Below, one piece after another: positions 1-64,000 of a DNA stretch of 64,000 nt; positions within the stretch are counted from its first letter, which is position 1; the number at the start of each line of letters is the position of its first letter. The translations under genes were made by a program, and so were the position numbers. Origin of the DNA: Hypanus sabinus (lineage: Eukaryota); NCBI RefSeq assembly GCF_030144855.1, contig NC_082710.1, forward strand, positions 152,954,001-153,018,000, given 5' to 3'. The notes beneath the pieces are model-generated. The model saw nothing but the letters and a program-made list of their open reading frames with translations, did not search any database and was not told the origin of the DNA.

Positions 1-165
1 GGGTGCAGACCACGCTGCTGCCTGCTACTTGACGGCATTGGAGTTGCTGCCTTCAAGATGACACAAAGATGTTGTGTCGTGAAATTGGCTGTATCCATGT
101 ATGGTTTGAATGACAATTAAATTTGATTTGATTTGATTTGGTCAGATTTTGATTTGATTTTGAAT
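1..165 (+). mobile_element. LINE 3' tail (Rex1/Babar or L2 type) with (ATTTG)n
   Basis: ...gaatgacaattaaa followed by ATTTG tandem repeats. Confidence 0.55.
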
Positions 166-169
166 CGAG

Positions 170-425
170 ACAGCCTGCAAATAAGGAACACTGAGCTGAA
201 CTGAACTATGTGTTTGATATTGTGTTTTATATTCTGTGTTTTTTGCTTGGTTTGTTGCTGTTTGTGTGATTTGTTTTTCTTTTGAGCATGGGGGGAGGCA
301 CACCCAATGTTATTTTCTCTTTGAATATGTTCCCTGGTTCTTCTTTGTTTCAAGGCTGTCTGTGGGGAAGATGAATTTCAGGGTTGTATACTGCATAAAT
401 ACATTGATAATAAGTGTGCTTTAAT
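170..425 (+). repeat. Unclassified interspersed repeat end, related to 62200-62680
   Basis: Shared tail: tttgtttcaaggctgtc...atttcagggttgtatactgcat vs cttgtttcatggatgttg...atttcaggctgtatactgtat. Confidence 0.5.
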
Positions 426-1359
426 TCTTTTAGAGTGAATCATGTGAAGCCAAATAGATTTAGTTTACTTTGGCATCATGGTCATCAGAGACATTGTAGG
501 CTGAACAGCCTGTTGCTGTGCAGTACTGTTCTATGTTCTAAAATCTAACACAATGATCATTTATTTCCCTGCATCATGTGTACCATTTGCTGTTACTGGG
601 CAATCTACAATGACAGAGATTTGCCTTTGCTATTGCCCTGTGATAACACTGTTTGGATGGGGGAACCAGTCATTTCCTTGCTATTTGAAGCTCGTGCCTT
701 AGTACTCCAGAGATCCAGGTTCAATCTGATCTCCAGCATTGTCGGTGTGATTTTTTTTCACATTGTCCCTGTGACTGCTCAGAGGTTCCAGTTCCTTCCT
801 CTATCCAAAACTTGGTCACTGTAAAGTTTCTCTGGTGTGTGTAGTAGAATCTGGGGGCAGTTGAGAAGTGTGAAGGAGAGTAAAATGGGATTGTGTACAG
901 GGATAGATACTCAGCACAGGCTATGTAGGCTGAAGAAAGTGTTTCCATGTCCTGATGCAAGGGAAAGAACCCCATATGAAGAAGTGTCTGTCTTCACCTG
1001 ATGTTTTTAAGAGTTCCTGCTCTGGCCCTTTGCCCTGATCTGGCTGAAAATCAGGCTGTGATGGAGGGGCAATAGCAGACTGGAGACTGACCTGACTGTG
1101 CTGATTACCTCTACAGGCATAGGGGGTCCCGAGGATTTGGGAAAATCCCTGTCCAGCTTCAAGTGACTAACAAAATGTACTCTCACCTCACTGCATGAAT
1201 GCTTGAAGCAGACACGGTATCTCTGTGTTATCCAGTGCTACCTCCCTGAGTTTGCGAAGCACCTAGGGGAGAGTTATTGGGGGAATATGCATGATCCCAG
1301 CCCTGAATATGGTCCAGTGAGTGTCTGGGTTCAGCAAGTGCTTCAGTCCCACAGGTTGT

Positions 1360-1620
1360 TCTGAAACTTGAGGTAAGATCATCAAGTGCTACAAGTAATT
1401 TCTTTAATTATCCATGTGATTTCTGCATTTGATGATCTTTTCAGATATACAGCGCCTCTAAGGCTTTAACCCCTTCCTTACGTGGGATGTCCAGGAATGT
1501 CTTGCCGTCCATTAATCCTGCTACAGTGTAGCCAAGTTGTGAAGTAGGAGTGGGGATATTCTATCTGTGAACAGCAGGATCCCACCCAGAGCAATTAAAT
1601 AATTACCAGATGCTTCTTAG
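1360..1620 (-). pseudogene. Candidate degenerate class I groove-domain exon
   Basis: YTVAGLMDGKTFL resembles the class I alpha1 strand motif FxxVGxVDGxQF; *LKK(Y)L resembles the alpha2 helix WLKKYL; stops and frameshifts present. Confidence 0.2.
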
Positions 1621-1800
1621 CTGTGGGCTGAGGGGAACATTGGCCTGAACGTGGTGACAGCTCTCCTGCTCTTTAAAACATACTGTGGGATTTTCTACAC
1701 CTGAGGTGCAAAGGAGGATTGGTCTAATGTCTTAACTGAAACAAAGCACCTTTGACAGTGTGGAAAACCGTCTGAACTGCTCTCTGATCGTGTAAAATTC
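1620..1800 (+). mobile_element. Deu-domain-type SINE remnant
   Basis: gggattttctacacctgag...gcacctttgacagtg resembles the Deu SINE core; recalled from memory, not aligned. Confidence 0.35.
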
Positions 1801-2140
1801 CCCCAATACCAAGACTCTGACAAGCCACCTGTACTCTCTATGAGGGATGGGAGGTGACTCAGTAATGGTTTTATGAGAGGCATCAATAGAGTGAAATCCC
1901 AGCAACCTTTTCCCAAGGTGGCAATGGCCAATACCAGGAGACATCATTTAAGGTGAATGGAGGGAAGTTTATGGAAGATGTCAGAAGTAGATTTTCTGAG
2001 ACAGTGAATGGCGGGTGTCTGGAATGCATTGCTGGGGGTGGTGGTAGATGCTAACACAATGGGGATATTTAGAAGTCCTTTAGATGGGCATATAGATGTA
2101 ACAAAAATAGATGGTCTGATGCAGTACTAGGAGGAAAGAT
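1800..2140 (+). mobile_element. CR1 LINE 3' fragment
   Basis: Typical CR1 RT C-terminal and 3' UTR phrases (gggtgtctggaatgcattgctgggggtggtggtaga...). Confidence 0.7.
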
Positions 2141-2939
2141 TAACACTGATCACACAGTACATTTTTATTGGACAAAACAACATCGTGGGCCAAAGGGACA
2201 GTACTGTTCCATGAAACACAATTGCAGAAATATTGCTGAACTGCTCTCTAATCATGTAGCACAGCACCCCCCCCCCCAAGGGTGCAGACATGCAATGCTG
2301 CAACATTGCCCCACTACCAATTCTTTGAACATGCACTGCTTCCTCCGTGCAACACTGCAGCTCACCAATGCCACAGTGCTCCCCTAGCACTGCACCTCTG
2401 ACACTGCTGCACTCTCTCGGTAATGGTGGATAATTCACTTCTGAATGTGAACCAGTGTCATTGCTCCAGTGGTGGGGACCATCTCTCCAGAGGTGCAGTG
2501 CTTCTGTGTAATGATCAATTTGGATTAGACCAGGTGAAAAGGAACTTCAATGGAATTAGTCCCAAATCCATGTAGCCAGACCAACCATCTCCCTGCATTG
2601 AAAGGGCAAAAAGCGTTGTGATCCATCTGTGCATGTCCAAAATGTTTGGAATTGACTTCTCAGCTCTGTTCTGTCTTTCCCAGTCCATCTCTTCCCACTT
2701 CTATTCATAACGTCACTTAGCCATGGAGAAACTGGCCCTTCAGCCTGCTGAGTCTGTGCTAACCCCCACACCCTAGATTTTCATACTCACACACTAGGAG
2801 GAACTTACAACTGTTTGCTAACCTAACAAGGAACATAAGGGACATTTCTTCGACAGGGAAGGAAACAGGGGCATCTGGGGAAAACCATTGTGGTCACAGA
2901 TTTTGCACCAAAGCACACCAAGGAGAGGAAGTTGTTGAG

Positions 2940-3240
2940 TTACACAAGGCACCTACTCCAGATAATTCAGATTTGCTTCTTCTCCCTGTATGCCCTTGGA
3001 ATTCTTCCTGGGTGGTTTGGTTTCTCCCCCCATCACAATGATGCACAGGTAGGTGCATTAAATGGCAACTGTAAATTGCCACTAGTGTCTGGGTGAGGGG
3101 CAGAATCTGAGCAGAAGATTGTGATAACATGGGGAGCATGAAATAAAAATATAGAACTAGTAAAACCGGTTGCTTGCTGGCAGTGTGGACACTGGGCTGG
3201 ATAGCCTGTTTCTGTCATTTTTTTGATGTTTTGCTTTTCA
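2940..3240 (+). mobile_element. V-SINE (HE1-like) remnant
   Basis: V-domain-like ggtggtttggtttctcccccca...ggcaactgtaaattgccactagtg and a CR1-like tail. Confidence 0.5.
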
Positions 3241-4559
3241 AACAGGCATTCAGCTTAGTTGTATCAGTTGAGTCTTTTTGTACAATTGGACTGGTAACTC
3301 CCTGTTGTTTTCTTGCACATAGACATAGACTCATACAGCACAGAACTAGACCCTTTGACCCACCAGGGTTATGCTGGCTGTCAACCACCCATTTGCTCAA
3401 ATTCAACACTGATCCCATTTTGTTTGTCACACATTTCGATAATTTTCCCCAATTCCCACACATTAGAGACAATTTACAGCAGCAAATTTATCTCCAAAGA
3501 GGTTTTGTCTTTGGAATGTGGAGAGAAAAATGATGCACTTGGGGGAATCTTGTGGGGTCACAGAGGTAAGTTGCAAACTCTTTGCTGACAGCACCAGAAG
3601 TCGGGATCAAACTTGGGTTTCTGAAGCTATGAGGCAGTGACTCCACCTTCTGCACCACTTTGCTGGATGAGCTTTTCTGCAAGTGAGAGTGTTTTCTGAT
3701 GGTTGCACACAGAGTGATTGATTGACATTGGACAGCACAGTGGGTGGAGGCAAAGCAGGAGTGAAGGGTGGGAGGTAGAGAGTGTGGTTCACATCATGAG
3801 TGGGAGAGGTAGGGGAAAGTGAGTAGCAGAGGAGTGAGGGTGACATGTTCAGGACTGAAGGTGAGTGGTGCAGAGTAAAGGAGGTAAAGAGTGACAGTGC
3901 AGGAATGAGGGTAACTGTAAGGAGTGTGGGTGAACATTGAGGGCAAGGTTTCAGGAGATGGAGGTCTACAGGAGAGTGAGGCGTCTGAGGTATACGAGAA
4001 TGAAGGATATAAAATTCATTGAAAATTTATTATCTAAACTATATAAACTACATTTCATGTTACCATATACTGTACTAACTACAGATTCCTTTTCTTGCAG
4101 GCATGTAAGGGAAAGAAAGAAATACAATTTTAAAAACAAATAAATGAAGAAAACCTGACAAACAACCACTGTGGAAAATAAGACAAACCGTAAATACAAA
4201 TAATACTGAGAACATGAGTTGTAAAGAGTCCTTGAAAATGAGTCTGGAGCTTATAAAATTAGTTCAGAGTAGTGGTGAATGAAGTTATCATGCCAATTTA
4301 GGAGCTGATGATTGTAGGGCAATAACTGTTTCTGCCCTGGTAATGTGAAGTCTAAGGTGTCTGTACATCCTACCCAATAGTAGTTGCAAGAAGACTGGAT
4401 GGTAGGGGTATTTGAAGATAGATATGTTTTGTTGTAACAGCTCTCCATGTAAGTGTACTGTAATGGACTGGTCTGTATATACCACTTTCAGTAGACTTTA
4501 AAGCTACTGACCCTCTTCACCTCTGATCAGCTAATAAGGACTGGCTTGTGAACCTCATG

Positions 4560-5530
4560 CTTCTTCCTCCTGCAGTTAATAATAAACTCTTTGGTTTTAC
4601 TGATGTTGAGTGAGAGATTGCTATTGTTCTACAAGCTCCCAAATCAATCCCTCCCTTTCCAATCGTAAATAAATCCTGTTCCTTGGAATTTATTCTAAAT
4701 GACTTCCCTACAACTCAGATAATGACTATCAGCCTCTAGTTACTTTGCACATTCCTGGTGCTCTTCTTGGATAAAAGAACATTACATATCCTCCAGCCCT
4801 CTGCTGCCTCACTATGGCTAACAAAAGTGAAAAATTCTCCACTTTGGCCCGAACTAACTCTAACTTTACTTCCTCTATTATCTGAGGATAAACCTTCCAC
4901 CAATTTAGGACAGAATATCGGTTGTGGTTGAAACCTGGAAAGTATGGCACATTGGGGAAGAGGGAAGAATGTGGCAGGGTGGGTGGTGGGAACGGGACTA
5001 CAGTAGGAGGAAGAACACCCGATGGATGGTGAAGGGAGAACGAATGGGGAGTGCAAGTGCACAGGGAAGGAAAGTCATGGCCATACCGCATGAAACAGGC
5101 AATTCAGTCCACCATGTCCATGTCAACCAGTGAGTACCCTGCCTTATTAAACTGATCTTCCAACAATTGTTCCTTTGTCTTCTGCAGCTGGGAGATACAC
5201 GTGTTTGTCCAGATGCAACTTCAGTGCTGTCAGTGATTCTGCTTCCAGAACTAACTGGAAATGTGTTCCAGATACTCACTGCTTTCTGGCAGAAAACGTC
5301 ATCCAGTCTTTTCCCTATTACCCAAGTCAATCACCTCAATAAATACCTGTGACACGAGGAGTAGAGTCTTGTACTCTATTTATACTCAATGCAATTTCAG
5401 GACCCCTCAAACAGCCTCTGTCCCGGGGAGAACAAATCCAGCCTCTCCAGCCTTTTCTCATTAATCAGCCATTCTAGATGCACGTCTTCTCCATCCTCTA
5501 TACTGTTCACAAATCCTTCTTGTAGTGTGG
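4560..5530 (-). mobile_element. CR1 fragments with an intervening Penelope-like fragment (about 4880-5060)
   Basis: Reverse-strand CR1 ORF2 and 3' phrases; purine-rich Penelope-like segment similar to 49540-50620. Confidence 0.55.
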
Positions 5531-5989
5531 AACTGCACACAAGCTCCAACACTCAAGAGGGAGGAGAGCGCACACGGTGCAGTCGACAGTGCAGTTCATG
5601 GGTAGGGATGCATGAATGAACGTGGGAAAGCGTACGGGGGTGGGGGAGATTTGGGGAAAGAGCGTGCGGGGTTAGAGTGTGCTTGGGCGGCACGGGGGCG
5701 CGTGCACGAATGAAGAACGCGCACATAGGAATAGAAAAGGGTGGGTGTAGGCAAGTGGGAGGAGGGAGAGGGATAGGTGCAGATTGGGGAGCAATTAGTT
5801 TGCAGGGAAGTCCGCACTGGTGTCTGGCAGTGTGTTGTATGAAGTATAATCTTAGTTGTCCAGGAGCGGGGGCGCAAGACACGAGATCCGCAGAATCGAG
5901 TGGATAGAGCCTCGTGAGTGTACAGTCGCTAGAATTTAGAGCAGAATCTAAAATTCTGGGGGATCTCGTGTGGAGGGAAGTGGACAGTC

Positions 5990-6150
5990 GACATTTTGGA
6001 ATCTTATCTTTACTCTCAGTCCTTCACCTAGCTGGCTACCTGCCCTTTGACCTTCCAGTCTAGAGGAGGGATCTCGACCCAAAACGTCGTCTGTGCATTT
6101 CCCTCAATAGATGCATCCCGACCCGCTCAGTTCTTGCATCAGTTTTGTTT
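5990..6150 (+). mobile_element. Penelope-like element 3' end
   Basis: ccagtctagaggagggatctcgacccaaaacgtcgtctg...gacccgctcagttcttgcatc matches the Penelope ends at 40930 and 48620. Confidence 0.65.
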
Positions 6151-6155
6151 TACAG

Positions 6156-6235
6156 CAGGGGTTCCCAACCTGGGGTTCATGGACCCCTTGCTTAATGGTA
6201 CTGGTCGATGGAATTAAAAAGATTGGGAACCCCTG
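6156..6235. mobile_element. 80-bp hAT-type MITE
   Basis: Perfect 13-bp TIR CAGGGGTTCCCAA...TTGGGAACCCCTG; flanks ttttacag / ttttatac resemble a decayed 8-bp TSD. Confidence 0.8.
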
Positions 6236-6359
6236 TTTTATACAGTGGCTGGTGACGGTTTTTGGCGAGCATCTACTGAGAGGATCCTGGAAACCTGCCC
6301 AGAGACATGTCGGTGACTGGGCGTTGCTGCCTGCGCCCCCCTGTCGCTGTCTGCACGTG

Positions 6360-6950
6360 TCCACATCCTTACATGAAGAGGTTTGGCTCCGCACCCTGCC
6401 TCTGCACATCCTGTACCTGGCCGGCTGTCTACCGCCCCACCTCCCTCCCTCCCTCTCTCCACACTCCGGAGCAGCGGCGGGGCTGTTTATTTCTGCAGGA
6501 AGATTTTTAATTACAGGAGTTCTTACTGGTTGTTCCTTGTAGAGAGCGCTATTTATCCCCGAATTGCCTCCGTGAATTTTAACTGCGCACTCAGCAGTTT
6601 ATTGGCAAACGAGTAGATTTGTCGAGGTGCGATGACACCGCAATGGAGAGTCGGAACGGACTGGGATCGCTCCTTTTCACCATACTGTCTCTCTGCGGGA
6701 AGCCAGGCTGGGAAGGCGAGGCTGTGTGATTGTTTTAAAGGACTGGGGTTGCGATTTGAAAACTCACCGCTAATCTCGAGAGATCCCAGGCTCTCCGTTG
6801 GAGATCCTCCATTAGACTGGAGAACTGCTACATCGCACTGATACAGAGGAAATCCAAGATGCTGGGGAATTTCTGGAGTCTATAAGTTCGGGATAAAATT
6901 ATCACTGAAAATGTTCAACTGGTCATTGAGATTTGTCGCGGATTCCAAAA
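6360..6950 (+). pseudogene. Decayed inverted paralogue of the class I-like promoter, leader exon and proximal intron 1
   Basis: ATG 6643 MESRNGLGSLLFTILSLC vs [18 protein letters not shown]; shared blocks ggtttggctccgc, gggaagccag, cattagac, atttctggagtc; 8-nt deletion and GT donor lost. Confidence 0.8.
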
Positions 6951-7029
6951 GATCTCTTTTCTCTATGAAGTTTAACAGCAGCTGGCAGATCTACATAAGG
7001 TGCATTACCGCCACCTACTTAATTGGGGT

Positions 7030-9330
7030 GTGGAGTAAAGAGACGGGACTAATATACACGATATCACCTCACCCCCGCCCCCCCCACACGAACCATCACC
7101 AAGAAATCCTCAAATAATATCAAAATGAAAGTCAATGCTCACTTAAACACATGAGATGGCAGTGGTATCATAACAAACTTTCCATGTTCACCTGTGTGCC
7201 AAAGATGGCTATTCAGCAATAAGATGTTTCCTTTCCACCTCTAAGGAACTACATTCAAACAATGTATGCTGCACTGTTTCTTGACAAATATACTCACTGC
7301 AGATGCTAATGTCATGCATATTATTCAACTTAGTATTTCCAATATGTAAATGTATAAGTATGACTTCTTTCCTTTCATACCCATCTGCTAGTTGAGTTCC
7401 CACCATCCTATGAATTTTATTTAAAAGCCATTGTTTTATTCCCTTATCCCAACTAAAAAGGTACTTCACCTATTTATCCCACTAATAGTGGTATTTGGGA
7501 AATTTAATAGTACCACAACATAATCTGAATGCTTGAGCTTGAATTTTATTTAGAGTCTTTAAGACTTTTAGTGAGGCTGATCCATAAGTAACACATCCAT
7601 AATCAAACAAATCTGATTAAAGCAATATACATTTATTTAACTGACCTCCTACTCACACCCAACTAAGCAACTGAGCACATTAACGGCTTTTTATATTTCT
7701 CGGGAATTTTATTCACATACACTTTTCATGTTACCCTTGAATCTATCCACATATCTACCACAAATATAAAACTTCATCAGTATCTTTTGTTTAAGTGATG
7801 TAGCATATAACTTGAGATCATGTCTGGGTGTAATGTTCCTTTCAGAAAAGCAAATAAATTTAGACCATGCAAGAAAAAATTTAAACACACACGGACATCA
7901 CACAGACCTCCTCTCCAGCATTAACTCAAAAGAGTCCGGTTTGTAGCTAAGGGTGGATCCAGCCTTTCTGATGAGTCTATTTAGGCTTTCTGCATCATCA
8001 GCACCGATGCTGCTCCCCCAACATAAAGCAGCAAAGGAGACTTGCTACAACAGACTGGTAAGTGATTTCCAATATCTTGCTGCACACATTGAAGGATCTC
8101 AGCTTCACTAAATTTCAACCCACAATTGACTCGTAAACAACCCAAAACTCCAAAAGTCTACTGAATATGCTAGCTCATTTTTGACAAATGTAGCCACTCC
8201 TCCAATGCCCATTTTCCAATCATGGCTTATGTTAACATAGTTTTGTATTTTGAAACTTACAGGATTTCAACCAGGTTTCCTGTACACATGACATGAGGTT
8301 TATTAGTAAATCTTCAACATCTTGACCATTAGTTAACAGGCTTCGAGAATTCCATTGTAAGATTAAAAAGCCATTAACAACTCTCCTTTGAAATGTGAAC
8401 ATTTTTACTCCTTGAAAGGCATCATTAATAGCTTCTGGAGTCTCTTGTCTCAATGTTTTCTTCTGCTTTTCACATCATTTTAATATTTTGTCCTATTTTA
8501 GTTTGTGCTGTACAATTCACCACATCTGCCATGAAAGTTTATCAACAATCAGAGAATCCCTTATTATACAATAATGCACTTTACACAATGCCATTAAACT
8601 ATCTGCATTCTGGATATTAATCGATCCCATTGACACTGTCTTCTATACTTTCTGCAGAGCCTCTGCATATGATATGCCTATTTCCATCCAAACACAGCAA
8701 TATGCAGGACATCCCGGATAATCAAGCTATGTTTTCCTTTACAGTTGCTACAATTTAGCCTAATGCTTTCTCCAGAATTGCAATAATCACCACATCTACC
8801 ACACTGCTTTTTACCCTTACACACTGCTACTACACCACTAAAGAAGTTTTAACTTTGCCATGGATACATCTAGAGGCACTCCAGAGATTACACCCCAAAG
8901 CCATTGTGTATAATTACTTGGTGTTATTTTTTTTCCTCCCACTGCTTTTAACCCCCATAGTTTTCTCATATTGCTTTCTATCCTTGTAATATCTCTATAA
9001 AGGTTTTGCATGCACAATATTTCACAATTTTTCAGATCGATAGTTGCTATGATTGGATTTATATTGGAGGCAGATCCACATTCAAAACCTTAAACTCTTC
9101 CTTCTTTTAGTTAAATCCTGTCGACTGCCATCGTCACTGGAAGATAAGCCTCTACAATCTTCAAAGAGCTTTTTATTTCTCAGTTTCCCAGAAATCTGCC
9201 ATTTGCCTTCCTCCATACACCTCCCAGTCGCTACCGCCAAGGTCCCCGTCGCTTCCAGCCATTTCTACCCCCTCCTGCCTGACAGAAAACTCCCAACGGT
9301 GGGCTTAGTCCATTGTTCCAACCCCAGTCA
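7030..9330 (-). mobile_element. I/Nimb-clade LINE remnant, internally deleted, with a Rex1/Babar piece at about 7890-8040
   Basis: Gag-like Cys/His knuckle region about 8600-8760; APE start ILQWNSRSL...VQETWLK (8232..8453); C-terminal HIGNTKLN...CQETVQHTLFEC (7209..7469). Confidence 0.6.
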
Positions 9331-10176
9331 GCTTAATTAGCTCTGTGGATGACTTGCAAGCATATGCAAACCTTCCCAGCCCCTCAGATGCCCAAGGATG
9401 ACAACCGCATCACCTTAAGACAGACATCACACAAAAACCACTGATTTCCCTCAGGGTAGCAAACACCTCCTCCTCTATAATCTGCCCAGGATCCATGAAG
9501 TTGATGCTGCCTTGCCTCACTTCTGTTAAGTCTGTGTCTATCTCCTGAGTAAATAAAGATGGAAAGAATGTGTTTAAGATTTCTCCCATCTGTTTCAGCT
9601 CCACACTCAGATTACTATTCTGATCTTCCAGTGGACCAATGTTGTCCATTGCAATCCTTTTGCTCTTAATATATCTATAGTATCCTTTGGGATTCTCCTT
9701 GACCTTCTCTGCTTGAGCAACTTTATGTCTTAGCCTTACTGATTTCTTTCTTAAGTGTTCTCTTGCATTTCTTGTACTCCATCAGCACCTCATTTGTTTC
9801 CCCACTGCCTATGCCTGCTCGACACTTTCTTTTTTCTCTTAACCTGGGGCTCAACATTTCTTGAAACCCAAGGCTCCCTGCACTTCTCATCTTTACCTTT
9901 TATTTAGCAAGTACATACAGTTTTGTACTCTCAAAATTTGTTTTTGAAGTCCTCTCACCTTCCAAGTACTCCTTGACAAAAAAATAGCCTGTCACAATCC
10001 ACAGTTACCAGATTCTTTCTTGTACCATCAAAATTAGACTTTCTCCAAGTCAGAATCTCAACCAGTGGACTGGACCTATCTTTTTGCATATTTACCTTGA
10101 AACTAAATGCATTATGGGCACTGGATGCAAAGTGTTCCCCTATACAAACTAATGTCACCTGCCCTGTATCATTGTA

Positions 10177-10181
10177 TGTGT

Positions 10182-10260
<79 letters not shown>
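10177..10260. repeat. (TG)n microsatellite
   Basis: About 40 TG units with one interruption. Confidence 0.98.
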
Positions 10261-10261
<1 letters not shown>

Positions 10262-10625
10262 CCTTCATTGGTCATGGTCGACCATGGGTACTGCACCTCT
10301 GGTAGTCACTGCAGTGGCCTCTTCAGGGCGCAAGCCAGGGCAGAATTGATATGGAGATCCATCTGTGCCCATGCAGTGGGACCCCTCTCTCCATGCTGAT
10401 GACAGGTCCAGAGGAACAACGAAAGTTGATACAGTTTGGTGCCTGCAGCATTGCAGGAGTTGCTGAGCCGGTTCTGGGTACAGCAGTCAGCCGTTTTCGG
10501 GACTCTGATTCTGGATTTTTCCTCGAGGTTTACCCCAAACCCTTTCCCATGAGCAGGTATAGTTGCACGGCAGCGGAGGTTTGAAATTTGAGTTTTCCTT
10601 CTCCGACATGAGCTACCATCCATGG
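10260..10625 (-). mobile_element. RTE-like non-autonomous repeat, copy 1
   Basis: Shares ggatttttcc...tttacccc/tcccaaa...ttcccatgag...gaggtttga...gagttttccttctcc with 11720-12020. Confidence 0.5.
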
Positions 10626-11399
10626 TTAATGAGCCCCACCTGTCCAGTCATTCCCTAATAGCAGATCAAGTATCCATAATGCCATAAGACATAGGAGCAG
10701 CATTAGGCCATCTGATCCATCGAGTCTTCTCCGGCATTCAATCATGGCTAATCCTTTTTTTTTCTCCTCCTCAACCCTAGTTCCCGGCCTTCTCCCCATA
10801 ACATTTGATGCTAAGTCCAATCAAGAACCTATCAATCTCTGCCTTAAATACACCCAGCGACCTGGCCTCCACAGCTGCCTGTGGCAACAGATTCCGCAAA
10901 TTCACCACCTTTGAGGGGAACTGCCACAGGGGTGCTCTGCTGTAACTGCCTATTTCTATTTTCCTAACTCCTGCAGCTTCGGGGTGCATACTACCTGTAA
11001 CTTTGATCAATTATCTGCTCAGTCTCCTGTATAATCCAAAGGTCATCCAGTTCCTGCTCCAGATCCCTAACACTGTCTTTAAGGAGCTGCAGGCAGATGC
11101 ACTTCATGCAGGTGTAGATCTCCGGAAGATTCTGGGTCTCCCAGTTCTCCAACATCTGGCACGAAGTGCACATTACAGCCATTTAATTAGTATAGTAAAA
11201 GAGGATTTAAAAAAAACAAAAAGCAAACGATAACAGACACCTTATAGTCCCACCCAACCTCAATTTAACTATATATTGCTTAAAGGCAAATTACACACTG
11301 CAGATTGCAGTGAGAGTAATTCAAAGGAGATATATTTAGAAGTATTGTACATAGCCCACAGAATGTCGCCGTGATTCACCGGCACCATACTGCACCTTT

Positions 11400-12240
11400 A
11401 TCAAACCCCATTTTTAGAGTCACCCCATACTGTATGTGTGGCGTGTCATGGCGAAGGCCTCTTTCATGTCCGACCTGACATGGGAGACATCCAGCCCTCT
11501 CTTCAGCATTTAGTCGATGATATCCCTGAGTAGCTCGAGTCTGTCAGAGATTTTCCTGCCCGGTACAGAATACTGAAGAGAAGTGCTGCGGGAGCTCTGC
11601 GCTGTCAGAGCAGCGGTATTTAGTGACTTCAGCAGTGGTCGGAGACAATACTGAGAGAGCACTGCAGAGTGAAGCGATCGGCACTGATGGGCTTGTTGAG
11701 GCTTCTGTCGGTCAGCGTTGACCATGGATGTGTCATCCTAGCTGTCCAGATACGCAAGCCTGGGCAATACAATGTGGAGAACGAGCTGTTGCCCATGTAG
11801 CAAGCTCTCTCTCTCTCTCCGGGCATCTGATGAACCGAGAGGAACAGCAGAGACCGATACACTTTGGCACCAGCTGAGTCGCGGGATTTGCCAGTCAGCG
11901 ATAAACTCAATGTACGGACTGCAGCTCCAGATTTTTCCCTCAGGGTTTACTCCCAAAGCCTTCCCCATGAGTGGGTATAGCTGCAAGGCAGCAGAGGTTT
12001 GAGATCAGAGTTTTCCTTCTCCTAGATCAATTGCCAAGCAGGGCTGGCGAGCCGCATCTGCCTGAGGTGACTGGTTTTAAAGTGACAGTACGGTAACCCA
12101 GCTTTGGTCCTTCTCCTGTCAGTAGAAACAGTTCCGCTGGGCTAGGTAGCTGAACCACACAGGGAGATCAGGAACTGGACTGGGTTGTCAGGCTATTTGA
12201 GTCGCACCCCATTAGACAGTGGCAGCGTATCCCCATTGCC
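11400..12240 (-). mobile_element. RTE-like non-autonomous repeat, copy 2
   Basis: Homologous to copy 1 and CpG-retaining; RTE assignment and strand are inferred from recalled similarity. Confidence 0.5.
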
Positions 12241-12449
12241 ACCCCGGCGATAGCAACCTTAAAGGAACTAACTGATGGACGTCCGCACTGTTAGAAGGAC
12301 AATAAAGTAACACTCCAATAATCAACTAACTGGCTTTTCAGCGATCACAAAGGTTCAGAATCCAGCTCAGCAGGTAATGTTTGCCGGGCTCCCTCTCACT
12401 GAAGCCCTGCTTCTTCCGGTCCATCACTGAAACCTGCGCACCCTTTCTG

Positions 12450-13790
12450 CTTGGCTGGTTCATGGCAAAATGTATTCTCATATTATGCAATAGTTCTTAC
12501 AAACGAGATAAGAGGCTGGTGAGGTACCAATGCAAATAATCCTGAGAACCTGCTGATCGAACCCCAACAGATAACCCCAGAACACTGGTTTATCAGGGTT
12601 TTAATGTGCAGAGTCCGGGTCCTGAGAACTGGCCATCACCCGAATTTCTGTGTGTGTGGGAGGGGATTGCGGGAACAGGAGAGACGGGAGAACGATGCAG
12701 ACACGGGAACAGCGGCCGCCAGAGGGCTACATCCATGCCTTGGTGTCCCTGGAGAAGGCGTATACGTGTCCATGGCTTTTTCAGGGACCGATGGGCACCT
12801 CAGGGGCTCAAGTGCGTTTGGACAGTGACTTCTTCTTCTGCTTATCGTGGAGAGTGACGTTCGTATTATAATATGAAATTGTAAATAGTGTGTTTGTCCT
12901 GTAAAATGTACAATATTGTATTCGTGTGATATTGTAATCGTATGAATAAACCTTGGTTTAATTATAAAGTGCGTCCATCAGCTGGCCTATTTGACTCAGT
13001 GAGCGAAGGAGCGAGTCTCCTCAGCTCCACCCAGAACCCAATTAGTGCGACTTTGGGTGAGGAGCGAGCAGGCACGGTAGATGCCCCGTATCCTCCCGGC
13101 AGAAGGTGCCCGCAGCTCCGTATAAGCCCCAATACACGCCGGTCTGGAAAATACTCGATTCCGTGAGTGTCTTTAAGTGTCCATAAATCGAGCGTTTGTA
13201 ACTGGGGAGTGCCTGTTCCGCGAACAGAAGAAAGAACCCCCAAGAATTCCAGCAGCACAAGCGAAGTGCTGAAGGAACTCCACAGGCCAGGACCCAGGTG
13301 AATCTCCACCGCATTCCCTCCATAGTAAGTCCTGTGAAGCTCCGATATCCCAGCACGCTCAAGACTTTAGAGGAACCAGACAATCAGATTTTCACGAGTA
13401 CTGAATGTAACCCAATTTAATATCCCAGTGTGTAGTTACCTCTTTTAAAGATCTTACGCAATGAGGAATTTAAAGTGGGGCAGGGTAATGTGCTGTACTA
13501 TTCTATGTTATGATAAATTTTCCCGTGATTCCGGAAGAGTGCACGGCATCAGGAGCCTGGTCAATTTACAGGGAGCGTGGTTTCCGGGACACTAACAAGT
13601 TTCTGGGGAGGCCGAGAACAGGAACTCCGGTAGTGTTCCGGCGACCCTGTGAATTTCAGTTGAGAATAACGGGTGAGTTTGAAGGGAACACAGAAAATAG
13701 ACATTGAAGGGAAAACAGAAGTAGAGACCCAAGTGAGTCTCCTCGAACTATGGGAATTGAGGTAACAGTGAGGTTCAGGAAGCAAGGAAT
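12450..13790 (+). mobile_element. Probable LTR-retroelement/ERV remnant
   Basis: CpG-rich; AATAAA at about 12945 followed by a U5-like end, a leader with ccGTGAGT donor (about 13161), and a purine tract aaagtggggcaggg before TG at 13489. Confidence 0.35.
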
Positions 13791-14109
13791 ATGTTATATG
13801 TGACCCAGATGCTGAAATATCAGATTAATCAAAATCTTATCTTGTATAGCTCCTCCCTGGAGTATGAACACCCAACTTTTGGACAAACATGAATGAATTT
13901 ACTGATGAAATTTCAATTTGTCTGAAGGTTTCCTATAACTTTTAAAACAATTTTAGAACTTCCCTCACTTTAGAGCTGAGATTCATGGTTGAGTTCCTGA
14001 GCTGAATCTAGTGATCTGGATTTAGCCAAAGTGGTCAGAGCCTGACCATGCATGGAGGCTCTTCAAACGTGAGCTCGCTTTCCCAATTCTGTTCAAAGTA
14101 AAGTTATTA

Positions 14110-15600
14110 GGAGAGTATGTAAATGTTACTATATACAACCCTGAGATTGGTTTTCTATTGGGCATACACTGTGAATCCAAGAAACACAATAGAATCATCT
14201 AAACAAAAAGACTGTGCAAAAAAAACTAACTAAATACGCAATCATTGAAAATTGAGATCATGAGAGGAAGAGACCTTGAAAGTGAGTTCATAGGTTGTGC
14301 GAACAGTTTAGTCACAGAGCAAGTGAAGATATCCTTCTGGTTCAGAAGCCAAATCGTTGAGGGGTAATGACCGTTTCTGAACCTGGTGGTGAAAACCCTA
14401 AGGCTCCTGTACCTTCTTGCTGATGGCAGCAGAGAGCAAAGAACAAGGCCTGGGTAGTGGTCATCCTTGATGATGTATGCTGCATTCCTGCAACAGCTCA
14501 TCATGTAGATGTGCTCAATTGCAGGGTGGGCATTAACCATGATGGACTAGTCTGCATCCACTTTTTTTGCAGGATATTACATTCAAGGGCATTAGTGTTT
14601 CCATAATAACTCTCTACCATCCATCTATAAATGTTTATCAAGATCTTATATTTCATGCCGAATCTTCACAAAATTAACCAAGTAGAAGCACTGCTGTGCT
14701 TTCTTCATAATGGCACTTATGGCAGGTCATCTGAAATGATAACACCAAGCAACTTAAAGTCACTAAACCTCTCCAGCTCTTTCCCCCCGATGAGGACTGG
14801 CTCATAGACCTCTTGTTTCTTCCTTCTGAAGTCAATAATCAGTCCCTTGATCATGCTGACATTGAGTGAGAAGTTGTTGCTGTGGCACCACTCTGCCAGA
14901 TTTTCAAACTGCCTGCTATATGCTGATTCATCACCACCTTTAATTCGGCCAACAAGTGTGTCATCATCAAACTTACATGTGGCATTGGAGCTGTGCATAG
15001 ACTCACAGTCAAAAGTATAAAGCAAGTACAGCAGGATGCTAAGCACATAGCCTTGTGGTGTTTCTGTGCTGTGCTTGTGCTTGTGCTTGTTCTGTGCTTG
15101 CTGCCAACCTAAACATGTGATAACATGTGAGGACATAGAGTATCCAATTGCACACAGAGATATTAAGGCCAAGGTCCTGAAGCTTATTGATTACTTTGGA
15201 GGGAGTGATATTATTAAACGCCTAGCTGTTCAGTAGTCTATAAAGTGTATTGTGATGTATGCATCTTTGCTATCCTGATGTTCCAGGGTTGAGTGAAGAG
15301 CAAATTGAATGGATCCAAGTTGCTTCTAAGGCATGAGTTGATATGTTTCATCACTAACCTCTCAAAATACATCATCATAGTGGATGTAAGTGCTACAGGA
15401 TGATGGTCACTGAGGTAGGTTACCACATTCTTCTTTGGCACTGGTGTGATTGAAGCCTGCTTGAAGCAGATGAGTACCTCAGACTGCTGAAGTGAGAGGT
15501 TAAAGCTTTAAGTTGACTCACCAGCGACTTGATCACCAAAAATCTTCAGTACTTGGCCAGGTACCCCATTGGGGCCAGATGATTTTTTGTGGGTTCACCT
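14110..15600 (-). mobile_element. Rex1/Babar-type LINE fragments
   Basis: RT motifs KFDDDTLVG...LAEWCHSNNFSLNV, PVALTSTMMMYFERLV. Confidence 0.75.
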
Positions 15601-15655
15601 TCCTGACGAATGCTCTCACAGCACGTCTGTGACTCACTCCACATGTGCTTCTCAG

Positions 15656-15760
15656 GAATGGAATTCATTCATGATCCGTGTGTTATCTTTGTTGTGAAGC
15701 CATGCAACATAGGAGGAGCAATAGTATGGAAAGCAGCATTTTCTGTGCTGAGTCATCAAG
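15656..15760 (+). pseudogene. Candidate degenerate class I-type TM exon
   Basis: ttctcAG acceptor, AAG|GTACAG donor, 105 nt phase 1-1, reads ...VIFVVKPCNIGGAIVWK...; weak. Confidence 0.25.
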
Positions 15761-15779
15761 GTACAGATAGAGGGAAACA

Positions 15780-16290
15780 TCCGGAGTGCTGCACTGCTGG
15801 GCTCAGTTCTGAGAATGCTACTTGTGGAGGCCAATTTTGAGGGAGTGTTGTATTGTCAGCTGGTAATATTACCCTGTCAGAGGGCAGGACTGAGGAAACA
15901 TTGTACGATTTGAAAGAGTAATACTAAGCAAGTGCTCCAATGTAACAGGACATTCCAAGGAAGCACTGTAACAGCAGAGGTGTGCAATGAGACAGTTAAA
16001 GGGAGATACTGAGAGACTGTGCTACTGTAAAGATTAATTTTAAGGAAGCAATCAAAGAGGGATATTGAGGGAGAACTGTTCTGTTGAGAGACAGTGCAAA
16101 GGGAACACTGTGCAACTGCAGGGGTTGTGCCAGTCTCCATTGTTGTAACTAAGCTTATGATTCACATGAAGAAGTGGATTATCTGAAGAAGGGCCATTGC
16201 TGAGGGGCTGCGATAGTGCCAAAGGTGCAATGCTTGGAGCATTGTGCCCCTGGAGAAACACACTGTCAGAGCTGAGGGAGTAGTGCATGT
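15780..16290. repeat. Degenerate tandem gagggag-n-ctgcactg-like repeat (also about 2280-2450 on the other strand)
   Basis: Recurrent gagggagtg/gagggaga...ctgt motifs; units irregular. Confidence 0.35.
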
Positions 16291-16419
16291 TTAGGGAATC
16301 AGTCATGGGAATATGTTGCAGTATCGCATGTTTGCATCCTTAGGGGTGTTGTGCTAATTTAATTATTGTGCTCATTTCCGGCCACTTCATTATAGGACAC
16401 ATGTAGAAGCTTTAGACAA

Positions 16420-17200
16420 TAGACAATAGACAGTAGATGCAGGAGTAGGCCATTCAGCCCTTCTGGCCAGCACCGCCATTCACTGTGATCATGGCTGATC
16501 ATACACAATCAATACCCTGTTCCTGCCCTCTCCCCATATCTCTTGACCCTGCTATCTATAAGAGCTCTATCTAACTCTCAAAGGGTGAGTGGAGAGGGTG
16601 CAGTGGAGATTTACCAGGATGCTGCCTGGATTAGTGAGTATGTCTTATGAGGATAGGTTCATTGAGCTAGGGCTTTTCTCTTTAGAGTAAAGGAGGATGA
16701 GAGGTGACTTGATAGAGATGTACAGGATGATAAAAGGCATAAGAAAAATAGGTTGAGTGGATAACCAGAGTTTTTCCCATGGTAGAAATGGCTAATATGA
16801 GTGAGAACAATTTCAAGATGATTAGAAGAGACTATAGTGGGATGTCAGAGGTAAGTATTTTTTTTTTACATAGAGAGTGGTGCATTAAATACTTGACATT
16901 TCTAGTCTGTAGAAAAAACTGACTATCCCATCTCTGCGTATCTCTCAGGATTATATAGATCTCTACCAGGTCTGCCCTCAACCTCCAATGCTCCAGAGAA
17001 AACAACATGAGTTTGCCCAACTATACAACAGAGAAAGTAACCATGTTTATTCCATTGTGTAATCCTCATATTTTGTACTCACTCATTCTCCAAATTGCCA
17101 AAAAATTCCAGAGTTTCTGCTCATATTATAAACTAAATGTTGGACACTGCCAATCTCCCTTGAAGAAAAGAATTACTCTTGGGTGTCCAGTGTTCAAAAC
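16420..17200. mobile_element. Nested CR1 3' fragments, both strands
   Basis: tagacaatagacaataga tail and agtaggccattcagccc; LFSLEHWRLRADLVE motif. Confidence 0.7.
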
Positions 17201-17399
17201 AAGCATTTGTACTTCAGAGCAATGATTTAACATTTGGCATTTGTGGTGCAATTAGGACTGGAAGGAGGAACTCAACTCAAGTGGGACCTTACAGACCTTA
17301 CAGTTCACTTGAGTATTTTCTCAGATGTAAGAAAAAGTTAAATCATAGCTAAATGGGAGTTCGTTAAAGCAGCAGAAGATTCAGCCAATAAGTTTCCAC

Positions 17400-18062
17400 A
17401 GTGGATGTAACACTAAACGTATCCTCATAGAGGGATCAGAAGTGGAGAGAATGAGCAATTTCAAGTTCCTGAGTGTCACCATCTCTGAGGACCTAGCATG
17501 GATGCAACATATTGATGCAGCTATAAAGAAGCCATGACAGTGGCTATATTTCATTAGGAGGTTGAGGAGATTTTGTTGTTCTACTAAAACACTCGAAAAC
17601 TTCTACAAACGTACAATGGAGAGCATTCTGACTGGCTGCATCACCATCTTTTATGAGGGACTACTGCACAACTTGTAAAATTAGTCAGATTTATCAGCGG
17701 TACCAGCCTCCATAGTATCCAAAACATCTTCAAGGAGTGATGCCTCAGGAAGGCTACATCCAGGACATGCCCGATTCACACTGGAGCCATCAGAAAGGAG
17801 GTACAGAAGCCTGAAGGCACAGCTTCTTCCCCTCTGCCAGCCAATTTCCAAATGGACATTGAACCCATGAACACTACTTCAATACTGTTTTTATTTCTGT
17901 AATTTTGTGCTGCTTATGTTAACTAAATAGTCATATATATACTTTATGTAACTCAGTTTTTTTCCTTGATGTTTATTTATTGTCAATTTCATGGTACTGC
18001 TGCTGTAAAGTTAAAAAATCTCATGACCTATACCAGTAATATTAAATCTGATTCTGATTCTG
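17400..18062 (+). mobile_element. Rex1/Babar-type LINE 3' part with (ATTCTG)n tail
   Basis: aatttcaagttcctgagtgtcaccatctctgaggacc...; ends aaatctgattctgattctga. Confidence 0.7.
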
Positions 18063-18124
18063 ACTAAGCTTGCTGTGGTATGCGGTCACTCATCACAAAA
18101 CCTGTTTGAGGCTCCACCCTGTGG

Positions 18125-18157
18125 TCACAACTGTGGTTGAGAGAGCCAAATGCTCAC
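18125..18157 (-). CDS. Probable terminal cytoplasmic exon [10 protein letters not shown]
   Basis: Strong polypyrimidine acceptor ctcttctcttttctcctttgcAG; phase 0 matches the TM exon end; the intervening intron is 81 nt once the solo LTR and one TSD copy are removed. Confidence 0.55.
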   Translation of the reverse strand: MSIWLSQPQL

Positions 18158-21100
18158 CTGCAAAGGAGAAAAGAGAAGAGATTGAATTACAGTATAATAC
18201 TGTGGTGAACCACATATACCTGTCTGGACACACCCCCTGCTGACTGCTCCTGTGGCTCCTCCCACAGACCCCTGTATAAAGGCGATAGAGGACTGAGCCC
18301 AGCCTCTCAGTCTCCAGGATATAGTATGGTGGTCACTCACTGCTTGTTCCTTCTTCCAGTCAATAAAAGCCCATATCTCGCCTTTACGTCTCAGAGTGAG
18401 TTGTTGATGGTGCATCAAATACTGTAGCAGGTTTAACAAAGATAAACAATGTTTACCCACCTCCAGTGATATCTTGGTTCTCTGCTTGCTGCACCTCTAC
18501 ATCACTCCAAAGATTATCGCAAACACAGTCATCAGCCCCAACATGGGACCTGCACAATGGGGCACACCAACTCCTGTCCACCAAGTAAAGATCGGTAAAT
18601 TTATAAATGATTTTATTATTGTTACCAGTTACCAGTTACAGTGGAAATACTTGTTTTGCATTCTGTCCAAACAGATCATTACATCAGGATATTAATTTTG
18701 TGCAAGGGAAAACAATAACAGAATGTAGAGGAAAGTATTACTTTTACAGAGGATGTGTGGTGCTGGCTGGCAATAAGATGCAAGACCATTAAAAGTTAAA
18801 CTGTGAGGTCAGATGCCCATTTTACTATGTTTGGAGTGACTCAGTTTTCTCAAAGGAGCATGACAGAAGTATTCATTGATCATAGCAGTACATGCTTTCA
18901 GGCTTTTGTATCGTTTTCCTGATGGGAGCTGGGAGAAGCGGAGGGTGGGGAGGTGTGGGGCGGATGGTGATCCTGGGTGGGTGGTATCTTATATATTGGA
19001 TGATAGGAGAATGGAAGGTGTTTTGAAGAAGGAAGGTAATGTCATTCGGATGGAAAGGATGGAGAGGAGATTCACAAGGAGTGGAATGCTTGAGATACAA
19101 GGAGAGACAGTGTAGGCAGGTACTATTCCGCCCCCCCCCCCCCCCAGAGTGTAGGAGGCTGAGTTATACAAAGAGGTATATACAAGATAGAGTGCACAAT
19201 AATTTTTCAGGGCTCCTGGTGGTATGGGTTTAAGTTAAGAGAGAAAAGATGTAACAGGAACCTGAGGGGCAACATTTTCACCCATAAGGTGGTCATTTTA
19301 TGGGTGCCAGAAGAAGTGGTTGAGGCAGATAAGTTAACATCTTTTTAAAGATACATCCACATGTAGATGGATCTTAAGAGTTTAGGGAGATATGGGCCAG
19401 GATATATGGGACTTTCTTGAACAGGAGTCTTGATCACCAAAGATGTGCTGGGCTGAAGGGTTTGTTTCTCTGCTGCTGAATTCTACAAATCTATGACAAT
19501 CAAACACTCAACAGCCAGGCAGTGACCACTTGACAGTCAGGTCTTCCCCACAGTCCCAATTGTTTCTTAGTTGTTCTTTCTGTTGAGTTCCTATTGTATT
19601 TCTTTGACCAACAGCTCAACAGCTTCTGTAACAGCTGCTGAGCAGAAGGAACAGATTTAACTCATGTGGTAAAAGAGCATAGTAAATAATAACTTCCAAA
19701 TTGGAAATGGGATATGTTCTTGGAATTAAGAAAATTTCAATGGTGTGTGAGAAGGAGTGGGGCTACTTGCGCAATTCTTCCAAAGTAGGGAATAGGGTGG
19801 TGAAGATAGCCTACAGGATGCTGGATTTCATTGATCAGGGCATAGAATTCAAGAGAAGGGAACTAATAGTGTAGCTTCATGGTGGAGATCCTTGATTAGG
19901 TCTTTCAAAGAGTTAAATAGGGTGGTGAAGGAAGTGTACAAGATAACAATTATCAGTGCTTCGAATACAAGAGCACAGAAATTATGGTACAGCTTTATAA
20001 AACATTGGTGAGGCTACATTCTGAGTATTGTTTACAGTTCTTGTCACCAGAGGAGAGGTAAGATGTGATTGAATTAGACAGAGTGCAGAGGAGATTCATC
20101 AGAATGTGGCTCAGATGGATTGGGAAGAGAAAATGGATACACTGGGTTTGTTTTCCTTAGATGGGAGGAGACTGAGGGTGGACCTGATGGAGTTATACAA
20201 AATTATTAGGGTTGTGGATAGGAAACACATAGAAACTGTTGGAAGAATTTTTTAAAATATATATTAATTCTGTTTTGCAGTATTTTAAAAACAGTTATAT
20301 ATATATATACACACACTAGTTGATTTACTTACTTATTTTATATTTCTTCCTTCTATATTATCATGCATTGTATTGTTCTGCTGCTGCTAAGTTAACAGAT
20401 TTCACAACACTTGCCAGTGACAATAAACCTAATTTTAATTCTGAAGAACGCTATAGGTTTTGCTTGCTGCAGTTTATGCTTCCATTTCATGTGTTTGCTT
20501 GAGCTGTAGTAAACTTTTCCCCATAGTAAATTTGCCTATAACTCGAGGTAGGTTTAAGTTGATGACCCTTAGAAGTTCATAGGGAATCTACAAAATGAAT
20601 GCTTTCAGCAAGGGGGTGTTGGAGTTGGGAAAGGACTGCCTGAGGAGATGGTGGAGGCAGAGACCCTCATAATTTTCAAGATGTATCTAGATGAGCACTT
20701 GAATCATCAAGTTACAGAAGGGGACGGGTTGTGCTTTTGAGAACAGAGGGTTTGCATTAATCAGGTAGGCTGAAGAGCCTCCTTCTCTGCTGCATGAGCC
20801 ACCACAGGCAGAATGAAGCAAATTCTGTACCATACAATGACCTACCTCCCTTCACCACCAGTTCCTGTGTCAGGCTGCTGTGCTCGACGCGACAGGCATA
20901 GATGTTTGGGTTGTTGCCCTGCAGCTCAATGACTAGTTCCATCCAGTACGTATCATTGAAGTTCGGTAGCACAGTCACCTTGTAGCCCTCAGAAACAACC
21001 TGCCCATTCTTCAGCCACATAGCGTTGATAGCACGGGGGTAGAAGGGAGTGATGATGCATGAGAGACTCTCGCCTGCAGTAGCTGTTGGCCTCCTTGTCA

Positions 21101-24100
21101 ACACCTGAGCCTCTGGAGCAACTGTTGAAGAATTAAAGATTATGTCACCATCTCAACACAGGCTGATGTTACTTTACTGTTACAGGCTGAAGTTACAGTG
21201 TTCAATGTTGGGATTACTCTCACATCTGTCACTGCCTCAGAACGTGATCTGTCTCACTACAACACTCACTATCTGATCTGAAATCAGCCTCCACAGCCTA
21301 AGCTCATGCAGGCGACAGACAGAGATTACGTTCATTCATCTAACAGGTCCAGATTGAGGTCACAAGCACTGTTCCCAATACAACTGTCATGCAATATCCC
21401 AAATTAAGATCATCCTCAAACTGCAAGATGGAGAATGTCCTCAGCACAGCAGTGGTGATGAGAAGGTCTCTCACTGCCCCACACACTGCTCCAGATCAGG
21501 ACATCAGTCAATGTCTTGATTTGGGTGTGCCCTCAATTAAAGATTCAAAGTACATTAATTATCAAAGTGTGTATAAAGAATACAACACTGAGATTTATCC
21601 TCCAATGCAGCAAAGAAACAACGAGACACCAACGAACCACTTCAAAGAAAACATCAAACACCAAACATGCAGAGAGAACAAATTGCACAAACAGTGAAGT
21701 GAGCTAGCAACACGTGGAATATCAAACATCTGAGCAGGAGTACATTTGTTCTTAATTGTCCATTCCTCATCTGTTAGTGCATAATAGTGAGAATGAGACC
21801 AGGGGCAGTGTCTTGTACTGTGTACTGTGTGAGAGATGTGAGAATTCTGGGAGACATCCAGTCTCTCAGATAAACACATCTGCACCAGGTGTGTCAAGCT
21901 GCAGCTCCTCAGAGAATGTGTCAAGGAACTGGACCTGCAGCTCAATGACTTTAGCTTCATATGGGAGAAAGAGGAAGAGATAGATAGGAGCTGCAAGGAA
22001 GTAGTCACCCTAGGATGAAGGAGATAGATAAATTGGTGACTGTCAGAAAAAGGAGGGGAAATGCACAGCCAGTGCAGAACACACCTGCAGTTATTTCCCT
22101 CAAAATAAGTGTACCACTTCAGATACTGTTGAGGGGGACAACCAACCGGGGGTAACCACAGAGTCCAGGTCTCTGGCACTGAGTCTGGTGTTGTGGCTCA
22201 GAAGAGCAGAGAGGTGAAGAAGACTGCGGTGTTGATAGGAGATTACATTGTCAGAAGAACAGAGACAAGATTCTATGGGCACGATGGAGACAGCCGGATG
22301 GTATGTTGCCTCCCAGTTGCCTGGATCACAGATGTCTCAGATCAGGTCCATTGCATTTTCTGGAGGGAGGGTGAGCAGCCAGAAATCTTGGTGCATAGTG
22401 GTGCCAATGACACGGGTGGAGAAGTTGAAGAGGTCCTCAAGAGAGATTTTAGGGAGCTGTGTAGAAAGCTGTAAAACAGGACCTCCAAGGTAGTAATCAC
22501 TGGATTTCTGCCCATGCCACACACCAGTGAGGGGAAGAATAGTATGATTTGGCAGGTGTATGTGTGGCCAAGGAATTAGTGGAGACAGCAGGGGTTCTCT
22601 TCTGGGTATGACCTGTACAAAAGGGACAGGTTACACTTGAACCCAAGGGGGCCCAATATCCTTGCATGCAGGTTTTCTAGAGTTGTTCAGGAGGATTAAA
22701 CTAATTTGACTGTCCCGAGCCATCAGGGGGGCAAAATGTGCACATGCCCAGCTAATCCACAGTTACTTCCAGGACACCTGTGACACAAGGCACATGTGGA
22801 AGGGCATCCAGGACAACACCATTTACAAGACAACATCACCTGACTGTGCGGGTGATGCATCCCTGCCAAATGTGCTGAATAACTTCTATGCCCGGATTGA
22901 GGTGGAAAATGACATGGCGGCGAGGAAGTCCACCCCTCCTACAAATGACCAGGTGCTGTGTCTCTCCGTGGATGTCGTGAGAAGAACCCTGTGCTGATGG
23001 ACCAGACAACATCCCTGGTAGAGTGCTCAGAGGATGTGCAGACCAGCTAGCAGATGTTCTCACTGACATCTTCAACATCGCCCTGAGCAGCGCCACCATT
23101 CCAACGTGCTTCAAGGCCGCCACCATTGTCCCCATGCCGAAGAAGTCTTCAGAGTCCTGCCTAAATGACTATTGTCCCGTTGCACTTACATCCATCATCA
23201 TGAAGTGTTTCAAGAGGCTCGTCATGAGGCATATCAAGACCCTGCTGCCCCCCTCACTGGACCCCCTGCAGTTTGCGTACCGTCCCAACTGCTCAACAGA
23301 TGATGTCATTGCCATCACCCTCCACCTGGCCCTAACCCACCTGGACAAAAAAGACACATACGTTTGGATGCTGTTCATAGACTTTAGTTCAGCATTCAAC
23401 ACAATCATCCCTCAGAAACTGACTGGAAAGCTGAGTCTACTGGGCCTGAACACCTCCCTCTGCAACTGGATCCTAGACTTCCTGACTGTGAGATCTCAGT
23501 CAGTCTGGATCGGGAGCAGCATCTCCAACACCATCACACTGAGCACGGGGGCTCCCCAGGGTTGCGTGCTCAGTCCACTGCTGTTCACTCTGCTGACCCA
23601 CGACTGTGCTGCAACAGACAGCTCGAAACATATCATCAAGTTCGCCGATGACACCACCGTGGTGCGTCTCATCAGCAAGTACGACGAGTCAGCTTACAGA
23701 GAGGAGGTGTAGCAGCTAACGGACTGGTGCAGAGCCAACAAACTGTCTCTTAATGTGAACAAAACAAAAGAGATGGTTGTTGACTTCAGGAGGGCACGGA
23801 GCGACCACTCCCTGATGAACATTGATGGCTCCTCGGTAGAGATTGTAAACAGCACCATATTTCTTGGTGTTCACCTAATGGAGAATCTCACCTGGTCCCT
23901 CAACACCAGCTCCATAGCAAAGAAATCCCAGCAGTGTCTCTACTTTTTGCGAAGGCTGAGGAAAGTCCATCTCCCACCCTCCATCCACATCACATTCTAC
24001 AGGCGTTGTATTGAGAGCATCCTGAGCAACTGCATCACTGCCTTGTTCAGAAATTGGACCATCTCGGATCGCAAGACCCTGCAGCCGTCAGCTGAGAAGA

Positions 24101-27100
24101 TCATTGGGTCTCTCTTCCCGCCATCACAGATGTTTACACTACACGCTGCATCTGCAAAGGAAACAGCATTATGAAGGACCCCATGCACCCCTCATACAAT
24201 CTCTTCTCCCTCCTGCTGTCTGGGAAAAGGCTCCGAAGCATTTGGGCTCTTACAACCAGACTATATAACAGTTTCTTCCCCCAAGCTATCAGAGTCCTCA
24301 ATACCCGCAGCCTTGACTGACACCTTGCCCTACTGTCCTGTTTATTATTTATTGTAATGTCTGCACTGTTTTTGTGCACTTTATGCAGTCCACTGTAGGT
24401 TTGTAGTATAGCTTTCTCTGTTATTTTTATTACCTAGTTCAGTCTAGTTTTTTGTACTGTCATGTAAACCATGGTCCTGAAAAACGTTGTCTCATTTTTA
24501 CTATGCACTGTACCAGCAGTTATGGTTGAAATGACAATAAAAGTTGACTTGACTTGACTTGAAGAAGGAAAAGATGGAATATAAAAGTAAGCAAGATAAT
24601 AATAAAGAGGATACAATAAGTTTCTATGGATAAAGTGTAAAAGTGAGGTGAGGTTGGATTTTGGACAACTGTAAAGTGATGCAGGAGAAGTAGTAACTGG
24701 GGACAATGAAATAGTGGATGAAATGAGGAAGACACTAGCAGTATGCTGGAAGCTTGGCAGTGTCAGGGGAGCAGGTATGTGTAAAGTTGCAATTACTAGA
24801 CAGATGTTTCTTGGGAAAATGAAAGGTCTTAATGTGACCTGGACAGATGGTGCAGATGCCAGGGTTCTGCAACAGGTGGCTGAAAAGATTATTGAGGCAT
24901 TAGTAATGATCTTTCAAGAATCTTTAGATTCTGGAATTGTTGCAAAAGATTGGAAAATTGCAAATATCACTCTACTCTTCAAGCAGGGAGAGACACACAG
25001 AAGAAAGGAAATTATAAGCCAGTTAGTCTGACCTCAGTTGTTGGGAAGATTTTGGAGCTGATTGTTCAAGATGGGGTTTTGGGGTACTTGGAGGCACATG
25101 ATAAAATAGGTCGTAGTGGACATAGTCTCCTCAAGGGAAGATCTGTTGGAATTATTTGAAAAAATAACAAGCTGGATAGACAAAGGAGGAGCAGTGAATG
25201 TTGTGTATTTGGATTTTCAGAAGGCCTTTGACAAGGTGTGACAGAGGTAGAACAAGGAAAGAGGTTCTATTGAGGGAATTTGAGGACTAAATTAAAAAAG
25301 CAGAACAAATAAGGTGGGAATCTCTGGATTACTACTGAGCCACGAGCAAATTGGCATAGGGTTTAGAAGATTAGAGAGTAAAGTGTGTGGCTGAAGGATT
25401 GGTGTGGGGGAAGTAGGTTTGAATTCATGAGAAATTGGCACCAGTATTGGAGAAGGAGGGAGCCATATCAATGGGACAAGCTCCACCTGAACTGTGATGG
25501 GACCTGGACCCTAGTGAATCACATAACCAGGGCTCTGCATAGGGATTTAAATTAAATAGTAAGGGGTGGGTTTAGTAGGGGGAAAGGGTTCAACAGATTA
25601 TACAAGTATATATAAAGTAAAAGAGAAAAGTATAGATAAAGACAATGAAAAATCAAAAGATAAAATAAGAATGGAGTAAAGAAAAGTCAAGTCCAAAAGA
25701 GAAAAAGATTACAAGATTTTAAAAGCACAATGAGGGTAGGGGCACGTTATCTGAATGCCCGTAGTATTCAAAATGAGGTCTGTGAACTTTTGACACAAAT
25801 CAGTACAAAGGGGTATGATTTCATGGGCATTACAGAATTGTGGTTGCAGGGTGGAGAGGATTGGGAAGTAAATATCCAAGGATATCAGGTAATACAGAAG
25901 GATAGGCAAGAAGGTAAGGGAGGTGGAGTAGCACTCTTAATTGTGGATCAGATCAGGGTGATAGTGAAAGATGCTGTAAGATCTAATGAGCAGAATTTTG
26001 AATCCAACTGGGTAGAGTTTAGGAATAGAAAATGGAAAAAAAATCACTGGTGGAAGTTGTCTATCGACCACTGAAATATAACATTACAGTGGCACAGGCA
26101 ATAAACAGACAAATATCTGTGGCATGTAAGAATGGAACAGCAGTTATCGTGGTGGTTTTTAAGTTGCGTATAGATTGGGTGAATCAAGATGATGGAGGCA
26201 GTATTAAGGATGACTTCATAGAATGCATCCATGATGGCTTTCTTGAACAGCATGTTAATAAACCTACAAGGGAACATGCTATCTTAGATCTGATCATGTG
26301 CAATGATCAGGTAAAATTAGTGATCTTGTAGATAGGGATCCTCTTGGAAAAAGTGATCACAGTATGATTGAGTTTCTCATACAAATGGTGGGTGTAATAG
26401 TTCAATCGAAAATAAGTGTTTTATGTTTAAACAATGGAGACTACAATGGAATGGGGGAGGATTTGGCTTGCGTAGACTGGGAACACAGATCATATTGTGG
26501 GAGGGTTGAGAAGCAGTGGAAGACTTTCAAAGAGATTTTTCACGGTGTTCAACAAGAGTATATTCCAGTCAAAAGTGGGAAGTAAGTAATTAAGTAAGGG
26601 TGGGGAGAGCCAGCCTTGGATAACTATGGAAATGAAAGAAGGCATCAAACTAAAAGCTTGTTTGTACAAATTTGCCAAGAGTACTGGGAAACTGGAAGAT
26701 TGGGAAAACCTTAAAAAGCAACAAAGAACGACTAAGCGAGCAATAAAGGAATGGAAGACAGATTATGAAACTAAACTAGCACAAAATACAAGAAAGGATT
26801 GTAAAAGTTGTTATAATTATATAAAGCAGAAAAGGTGGCTTAAGTGAACGTAGGTCCCTTGGAGGACAAAAAGGGGAATTAATATTGGGTAATGAGGAAA
26901 TGGCAGAGGCTTTAGATCTATGTTGTGTCGGTCTTCACAATGGAGGTGGAGGACACGTCTAACGTGCCAAAGACAGATGTTATGGATGCGCTGGGAGGTG
27001 AGAACCCTGATACAATAGGAATCACTGAAGAGGTGGTGCTGAGCGTACTTGTGGGCCCGAAGATAGATAAGTCCCAGGGTACTGAAAGAAATGGCAGAAG

Positions 27101-30100
27101 TTATAGTAGAGGCTTTGGTGATAATTTACCAAAAATGAACAATAGAGTTGGGGGTAATGTATTAGCATGGATAGAGGATTGGTTGACTAATAGAGAGAAG
27201 AGAGTTAGGAGAACTGGGTGTTACTCTGGTTGTCAATCAGTAGTGAGTGATGAGCTGCAGGAGTCTGTGCTGGGCTTGCGACTGTTCACGATATACATTA
27301 ATGATCTGGAAGAGAGGACGAGTGTAGTGTGTCTAAGTTTATGTACGGTGTGGAAGCATCCTGAAATTTGTCAATAAGGTCTAAGCAGGAACTCCTGACT
27401 CCTGAAAACTGCTGAATTGCATGTATTTTAAGGTATAAAAGACCATACTTGTGCTTACTTTAGCAGTCTTTTCATGGGCTCTCTTTGGTCATGTAATTAA
27501 ATAATTCAACTGAATACTGGGGTCTGTGTCTTTGTTTAATCAGCGATAGTAAGTTTCTGTGACACTCAGTGTAGAGGGGCTTCGTTTTAAAATGGAGATC
27601 AGGAAGTATTTCTTCAGCCAGAGAGCAGTACATCTGTGGAATTCATTGCCACAGGCAACTTGGCAGCTGCGGAGGTCACACCTTTAGGTATATTTAAAGC
27701 AGAGATTGATAGGTTCTTTAGGGTCACGACATGAAGTGATACGGGGAGAAGGCAGGACATTGGAGGTATGAGGGATAATGGACCAGCATGATGACATGGT
27801 GGAGCAGACTTGATGGGCCCGTTCTGCTTCTATATCTTACGGTTTTATCGAGTCTAGATGTATTCAGTTTAGTTCAGTGCCTTGCTACAAGTCAAATGCA
27901 AGGCACAGAATCAATGTTCGCTGAAGCGCCCAGTGCACGCTGATTCACCTCGATCAAACTGCTCATAAGCAGCAATACCTGAAACACATGAATCCTAAAG
28001 TTCCCCAAAATGAGTCACAACCACAAGCCTCACTGATCAATCCCTGCAATGTGGAACACAAGCCTCCTGCACTTTCCTCCAACCGCAGCTCGTAAAAGGG
28101 CAAGGAATACCAGCCAAACACAGCAGATGGCGCCAAACACCAGCTTGGCCTCCGCCCCCGGCCTCGTCCACTTCAACCTTGCTCAACGCCTCAGTCAGAG
28201 AGAAGCAACAGAGCCAATCATGGGCTCACAGTCCTCCTCCAGGCCTGCAAGCCGTACACTCCAATGAACTCACTGTTTCAAATTAGGAGATCCCTCAATA
28301 CACCAGGGTGGGAAACCCCTAAGCATTTTGTTTTGGGAGCTCCCCCTCTTTCCCATATCAGGGGATCCCTTTGCATCTCCAATTGGGAGCTTCCTTACTG
28401 TCCAGATCAGGAGATCCATCAAATCCTTCAGTATCTCGAATCATGACAGCCTACACCATCTCTGTCTCAGAGCCCCATAATCGTCTCAGACTGAGATATC
28501 TCTTATGTCGCTGAATTGGGAGTTCCCTCACCATCACAGAATGTTCCACTTGCCTTGCCTTTCAGATGCTTCTTTTCCAAGCTGAACAGCTCTTTGCAAG
28601 TACCGAATGCAGTAAATCTTCATTTCACGCTCTTCATTGAAAGTGAGTTGGGTCATTTGAGAATTGATCAATTCTATGAGATTTTTCTCTGCGCTGATAT
28701 CACAGCTGACCGTTCCAAAATCTGGGATGTTGACTTTTAGAATCACATTGATCGTATTTCCAGAATGTGTGCAGCCCAAGATTCCCTGTATGTAGCTGAT
28801 GTCTGTAAAGTACCAACAGATTAATTAACATTCATGGCTGAAGCTTCCAACATTAAATCTGATATCCATCTGGATACTGGCCTGCTAAATACATAAATGC
28901 TGCAAGGGGTGATTGATAAGTTTGTGGCCTAAGGTAGAAGGAGTCAATTTTAGAAAACCTAGCACATTTATTTTTCAACATAATCCCCCCCCCCCCTTCA
29001 TTAACGCACTTAGTCCAGAGGATGTGGAGCATATGGATCGTAGACCTCCAGGAAGTGTCCACGCAGGGGTGATTGATAAATTTGTGGCCTCGGGTAGAGG
29101 AAATGCGTTATACAGCTCTAGTTACATGCATATGCAGTTCAGCTCTTTGAGTGATTATGCAGAAAGTTTGAAGTTAATAACTCGTCAGGGGTGATTGATA
29201 AGTTTGTAGCCTAATGTGGAAGGAGATATTGAAAAATAAATGTGCTAGGTTTTCTAAAATTGACTGCTTCAACCTTAGGCCACAAACCTATCAATCACCC
29301 CTCGTACGTGACAAAGAGGTGCACAAAATAGTGGGTCACAGTGAGGGACTGTGTACAGTTAAGGCTGAGATCATGGGGTGACAGTGTACCATATAGGATG
29401 TTTGTCACTGTGCGGCACAGATCACAGGGTCTTGAGGAATCACTAATCAATGTGAGCAACTGTCTACATGGCAGGGTGGGAGGGGAAAGTTTAAAGAGAT
29501 TAATTTGTTATCAAAGAATGGCAACGTTTTTAAATGTACAGTGAAAAGCATTCGGATTGGTTACATCACAGCTGGTAGGTAAACGCTAAAGCCCTGAAAG
29601 ACAAAAGGCTGAGGGGGTGGTGGACTCAGTCAGTCCCATCACAGGTACAGCACTCCGCATCGTTCAGGACATCTGCTGAAGGCAATGTCCCAGGAAGACA
29701 ATGTCCATCATCTGGAACCGCACCCTTCATATCATCCAGGACAGACCCTCTTCTTGATGCTCCCACCAGGAAGGAGAGACAGGCCGAAGGACCCACACCT
29801 CAGGCTCCGACAAGAGCTCCATGTCCAACAGCACCAGGTTCTTTAACCAACCAGAAAAGCCTTAACGTGACCCGAGATTATATTCTTTCCTCTCTTAACC
29901 TTGGACAAATATTGTTACATTAATTTTGTTGTATATCTTTGCAAATGTGCAGGTTGTGTATATTTATTTAAAATTGACTCCATGCTAACACGTCCTGTAA
30001 TAAAGACTTCTGCTGCTGCAAAACAGTAATTTTATGGCATTTGTACCCTGTGTATGTAAGCCTATGATCAGAAATAAACTTGAGCTCGTATTTATGCAGA

Positions 30101-33100
30101 GTGCACAGTACAGAGATCACATTGAAACAGTGTGCATACAAAGCAGGGGGCATATCGAAGGACTCTGTCAATATGTGGGACAGAGCAGGAGCTCGGTGAG
30201 AATCTGCACTGTGCAGTCTGTGTTGAACCATGTCCACTGCAGAGTTACGGTGGAGAATTGTGAAAGCAACGTGTTTGTATTCAGTGTCAATAAGCACAGA
30301 GTGTGCACCACAGCAGGTCTGGTCGCTCTGTGATGGTGAGGATTTCGAGAAGGTGCAGAAGATGCTTACCAGATGCTGCCTGCATTGGACAGCATGTGCT
30401 ATAACAAGAGATTGGACCAGCTTGGGCTGCTTTCAGTCGACATCTGTATCATTTTTCCCTCAGCTGAAATGTCTAATACAAGAGGGTATGTTCAATAGAG
30501 ATGTGCAGGGTCAGTCTTTTACAGAGTGGCCCATTCCTAAATTGTGCTAAATTGTGGTGGAAGTAGCAGATACAAAGAGGGTGTTCAAGAAGCTCAGTTG
30601 AGCAGGAAATAGGAGTACATGGACATTGTGTATGCAGAAAGGATTAGCTTAGTTTGGCATTTGATTATTAATATAATTAGTTCAGCAGAACTTTGTGGGC
30701 CAAAGGGCCTATTCCTGTGCTGTTGTGTTCTATGTTCTAATGCACGGAGTCCCAGCACCGAATCAGATCTGGAAAGCGTCACTGTGGCAGGTGACTAGGT
30801 AAGCCATGGACATCTTAGTTCCAAACCATTCGAGACTGAAGCATTCCCAAGTCTGCTGTTGGGGTCAAGTTTAGGATTGGGGTCAGAGCCAGGGCAAATC
30901 CTGTGTGGACAGTGGGTTTGATGTTCACTATTTCTCTGAATAGGTCAGTGGGGAATGAGGACTGGATAATCAGTTTACATTTAAGGGTCAGAACTTACCC
31001 AGATGATTAGGATGGAATTCTTCTAATTGGAGTTAAGGAAGGTAGAGAGCAGAATGGAGATTTGAGAGATTTGAAAAGGTGAAGGACTTTAAACTTGACA
31101 CAACAAAATCGGATCCAAGAGAAGGTCAAGATATTGACAATATGCAAGTCACTATGATACTCAAGGGGCGGTGGAGATCAAAGACACTCACTAATGTGTG
31201 GGGTGATTGGCATCAGACATGCGGAGAGGAGCCCATGAAGCCTGTCAGTTATTTCTTTCTGTTCTTTCTGGTAGTCAGTCGATAAGCCATCTGCAATCCA
31301 CTGATGCTTGATTTCTACTTCACGGAGGGTGCTGTCATAGTAGTCAATCTGCAAGTCATCCAACATCCCAATCCTGAAGAAGGCTGGCAGTTCAGTAATG
31401 TTGATGGATTGGAAGTAGAAATACATCAAGCCGTGTGAGCCTGAGTAAAATGAGAGAGAGAGAGAAAGAGAGGGAAGTGTTAGGAAACAACAAAGGATGC
31501 TCACAATTTCTAAGGCATAACTCGGGAGTTTGATAACATACTCACCACTTGAATGGATTAATACACATCCAAGCAGACATCCGACCGGATCAGGCAGCAC
31601 ACCCACCCCCCCCCCCCCCACTTTATTAGCTCCCCAAACATGAGCAACTAAAACATGCCTCACTGCTCTGGCTGTTTTCAAACTCCTAAGCAGGTACTCA
31701 CCGAAGCCAATCCAACAGAATAACCCATATCCCAGCACAAAGGAGGTCAAGGGCAGCAGGCAAACAGGAACCCCAACTCCCACTATAGGGTTGCTTCTAA
31801 TTCAGAGGCAAACATACTGGAATATGTGTCCGCCATGATAGAGAGGAAGCCAAGGTTCGAGGAGAAGCAAAAGAAATTTCTGGGGCACCAGTGTAGAAAT
31901 TCTCATCATCACAGCAAAGGTGACAGAGAAAGAGGACAGAAAATTCGTTGTGGAGACCCACAAGAGGCAGAGTGGGAGGATTAAAAGTAAAGATAGTTGT
32001 GTGACTCTGTAGGTTGAAACAGACATTTGTGAGCACAGTGAGGGTAGGAAACCCTTAGCTATGCCCTGTATGAAGAGGAGAACAGGCTAGGAATTGGGAG
32101 CAAGGAAAACGACAATTTCCAGTTCTGTGTGAGTGCAGGGAGCAGCACCAATACAGTGATCAATGTAAAAGGAAAGGAGCTGAGTGAGGGAGCCCAAATG
32201 GGATTGAAACTTAGCACTCATTTCAAGAGGACTAGAATATAAAAGCAAAGGTGTAATGTTCGACTTCATAAAGCACTGGTGAGGCCTCACTTGGAGTATT
32301 GTGAGCAGTTTTGGGCCCCTTATCTTAGAAAGATGTGCTGAAACTGGAGAGGGTTCAAAGAAGGTTCATTAAAATGATTCTAGGATTGAAAGGTTTGTCA
32401 CCTAAAGAGCATTTGATGGTTCTAGGCCTGTATTCACTAGAATTCAGAAGAATGAGGTGGGACCTAATTGAAACCTGTCAAATGGTGAAAGCCTTTTATA
32501 GAGTGAATGTAGAGAGGATGTTTTCTATGGTGGGAGAGTCTAAGACCAGAGGACACAGTCTCTGAATAGAGGGTTGTCCTTTTAGAGCAGAGATAAGGGG
32601 AAACTTTTTTTAGCCATAGAGTGGTGAATCTGTGGGATCCTTTGTCACAGGCAACTTAGCAGCAGTGGAGGCCAAGCCATTATGTATATTTAAGGCAGAG
32701 TTGATAGATTCTTGATTGGTCAGGACATGAAGGGATACAGGGAGAAGGCAACATATTGGAGCCAAGAGTAAAATTGGATGTAATGGACATGATGAAATAG
32801 CAGAGCAGACTTGATGGACCACATGGACCATTCTGCTCCTATATCTTATGGTCTTATGGTACAAGACTTTCACAGGTATCCAAGTGCAGAAGAGATTTTC
32901 CAGAATGCTTCCTGGATTGGAGGACATACGAATTGAATTGAATTAAATTGAATTGACTTTATTACTTACATCCTTCATATACAAGAGGAGTAAAAATCTT
33001 TATGTCTCCATTCAAATGTGCAATGTACAATTATAGAAATTTATAATAAATATTATGTAGAACAGCATAGTCAATATAACATAGAACTTCAGTGTCTCTG

Positions 33101-36100
33101 CATGAACTAAGCAGTTTGATGGTCTGGTGAAGAAGCTGTCCCAGAGCCTGTTTGTCCTGGCTCTCATGCTGCGGTATCATTTCCCAGATGATAGCAGCTG
33201 GAACAGTTTGTGGTTCAGGTGAGTCGGGTCTCCAAGGATCTTTTGGACCCATTTTACACACCTGTCCTTCTAAATATCCTGAATAGTGGGAAGATCACAT
33301 CTACAGATGTGCTGGGCTGTCTGCACCACTCTCTGCAGAGTCCTGTGATTAAAGGATGTACAGTTCCCATACCAGGCAGTGATGCAGCCAGTCAGGATGC
33401 TCTCAATCGTGCCCCTATGGAAAGTCTCAGCCCATTGAGACTTTTCTACATTCCATCATGGCTGAATCCAAAACCCACTCAACCCCATACGCCTGTATTT
33501 TTGTCATATCTGACCATCAGGAAATGATTAACTTCCGCTTTAAATATATGCACAGACTTGAGAGTCTGTGGCAGAGCATTCCACAGATTTAAAGCTCTCT
33601 GGCTATATACATAAAAATATTCCTCCTTACCTCTGTTCTAAATGGCTACCCCTCAAATCTGATGCTGTGCCATCTAGTTCTGGATACTCTCACCGCAGGA
33701 AACATTCTCTCCACATCCACCCCAACAAGTCCTTTCAACATTCAGTAGGTTCTAATCAGATCACCCCACATTTTTCTAAACTCCAGTGAGTACCTGGGCA
33801 AGCTCCTCTCTCATGCCTCTGTAATTCCATTTATTCCATTGCGATACTGATACATGTGAGTTATGCTTCTCTCTCTTAAACTGCAGTATGAATTCAATCA
33901 TATTTTGATCACTGACTCCTAAGGAATGCTTTATGTTTAGCTCCCTAATAAGATCTGTGTTTTTGCAGCGTACCTGTAGATGTGAACTTCCCACTATTGA
34001 GGACGTTTACAAAGACGGGTGTGTAAAAAGGGCCCAAAGGGTCCTTAGGAAACTGAGGTACACCAACCACAAAATGTTCCATCTGCTACCATCTGGAAAA
34101 TTATACCACAACATAAAAGCCAGCCCCAAGGGGGACAGCTCCTTCCACTAGGCCATCAGACTGCTTAATTCATGCCTACACAACTGAATTTCTATGTTAT
34201 ATTGACTATCTTGTTGTACATTCTATTTATTATAAATTACTATGAATTACACATTGTACATTTAGTTGGAGATGTAATGTTACCATTATGAAGGATGTAA
34301 TTAATAAAGTCAATTCAATTCAATTCAATTCAATACACATCACCCAATCTATGATAGCCTTTCCCTGAGTAGGCTCAAGCACAAGTATTCTCTGACCCTA
34401 TGTCACCCTTTTCTAAAGATGTAATTCCAACTCTTACCAACAGAGTCACACCACTGCCTATGCCTTTTTGCCTGTCCTTTCAATACAAAGTATATCCCTT
34501 GACGTTAAGCTCCCAACTTCGGCCTTTTCTCAGCCACAGCTTCGTGATCCCCACAATGTCATTGAGACCAATCTTTAATTGCGGCACGGGTTCATCCACC
34601 TTATTCCAAATACAGCACCTTCAGTGCTGCGTTCTTCACCCTTTTGAATTTTGCCTCTGTAGTACAATTTAACTCTTTGCTATGTCTGTATTTGTACCCA
34701 ATCATTGTCTTGTCCTTTTTACATTCATGTTACACCAATCATCTTCTTGCAAACCTGCTGGCTCATCCTCAGCTCTATCGTCCTGGTTTCCATCCCCCTG
34801 CCATATTCATTTCAACCACTCCCAACAGCTCTAGTAAATTTGGCCACAAGAATATTGGTCCCTCTTGGATTGAAATGCAACGTGCCCTTTTTCAACTGTT
34901 GCAAGTTTCCATCTTGGCCCTTAAACATTAGTTCTGTTTCTCTGTACTTGCATGCTATCGGAACTGCGGAGCTTTCCATCTTGAACTTGAAACATTAACA
35001 GTTCCTCTTTCCCCCAGATACTGGCCTGTTGACTATTGTCAGAACTTTTTCTTTCTATTTTCAAAGTGCATCAAGAGTTGGCTCTAAGTTTTTGGTGATT
35101 GCTGTGGTCATAGACTGAGAGAACATCGATGCATGTTATGTACAACGACTTCTGGGAGGTTTGATAAAAGGCCCCTCTCAAGTGAATGGCCAGGTTAACA
35201 CCGCTCATGGCGAATGATGCAGCAGGAAGTGGAGGCAATTGGCACTGGACATGAGTGCCGAGTTCATCAAAGCTCTGGTGTTGGGGCGGTTGGTCAGTAT
35301 GTTTACACATGGCAGATTATGGGAGATTTCTGTGCCTGCACTGGCTGCTTACAGAAAATACATTTGAAAAGGAAGCAGAAGAAATAGGAGCAATATATCA
35401 CGAAGAACAATATTGCTCAGTTTCTGTTACCTTAGGTAGCAGGGAATTTAGGATGTTCAGGGAGATTTTAGGTCACGTTCAGTCAAATTTATTCCCATAT
35501 GCATAAGAATGGCTAGATATAGATAAAATGAAAATCTTGCTTGCAACAGCATTACAAGCAGGCATATTCAGGGAACACACAGAATGTCAATATGCAAAGT
35601 TTTTGCAAGTCAATGAACAAAAATATCTGCAGATTGAGACATCAGAGCAAATAAAACAAAATAAAACAAAGCATCTGTTGAGAGACAAACAATAAGTGTT
35701 TCAGATTGGGGAGCCTGAGTCAGAACTTGGAACGAGAGAAATCAAGTTAGTTTTTGTTAGCAGAGAAGTCATTCACACATACGGCACAGAAAGAGGACAC
35801 TCGGACTGCTATATGTGTGCAGATCCTTGAGGAATGGGTAGAACAGGAGTATTTCTCTGGTATTGTGAAATAGACTGATATAACGTGGAAGTTAAGGGAT
35901 AGTTAAACTCATATTAAGTACTTTAATGTGATGCCTCTATTAAGATTGTGGGTCTTTCCACTTTGGGAACTGGCGACAATTCCTACCCAGTGGTGAAACA
36001 TATTCAAGGATCATTTTGCCCCGAGTTTATCGACTCCAGAAATGTCGCAAGAGTGAAATAGAACACAGGAGTGCGATGAGTTCGTCTTCCCGTCTAATGC

Positions 36101-36261
36101 AGCCACAGCCAGGAACTCTGAAAGATTTAAAGGTGAGTTTCCCGACACAACCCCCGACCATCGCCGTCACATACCCTCGCCTCACCTGTCTGGCTTCCCG
36201 CGACAGAGCAGAGAGAGAACGCGGTGACAAGGAGCGACACCGGTCCGGTCCAACTCTCCAT
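18125..36261 (-). CDS. Spliced nonclassical MHC class I-like heavy-chain gene (leader/alpha1/alpha2/alpha3/TM/cyt); 300 aa to an in-frame TAG in the TM exon, 323 aa if that codon were sense
   Basis: Six exons with AG acceptors and GT/GC donors; junction phases 1,1,1,1,0 join in frame; domain order and motifs match class I heavy chains; lineage cannot be assigned without a search. Confidence 0.9.
18201..18417 (+). mobile_element. Solo LTR (217 bp) with 5-bp TSD AATAC, inside intron 5 and antisense to the class I-like gene
   Basis: TGTGGTG...CATCA termini; AATAC at 18196-18200 and 18418-18422; internal TATAAA and AATAAA. Confidence 0.9.
18461..18549 (-). CDS. Exon: transmembrane segment [29 protein letters not shown], with in-frame TAG at 18499-18497
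   Basis: tgcAG acceptor and GAG|GTGGGT donor; the phase-1 frame gives a hydrophobic run followed by basic residues. Confidence 0.7.
18950..20250 (+). mobile_element. CR1 ORF2/3' fragments
   Basis: Repeated CR1 RT C-terminal phrases (tataaaacattggtgaggctacattctgagtattg...). Confidence 0.65.
20846..21121 (-). CDS. Exon: MHC class I alpha3 Ig C1-set domain (92 aa)
   Basis: 276 nt, phase 1-1; [25 protein letters not shown] motifs; acceptor ttcttcaacAG, donor GAG|GTAGGT. Confidence 0.95.
21790..22710 (+). mobile_element. CR1 ORF1 remnant (zinc finger plus SGNH esterase)
   Basis: [10 protein letters not shown]...RMVCCLP...[10 protein letters not shown] (22193..22474). Confidence 0.8.
22720..24561 (+). 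mobile_element. Rex1/Babar-type LINE, 5'-truncated, RT frame nearly intact
   Basis: RT ORF 23023..23712 ([16 protein letters not shown]) continues in the same frame past one TAG to 24174; tail aataaaag(TTGAC)n. Confidence 0.9.
24560..27850 (+). mobile_element. CR1 ORF2 fragments (APE endonuclease and RT) and 3' end
   Basis: YLNARSIQN...ITELWL (25730..26074), [18 protein letters not shown]. Confidence 0.8.
27345..27564 (+). mobile_element. LTR-like fragment interrupting CR1
   Basis: TATAAAA box, ATTAAA-like signal, ends ...TGTGACA; no TSD recognised. Confidence 0.35.
28554..28802 (-). CDS. Exon: MHC class I alpha2 domain (83 aa, shortened)
   Basis: Acceptor gtactttacAG; YIQGILGC...[15 protein letters not shown] with the two canonical Cys 54 residues apart; donor AAG|GCAAGT (GC-AG), phase 1. 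Confidence 0.88.
28901..29306. mobile_element. Tc1/mariner-type MITE with about 75-bp TIRs and two extra internal TIR-start copies
   Basis: aggggtgattgataagtttgtggcctaagg...ttttcaa mirrored at about 29229-29306 ending cccctcgTA; partial copies at about 29061 and 29186. Confidence 0.85.
29450..30030 (+). mobile_element. Rex1/Babar or L2-type LINE 3' fragment
   Basis: catccaggacagaccctcttcttgatgctcccaccaggaagg..., tail gtaataaagacttctg. Confidence 0.5.
30330..30740 (+). mobile_element. CR1 3' end
   Basis: Ends gggcctattcctgtgctgttgtgttctatgttcta. Confidence 0.7.
31192..31440 (-). CDS. Exon: MHC class I alpha1 domain (83 aa)
   Basis: Acceptor ctctcattttactcAG; [10 protein letters not shown]...[14 protein letters not shown]...QWI...DY motifs; donor TTA|GTGAGT, phase 1; lies in ORF 31178..31783. 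Confidence 0.92.
32050..32860 (+). mobile_element. CR1 3' portion
   Basis: KLERVQRRF...[11 protein letters not shown] (32335..32565); ends ctcctatatcttatggtcttatgg. Confidence 0.8.
32920..35000. mobile_element. Nested Rex1/Babar (32920-33420 minus; 33960-34335 plus) and CR1 (minus) fragments
   Basis: (AATTG)n and (CAATT)n tails; CR1 endonuclease-region phrases on the minus strand. Confidence 0.6.
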
Positions 36262-36700
36262 TGCGACGACTCCTCGCATCGACTGAACCCTGATCGTTAG
36301 TCAGTAAAGTGCTGAGGGTGGAGTTAGACTCACAGACGCGGCTTGGGGTAAACAGGGTAATCTACAGGTGCAGCCAGTAACTGAAAATCCTTCTAGAGAA
36401 ATGGACTGTGGGCGCTGCGGAGAGTCGACTGATCGCGGGAGGGAGCGGAGCCAAACCACTTCCAGTATTGCATCAAATCCGACGAGCGGAGATTTCAGGA
36501 ACCTCCTAAAAGCCCGAGCTAAGCTGCTCAGCACAAACCTTCACCAGTCACTGGGTAAAACAAAACTTCTAGAGGAATTCGGCGGGCCAGGCGGCAGATG
36601 TGATGGGAAATACAGGTGTCGACACAAAATACCCACTGTCCCTATAAATTCTCAGCTGCGGCCAGACACGCTGATTCATAGTCAGACTTCATAAAACAGG
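35950..36700 (-). promoter_or_regulatory. CpG-rich promoter/5' region of the class I-like gene
   Basis: Local CpG enrichment against a CpG-poor background, spanning the leader exon; partly conserved in the copy at 6360-6950. Confidence 0.6.
36186..36261 (-). CDS. Exon: signal peptide [25 protein letters not shown](G)
   Basis: ATG in strong Kozak context (gcaATGG), hydrophobic core, donor CAG|GTGAGG in phase 1 matching the alpha1 exon; an in-frame upstream ATG at 36279 could add MRGVVA. Confidence 0.85.
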
Positions 36701-36799
36701 ACTGGATGGGGAATGATCATAGAATAGGGTTCTTCAGCCACTGGACAGGGAGTGGCCAGGTTCTCTGAGAGAGCCCCTCAATTATTGTAATAGAGCTCC

Positions 36800-38640
36800 C
36801 CACCCCTCCCCACCCCGTCCCCCCACCCTAGAAGATTGTCAACAGTCTCCCACACCATCACCGACCTTATTAACTCTGGGGATGTCCCATCCACTGCCAC
36901 CAACCTCATACTTCCCGCACCCCGTACGATCCGTAACTGCCCAAGATCCACAACCCTGCCTGTCCAGTTAGACCGATTGTTTCTGCTGGTTCCTGCTCCA
37001 CTGAACGTATATCTACATACCTCTGCTCAGTTTTATCCCCCACCCGCCTCCGCTCAGTTCCGTCGCACCTACATCCTTGAGACTTCACACCCTCCTGATC
37101 TTTTCAATGATTTCAAGTTCATTGGACATGATTATCATATTTTCACAATGGATGTCCAACCCTATACACCACCACATCCCACTAGGATGGTCTCAAAGCT
37201 CTCCGTTTCTTTCTGGACACCATACCCCACCAGTTCCTCTCCATCACCACTCTCCTCCACCTAGTGAAACTGTTCCTCACTCTCAATAACTTCTCCTTTG
37301 GCTCCTCCCTTCAAGCAAATGGTTTATTATGGGAACTTGTATGCCTACATTTTTGTTGGCTGTGAGGAATAGTCTATGTTCTAACCCTACACTGTTTGGT
37401 GCTGTTTCCTACACCCATGTGGAGCTTGTCAGCTTTATCAAATTTGCCTCCAGTTTCCATCCTCAAATTTATTTGGTCCATTCCTGACACCTCCCTCCAC
37501 TTTCTCGATCTCACTGACTCTATTTCTGGAGACAGCTTAGCTATTGATGTCTTTTATAAACCCACTGACCCTCACATCGATCTGGACTATACCTCTTCCC
37601 ACCCTGTTACTTGAAAAAATGCCACCCCCTTCTCTCGATTCCTCCTTCTCCACCGCATCTGCTCTCAGGATGAAGCTTTTCATTGCAGAGCTAAAGAAAT
37701 GTCCTCCTTCTTCAAAGAAAGGGGCTTCCCTTCCTCCACCATCAAAGCTGCCTTCTGCTGCATCTCTTCTATTTCACACTCCTCTGCCCTCACCCCATCC
37801 TCCCACCACCCCAACCAAGGTTCCTCTTCTCCTGAGCTACCACCTCACCTGCCTCTGTGTTCAGCAAACATAATTCTCCATAACCTCTGCCATCTCCAAC
37901 AAAATCCCATGACCAAACACATTTTCCCTCCCCACAACCTCCCACCACACTTTCTGCAGGAATCGCTTCCTACATGACTCCCTTGTTCATATGTTCTTCC
38001 TCACTGATTTCCCTCCTGCCATTTATCCTTGCCAGCAGAACAAGTGTTACAGCTGCCCCTACACCTCCTCCCTCACTACCATTCAGAGCCCCAAACAGTC
38101 CTTCCAAGTGAGGCGACATTTCACTTATGAGTCTGTTGGGTTTATCTACTGTATCCAGTGCTCTAGGTGTGTGGCCTCGTGTATATTGGTGAGACCTGAC
38201 ATAGATTGGGAGACTGCTTCGCAAACACTGACAATCTCTTCACAAGAGGAAGCAGCAACCCCCAGTGGGCTCCCATTTTAATTCTACTTCTCATTCCCAT
38301 TCTGACATGTTAAGCCATGGCCTCCCCTATTGCCATGATGTATTCCGTCTGGGTAGCCTCCAACCTGATGGAATGAACATTGATTTTTCCAACTTCTGGT
38401 AATGCCCCTCCTCCCCTCTCCTTCACCATTCCCCATTTCCCTTTCTCATCTTAACACTTTACCTGCACACCACCTCCCTCTGGTGCTCCTTCACTTCACC
38501 TCCTTCCATGGCCTTCTGTCTTCCCGTTTTGTAGCCCTTTATCTCTTTCACCATTTGAACCGCTTGCTCTTTACTTCACACCTCCCTCTCTCCCGGTTTC
38601 ACCTATCACTTACGACCTTGTACTTCCTCCTCTCCAAGCC
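36800..38640 (+). mobile_element. Penelope-like element (decayed RT and GIY-YIG)
   Basis: FTMDVQPY, FYKPTD, GFIYCIQCSRC motifs across broken frames. Confidence 0.8.
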
Positions 38641-40900
38641 ACCATAGAACTATAAAACACTACAGCACAAAATTCCGGCCATTTGGCCCTTCTAGTATGT
38701 GCTGAATCTTTATTCCGCTTGTTCCATTGACCTGCATCCAGTCCATAACCCGACAGACCTCTACCGTCCAAGTACCTATCCAATTTATTCTTAAAACTTA
38801 AGAGTGAGCCTCCATTTACCATGTCAGATGGCAGCTCGTTCCACAATTCTACCACTCTCTGAGTGAAGAAATTCACCCTAATGTTCCCCCTAAATCTTTC
38901 CCCTTTCACCCTGAAGCTATGTCCTCTTGTATTTATCTCTCCTAACCTAAGTGGAAAGAGACTGTTCACGTTTACTCTGTCTATACCCCTCATAATTTTG
39001 TAAACCTCTATCAATTCTCACCTCATTCTTCTACATTCCACGGAATAAAGCCCTAACCTGTTCAATCTTTCCCTGTAACTCAACTCCTGAAGACCCCAGC
39101 AACATCCTCATAAATCTCTGCACTCTTTCAATCTTACTGATATCCTTCCTATAGTTCGGTGACCAGAAATTTGGCCTCACAAATGTTTTATACAACCTCC
39201 CCATAACATCCCAACTCCTATACTCAATACTTTGATTTATGAATGCCAGGATGCCAAAAGCTATCTTTTCAACCCTGTCTACCTGTGATGCCACTTTCAG
39301 GGAATTATGTATCTGATCTCCCAGATCTATTTGTTTCTTCACACTCCTCAGTGCCTGACCATTTACTGTGTATGTCCTACCTTGATTTGTCCTTCCAAAA
39401 TGCAACACCTCACACTTGTCTGCATTAAAATCCATATGCCTTTTTCTGGCCCATTTTTCCAGTTGGTCCAGATCCCTCTGCAAGCTTTGAAAGTCTTTCT
39501 CGCTGTCCACAAGGCCTCCAATCCTAGTGTCATCAGTAAACTTGTTGATCCAATTTACCACATTAGTATCTAGATCATTGATATAGACAACAAACAACAA
39601 AGGTCCCAGCACAGATCCTTGAGGCACACCACTAGTCACGGGCCTCCAGTCTGATAAGCAATCATCCACTATCAATCTCTGTCTTCTCCGACACAGTCAA
39701 TTTCAAATCAAGTTCCAACCTCTCCATGGATACCAAGTATCTGAATCTTCTGAACTAACCTCCCATGTGGGACCTTGTCAAAGGCCTTACTAAAGTCCAT
39801 GTGGACAACATCCACAGCATTTCCTTTGCCTGCTTTCTTGGTAACCTCCTTGAAAAACTCTACAAGATTCGTTAAACATGATGTACCATGCATGAAGCCA
39901 TGCTGACTATCCTTAATCAGCCCTTGGCTGTCCAAATACTTCTATACCCGATCTCTCAGAACACCTTCCAATATTTTACCTACTACTGATGCCAGGCTCA
40001 CTGGTCCGTAATTACCTGGTTTGCTTTTGGAGCCCTTTTTAAACAACAGAACAACATGAGCTGCCCTCCAATCCTCCTGCAGCACACCCATGGCTAAGGA
40101 CATTTTAAATATTTCTGCCAAGGCCCCTGCAAATTCTACACGAGTCTCCCTCAAGGTCCAGGGAAATATGTCAGGCACGGGAATTTATCTACCTTTGTTC
40201 GCTGTAAAGCAGCAAGTACCTCCTCCTCCTTAATCTCTATATGTTCCAAGACACTGCTGCTTGTTTCCCTTCCTTCCATATATGCTATGCGAGTTTCCTG
40301 AGTAAATACTGATGCAAAAAATTTGTTTAAGATCTCTCCCATCTTGTGAGGCTCCACAAAAAGATGACCACTTTGATCTTTTATGGGACCAATTTTGTCC
40401 CTTACTATCTTTTCACTCTTAATATACTTGTAGAAACCCTTCGGGTTTACCTTCACATTATCTGCCAAAGCAACCTCATGTCTTCTTTTTGCCTTCCTGA
40501 TTTCCTTCTTCAGTATTTTCTATACTCTTCAAGAACCTCATTTGTTCCTTGTTCCCTATACCTTCTTCACCAGATCGCCAAATTCCCTGGAAAACCAAGG
40601 TTCTTTCTGCTTGTTAACTTTGCCTTTAACCCTGGCAGGAACATGCATACTCTACACTCTCAAAATTTCACCCTTGAATGCTTTCTACATTCTGAACAAA
40701 TCCTTGCTGGAAAACATCTTATCCCAATCCACTCTTCCGAGATCCTTTCTCATTTTCTCAAAATTGTCCTTCTCCAATTTAGAAACGTAACTCGAGGACC
40801 AGACCTATCCTTATCCATAATTAACTTGAAACTAATGACATTATTATCACTGGACCCAAACTGTTTGCCTACACATACTTCTGTCATGCCACATTCTTAC
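38640..40900 (-). mobile_element. CR1 LINE, about 2.3 kb 3' part
   Basis: RT ORF 39031..39675 (SGVPQGSVLGP, KFTDDT), VHMDFSKAFDKVPH, tail ctatagttctatggt. Confidence 0.9.
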
Positions 40901-41030
40901 TTTGACTTCTTATCTCCTTTTTTTTTTCCAGTCCTGTTGAAGGGTCTCTATCTGAAACTTAGACTGTTTCCTCTTTTCCATAGATGTTACCTGACCTGCT
41001 GAGTTCCTCCAGCAATTTCTGTGCATGGCA
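40900..41030 (+). mobile_element. Penelope-like 3' end
   Basis: ccagtcctgttgaagggtctctatctgaaac...cctgacctgctgagttcctccagca. Confidence 0.7.
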
Positions 41031-41924
41031 ACAATCGTAATAATTTTATCAAATATAATAGAACTCTAAACATTCACTGTGACTGTGAATAAAAATACAT
41101 TGTATGTTTTATTCTTGTAAATATTTTTATTATGCATAAAAGTTTATTTTGATATTAAAATACATTAAACAGGCCTTTCTGCGCAACCACGATGCCCATG
41201 TTCATTCCATTTGCCAGTGTTTAGCCCATAACTCTCCAAACCATGTACCTGTTTTTTAAAAGCTGTTTATTTACCTATCTCAAACAATTTCTTTGGCAGT
41301 TCAGTTTATATACAAAGAATACTCTGTTTAAAAATAAGAGTTACCCTGACTTTCAACAGCATTTTGATTTCTGCTCCATATTCCAGCATCTGCTGTCTCT
41401 TGTGCCACCATTTGCCCAGCACCTCTTTCTGTACCTCCCTCCCTCTGCTTTGCTGTTCTTGGAAATACCAGGACTGCACTGCAGTGCAACATACTCTCAC
41501 ACACTGCAGACATCCCTTCATCAGCTCCTTTGCTCTCCAGTTCCACATTGCACTGCTCCTCACGTTGTTCCCATCCATCTCTCTCTCCCACACCAGAATT
41601 TCTGTCTACTTCTTTCAGATACATCTGCTCTCTGTTGCTCCCCATGTCCATGATCTTCCACTCACCTGTGTGCTCTTTCCCATTTCCCAATCCTCACTCT
41701 CTCCCCCTGCACTCTCTCCTCTCCTCATAGAGTCAGATTCATGGAGCACAGGCGTAGGTCATATGGCCCATCTCAAACATGCAGAATTGTTAGTCCTCAT
41801 AGTGCCATCAACTCACACTTGGACAGCACTCCAGGCTGCTCCTATGCATGTACTTAACCAAACCTCTCATAAGTGTTGCAAACAAACCTACATTCACCAC
41901 CTCCCCTGGCAGGTTAGATGCCCC

Positions 41925-44900
41925 TCCTTTTCAAATTGTTTTATTGCAGTATTATCAGTTAAATGAACATATCAATAATAACAATATCTAGAGAACAGGA
42001 TTACAATAATGGCTATAACACATACAAACATAAGTTCCAAATATCACATCCAGACATGTCCACCTGATCTCTTGATAATTGAAGAAGGAAAAAGTTCAAA
42101 AGGTTTGTTTAGAAGAAAAAGAAAGAAAAATCCCCTAAACTAAACAGTAAAACAAAACAAAAAAAAGTGGGCTGCCATAATATGTTAAATATAATTATTC
42201 TGTCCTTGACTCCGTTCCTCTTTCCATAAACGGTTAAGTATTATGAAAAAGGATTCAAAAAAGAAAAAAAATCAACTTAAGACATATGTATGGAAATATT
42301 GAATAAAAGACTCGCAGGTTTCCTCAAACTTAATCGTGCCACTCCTAATTTTTTGCTAGGTTTAAACAAGCTATAGTTTAAGAGAACCATTGAAGTGTAG
42401 TAAGGGGATCAAAATCTTTCCATTTAAATAAAATGGATCTTCTGGCCATGAGCATAATAAATCCTATCAAACGACAGGCTGAAGACTATAAATAACTAGA
42501 ATCAATCATTGGTAATCCAATAATTTCAGTAATAGGATGGAGTTGTAAATCAATATGTAAATCTGCTGAAAAATTATCAAAGATGTTTTGCCAATATTTT
42601 TTCAAAAGAGGGCAGGACCAGAACGTATAGGTTAAAGAAGCAACCTCAGAGTTACATCTGTCACACATTGGATTTATATGGGAACAAAAATGGGCTAGTT
42701 TGACTTTTGACTGATATATTCAATGAACCACTTTAAATTGTATTAAAGTATGTCTAGTACACATTAAATAAGTATTAACTAATTTAAGAATCTTTTCCCA
42801 TTCTTCTATGGATATACTTACTTTAAGTTCTCGTTCCCATTCATTGTTTATTTTATCAAACATACCTAAAGAGATTTTCATAATCAAATTGTAGACAGTT
42901 GCTATTACACTCTTTTGTAAGGGATTTCAACTTAAATTTTTTTCTGTAATTTCAGCTTGATATGTCATCGGAAAGGTAGGCAAAATAACATAAAAAAATT
43001 TCTAATCTGTAGATATCTAAAAAAGTGCTATCTAGGCAAATTGTATTTATTAGATAACTGTTCAAAAGGCATAAAACAGTTATCCGTAAATAAATCACGA
43101 AAACAGTTTATTCCTTTCATTTTCCAAAGATGAAAGGCTTGATCAACTCTAGACGGTTGAAAAAAATTTAAACAAAATACGACTAGAAAGGGTAAATTTA
43201 TTCATATCAAAAAAAAATTAAAAAATTGAAACCATATTGATATTGTATATTTAATTATTGGGTTAGTAATTTGCTTGTTCAATTTAGTAAATGCAAAGGG
43301 GAGTGAAGCCCCTAAAATAGACGCAAATGAAAACCCTTGCACAGACTCATATTCAAGATTCAACCACCTTGGACTTTGGGTTTTATCTAACTCTAGGTAA
43401 AACTATCATCTTAATAGCATTGATTCAGCCAACTAATGGTAAAGACATTGGAGACCATTTAGTTAATAATTGTTTAATATGATCAATTAAAGGTAAGAAA
43501 TCAGCCGTAAATAGGTCCTGAAGTTTCTTAGTAATTTTAACCCCTATATACATAAATATCTGTAGCCAATCTAACTGGAAAACTCCTGTAACTTAAAGTT
43601 TGCGTATTTAATGGGAATAACTCACTCTTATTAAAATTTAAGTTATAACCAGAAAAGGTACAAAATTGAGCAAGTAATGATATTACTAAAGGAAAGGACT
43701 TCTCTGGATTAGAAATATATAATAACAAGTCATCCACAAATAATGATACCCTATGTGTTTCATTGCCCCGCATAATGCCAAATATATTTGGTGAATCTTG
43801 AAAAATAATTGCCAGGGGTTCGAAAGCAATGTCAAATAGTAAAGGACTTAAAGGGCAGCCCTGCCTAGTATCACGAAAAAGCCTAAAAAAGGGTGATCTC
43901 TGACTATTTGTATCCACAGAGGCCAAAGGAGTGTGAAATATCAATTTAATCCAAGATATAAACTTTGGACTAAAATTAAATTTCTGAAGTGCATAAAACA
44001 AATATTTCCATTCAATTCTGTCAAATGCCTTCTCAGCATCCAATGAAATAATGCATTCTGCAATTTTAGGTGAGGAAGTATAAGTAATATTCAATAATCT
44101 CCTAACATTAAAGTACGAGTAACGATTTTTATAAATCCTGTCTGACCTTCTGAAACAATTCTGGGTAAATGTTTTCCAATCTAATTGCCATTATTTTAGA
44201 GAGAATTTTAAAATCTACATTCAACAGAGAAATTAGTTTGTATGAAGCACATGCAGTAGGGTCTTTATCTTTTTTTAAGAACTAAGGAAATGGATGATTT
44301 ATAAAAGGATTGTGATAGATTACCTATCAATAAGACATCTTTAAAAGTTCTACTTAACCAAGGAGAGAGTAAATCAGAAGCACATTTTAAAAATTGTACT
44401 GTAAATCCATCCATATCAGGGGCTTTACCAGAGTTCATTAAAGAAATTGCTGTCTGTATTTCTTTCTCCATAATCAGTGTATCTAATAGTAAACATTCAT
44501 CACATGATAGTTTGGGGATATTCAATTTCCCTAAAAATTCATGCATTGTATTAGTATTGTCAGGGAATTCTGATATATATTAAGAGGTATAGAATTCTTG
44601 ATAGGATTTATTAATTTCATCATTGTCAACTATAAAATTGCCATCCTGTTTTCAAACTTTAATAATCTGGCATTTAACCGAAACAGTTTTCAATTGATTG
44701 GCCAATAATTTCCCCGATTTATCACCATATACATAAAATTGAGATTTAGTTTTAAGTTAACTGCTTTTCAATGGGAGATGTTAATAACAAACTATGTTGC
44801 ATCTGAAGTTCAACTCTCTTTTTATAAAGCTCCAAATTGAGAGGAACTGAATATTATTTAACAATTTCTTTAATCTTGTCAACCAATATACACATTTCAT

Positions 44901-45830
44901 TATTGGTTCACTTTTTTAATCCAGCAGAGTATGAAATAATTTTTCCACGAATACATGCTTTTAAAGTTTTCCATAACATCCCGCTGGAAATTCCTTCAGT
45001 AGAGTTAGTTGAAAAGAAAAGAGTGATCTGTTCTTTAATGAAAATAACAAACTTTAAGTCTTGAAGTAAGGTCGAGTTGAACTGCCATTGTCTAGTTCTA
45101 ATACTTACATCAGCTTATTTAATTGATAACTTCAGAGGTGCATGCTTAGAAATAGTAATTGCATCATAATCACAAGCAATGGCAGATGGTACTAATTGGG
45201 AGTCAATAAAAAAAATAATCAATTCTAGAATAATTGTGATATGCATGACAGAAAAAAGAAAATACTTTATCATTAGGGTGAAGAAGCTGGCAAAAGTCTG
45301 ATATTCACGAGTCCACTGAAAAGAAATTAATAAAAATGTAGATTTATTTGTTAGGATTTGTTTAACTGAAGATCTATTCATCAAAGTATTCAAACAGCAA
45401 TTAAAGTCACCACCCATTATCAACTTATATCCATTTCAGTTAGGGAATAATGCAAATAGTTTCTTAAAAAATCAGGATAATCGAGATTTGGATCATAAAT
45501 ATTAACCATAACAACTTTTTGATTATAAAGTAAACCCATGATCAACAAAAATCTACCAGTTGGGTTTGAAATTGTCTCATAATGAATGAATGGAATTGAA
45601 GAATCAATAAATATAGAAACACCTTTCACCTTTGTGGATGAATTAGAATGAAACTGCATGTCCGTAGAAAATCTAAAGGAACATTGATTGTCCTCCTTTG
45701 TCTAATTTGAGCTTTCAGTCTATTGAATATTTTTTTTAATTTTTCTGTTTAATCAGATGGTTCAAACCATTAGTATTCCATGAAACAAAATTAATAGTCT
45801 TATCCATTTTCAATAAGTAAATCATATAAT
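41925..45830 (-). mobile_element. L1-clade LINE ORF2 (decayed) with 3' UTR
   Basis: APE (KGVSIFI, IMGGDFNC), RT (SLDAEKAFDRIEW, RQGCPLSP, FVDDLL; 43537..44094), C-terminal CDRC...FWSCP knuckle; AATAAA near 41940. Confidence 0.9.
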
Positions 45831-45849
45831 GTATAAAGGGTTAATCATG

Positions 45850-46710
45850 CTGTAAGGAAGTCATGTTCTCCCCAAGATCCACAAGCCTGACTGTCCCAGT
45901 AGATCCAAAGTTTTGGCCTGCTCCTTACCCACCAAACTTGTATCTGCCTACCTGGACTCCATCTTGTCACCCATAGAATAGTCCCTCCCCACCTACGTCC
46001 GGGATACTTCCCATGCCCTCAACCTCTTCAATAACTTCCAGTTCCCCAGTCCCGACCGCTTCAATTTCATTATGGATGTCCAGTCGTTATATGCTTCAAC
46101 TCCCCATCAAGAAGGCCTCAAAGCCCTCTGCTACTTTTTTGACAATAGACCTTACCAGTTCCCCAACACCACCACACTCCTCTGGTTGGCGGAACTAGTA
46201 CGCACACTTCATAACTTCTCTTTTGGCTCTTCCCACTTTCCTCAGACCAAGGGTGTAGCTATGGGCACTCACATGGGCCCCAGCTATACCTGCCTATTCG
46301 TTGGTTATGTTGAACAGTCTATGCTCCAAATCTATACTGGCACTGCTCCCCAAATTTTCCTTCACTACATTGACAACTACATTGGTGCTGCTTCCTGCAC
46401 CCATGCTGAGCTCATCAATTCCACTGACCTTGCCTCTAAATTTTACCCAGCCCTCAAATTCACTTGGTCCATCTTTGACTCTATTCTCCCCTTTCTTGAT
46501 CTCTCAGTCTCCATCTCTGGAGACAGACTGTCCACTGACATCTTCTATGAACCCATTGAGTCTCATAACTACCTCGACTACACCTCTTCCGACCCTGCCA
46601 AATACAAAAACGCTATTCCCTTTTCCCAGTTCCTCCATCTCCACCGCATCTGCTCCCAGGATGAGGCTTTCCATTCAAAGACATCACAAATATCCTCTTT
46701 CTTTTATTTA
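45850..46710 (+). mobile_element. Penelope-like RT fragment
   Basis: ORF 46072..: MDVQSLY, KGVAMGTHMGPSY, HYIDNY, FLDLSV. Confidence 0.88.
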
Positions 46711-46989
46711 AATATTCCTCTGACCTGCACGTCCTCGCACCTGGGACCACCCCCAGTGGTCGAACAAGCAGTACAGCGCTCGTCCACCTTCCTCGGCGTC
46801 TCCTTCCCGCCTCCCCAGAAAAGACCGCAAAACCCCCCAAGCTTCCAGTCTCATAGACAAAATAACATTCCTCATTGGTTAAAAAATGAATACAAACCCC
46901 ATATCAGACAGTACTTTGTACATATAAAACACTTGCTGTAGTGTAGAACTGCACATAGTACTCCAACAAATCAGGAGAGTGCAAAGTGC

Positions 46990-48712
46990 AAGAAAGGGAG
47001 AGAGCACAGTGAGGAGCCGAAGGAGAAATTATTGAAAGTGAAACCAGTTCTTTCCCTCTCTTTCTTTGTGCTTCCACCCCCAATCTGGTGGGACTTGCAG
47101 CTCTCCATTTCTTTCTTGACAACAGACCCAACTAGCTTTCTCTGTATGGTGGAACTGGTCCTCACTCTCAATAATTTCTCCTTTTGCTCCGCCCACTTCC
47201 TTCAAACCAAAGCTGTAGCTATGGGTACTTGTATGGGTCCCAGCTATGCCTGCCTTTTTGTCACCTTCATGAAACAGTCCATTTTCCAAGCCTATACCAG
47301 TACATCTCCACAAATCTTCCTACGCTAAATTGACAACCGCATTAGTGCTGTCTTCTGCACCCACGCTGAGCTCGTCAGCTTCATCAACTTTGTCTGCAGT
47401 TTTTAGCCATCCTTCAAATTTACTTGGTCCATTTCCGACACCAACTACCCTTTTCTCTGTCTCTATCTTTGGAGACAGTTTATCCACCAATGTCTTTTAT
47501 AAACCCACCAATTTTCACAGCTACCTGGACGATACTTCTTCCCACCCCATCACTGTAAAAATGCCATCTTCTCTGAGTTCCACTGTCTCTATTGTATCTC
47601 CTCTCAGGATGAGAGTTTTCACTCCAGAACTTATGAGATCTCCTCCTTCTCCCCTTCCTCCATTATCTACACTGCCCTCACCCACATTTCTACCATTTTG
47701 CGCATGTCTGCTCTTACCCCATCCATCTGCCAACCCACCAGGGATAGGGTTCTGCTTTTCCATACCAACCACCCCACCAGCCTTCACATTCAGCACATAA
47801 TTCTCTGTAACTTCTGACATCTCCAATGGGATTCCACCCACCAAGCACATCTTTTCCTTCCCCCCCACCGCACTTTCTGCTTTCCAGAGGAATTGTACCC
47901 TATGCCACTCCCTTGTCCATTTGTCCCTCCCCACTGTTTTTCCAATTTATCCTTGCAAGTGGAAAAAGTGCCTCACCTGCCTCTACATCTTCTCCCTCAC
48001 TACCATTTAAGGCCCCAAACAGTCTTTCCAGGTGAGGTGTCACTTTTCTATGAGTCTGTTGGGATCATCTACTGTTGATACTCCCGGTATGGCCTCCTGT
48101 ATATTAGTGAGACCTGATGTAGATTGGGAGACCATGTCACCCATGCGCCATCTGCCAGAAAAATGGGATATCCCAGAGGCCACCTACTTCAATTCTACTT
48201 CCCATACCCAATCCAACATGTCAGTCCATGGCCTTCTCTACTACTGTGTTGAGGTTGGAGCATCAACACCTTATATTCCATTTGGGTAGCTTCCAATCTG
48301 ATGGAATGAACAGCGATTTCTCAAACCCAGTAATTGCCCCCGCCCTTCATCATTCAGCATTCCTGTTTCCCTCTCTCACCTTTATCCTTACCTGCCCATC
48401 ATCTGCCTCTGGTGCACCTCCTCCATCCCCTTCTTTCATGGTCTTTTTCTATTAGATTCACCCTCCATCAGACTTTGATCTCTTTCACCAATTGACGTCC
48501 AAGTTCCTTACTTTGCTCCCCTCCCCCCTCCCAGTTTCATCCATCACCTACCACCTTGTACATTTTCCTCCCCTCCCCACACTTTCTTACTTTAACTTCT
48601 CATGTTTTTTTCCCAAACCCAATAAAAGGTCTCAGCCCAAACCTTTGACTGTTTATTCCTTTCCATTGATTCTGCCTAGACTGCTCACTTCCTCCAGCAT
48701 TTTGTGTGTATT
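46990..48712 (+). mobile_element. Penelope-like element (RT, GIY-YIG remnant, 3' end)
   Basis: TKAVAMGTCMGPSY, FYKPTN, GIIYC; conserved 3' end. Confidence 0.8.
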
Positions 48713-48734
48713 GAAGTAGAGTTCGTAATCAAAA

Positions 48735-48845
48735 CAGCACACACAAAATGCTGGAGTAAGTCCGCAGGCCAGGCAGCATCTATGGAAAAGAGTAAACAGT
48801 TCACGCCAAGACCCTTCATCTGGTCCCCGCCAGACTTTTTGGGAG
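48735..48845 (-). mobile_element. Penelope-like 3' end, inverted relative to the preceding copy
   Basis: cacacaaaatgctggag...gcaggccaggcagcatctatggaaaagagtaaacag is the reverse complement of the end at 48650-48712. Confidence 0.75.
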
Positions 48846-48849
48846 TCTG

Positions 48850-49530
48850 GCGCAGAAGTTATAGGAACACTAGTAATGGTATTTAAAATGTCCTTCAGCA
48901 CAGGTGAAATGCTGAAGGACTGGATAGCTAATGTTGTTCGATTATTTAAGCAAGACTAATAATAAGTAGGTAAATTAAAGGTCAGTGACTGGAAGTTATC
49001 AGTTGGTAAACTTTTGGAAGGTATTATCAGGGACATGATATATAAGTATATGGATAGACATGGCCTGTTTAGAGAGAGTCATCATGGATTTGTTCATAGT
49101 AAGTTGTGCCTACCGAGGAGTCTCTTAAAAGACCCTATTATATCCGCCTCCACCACCGTCACTGGCAGAGTGCATCCATGCACTCACCACTCACTGCGTA
49201 AAAATTTGCCCCTGACATCGCCTCTGTACCTACTTCCAAGCAACTTAAAATGTGCCCTCTCATGTAAGTTATTTCAGCCCTGGGAAAAAGCCTCTGACTA
49301 TGCACATAATCAATGTCTCTCATCTTCTAATACACCTCTATCAGGTCACCTCTAATCCTCACCACTTCAAGGAGAAAAGGGCCGAGTTCACTCAACCTAT
49401 TGTCAAGGGCATGCTCACCAATCCAGGCAATATCCTTGTAAATCTCTTCTGCACCCTTTCTATAGTTTTCACATCCTTCCTGTAGCGAGGTGACCAGAAC
49501 TAAGCACAGTACTCCAAGTGGGTACAAAGT
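48850..49530. mobile_element. CR1 fragments (plus 48850-49110; minus 3' end 49110-49530)
   Basis: EGIIRDMIYKYMD...SHHGFV; the minus part is very similar to 60090-60260. Confidence 0.7.
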
Positions 49531-49539
49531 ACACTGCAG

Positions 49540-50620
49540 ATGCTGTGGTCAAATCAACACATAGAACAAACTGGAGGAACTCAGCAGGTCAGGCAGCATC
49601 CTTGGAAACAAACAGTCAATGTTTTGGGACAAGACCCTTCATCAACACTGAAGAGGGAGGGGACAGGTCCCTATGAAGAAGGTGGGGGGAGGGTGGGAAG
49701 GAGAAGGCCGGTGGGTGTCAGGTTAAAAACCAATCAGAGGAAAGATCAAGGGTTGGGGGAGGGCAAGCAGGGAGGGGATAGGCAGGAAAGGTGGAGAAGT
49801 ATGTAAGGTGAAAACATTGAGTAGTAGAAGAAGACAGAATCATGAGAGAGGTGATAGGTGGCTGGAGGAGGAGACAGAGTGATGGGATGGGTGAAGGGAG
49901 AGGGAGGGAATTATTGGAAGTTGGCAAATTCAATGTTCATGCCAAGGGGTTGGAGACTACCCAGACGGTATATGAGGTGTTGCTCCTCCAACCAGAGTTC
50001 GGTCTCATCATGGCAGTAGAGGAGGCCATGTATGGACATATCCGAATGGGAATGTGAAGCAGAGTTGAAGTGGGTGGCAACTGGGAGATCCTGTCTGTTG
50101 TGGCGGATGGAGCCGAGGTGCTCGACGAAGCGGTTCCCCAATCTGCATTGGGTCTCGCCGATATAGAGGAATCCGCACCAAAAGCACCAGATGCAATAGA
50201 TGACCCCAACAGACTCACAAGTGAAGTGTTGCCTCACCTGGAAGGACTATTTGGGGCCCTGATTGATGGTAAGAGAGGAGGTGTAGGGACAGGTGTAGCA
50301 CTTACGCTTACAGGGATAAGTGACAGGTGGGAGATCCATGGGGAGGGACGTGTTGACCAGGGAGTCGCGGAGGGAATGAACCCTGTGGAAAGCTGAGAAT
50401 GTAGAGAGGGAAAGATACGCTTAGTGGTGGGGTCCTGTTGAAGGTGGCAGTAGTTGTGGAGGATAATATGCTAGATCCGAAGGATGGTGGGGTGGTAGGT
50501 GAGGGCAAGGGCAACTCGGTCCCTGGTGTAGTGAGGGGAGGAGGGGGTGAGGGCTGAAGTGCGGGAAATGAAGGAGATGTGGGTGAGGGCATCATTGATG
50601 ACGGCAGAAGGGAAATAACG
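49540..50620 (-). mobile_element. Penelope-like element with GIY-YIG endonuclease remnant
   Basis: ORF 49911..50237 VIYCIWC...LYIGETQCRLGNRFVEH. Confidence 0.88.
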
Positions 50621-50699
50621 ATATTATTTATCATTATATTATTAATATTACAAAATAAAGGGGTTATTTCCACAGGCTAGATCTCAGGTATGTCCTTTC

Positions 50700-53600
50700 A
50701 CAGGATGGACACAGGTAAATAAATCCACAGTGATTGACAAACTCTAGCAGTTGATTCTAACAAGCAGAGCAAGTATCAAGACTGAGCTACTGATAGATGC
50801 AGCCACCAGCCTTAACACCTCAGCCAGTTTCAGGTGTGTCTCATAAATCCAAAAGAGACTCCTCCCAATGATTAGGAGAGAAGATCTCCCCCCCCCCCCC
50901 ACCAAGGCAGATGCCATCATTGCTCTTGGAGGTGTCGGTGTGCTTGGGGTGTTACAGTGGGTCCAGGCACCAGCTGAGACTGGAGTTGTTGTAGACATAA
51001 TGACCCTCTCAAAGCATTTTATCACCGTAGATGTAAGTGCGACTGGATGATAAGGCAGCTCATCCTGCACATCTTGGGCACTGGTATGACTGTTGCCCTT
51101 TTGAAGCAGGTAGGAATTCCCAACTGCAGTTATGAGAGATTGAAAACATCCTTGAACGTACTTGCCAATTAGTTGGTGCTGATTTTCGGAGCCCTACCAG
51201 GTACTCATCGGAGCCAGTCACCTTGAGAGGGTTCTCCCTCTTGAAAGACAGTCTGATGCCAGTCTCCAAAACAGAGATCACAGGGTCACTGGGTGCTGCA
51301 GGGATCCTCATAGTTGTAGTTTTATTGTCCCTTTCAAAGTGTGCTTAAAAGGCATTGTGCTCACCTGGGAGTGAAGGGTGTGCTGTTTCATGCCTGCTTA
51401 TTGCATCACTCAATTTGTCTAGTGGCTGTTTGACGCTGGCCTGAGGTGATTTGTAAACTACTACATCTCACCTCATTTTAGCTGAAACTCACGCGGCAGA
51501 TTAAATGGTCACTAGATATTCTAGGCCAGGTGAGCAGGACTGGGGCAGCACCACCATGTTTGAACAGCACAAAGAGTTGATCATAAAGTATTGACCACCT
51601 TCTTTACCTTTGACTCAGTCCTGTCTTGGTGGTGAATTGTGAAATCATCGAGCTTTATCGTTACGTCCTCAAGGACAGAGGATGTCCAAGTCTCTGTAAA
51701 ACAAAAAAACACTGCAGCCCTTAATGTGCCTCTGGTACAGCAATCTTGCTCTGAGATCTTCAATTTTATTTACCAGAGACTTTACACTTGACAGCAGTAA
51801 ATGTGAATACTTGATGATTTCCATCGAGCTGTTCGCAGGAGACGCCTTTTTCATGGCACCCCAGCCAATGATTTCCTCAGAGAATTTAGGCCCAGCAGTC
51901 ATCATCTCCTGCTTTAGTGACATTCATTTCGTTAGGAATGTAATTGATTGCTGATGATTTTGCTGTGCTTTGAGTGGCAGAGACTGAGTCAAGTCAAGTC
52001 ACTTTTTATTGTCATTTTGACCATAATTGCTGGTACAGTACGCAGTAAAAATGAGACAACATTTTTCAGGACTATGGTGCTATGTGAACAATACAAAAAC
52101 TACACCAGATTAGAGGATCTCATACAGATTTCAAAGATCAAAGGCTCACAGTAAATATTATTATCAAAGTACATATATATAACCATCTACAAATAACTCT
52201 GAGATTCATTGTCCTGCAGGATAATTCATCAAATCTATAGAATAGTAACTGCAACAGGATCGGTGAAAGATCAACAGAGTGCGGAAAACTACAAACTGTT
52301 CAAAAGCAAATACAAATAAATAACGAGAACATGAGATAACAAGATGAAGTGTCCTTAAATTGAGATAATTGGTTTGGGAACATCTCAATGGATGGGCATG
52401 CAGTGCAGATATCACTTTTGTTCAAGAGTCTGGTGGTTGAGGTGTAGTAATTGATCTTGAACCTTGTGGTGCATGTCCTAAGGCTCTTGTACCTTCTACC
52501 TGATGGCAGAAAAAAACAGCATGGGTGATGGTGATCATTGATGGCTAATGCTTTCCTTTGACAGCGTTTCATGTAGATGCACTCAATGGTTGGGAGGGCT
52601 TTACCCTTGATGTAATGTGTCGAATCCACTACCTTTTGGATGATTTTCTGTTCAACAGCATTGGTGTTTTTATATGAGGCTGTGATGCAGCCAGTCAATA
52701 AATGTCAACAACATACCTATTGAAGTTTGTTAAAGGTTTAGCTGACATGTTAAATCTTCACAGACTCCTTAGGAAGTCGAGGTGCTGCTGTGCTTATTTC
52801 ACAATTGCACTTACTTGCTGAGTCCAGGACAGATCCTCTAAAATAGTAACACCCAGGAATTTAAAGTTGCTAATCCTCTGATGTGGACTGGCTCATGGAC
52901 TTCTGGCTTCCCTCTTCTGATATCTTCAATCAGTTCCTTGGTCTGGCTGACAATGAGAGAGAAGTTGGTGTTATGATACCACTCAGCCAAATTTTTAGTC
53001 TCCCTCTTGAATGCTAATACGTCACCACCTTTGATGCAGCCCTCAACAGTGGTATCATCAGCAAATTTGAATATTGCATTGGATCTGTGCTTGGCCTCAC
53101 AGTCATAGGTGTACAGTGAGTACAGCAGGGGACTCAGCACAGAGCCCTGTGATGCACCTCTGCTGATGAAGATTATGGAAGAGATTGTGTTGCTTATCTG
53201 AACTGACTGGGGTCTGTCAGGACACTGAAGCAGAGACCCAATTGCGGAACCAGTACCGTGCAGACTGTGATATTTATTGAGTAACAAATCCAGAGGAATA
53301 ATAAATTCAGCATCAAAGTTCAGGCAGAGATCAAAAAATCCAGAGAAATCCAAAAATCAGAATCTGGATCAAGCAGTCCATACTCAGAAGGACAGAGTTT
53401 AGACATGAATGCTGGAAAGGCTCAGGAAAGCTGACTGGCACAATCTGGCAAAACACAGGACTAAAATACACTGAGCAATAAACAGAGAGGCAGATAATAG
53501 GTGAATCACAATGAGACACAAGTGGCAGTAATACAGGTAATAATGAGAAACCGGTGAGGAGCAGGGTAATCAGTGATACAGGGGCCAGAGCTGAACAGGG

Positions 53601-54210
53601 GCAGGGACAGGAGCATATGGCATTACAAAAACACAATGATGGCTAGGGGGAAACACAAAAAAAGACTGAGTTCAACAGGGGTCTGCAAGAAAGGAAATAC
53701 TGGATCCAGTTGAGGCTAAGATCTTGGAGGTTATTGATTAGTTTCAAGGGGATTCTAGCATTGAAAGCTGGGCTGTAGTCAATAACAAGGATCCTGATGT
53801 ATGAATCTTTGCTGTCCAGTTGTTCTTGGATTGTGTGAAGCACCAGTGAGATGCATCTGCTGTAGAGCTATTGCTCTGCTAGGCAAATTAGAGTGGATCC
53901 AAATCACCTCTTACTCAGGAACTGATATGTTTCATCAGCAGCCTCTCAAACCATTCATCATCGTGAATGTAAGTGCAAGATTGGGGCAGGTCACTATGCT
54001 GTTCTTCAGCACCTGTAAAATTGAAGCCTACTTGAAGCAGTGGGTACCATATACTTCTGATGTGAGAGGTTAAAGATCTCAGTGAACACACAAGCCATTT
54101 AGTCGGCAGAGGTTTTTAGTACAATGCCAGGTACCTTGTCTGATCAGGTCTGGCTGCTTTCTGTGGATTCACCCTCCTGAAAGCTGCTTTCACATCAGTT
54201 TCAGATGCTG
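50700..54210 (-). mobile_element. Series of Rex1/Babar-type LINE fragments
   Basis: PVALTSTVIKCFERV, GASQGSVLSP...KFADDTTV (52838..53353), (AGTCA)n tail at about 51985. Confidence 0.75.
53215..53677 (-). mobile_element. Solo LTR (463 bp) inserted in a Rex LINE, TSD GGGGTC
   Basis: TGTCAGG...TTCAACA; GGGGTC at 53209-53214 and 53678-53683; host LINE reads through when the insert is removed. Confidence 0.75.
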
Positions 54211-54212
54211 AG

Positions 54213-55230
54213 TGTCACCATGGTTCAGATATGGCCCAGGTGCAGAGTGAGAGACACCAAAATGGTTCAATATTGCACAAAACTTTAATGCGAGCAGTGT
54301 TCGAGGGAAAATAAAACAATAAAGCAAGGCCAAACTGGGCTGTTAGCTAAAACTCTCAAACAGAAAACAAAGCCTACACTGCAGTTAAAAAGAACATCTA
54401 ATTATTAAACAAATACTGCAAGTCGTCAGAGTCCATTGACTCCACAGTCCAATTTCTCAGGCAAGGCTGATGCAGAACAGAAGTGAAGCATTACTGTGCC
54501 TTAAGGCTCGACAAGCACTATGACAGGTATGCTGTTAAGTACTGTTACGATTAAATAATAATTAGCTGACACATGAAAATTCACAAGTTCCATTGCCATA
54601 TCTACTGCACTGTCGAATCAGTGGTCGTGACAGAGCCCCCCACTCTAGGCGCAGCCCCTGAGATGCCACAGACCAGTGTGCGCTGAAAGTCTCGGATCAG
54701 TGACTTGTCCAAGATGTCCATTGCTGGGATCCAAGTAAGTTCTTCTGGGCCCTACCCTTCCCAGTCCAAAAGGTACTGGACCTGACCACGTATCCGGCGA
54801 GATGCCAGGAGGTGCCGCACAGTATAGACATGGGAACTGTCTACGAGGTGGGGAGGAGGGGGTGGGGTGATGAGACCAGAGGAGATGTAGTAACCAGCTT
54901 GAGATGGGAAACATGGAATACTGGGTGGATCATCAGTGATGCTAGAAGATGCATCTATAGGACACATTGTTTACAGCCTTTTCCACTACAAACTGTCCCA
55001 CGTAGCGTGCTGCCAATTTCTGGTTTCCAACTTTCAGGGGAAGATCGCTTCATGACAACCAGACCTTCTCTCCAGGCTTGAATGACCTCACCTGTCGACG
55101 GAGCTGATCAGCCTGCCGGGAACGCTGTTTCTGGGCGTGCAGCAGAGAAGCCCTGGCTCATCCCCAGGTGAGCTTGTAGCGCTGGATCAGCTGTTCAGCA
55201 GCAGGAACTCCTACGTCAATCTCCTGATCA
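54213..55230 (-). mobile_element. Chromovirus-type Gypsy 3' end: integrase/chromodomain remnant, PPT and 3' LTR (54213-54632)
   Basis: PPPHLVDSSHVYTVRHLLASRRIRGQVQYLLDWEG chromodomain; agagtggggggctc PPT abutting LTR TGTCAC...GTGACA. Confidence 0.85.
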
Positions 55231-56539
55231 GGGAAGAGCAGGGGTCTGTTCCTGTGCTGTACCATGTTCTAAGCTTCTTATCATTCAAATTTTCTCAGGT
55301 TCTAATATGACAAATTCCAGTTTGAGGCTGATATCTCACAAAGGCTAGACAATTATTATTTCCAACAAGGGAGAATTGAGCCACCTGTCTTTGACATTGA
55401 ACACTTTATCATTGTTGAATCCTTCACCACAAGTACCTTGACTGTCGTCATGTAACACAGTCCTGCATAGAATGGTATCTAATGACCCCTAGTATTTCCA
55501 ATGCCTAGAATGATAGCAAGTGTGCTGTATGAGTGAAACTTTTGAACTCAACAATACCAACACAATGACTGCACTATTACAAAACCTTAGCACTATCCTG
55601 CCCAGTTGATCAGTGTCATGTCTGCCACCTATCACTCCTGTAGCACTAATACAATGGAGCTGCGGTAGATGTTGTCAACAGATTCTGTCACAACACTCTG
55701 AAGGCCACCAATAATGTAACAGGAGTGGTTGTCAGGCTGGGTTTGAACCAGGGTTGTTATGAAGTTCTATATCTTTAGTCAGTGAACTACCAGGAGAAAC
55801 TTAGATTAGTGAACCCAAATGCAGAGAAGACCAGAGCTGAGGATGGAATTGAAGAAAGAACCTACATTTGTGGTTTGGTTAGCAGAGAACACGGGCTAGG
55901 ACTCGAGAATCACTTCCCAAAGGGTAGGTAAATTCCAGACTGAGCAGAGATGAACAGAACAAAGCAACTTATAGACAAACAAAGCAAGATACAGATGCAC
56001 AGGTAACTAAAGCAGGACATGGAAATAATCAGCTAATAATCAGGGCAGCAGGAACTTTTTGCTTTCTGTCATCTTGTCTACTATTTTTGGTTTCTCTCTG
56101 TCTCTCCCTCCCTCCCATAGCGTTTGCAGTGTATCTTGGTTGTTATGTCTGTTTCTGCTGTTTTGTTTGCTGTCTTACAGCTGGATGGCCAGCATTCCCT
56201 TACAGTGTGGGACTTACTGCATGTTAGAATTGATTGTGCCTTGCACGTTCCATATCAGATATACAGAGAAGCTGTGACATTGATCCCACCACTTCAAAAC
56301 AGTTGGAAAGTTTTGGTAACACATGACAAACTCTGAATTGTAAAAACAAGAGTAATAATCTTATGGTGCTAGTAACTATCAGAAAGCACTGCTGGAGACA
56401 GTGAAGTGTTGTGTGGAGGCCTTTGTGGGCATGCATTGTGGAGTTATAAACACTTTGCTGATGTCCTTTGATCCACAAATAACAAACACATGGAATGTTA
56501 ATTACCTTTCTCAGCCTGGCAAAGTGTTACATCCAGCAG

Positions 56540-56800
56540 CATCGGGGTCAGACCTAGGTTCACCCCAGTGTTGGTCTCTGTCATCAGACTCTCCCCATTG
56601 TCAGGCTGTCGGCTGTGTCCAGGATTCCACAGTGTCAGGGTCTGTTCCAGACTCTCCCAACATGCCGTGAATTCTCCATCATGTCAGACTGTGACTCCAG
56701 AAACACCCCTGTTAGGCTTTCTCATCATTCATCCCTCTCAAAGTTGGGCTTCCCCCAATGTTAGACTCCAAATCTGGACCTTTCCCAATGACAGATTCTC
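56540..56800. repeat. Degenerate minisatellite-like (cagactctcc / tgtcag) array
   Basis: Repeated cagactctccc and tgtcag words with irregular spacing. Confidence 0.35.
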
Positions 56801-59099
56801 TGTCTGGATGCTCCCAGTATTGGACATTATCCTGAGATTCTTCACAGTCTGCATGATATCCCCAGGATATTTCTGTATTAGTGATTTTTTTATTATTGCT
56901 GTGCCATTATTTTTTCTGTTTACTGCCGAATTAACTTCAACTATTCAGGAACCAAAAGGTCTGTGTAGATAGCCTAAAGGGAACCTATTAGTTGCTCTTC
57001 ACTTGGAAATGTACTGTGTGGTGTTGTGGCTATAGTACTGTTAGGATCGTCACAGACAGGCAGAGGACATCTGGAAAGGGAAAATTTATATGGGATAGAA
57101 AGGGATAACTCTCATTTCATCACAATAAAATAGTGTAAAGCAAACTTGATGCTTCCTGGGTGTTTCAAGAAAGCCCTTTTTCAGAAAGTGAAATTGATGA
57201 ATGATAAATCTTAGTCCATTTTTATTAATGGCTGGAAGTCAGTTCAGTTTCTAAAAGTGAAACAGGAACAGTGGTTTGGGAAAAATTAGTACATTATAGT
57301 GAATAAACAATCAATACATACACAAAGTGGACACACAATCTCAGTTTTCTTTTGTACTGAATAATAATTTTTTTCAGAGCTTATGAGAAGGAGAATTATA
57401 ATTAATAGCATGCAGAAATTGAATCATTGTACTGATTGAAAATATATGGTAGAGAAAGAAAATGTAGCATCAGTTATTTATTTACTGTATTTATTTATTT
57501 AGTGATACAGCATGGAACAAGCCCTTTTGGCCTTCAGGTCACACCGTTCCAGCAAACTCCGACCAACCAGATTAACTCCACGCATTCCACGGCGGTCATT
57601 ACAGATCAGCGCCAGAATTGAACTCTGAACTCCAGAAAACCCTGAGCTGTAATAGCATTGCTCTAACTGCTCTGCTATCATGGCACCTGTATACATTTTA
57701 ATATCTTCCTAATCAGAATCAGCAAAGTGAAAGACAGAATAGTGATTTGATAGTTTTTTCATGGCAATGTTTGTGGTCTTGTGATGAAGGAACAGACATG
57801 AAGTAGCCCAGCCTCCCTCAAGGAAATCCAGATCAAGTAGCAAAAGTATTCAAGCAATCCACAATCGGTTGACAAGATCAGTTGATAGCCCAAGTACGGC
57901 CATGTTGAAAGTTACCATTGGCCTTTTCTATAGATACTACTGCCTGTATATGTACTAAAGGGAAGCAGCAAAAAATGCAAAAGTCTAAGTCATATTTGCA
58001 CTGAAAACTGTGTGCTTAATATGTTACATTGCTGACAAATAACCAGATGAAAAAGTTAAATAGCTCAGAGGGTCTGCCCCCTGCCTCAACCCCATAGGTT
58101 ACCTCTTCTCTCCCATTCCCACTTCCCCAACTCCTCAATAGGTTGTCAATGTGCACTGGTGATCTATTGGGACCTTGGTAAATGTATATCTGGATGGATG
58201 GTGGCCCTGAGCTTAAGTTGTAATGCAGGCCCAGACATTAATTTGAACACATTGCTGCTCAGTTCAAAAATTCACAAGGGAAGCAACACCTAGAGGGCAT
58301 AGCTTTAAGTGAGAAATTTTGAATAATGAAAATAAAAGCCAATGGATATAGGCCAATGGCAAGCAAATGGAACTGGCTTAGCTGGGCACCTTTGTCGGCA
58401 TGGAGAAGTTGATCTGACAGGACAATTTCTATGCTGTTTTACTCTGACTTTCAAACAAAGTATTGGTTAAATGATTGATCAAGTCATACAGCATGGAAAA
58501 AACACTGTTCAGTCCACCATTTCCACACCAATTAGTGATCACCCATCTGTATTAATCTCACCTTCCACACTTAGTCTGTAGCTTCCATATATGGGAAATT
58601 CAAGTGTATATCTAGACACTCCTTGAGTGCTATCAATGGCTCTCTTTCCACCGCTCTCTCAGGCAGTGCATTCCAGCACTCTCTTGGTAAAACCCAGTAC
58701 AGTTTTCCTCACATCCTAAGCTAGAAACAAAATAAATTGCCTTAGTGATGGGTAAGCAGGTCTGATCGGTTATTTCAGCCCTGGGAGCTCAATAAACAAA
58801 TGATCCCAGAATGATCAGTCCAAAGACATTGTGTTCTTGATGGTCTGAAGCTACACAGTGGCTGAGAAGGTGGTCACTTTACACCTTGTCAACAGTGGAC
58901 CTGTAATTCTCTTGGTACTGATATCCACAAGCACAGGAAACCCAAATCCAAAGTCAAGAACATTTGACTTATCTGCAGACCAGGCCAAAGGCAAATGCCT
59001 TAATCTCTCTGCACTTCGGTGAAAAGACTTGCTGCTAACCCAGTGTTCACAGCAGTAATGTCTGTAAGTTTTGGTTTGTGTACTCATGAATCAGCATGG

Positions 59100-59470
59100 G
59101 TATTTAACCAGACTTACTCTGTGCCCTCTTAGAAAGAGACAACATGGAAGCAGGTCCCTCACCACACCATTCATGAGCATTGGACACCTACTTTATGCTA
59201 ATCCTACTCTTAACCCACTTTATTCTTCCTATATTCTTATCAAGCTCCTCCATACCTGCCACTGACTACATGCAATAAAGGGCAATATACAGCACCCTTT
59301 TAATCTACCAACTGCATGTTTCTGTGAGTAGTGTGGAAACCAGAGTTCCTGGGACAAAGTGTAATCACAGGGAGTACATGCAAAATCCACACAGACAGTG
59401 CCAGAGGTCAGGACTGAACTCGGGTCTCTGGAGATGTGAGGCAGCAGTTGTACCTACTGCATCCCTACAT
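59100..59470 (-). mobile_element. tRNA-headed V-SINE (HE1-like)
   Basis: B-box-like gagttcagtcctg, V-domain-like ggaaaccagagttcc...gggagtacatgcaaaatccacacagacag, CR1-like tail. Confidence 0.6.
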
Positions 59471-59619
59471 AGACCAGAGCATTTGTAACATTGTGCAAGC
59501 TGGGTGAATTCAAAGGCCTGGAGTGATACTCCAAGTTTATTTCATTTACTTGTATTTCCCATCTAACATTTAACTTTCTGTCAACAAGCAACTAGTCCAT
59601 GATCCCTGATTATGCAATT

Positions 59620-61720
59620 ATGACAGAATCAAAGAAGTATACAGCACAGAATTGAGCCATTTTGGACCACTTCATTCATACCAACCATGGTGCCTATCTT
59701 CACCAATTCTGTTTGTCCTCATTAGGCACCTATCCCTGTATGCTGCCCCTATTCAAGTACTTGTCCAAATTCTTTCAAATATTGTATCTGCCTCTATCAC
59801 TTTGGCAGTTCATTCTAGATATTCAGCAATCTCTGAACAAAACACTTACTCCTAGGATCTCCATTCATTGCCTTTCCTCTCACCTTGAAAATGAACCATC
59901 AAGTTCTAGATTCCCTGAGTGGGTTTTGGCACCTTCTGTGTAAACATTCTTCTCATCTGAGATTATAGAAACAGAAACCCTACAGCATAATACAGGCCCT
60001 TCAGCCCACAAAGCTGTGCCAAACATGTCCTTACCTAAGAAATTACCTAGGTTACCCATAGCCCTCTATTTTACTGAGCTCCATGTACCTATCCAGGAGT
60101 CTCTTAAAAGACCCTATCGTATCCGCCTCCACCACTGTAGCCAGCAGCCCATTCCAAGCACACACCACTCTCTGCGTAAAAAAACTTACCTCTGATATCT
60201 CTGTACCTACTTCCAGCACCTGAAAACTGTGCCCTCTTGTGCTAGCCATTTCAGCCCTGGGGGAAAGGGATCATTAGAGTAAATTTCTCCTTCCTCTGCA
60301 AAACTCCTCAACTTATAATCACAGACTCTATCCACGAAGGGGTGGGGTAGGGGAGTTTCAGTAATCCTACAGCTAAAATTTGCCCAAATCTCCAAAACTT
60401 TCCAGGGAATGAACTAGGAAATAGACTATTCCCAGGCTGAGGAGGTAACGCACTCTTCCACTCACTGACAACAGGACACTGTGTGGAGATTGGATTATTC
60501 TCAGTCTGGAATTCTTGCTGCCAATTCCAGGACAGATTCTCCCAAGACAAGTACAACAGGCCACTTGGGAACAATAGGAGGAAAGGAATGGGAGAATGAA
60601 ATAATCAAGAGGTGTGGAGTGGGTGTAGGAGGAACTGGCTGGAGCAGAAGAGACAACAAGAAGCAGGAGGAAGCAGATTGTCTTAACTGAGGTAAGGTAA
60701 AAACAACTCCATTAATTTAATTAAGACGGTAACTATGATTCTAATAATGTGTGTTCAACTTTTTTGATTTCTATAATTAAACAGTCAATAATTCAGCACC
60801 CTTGGGTTTTTGGTGGTATCAGACCAATGGATATTCCAGAGTATTGGATATTATTCCTATCAGCTCCTAAACACATGTTTTCACATGTTACACATGGGAT
60901 AATACATTTTCCAGTGATCCCAGGGAGTTTATAGGAAATAGGACATGGAGACTGGAGAGAGTACATGACGGGTCTGCAGGATGCTGCCTGGATTAGAGGC
61001 TATGAACTTTAAGGAAAGGTTGGAAAAACTTTTTTTAACCATAGAACATCAAAGACTGAGGTGAGAACTTATTGACAGGTTTAAACTTATGAGAGGAATA
61101 GACAGGTTGGACAGTCAGAATCCATTCCCGAGGGTAGGAATGTCAAACACCAAAGAGCATACCTTCAAGGTTAGAGGGGAGAATCTTTTTACAGAGAATG
61201 GTAGGTGCTTGGTGACAAATAGTAGATGAATTAAGTAGTTTGTTGGGGTTTAAGGACATTTAGGTAGGCACAGTATGAAGTGTAAGGATGATACACCAGA
61301 GGAGGGCATTTAGTATGAATTAGCATTAAGATCAGTACAACTTCATGGGATGAACAACTTATCCACTGTTCTATGCATGCAGTCAGTCCGGGACCTCTTT
61401 CCAAGCAGAAACTAAACTTGGTTATGATATAAGAACATAAGAAATAGGAGCAGCTGTAGGCCATCTGGCCCATCAAGTCCGCCCATCCATTCAATAAGAT
61501 CATGGCTGATTTGTCCGTAAACTCAGCTCCATCTAGCTGCCTTTTCCTCATAACCCTTAATTCCTTCCTATGTAAAAACCTATCTGACTGTTTCTTTGAC
61601 CTATTAGGTCAAGAAGCCTCAACTGCTTCCCTGGGCAGAGCATTCCACAGATACACCACTCTCTGGGAAAAACTGTTTCTCCTCATTTCCATCCTAAATC
61701 TTCTTTGGATATTGGGGATG
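59620..61720. mobile_element. Cluster of CR1 3' ends (both strands)
   Basis: atagaaacagaaaccc, aagaacataagaaataggagc tails and CR1 3' phrases. Confidence 0.7.
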
Positions 61721-61779
61721 GGCATCAGTGGAATCTGTGGAGAGAATTTGTTTTTCAATCCAAGTGAAGTTGAACTTCA

Positions 61780-62680
61780 ACATGACAGGCTGTAGGGCAA
61801 GCCAATTAACAACTAAGGGGTAGGATTAATGATTGGGTACAGGGGGTGTCAGTGCAGCCAATACTAAGGCTCAGTGAGCAAGGACTACAGTCAAAGTTCT
61901 TTCTGCTATCACACAAGGAGGGGCTGCTTAAATTCTTCTCTTTAATGTCTCTTTTTTACCTTTTCAAGGTGGCTGGGGTTCTGTTGGAGTCTGTGATCTA
62001 CAGCTGCACTCAAACGATGCTTCTTTATGGCAGTGGGTTCCCATTTCTGAAGCTCACCAATCGGCCGTTTTCGATATCTCCAGGACTGGCTCGAAAGACG
62101 TGCGGCTTCGGGGTATGACCTCAAGTGGCCCCTGTGGACTCAATTCCTTGCTGGTGTCAACAACTGAAGCATCGCAGGAGAACAACTGATGGAACATCGT
62201 GACAGCAGGTGCAGCTGTCGGAGGCCTCTGCATTGCCTGTGTCTCTCGTTGGAGAAACTTGGAATAAAAGCAACAGTGCAGATTGTAACATTGTAACAGT
62301 GAGTTGTTTGTTCATCTCCCATCTCTCTATGGAAAGGGTGCCATCTCTCTTTCTCTCTTGTAAGTGAGAAAGAGAGGGTCTGTGCCATGTCATATTGTTG
62401 GGAGAACAATGGCTTTTGTTGGACTGCATATCACGGTCTCACTTTGGGGGCTTGTTATTGCTTGCTTGGCAGGTGGTGGGCATTGATGTTTCCTGCTGTA
62501 ACAAGTGGGGCAAGGGGAAGAGAGGAGGGTTGATGTTTTGTTGCTGCATGTGCATGGGGGGGTCTTTGGGCTTCTATCATTTTTATGTTATTCATACTTT
62601 GGGGTTTTCTTGTTTCATGGATGTTGGTGAACAGTAAGCATTTCAGGCTGTATACTGTATACATTCTCTGATATTAAATG
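61780..62680 (+). repeat. Unclassified interspersed repeat (family shared with 170-425)
   Basis: Shared 3' tail; no coding motif recognised. Confidence 0.45.
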
Positions 62681-62884
62681 AGCCATTTATTTTTTTTAAA
62701 AAAAAGCCTCACTGCTGACGGTGCAGCTCACCAAGGTACGACAATCCTGTTGGGAAAAATATCTACCTACAGCTTTTTGCTTTCTCACACTGAAGCTTCG
62801 AAGCTAAAACCTCAAAATCCCCACTTCAACTATCCACTCAAATGATGGCTACTCCACTTGCTCCTGCCTTCATTTAATTTGTTC

Positions 62885-62970
62885 TTGCCAATCAATGCTG
62901 ATCGCTGATTGGCCGTTGCTCAAAACACCAAACTGCCACGTGTCAGTGATTCATATACTCAATTGGCAAA
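62885..62970. promoter_or_regulatory. Promoter-like motif cluster: inverted CCAAT pair, CACGTG box, third ATTGG
   Basis: CCAAT 62888, ATTGG 62908, GCCACGTGTCA 62935-62945, ATTGG 62962, in non-repetitive, mildly CpG-rich DNA. Confidence 0.4.
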
Positions 62971-63469
62971 CATAAGAGAGCTACATCTGCTCAGGCTCCT
63001 ATCTCTGCTGGAAATATTCGAGATCACTCAGTACATGTGGAGAAAGAAAAAATGTTTAGTTTCAGCAGAGCTGAAGTAGCAGAGAAAAGTTAGGGAGAAA
63101 GATAAAGCATACGAAGCAGCTCGCTCCGACGACAGTTTGTATCTGTTCACTGACTGTGCAAAGCTCCTCTTCAGTATCCTACAACTTTTACCTGCCCATC
63201 CACAGTTCATGGCCCCACTGACAGTGTAGTACTCCCCCCCCCCCCCGTATCTGAGGGTGGCACACTACCACCACCATTTGAACCACACCACAGTCTCAGA
63301 TTAGACATTGCTTAGCACTTAATGATTATATTACTAGGGGCAGAGCTACTGATCCTTGAATCTCACACCGACAATTGGTTAAAAAGCTTGACGGAACTTC
63401 TGTGCTTTGATCTCCGGTAGGAAAGAAAATGAGAGGGGGAACACTCGGGCAAAGAGTGATAAAATATAG

Positions 63470-64000
63470 TATATAAGACCATAGATATAGGAACAGAATT
63501 AGCCTATTTTGCCCTTCTGTACTGCTCCATCATCAAATCATGGCTGTTTATTTTCTGAACTCTATTCACCCTTCTTCTACCCAATACCTTTCACCCCTTT
63601 ACCAATCAAGGACCTATCAATCTCTGCCTAAAATACCTAAACAATGTTGCTTTCACAACCCTTAGTGGAAACAAATTCAACTGATTCAGGCTGAAAAAGT
63701 TCCTCCTCATTCCAATATTAAAAAGAAGTCCCTTCATTCAGAAGTGTGCCCTCAGATCTTAAACTCTCCTGCTGATAAAAATATCCTCCCCATGTTCACT
63801 CATTCCAGACCTTTCAGTGCCCAGTAGATTTCAATGAGATATCCGGCCTTCCACCCATCCTTCTGAATTTCCTTACAAGCCAGTTGAGATCAAGCACTCC
63901 TCATTTATTAAGGAGAGAATAAAGAATGTAAGGGATCAGGAAGAAAAGGCAAGAGCAGGTGTTCAGAATTGGTTTTGAACCCAAGTAATGTAATCATTAA
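63470..64000. mobile_element. CR1 3' end (minus) and CR1 fragment
   Basis: ataagaccatagatataggaacagaattagcc tail and following CR1 phrases. Confidence 0.65.

Follow-up and report, generated by a model that had tools for sequence, protein, structure and literature searches.

The window analysed here is a 64,000-nt stretch of the genome of the Atlantic stingray, Hypanus sabinus (contig NC_082710.1, positions 152,954,001 to 153,018,000). It carries on its minus strand a gene of the nonclassical MHC class I lineage UFA, whose exons, all joined in phase 1, are listed in Table 1. The spliced model was identical at 314/314 residues to the RefSeq protein XP_059826636.1 (P0181), and we therefore have an independent annotation with the same exon boundaries. 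The gene is real, intact and previously annotated: its ORF of 314 codons is complete, and all splice sites are intact and common to sawfish. RefSeq gives it the generic label 'MR1-like' and also predicts a leaderless isoform, X2.

The initial annotation had placed the start codon at 36261, which is the second in-frame ATG and the one that sawfish and manta have kept, while RefSeq uses the ATG further upstream at 36279. In tblastn comparisons, the exon 1 leader matched that of P0002 at 100% and that of P0001 at 94% identity. An orphan leader-like exon at 6643-6708 was considered as the first exon of a neighbouring sublineage-B gene and rejected; it is 72.7% identical to the P0200 leader. The alpha1 exon contains the UFA motif (a stretch of 13 letters, followed by QWIAD and DY) and gave a Pfam MHC_I score of 23.7 bits, which is under the cut-off; the corresponding sawfish exon is likewise 249 nt long. 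The alpha2 exon alone had no Pfam match. Its donor is of the GC type (gcaagt, 28553-28548), and sawfish has the same GC donor. As the splice sites, including this donor, are homologous in sawfish, the shortness of the groove exons is not a splice-site artefact.

Exon 5 encodes a connecting peptide, GVGVPHCAG, and a hydrophobic C-terminus of 16 residues followed by the TAG stop codon. Six in-phase exons had been proposed initially; five of them are coding, as translation ends at this TAG, and the sixth, lying 3′ of it, is non-coding. This last segment probably belongs to the 3′ UTR and descends from an exon that once encoded cytoplasmic sequence. The part of exon 5 past the stop looks like vestigial stop-transfer and cytoplasmic sequence, and this stretch together with its GT donor is homologous in sawfish.

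Table 1. Features of the UFA gene in the window
Feature	Position	Strand	Remarks
Exon 1, start codon and signal peptide	36186..36279	-	GT donor, phase 1
alpha1 exon	31192..31440	-	249 nt, 83 aa; AG acceptor, GT donor
alpha2 exon	28554..28802	-	249 nt, 83 aa; AG acceptor, GC donor
alpha3 exon, Ig C1-set domain	20846..21121	-	276 nt; Pfam C1-set E 3.7e-13
Exon 5, coding part	18497..18573	-	TAG stop at 18499-18497
Exon 5, remainder past stop	18461..18496	-	would read 12 residues; GT donor next
Sixth exon of the initial annotation (probable 3′ UTR exon)	18125..18157	-	10 residues, then TGA; 3′ of stop

The placement of the gene in the UFA lineage came from searches against PDB and from phylogeny. 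The best phmmer match was 8gm8_A (E 8.9e-51; second-best 3e-27), a family-profile search gave 1e-67 for 8gm8 and 6.7e-32 for 9ch4, and Foldseek also ranked 8gm8 first (TM 0.86). This entry, released on 2024-11-27, is titled 'Crystal structure of shark nonclassical MHC CLASS I, UFA'. The bamboo-shark protein P0025 matched it at 2.5e-111 and so anchors the shark clade of our tree. In this tree, which was built without labelled UAA, UBA, UDA or UEA sequences, the stingray gene grouped with single-copy shark UFA orthologues with a lineage support of 100/100, and sharks and batoids formed separate groups inside the lineage. Family-profile scores ranged from 248 to 673 bits within the lineage and were at most 101 bits outside. 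The long top matches in a search of 1.8 billion proteins were dismissed as closer relatives, since they are teleost and reptile models with multiple class I units and summed scores.

The sawfish orthologues lie on chr34 at 13.23-13.29 Mb, with B2M nearby at 13.08 Mb and distances of 140-200 kb to B2M and BRD2; UFA is an MHC-linked elasmobranch lineage. The sawfish gene table labels P0012 and P0015 as 'MHC-Ib', leaves P0014 unlabelled and gives no lineage names. As these labels could not exclude UEA, the assignment to UFA rather than UEA is based on the PDB titles.

UFA appears by name in Verissimo et al. 2023, where it is called CD1-like and mapped to the MHC-Ib cluster (PMC10751288), and a review mentions, via personal communication, that crystallography and mass spectrometry point to lipid binding (PMC12562908). 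The lipid-binding claim draws on the PDB title together with unpublished data and personal communication in these two papers. In the accessible literature, we found nothing on UFA past these two brief mentions, no papers citing 8GM8 or 9CH4, and no description of the trimmed form reported below. The gene had been suspected to belong to a poorly described chondrichthyan lineage; the lineage is indeed sparsely published, but it is not novel, being already named and solved as 8GM8. A non-peptide ligand had also been envisaged, and the lineage reportedly binds such ligands. The family is known, and the shortening of alpha2 is the only feature that is partly new.

We next consider the groove domains. 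Each of alpha1 and alpha2 is 83 aa long, as initially read. The proposal that both groove exons had been cut did not hold for alpha1, which is 83 aa long in 21/24 of the UFA proteins examined, sharks and rays alike, with 73, 81 and 82 aa in the three remaining models. It held in part for alpha2, for one stingray clade. Sharks and skates have a UFA alpha2 domain of 90-92 aa, Narcine one of 89 and sawfish and manta one of 87, and only in this clade is it 79-83 aa. The cysteines of the stingray alpha2 occupy positions 11, 34 and 65 of the domain, and the Cys-Cys spacing of 54 (63 in outgroups) was confirmed.

Compared with the 87-aa form, the stingray alpha2 lacks 12 nt encoding the second Cys (CTGT) of a Cys-x6-Cys hairpin. 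This extra cysteine pair, which we derive here as a UFA hallmark, forms a lineage-specific disulfide hairpin located where the last alpha2 strand gives way to the alpha2 helix; in the stingray protein, the partner is lost and Cys148 alone remains. Two other hallmarks derived here, the 83-aa alpha1 and a tail-less hydrophobic C-terminus, are both present. Additional cysteines occur at 106 and 296. General class I geometry makes a new Cys106-Cys148 disulfide unlikely; both cysteines are found in this Hypanus/Hemitrygon orthologue pair only, and we dropped this pairing.

The short-alpha2 clade (tree support, 100/99) consists of three orthologue pairs and is confined to Hypanus and Hemitrygon. The Hemitrygon akajei orthologue is intact and 93.6% identical, and the other two pairs are intact as well; therefore, the 12-nt deletion predates the split of the two genera. 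In two of the three pairs, the canonical alpha2 disulfide partner has also been lost.

The residues that anchor peptide termini in classical molecules are mostly absent. Among Y7, Y59, Y/R84, T143, K146, W147, Y159 and Y171, only the first two are kept (Y38 and Y88 in this protein), the others being replaced by H, I, Q, M, E and A, in that order. The retention of T143, which had been claimed from an alignment by eye, depends on gap placement, and the MAFFT column has I. The replacement of WLxxY by YLQRA and the presence of IPDFG at the YDGxDF site were both confirmed. For the whole protein, Pfam MHC_I reached 24.0 bits, short of its gathering cut-off (28.3), and aligned to residues 32-126 only. 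The earlier view of a nonclassical class I molecule devoid of peptide-terminus anchors was borne out. The retained tyrosines and the overall class I fold could also suit a classical or near-classical molecule presenting peptides in a shorter groove, but we consider this extremely improbable: positions 84, 146, 147, 159 and 171 are altered, a cytoplasmic tail is lacking, the lineage stands apart from other class I sequences in the tree and the nearest solved relative is itself nonclassical.

The C-terminus is unusual throughout the lineage. In UFA proteins other than the models from Narcine and Scyliorhinus torazame, only 25-28 aa follow alpha3, and their final residues comprise 14-17 hydrophobic ones, where outgroups have ∼23 followed by a basic tail. 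The sawfish gene has TAG at the same place as the stingray gene, and the stop lies at the same place in UFA from shark to ray, so we rejected the possibility of a recently disabled allele. We defined a GPI signal as small omega-site residues, a spacer of ∼8-10 residues and 10-20 terminal hydrophobic residues. By eye, the stingray C-terminus follows this layout, with KGGVG, then VPHCAGP, then 19 further residues, and the arrangement is the same from shark to ray. On balance, this layout favours a GPI-attachment signal.

From the comparison with the sawfish gene P0012 (locus L001), the only one used for this calculation, we obtained dN/dS values of 0.39 for alpha1, 0.98 for alpha2 and 0.27 for alpha3. 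Thus, alpha1 and alpha3 are under purifying selection. An alpha2 value near 1 raises the question of whether a redundant UFA copy is turning into a pseudogene, with the odd alpha2 representing damage. The unpaired Cys148, the extra cysteines, the sub-cut-off Pfam score and the leaderless isoform would also fit such decay. We consider it improbable nevertheless, because the reading frame is whole with its splice sites shared with sawfish, the Hemitrygon orthologue and both other pairs of the clade are intact with a deletion older than the genus split, the other two ectodomain exons remain constrained and termination at this point is usual among the UFA proteins examined.

A more serious alternative concerns the groove itself. 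The alpha2 helix of the short-alpha2 clade is the most charged and least hydrophobic in the lineage (hydropathy −0.4 to −0.7; 17-30% charged residues, 30% in XP_059826636.1), compared with +0.2 to +0.6 and 5-19% in most shark, skate and electric-ray UFA proteins; two shark models are near −0.2 with 22-24%. AlphaFold2 gave pLDDT values of 46-62 for residues 141-170, whereas an 87-aa paralogue reached 89-92 there with the same alignment. These features, along with the alpha2 dN/dS and the unpaired Cys148, fit pocket loss as well as reshaping. With the hairpin and some of the hydrophobic lining of alpha2 gone, the clade might no longer hold lipid, and its members might be closed-groove, GPI-anchored ligands for NK-type or innate T receptors, like MIC, ULBP and RAE-1, with alpha2 changing under receptor-driven selection.

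The concentration of change in alpha2 (7/13 ectodomain differences from the Hemitrygon orthologue), the loss of the canonical disulfide partner in two pairs and the expansion from one UFA copy in sharks to five in Hypanus sabinus would agree with this. On the other hand, the mean hydropathy of alpha1-alpha2 (−0.18) is still within the UFA range (−0.36 to +0.10; outgroups, −0.53 to −0.87), and alpha1, contributing half of any pocket, has hardly changed (2/83 residues differ from the Hemitrygon orthologue, with 4/92 in alpha3). Moreover, the low pLDDT may reflect the few deletion-bearing sequences in the alignment, and relaxed constraint could likewise yield a dN/dS near 1. Overall, loss of the lipid pocket in this clade appears doubtful. 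The corresponding scenario, in which all three Hypanus/Hemitrygon genes passed from lipid presenters to GPI-anchored receptor ligands with a closed or tiny groove and diversifying selection on alpha2, is unlikely.

We favour, with a probability of roughly 0.6, a surface UFA paralogue that is probably GPI-anchored and has a reshaped hydrophobic groove for a non-peptide ligand. According to this model, the protein would stand at the cell surface as an 83-aa alpha1, an 83-aa alpha2 and a C1-set alpha3, presumably with beta2-microglobulin; we consider both this pairing and surface expression very probable. In the Hypanus/Hemitrygon clade, the 12-nt deletion has removed the UFA disulfide hairpin, and the helix next to it has become more charged. 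The narrowed, reshaped groove would then show a hydrophobic non-peptide ligand to innate-like T or NK-type receptors, and the fast-changing alpha2 helix would set the specificity for ligand or receptor. The ligand may still be a lipid, which we propose tentatively.

UFA is one of the two elasmobranch lineages cited for CD1-type lipid presentation as old as jawed vertebrates. The accessible papers call it single- or low-copy, yet stingrays, mantas and sawfish show multiplication, and one young clade has cut a disulfide-locked element from the ligand-binding domain while alpha1 and alpha3 are still constrained. A comparison of the naturally occurring alpha2 forms of 92, 87 and 83 aa could show which elements of the UFA groove lipid binding requires. 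If UFA is GPI-anchored, a lipid presenter would traffic without the endosomal sorting motif on which CD1 relies. If the groove has closed instead, the clade would be an independent example, open to dating, of how an antigen presenter becomes a receptor ligand within one class Ib lineage.

Among known systems, CD1 (e.g. CD1d) is the proposed analogue, in that it combines a class I fold, associated with beta2m, and a hydrophobic groove for lipids, and NCBI names the sublineage-B UFA proteins 'CD1d-like'. The stingray protein has no specific sequence affinity to CD1: the CD1-type Pfam family MHC_I_3 gave no hit in P0181 and 25.1 and 17.7 bits for P0018 and P0025, against a cut-off of 35. The YXXZ endosomal sorting motif of CD1 is also absent, as the protein has no cytoplasmic residues.

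Mouse Qa-2, ULBP/RAET1 and RAE-1 are GPI-anchored class I-like molecules. The stingray protein resembles Qa-2, ULBP and RAE-1 in the order of ectodomain, small residues, short spacer and terminal hydrophobic stretch with nothing cytoplasmic; the likeness is one of layout, from which we infer the anchor type.

Shark UGA (9CH4), which like UFA has been reported as a CD1-like class Ib lineage of elasmobranchs, was among the next-best PDB matches, ranking second in the family-profile search and third in the single-sequence search. It differs in forming a clade of its own (P0048 and P0052 resemble UGA), in its alpha1 of 87 aa and alpha2 of 92 aa, and in having a normal transmembrane segment with a cytoplasmic tail.

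Shark UFA (8GM8) also has an alpha1 of 83 aa, contains the GMLDDLQ-YYDS-QW motif and has lost the peptide anchors; the crystallised chain ends inside alpha3, but shark gene models have the same tail-less C-terminus. At ∼36% identity, the stingray protein differs in an alpha2 that is seven residues shorter (gaps of 1, 4 and 3), in lacking the Cys-x6-Cys hairpin, in its more charged alpha2 helix and in copy number.

A further comparison is with the UFA paralogues of stingray, manta and sawfish having an 87-aa alpha2 (e.g. P0007, P0199 and P0012), which are 65-82% identical and nearly the same in alpha1, alpha3 and the C-terminus. The DNA of sawfish P0012 has the same GC donor and the same TAG stop as the stingray gene. 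These paralogues keep the four-cysteine alpha2, and AlphaFold2 predicts for them a confident helix and an extra strand at 154-157.

The exons of the window gene, which lies on the minus strand, were read directly, and their lengths and splice sites were checked by script; every junction was found to be in phase 1. The spliced model was identical at 314 of 314 residues to P0181 (XP_059826636.1), the RefSeq protein of Hypanus sabinus; the window is therefore Atlantic stingray DNA, and RefSeq independently has the same five coding exons, GC donor and stop. Translation in RefSeq starts at an ATG at 36279, 18 nt before the one at 36261 chosen in the initial annotation. The latter had also counted six in-phase exons; the sixth is indeed in phase, but it lies past the TAG stop. 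In an exon-by-exon Pfam search, the alpha3 exon gave a clear C1-set domain, the alpha1 exon a sub-threshold MHC_I match (23.7 bits against a cut-off of 28.3) and the alpha2 exon zero matches. No second class I gene was found within the 64-kb window. Retroelement debris makes up most of the 18-kb gene, and Pfam RVT_1 reverse-transcriptase fragments are situated in its alpha2-alpha3 intron and downstream of it (in forward-strand numbering).

Coordinates of the class I-like gene and of other features in the window
Feature	Position	Strand	Length	Remarks
Leader exon	3' end 36186	minus		GT donor
Alpha1 exon	31440-31192	minus	249 nt	AG/GT
Alpha2 exon	28802-28554	minus	249 nt	AG acceptor; donor GCAAGT at 28553-28548
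Alpha3 exon	21121-20846	minus	276 nt	
Fifth exon	begins 18573	minus		in-frame TAG at 18499-18497 after 25 residues
Open frame past TAG, first part	18461-18496	minus	12 residues	
Open frame past TAG, second part (sixth exon)	18157-18125	minus	10 residues	
RVT_1 fragment	23023-23712	plus		
RVT_1 fragment	39031-39675	minus		
RVT_1 fragment	43537-44094	minus		
RVT_1 fragment	52838-53353	minus		
Orphan leader-like exon	6643-6708	plus		MESRNGLGSLLFTILSLCGKPG...

A collection of 5.8 billion proteins was queried with an open reading frame containing the alpha1 exon, using a length range that admits full-length proteins. The search returned a family of ray proteins of ~310 aa, with P0181 among the cluster members, whose names are generic automatic NCBI labels, mostly 'MHC class I-related gene protein-like'. 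A UFA family profile built from twelve members also matched a skate, the electric ray Narcine and five sharks (248-378 bits; one protein cluster per species in the five sharks). Teleost class I proteins scored at most 101 bits, a drop below the lineage members that recurred when 1.84 billion representatives were scanned exhaustively with HMMER; the long high scorers of that scan are gene models comprising multiple class I units. In a PDB search, the profile matched 8gm8_A with an E-value of 1e-67 and 9ch4_A with 6.7e-32, while P0181 itself matched 8gm8 at 8.9e-51 (runner-up, 3e-27); Foldseek likewise ranked 8gm8 first for the AlphaFold2 model of P0181 (pLDDT 81.8). In the PDB, 8GM8 (released 2024-11-27) is titled 'Crystal structure of shark nonclassical MHC CLASS I, UFA', and the title of 9CH4 (released 2026-03-18) is worded identically for UGA, another such lineage.

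In the maximum-likelihood tree the lineage had a support of 100/100, with sharks and batoids as separate groups within it. As the bamboo-shark protein P0025 matches 8gm8 with an E-value of 2.5e-111, the shark branch of this tree is UFA. The dN/dS values between the window gene and the sawfish gene were 0.39, 0.98 and 0.27 for alpha1, alpha2 and alpha3, and the Hemitrygon orthologue differed at 2 of 83, 7 of 83 and 4 of 92 residues, respectively. We concluded, with a probability of about 95%, that the window gene belongs to the UFA lineage, is intact and is constrained in alpha1 and alpha3. The novelty proposed initially survives in part: the lineage has already been characterised and solved as 8GM8, yet P0181 shares only ~36% identity with that solved protein.

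Several features of the gene are common to UFA. Of the 24 UFA proteins examined, from shark to ray, 21 have an alpha1 of 83 aa (the remaining three gene models have 73, 81 and 82 aa), compared with 87-88 aa in six outgroups. Two atypical gene models from Narcine and S. torazame aside, the UFA C-terminus runs 25-28 residues past alpha3, the last 14-17 being hydrophobic, and has no cytoplasmic tail; the outgroups have ~23 hydrophobic residues followed by a basic tail. The sawfish gene agrees in several points: its alpha1 exon has 249 nt, the intron behind alpha2 begins with the same GC donor, and its TAG stands at the matching place. Beyond this TAG there is likewise a vestigial sequence resembling a tail, as well as a donor site. 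The shared position of the sawfish TAG and the tail-less ending of UFA proteins indicate that the TAG is the normal stop of the lineage and not a recent lesion. It precedes a basic stretch and stands at the position of the outgroup juxtamembrane Trp, which suggests a TGG-to-TAG change of old date. The old frame has no stop for a further 22 codons past the TAG, running through the next junction, and its first part shows ~72% DNA identity to sawfish; this is probably just a slowly decaying 3' UTR, and a stretch this short is not significant alone. From sharks to rays the C-terminus keeps one layout, small residues, a spacer of ~7-9 and then 15-16 terminal hydrophobic residues, and judging by this sequence pattern we slightly favour a GPI-attachment signal over a stable transmembrane helix.

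The intron that follows the alpha2 exon begins with GCAAGT in both Hypanus and sawfish (genomic locus L001, ~17102-17107), and the non-GT donor is therefore old. RefSeq predicts 231-aa isoforms without alpha2 for two paralogues, P0004 and P0010; a weak donor might permit regulated exon skipping.

Sharks and skates have an alpha2 domain of 90-92 aa and the electric ray one of 89 aa; in sawfish, manta and one stingray gene it measures 87 aa. One clade, supported at 100/99 in the maximum-likelihood tree, has an alpha2 of 79-83 aa. This short clade comprises three pairs of orthologues, each from Hypanus and Hemitrygon (the window gene and P0001, P0002 and P0003, P0011 and P0005), the Hypanus UFA genes numbering five in total. 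Since the orthologues are intact in two genera, it is very unlikely that the window gene is a decaying duplicate. Outside the short clade, all UFA proteins have a further pair of cysteines, at alpha2 positions 34 and 41; a 12-nt deletion common to the clade takes out the second Cys (position 41). Its former partner, Cys148, is kept in the window gene and its orthologue and is replaced in the other two pairs. In P0181 numbering, three ectodomain cysteines have no obvious partner, Cys106, Cys148 and Cys296 (alpha1, alpha2 and stalk exons). The window gene and its Hemitrygon orthologue alone combine Cys106 with Cys148. Several paralogues also have the stalk Cys296 (PHCAGP), which could be a route to covalent dimers. 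Neither the UFA expansion in stingrays, mantas and sawfish nor the clade confined to stingrays, in which alpha2 is 83 aa long and lacks the hairpin, is described in the accessible literature.

Among the groove residues, the Y7 and Y59 equivalents are retained in P0181. T143 had also been regarded as kept, a reading that hinges on gap placement; in the MAFFT alignment positions 84, 143, 146, 147, 159 and 171 are H, I, Q, M, E and A. This loss of peptide-anchor residues all but excludes peptide presentation. The alpha1-alpha2 domains are more hydrophobic in UFA, with a hydropathy of −0.36 to +0.10 (−0.18 in P0181, within this range), than in the outgroups (−0.53 to −0.87). The short clade stands out by its alpha2 helix segment, which has the lowest hydropathy in the lineage (−0.4 to −0.7) and the highest share of charged residues (17-30%, with 30% in the window gene). 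The main rival explanation is that the short clade gave up ligand binding and turned into a receptor ligand, which we consider possible though rather unlikely. When P0181 and the 87-aa paralogue P0007 were modelled by AlphaFold2 on one identical 80-sequence alignment, the pLDDT of residues 141-170 was 46-62 in P0181 versus 89-92 in P0007, a difference that may partly stem from only six aligned sequences having the deletion. The P0007 model has an extra strand (154-157) after the Cys loop.

The orphan leader-like exon resembles the leaders of sublineage-B UFA genes; it is 72.7% identical to that of P0200 but carries an internal deletion and lacks a GT donor, and the plus strand shows no other class I exons after it. 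This second sublineage is apparently single-copy in stingrays and mantas (P0200/P0201 in Hypanus, P0018 in Hemitrygon, P0017 in Mobula), with a 90-aa alpha2, a fifth alpha2 cysteine and an ending of ...MIKVV or ...MTKVV. In RefSeq, the accession numbers of P0200/P0201 come directly before those of the window gene, a sign that this sublineage-B gene is probably its neighbour. Two Mobula birostris gene models for 'uncharacterized proteins', P0035 (654 aa) and P0202 (581 aa), each contain at least two class I units and have high UFA-profile scores; these could be either tandem genes fused during annotation or genuine multi-unit proteins.

The accessible literature yielded no primary paper on UFA. 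The lineage was mentioned, from unpublished data, as new and 'very similar to CD1', mapping to the MHC-Ib cluster together with UDA and UEA (Verissimo et al. 2023, PMC10751288). The sawfish orthologues P0012, P0014 and P0015 are at chr34 13.23-13.29 Mb, adjoining B2M and BRD2, and two of the three are labelled 'MHC-Ib' in the supplement of the sawfish paper. According to a 2025 review, UFA and UGA are single- or low-copy, and lipid binding by UFA is suggested by a crystal structure and mass spectrometry, via personal communication (PMC12562908). It is most likely that the product of the window gene still works as reported for UFA, as a surface molecule that would pair with beta2m and hold a hydrophobic ligand, in a groove reshaped on the alpha2 side.
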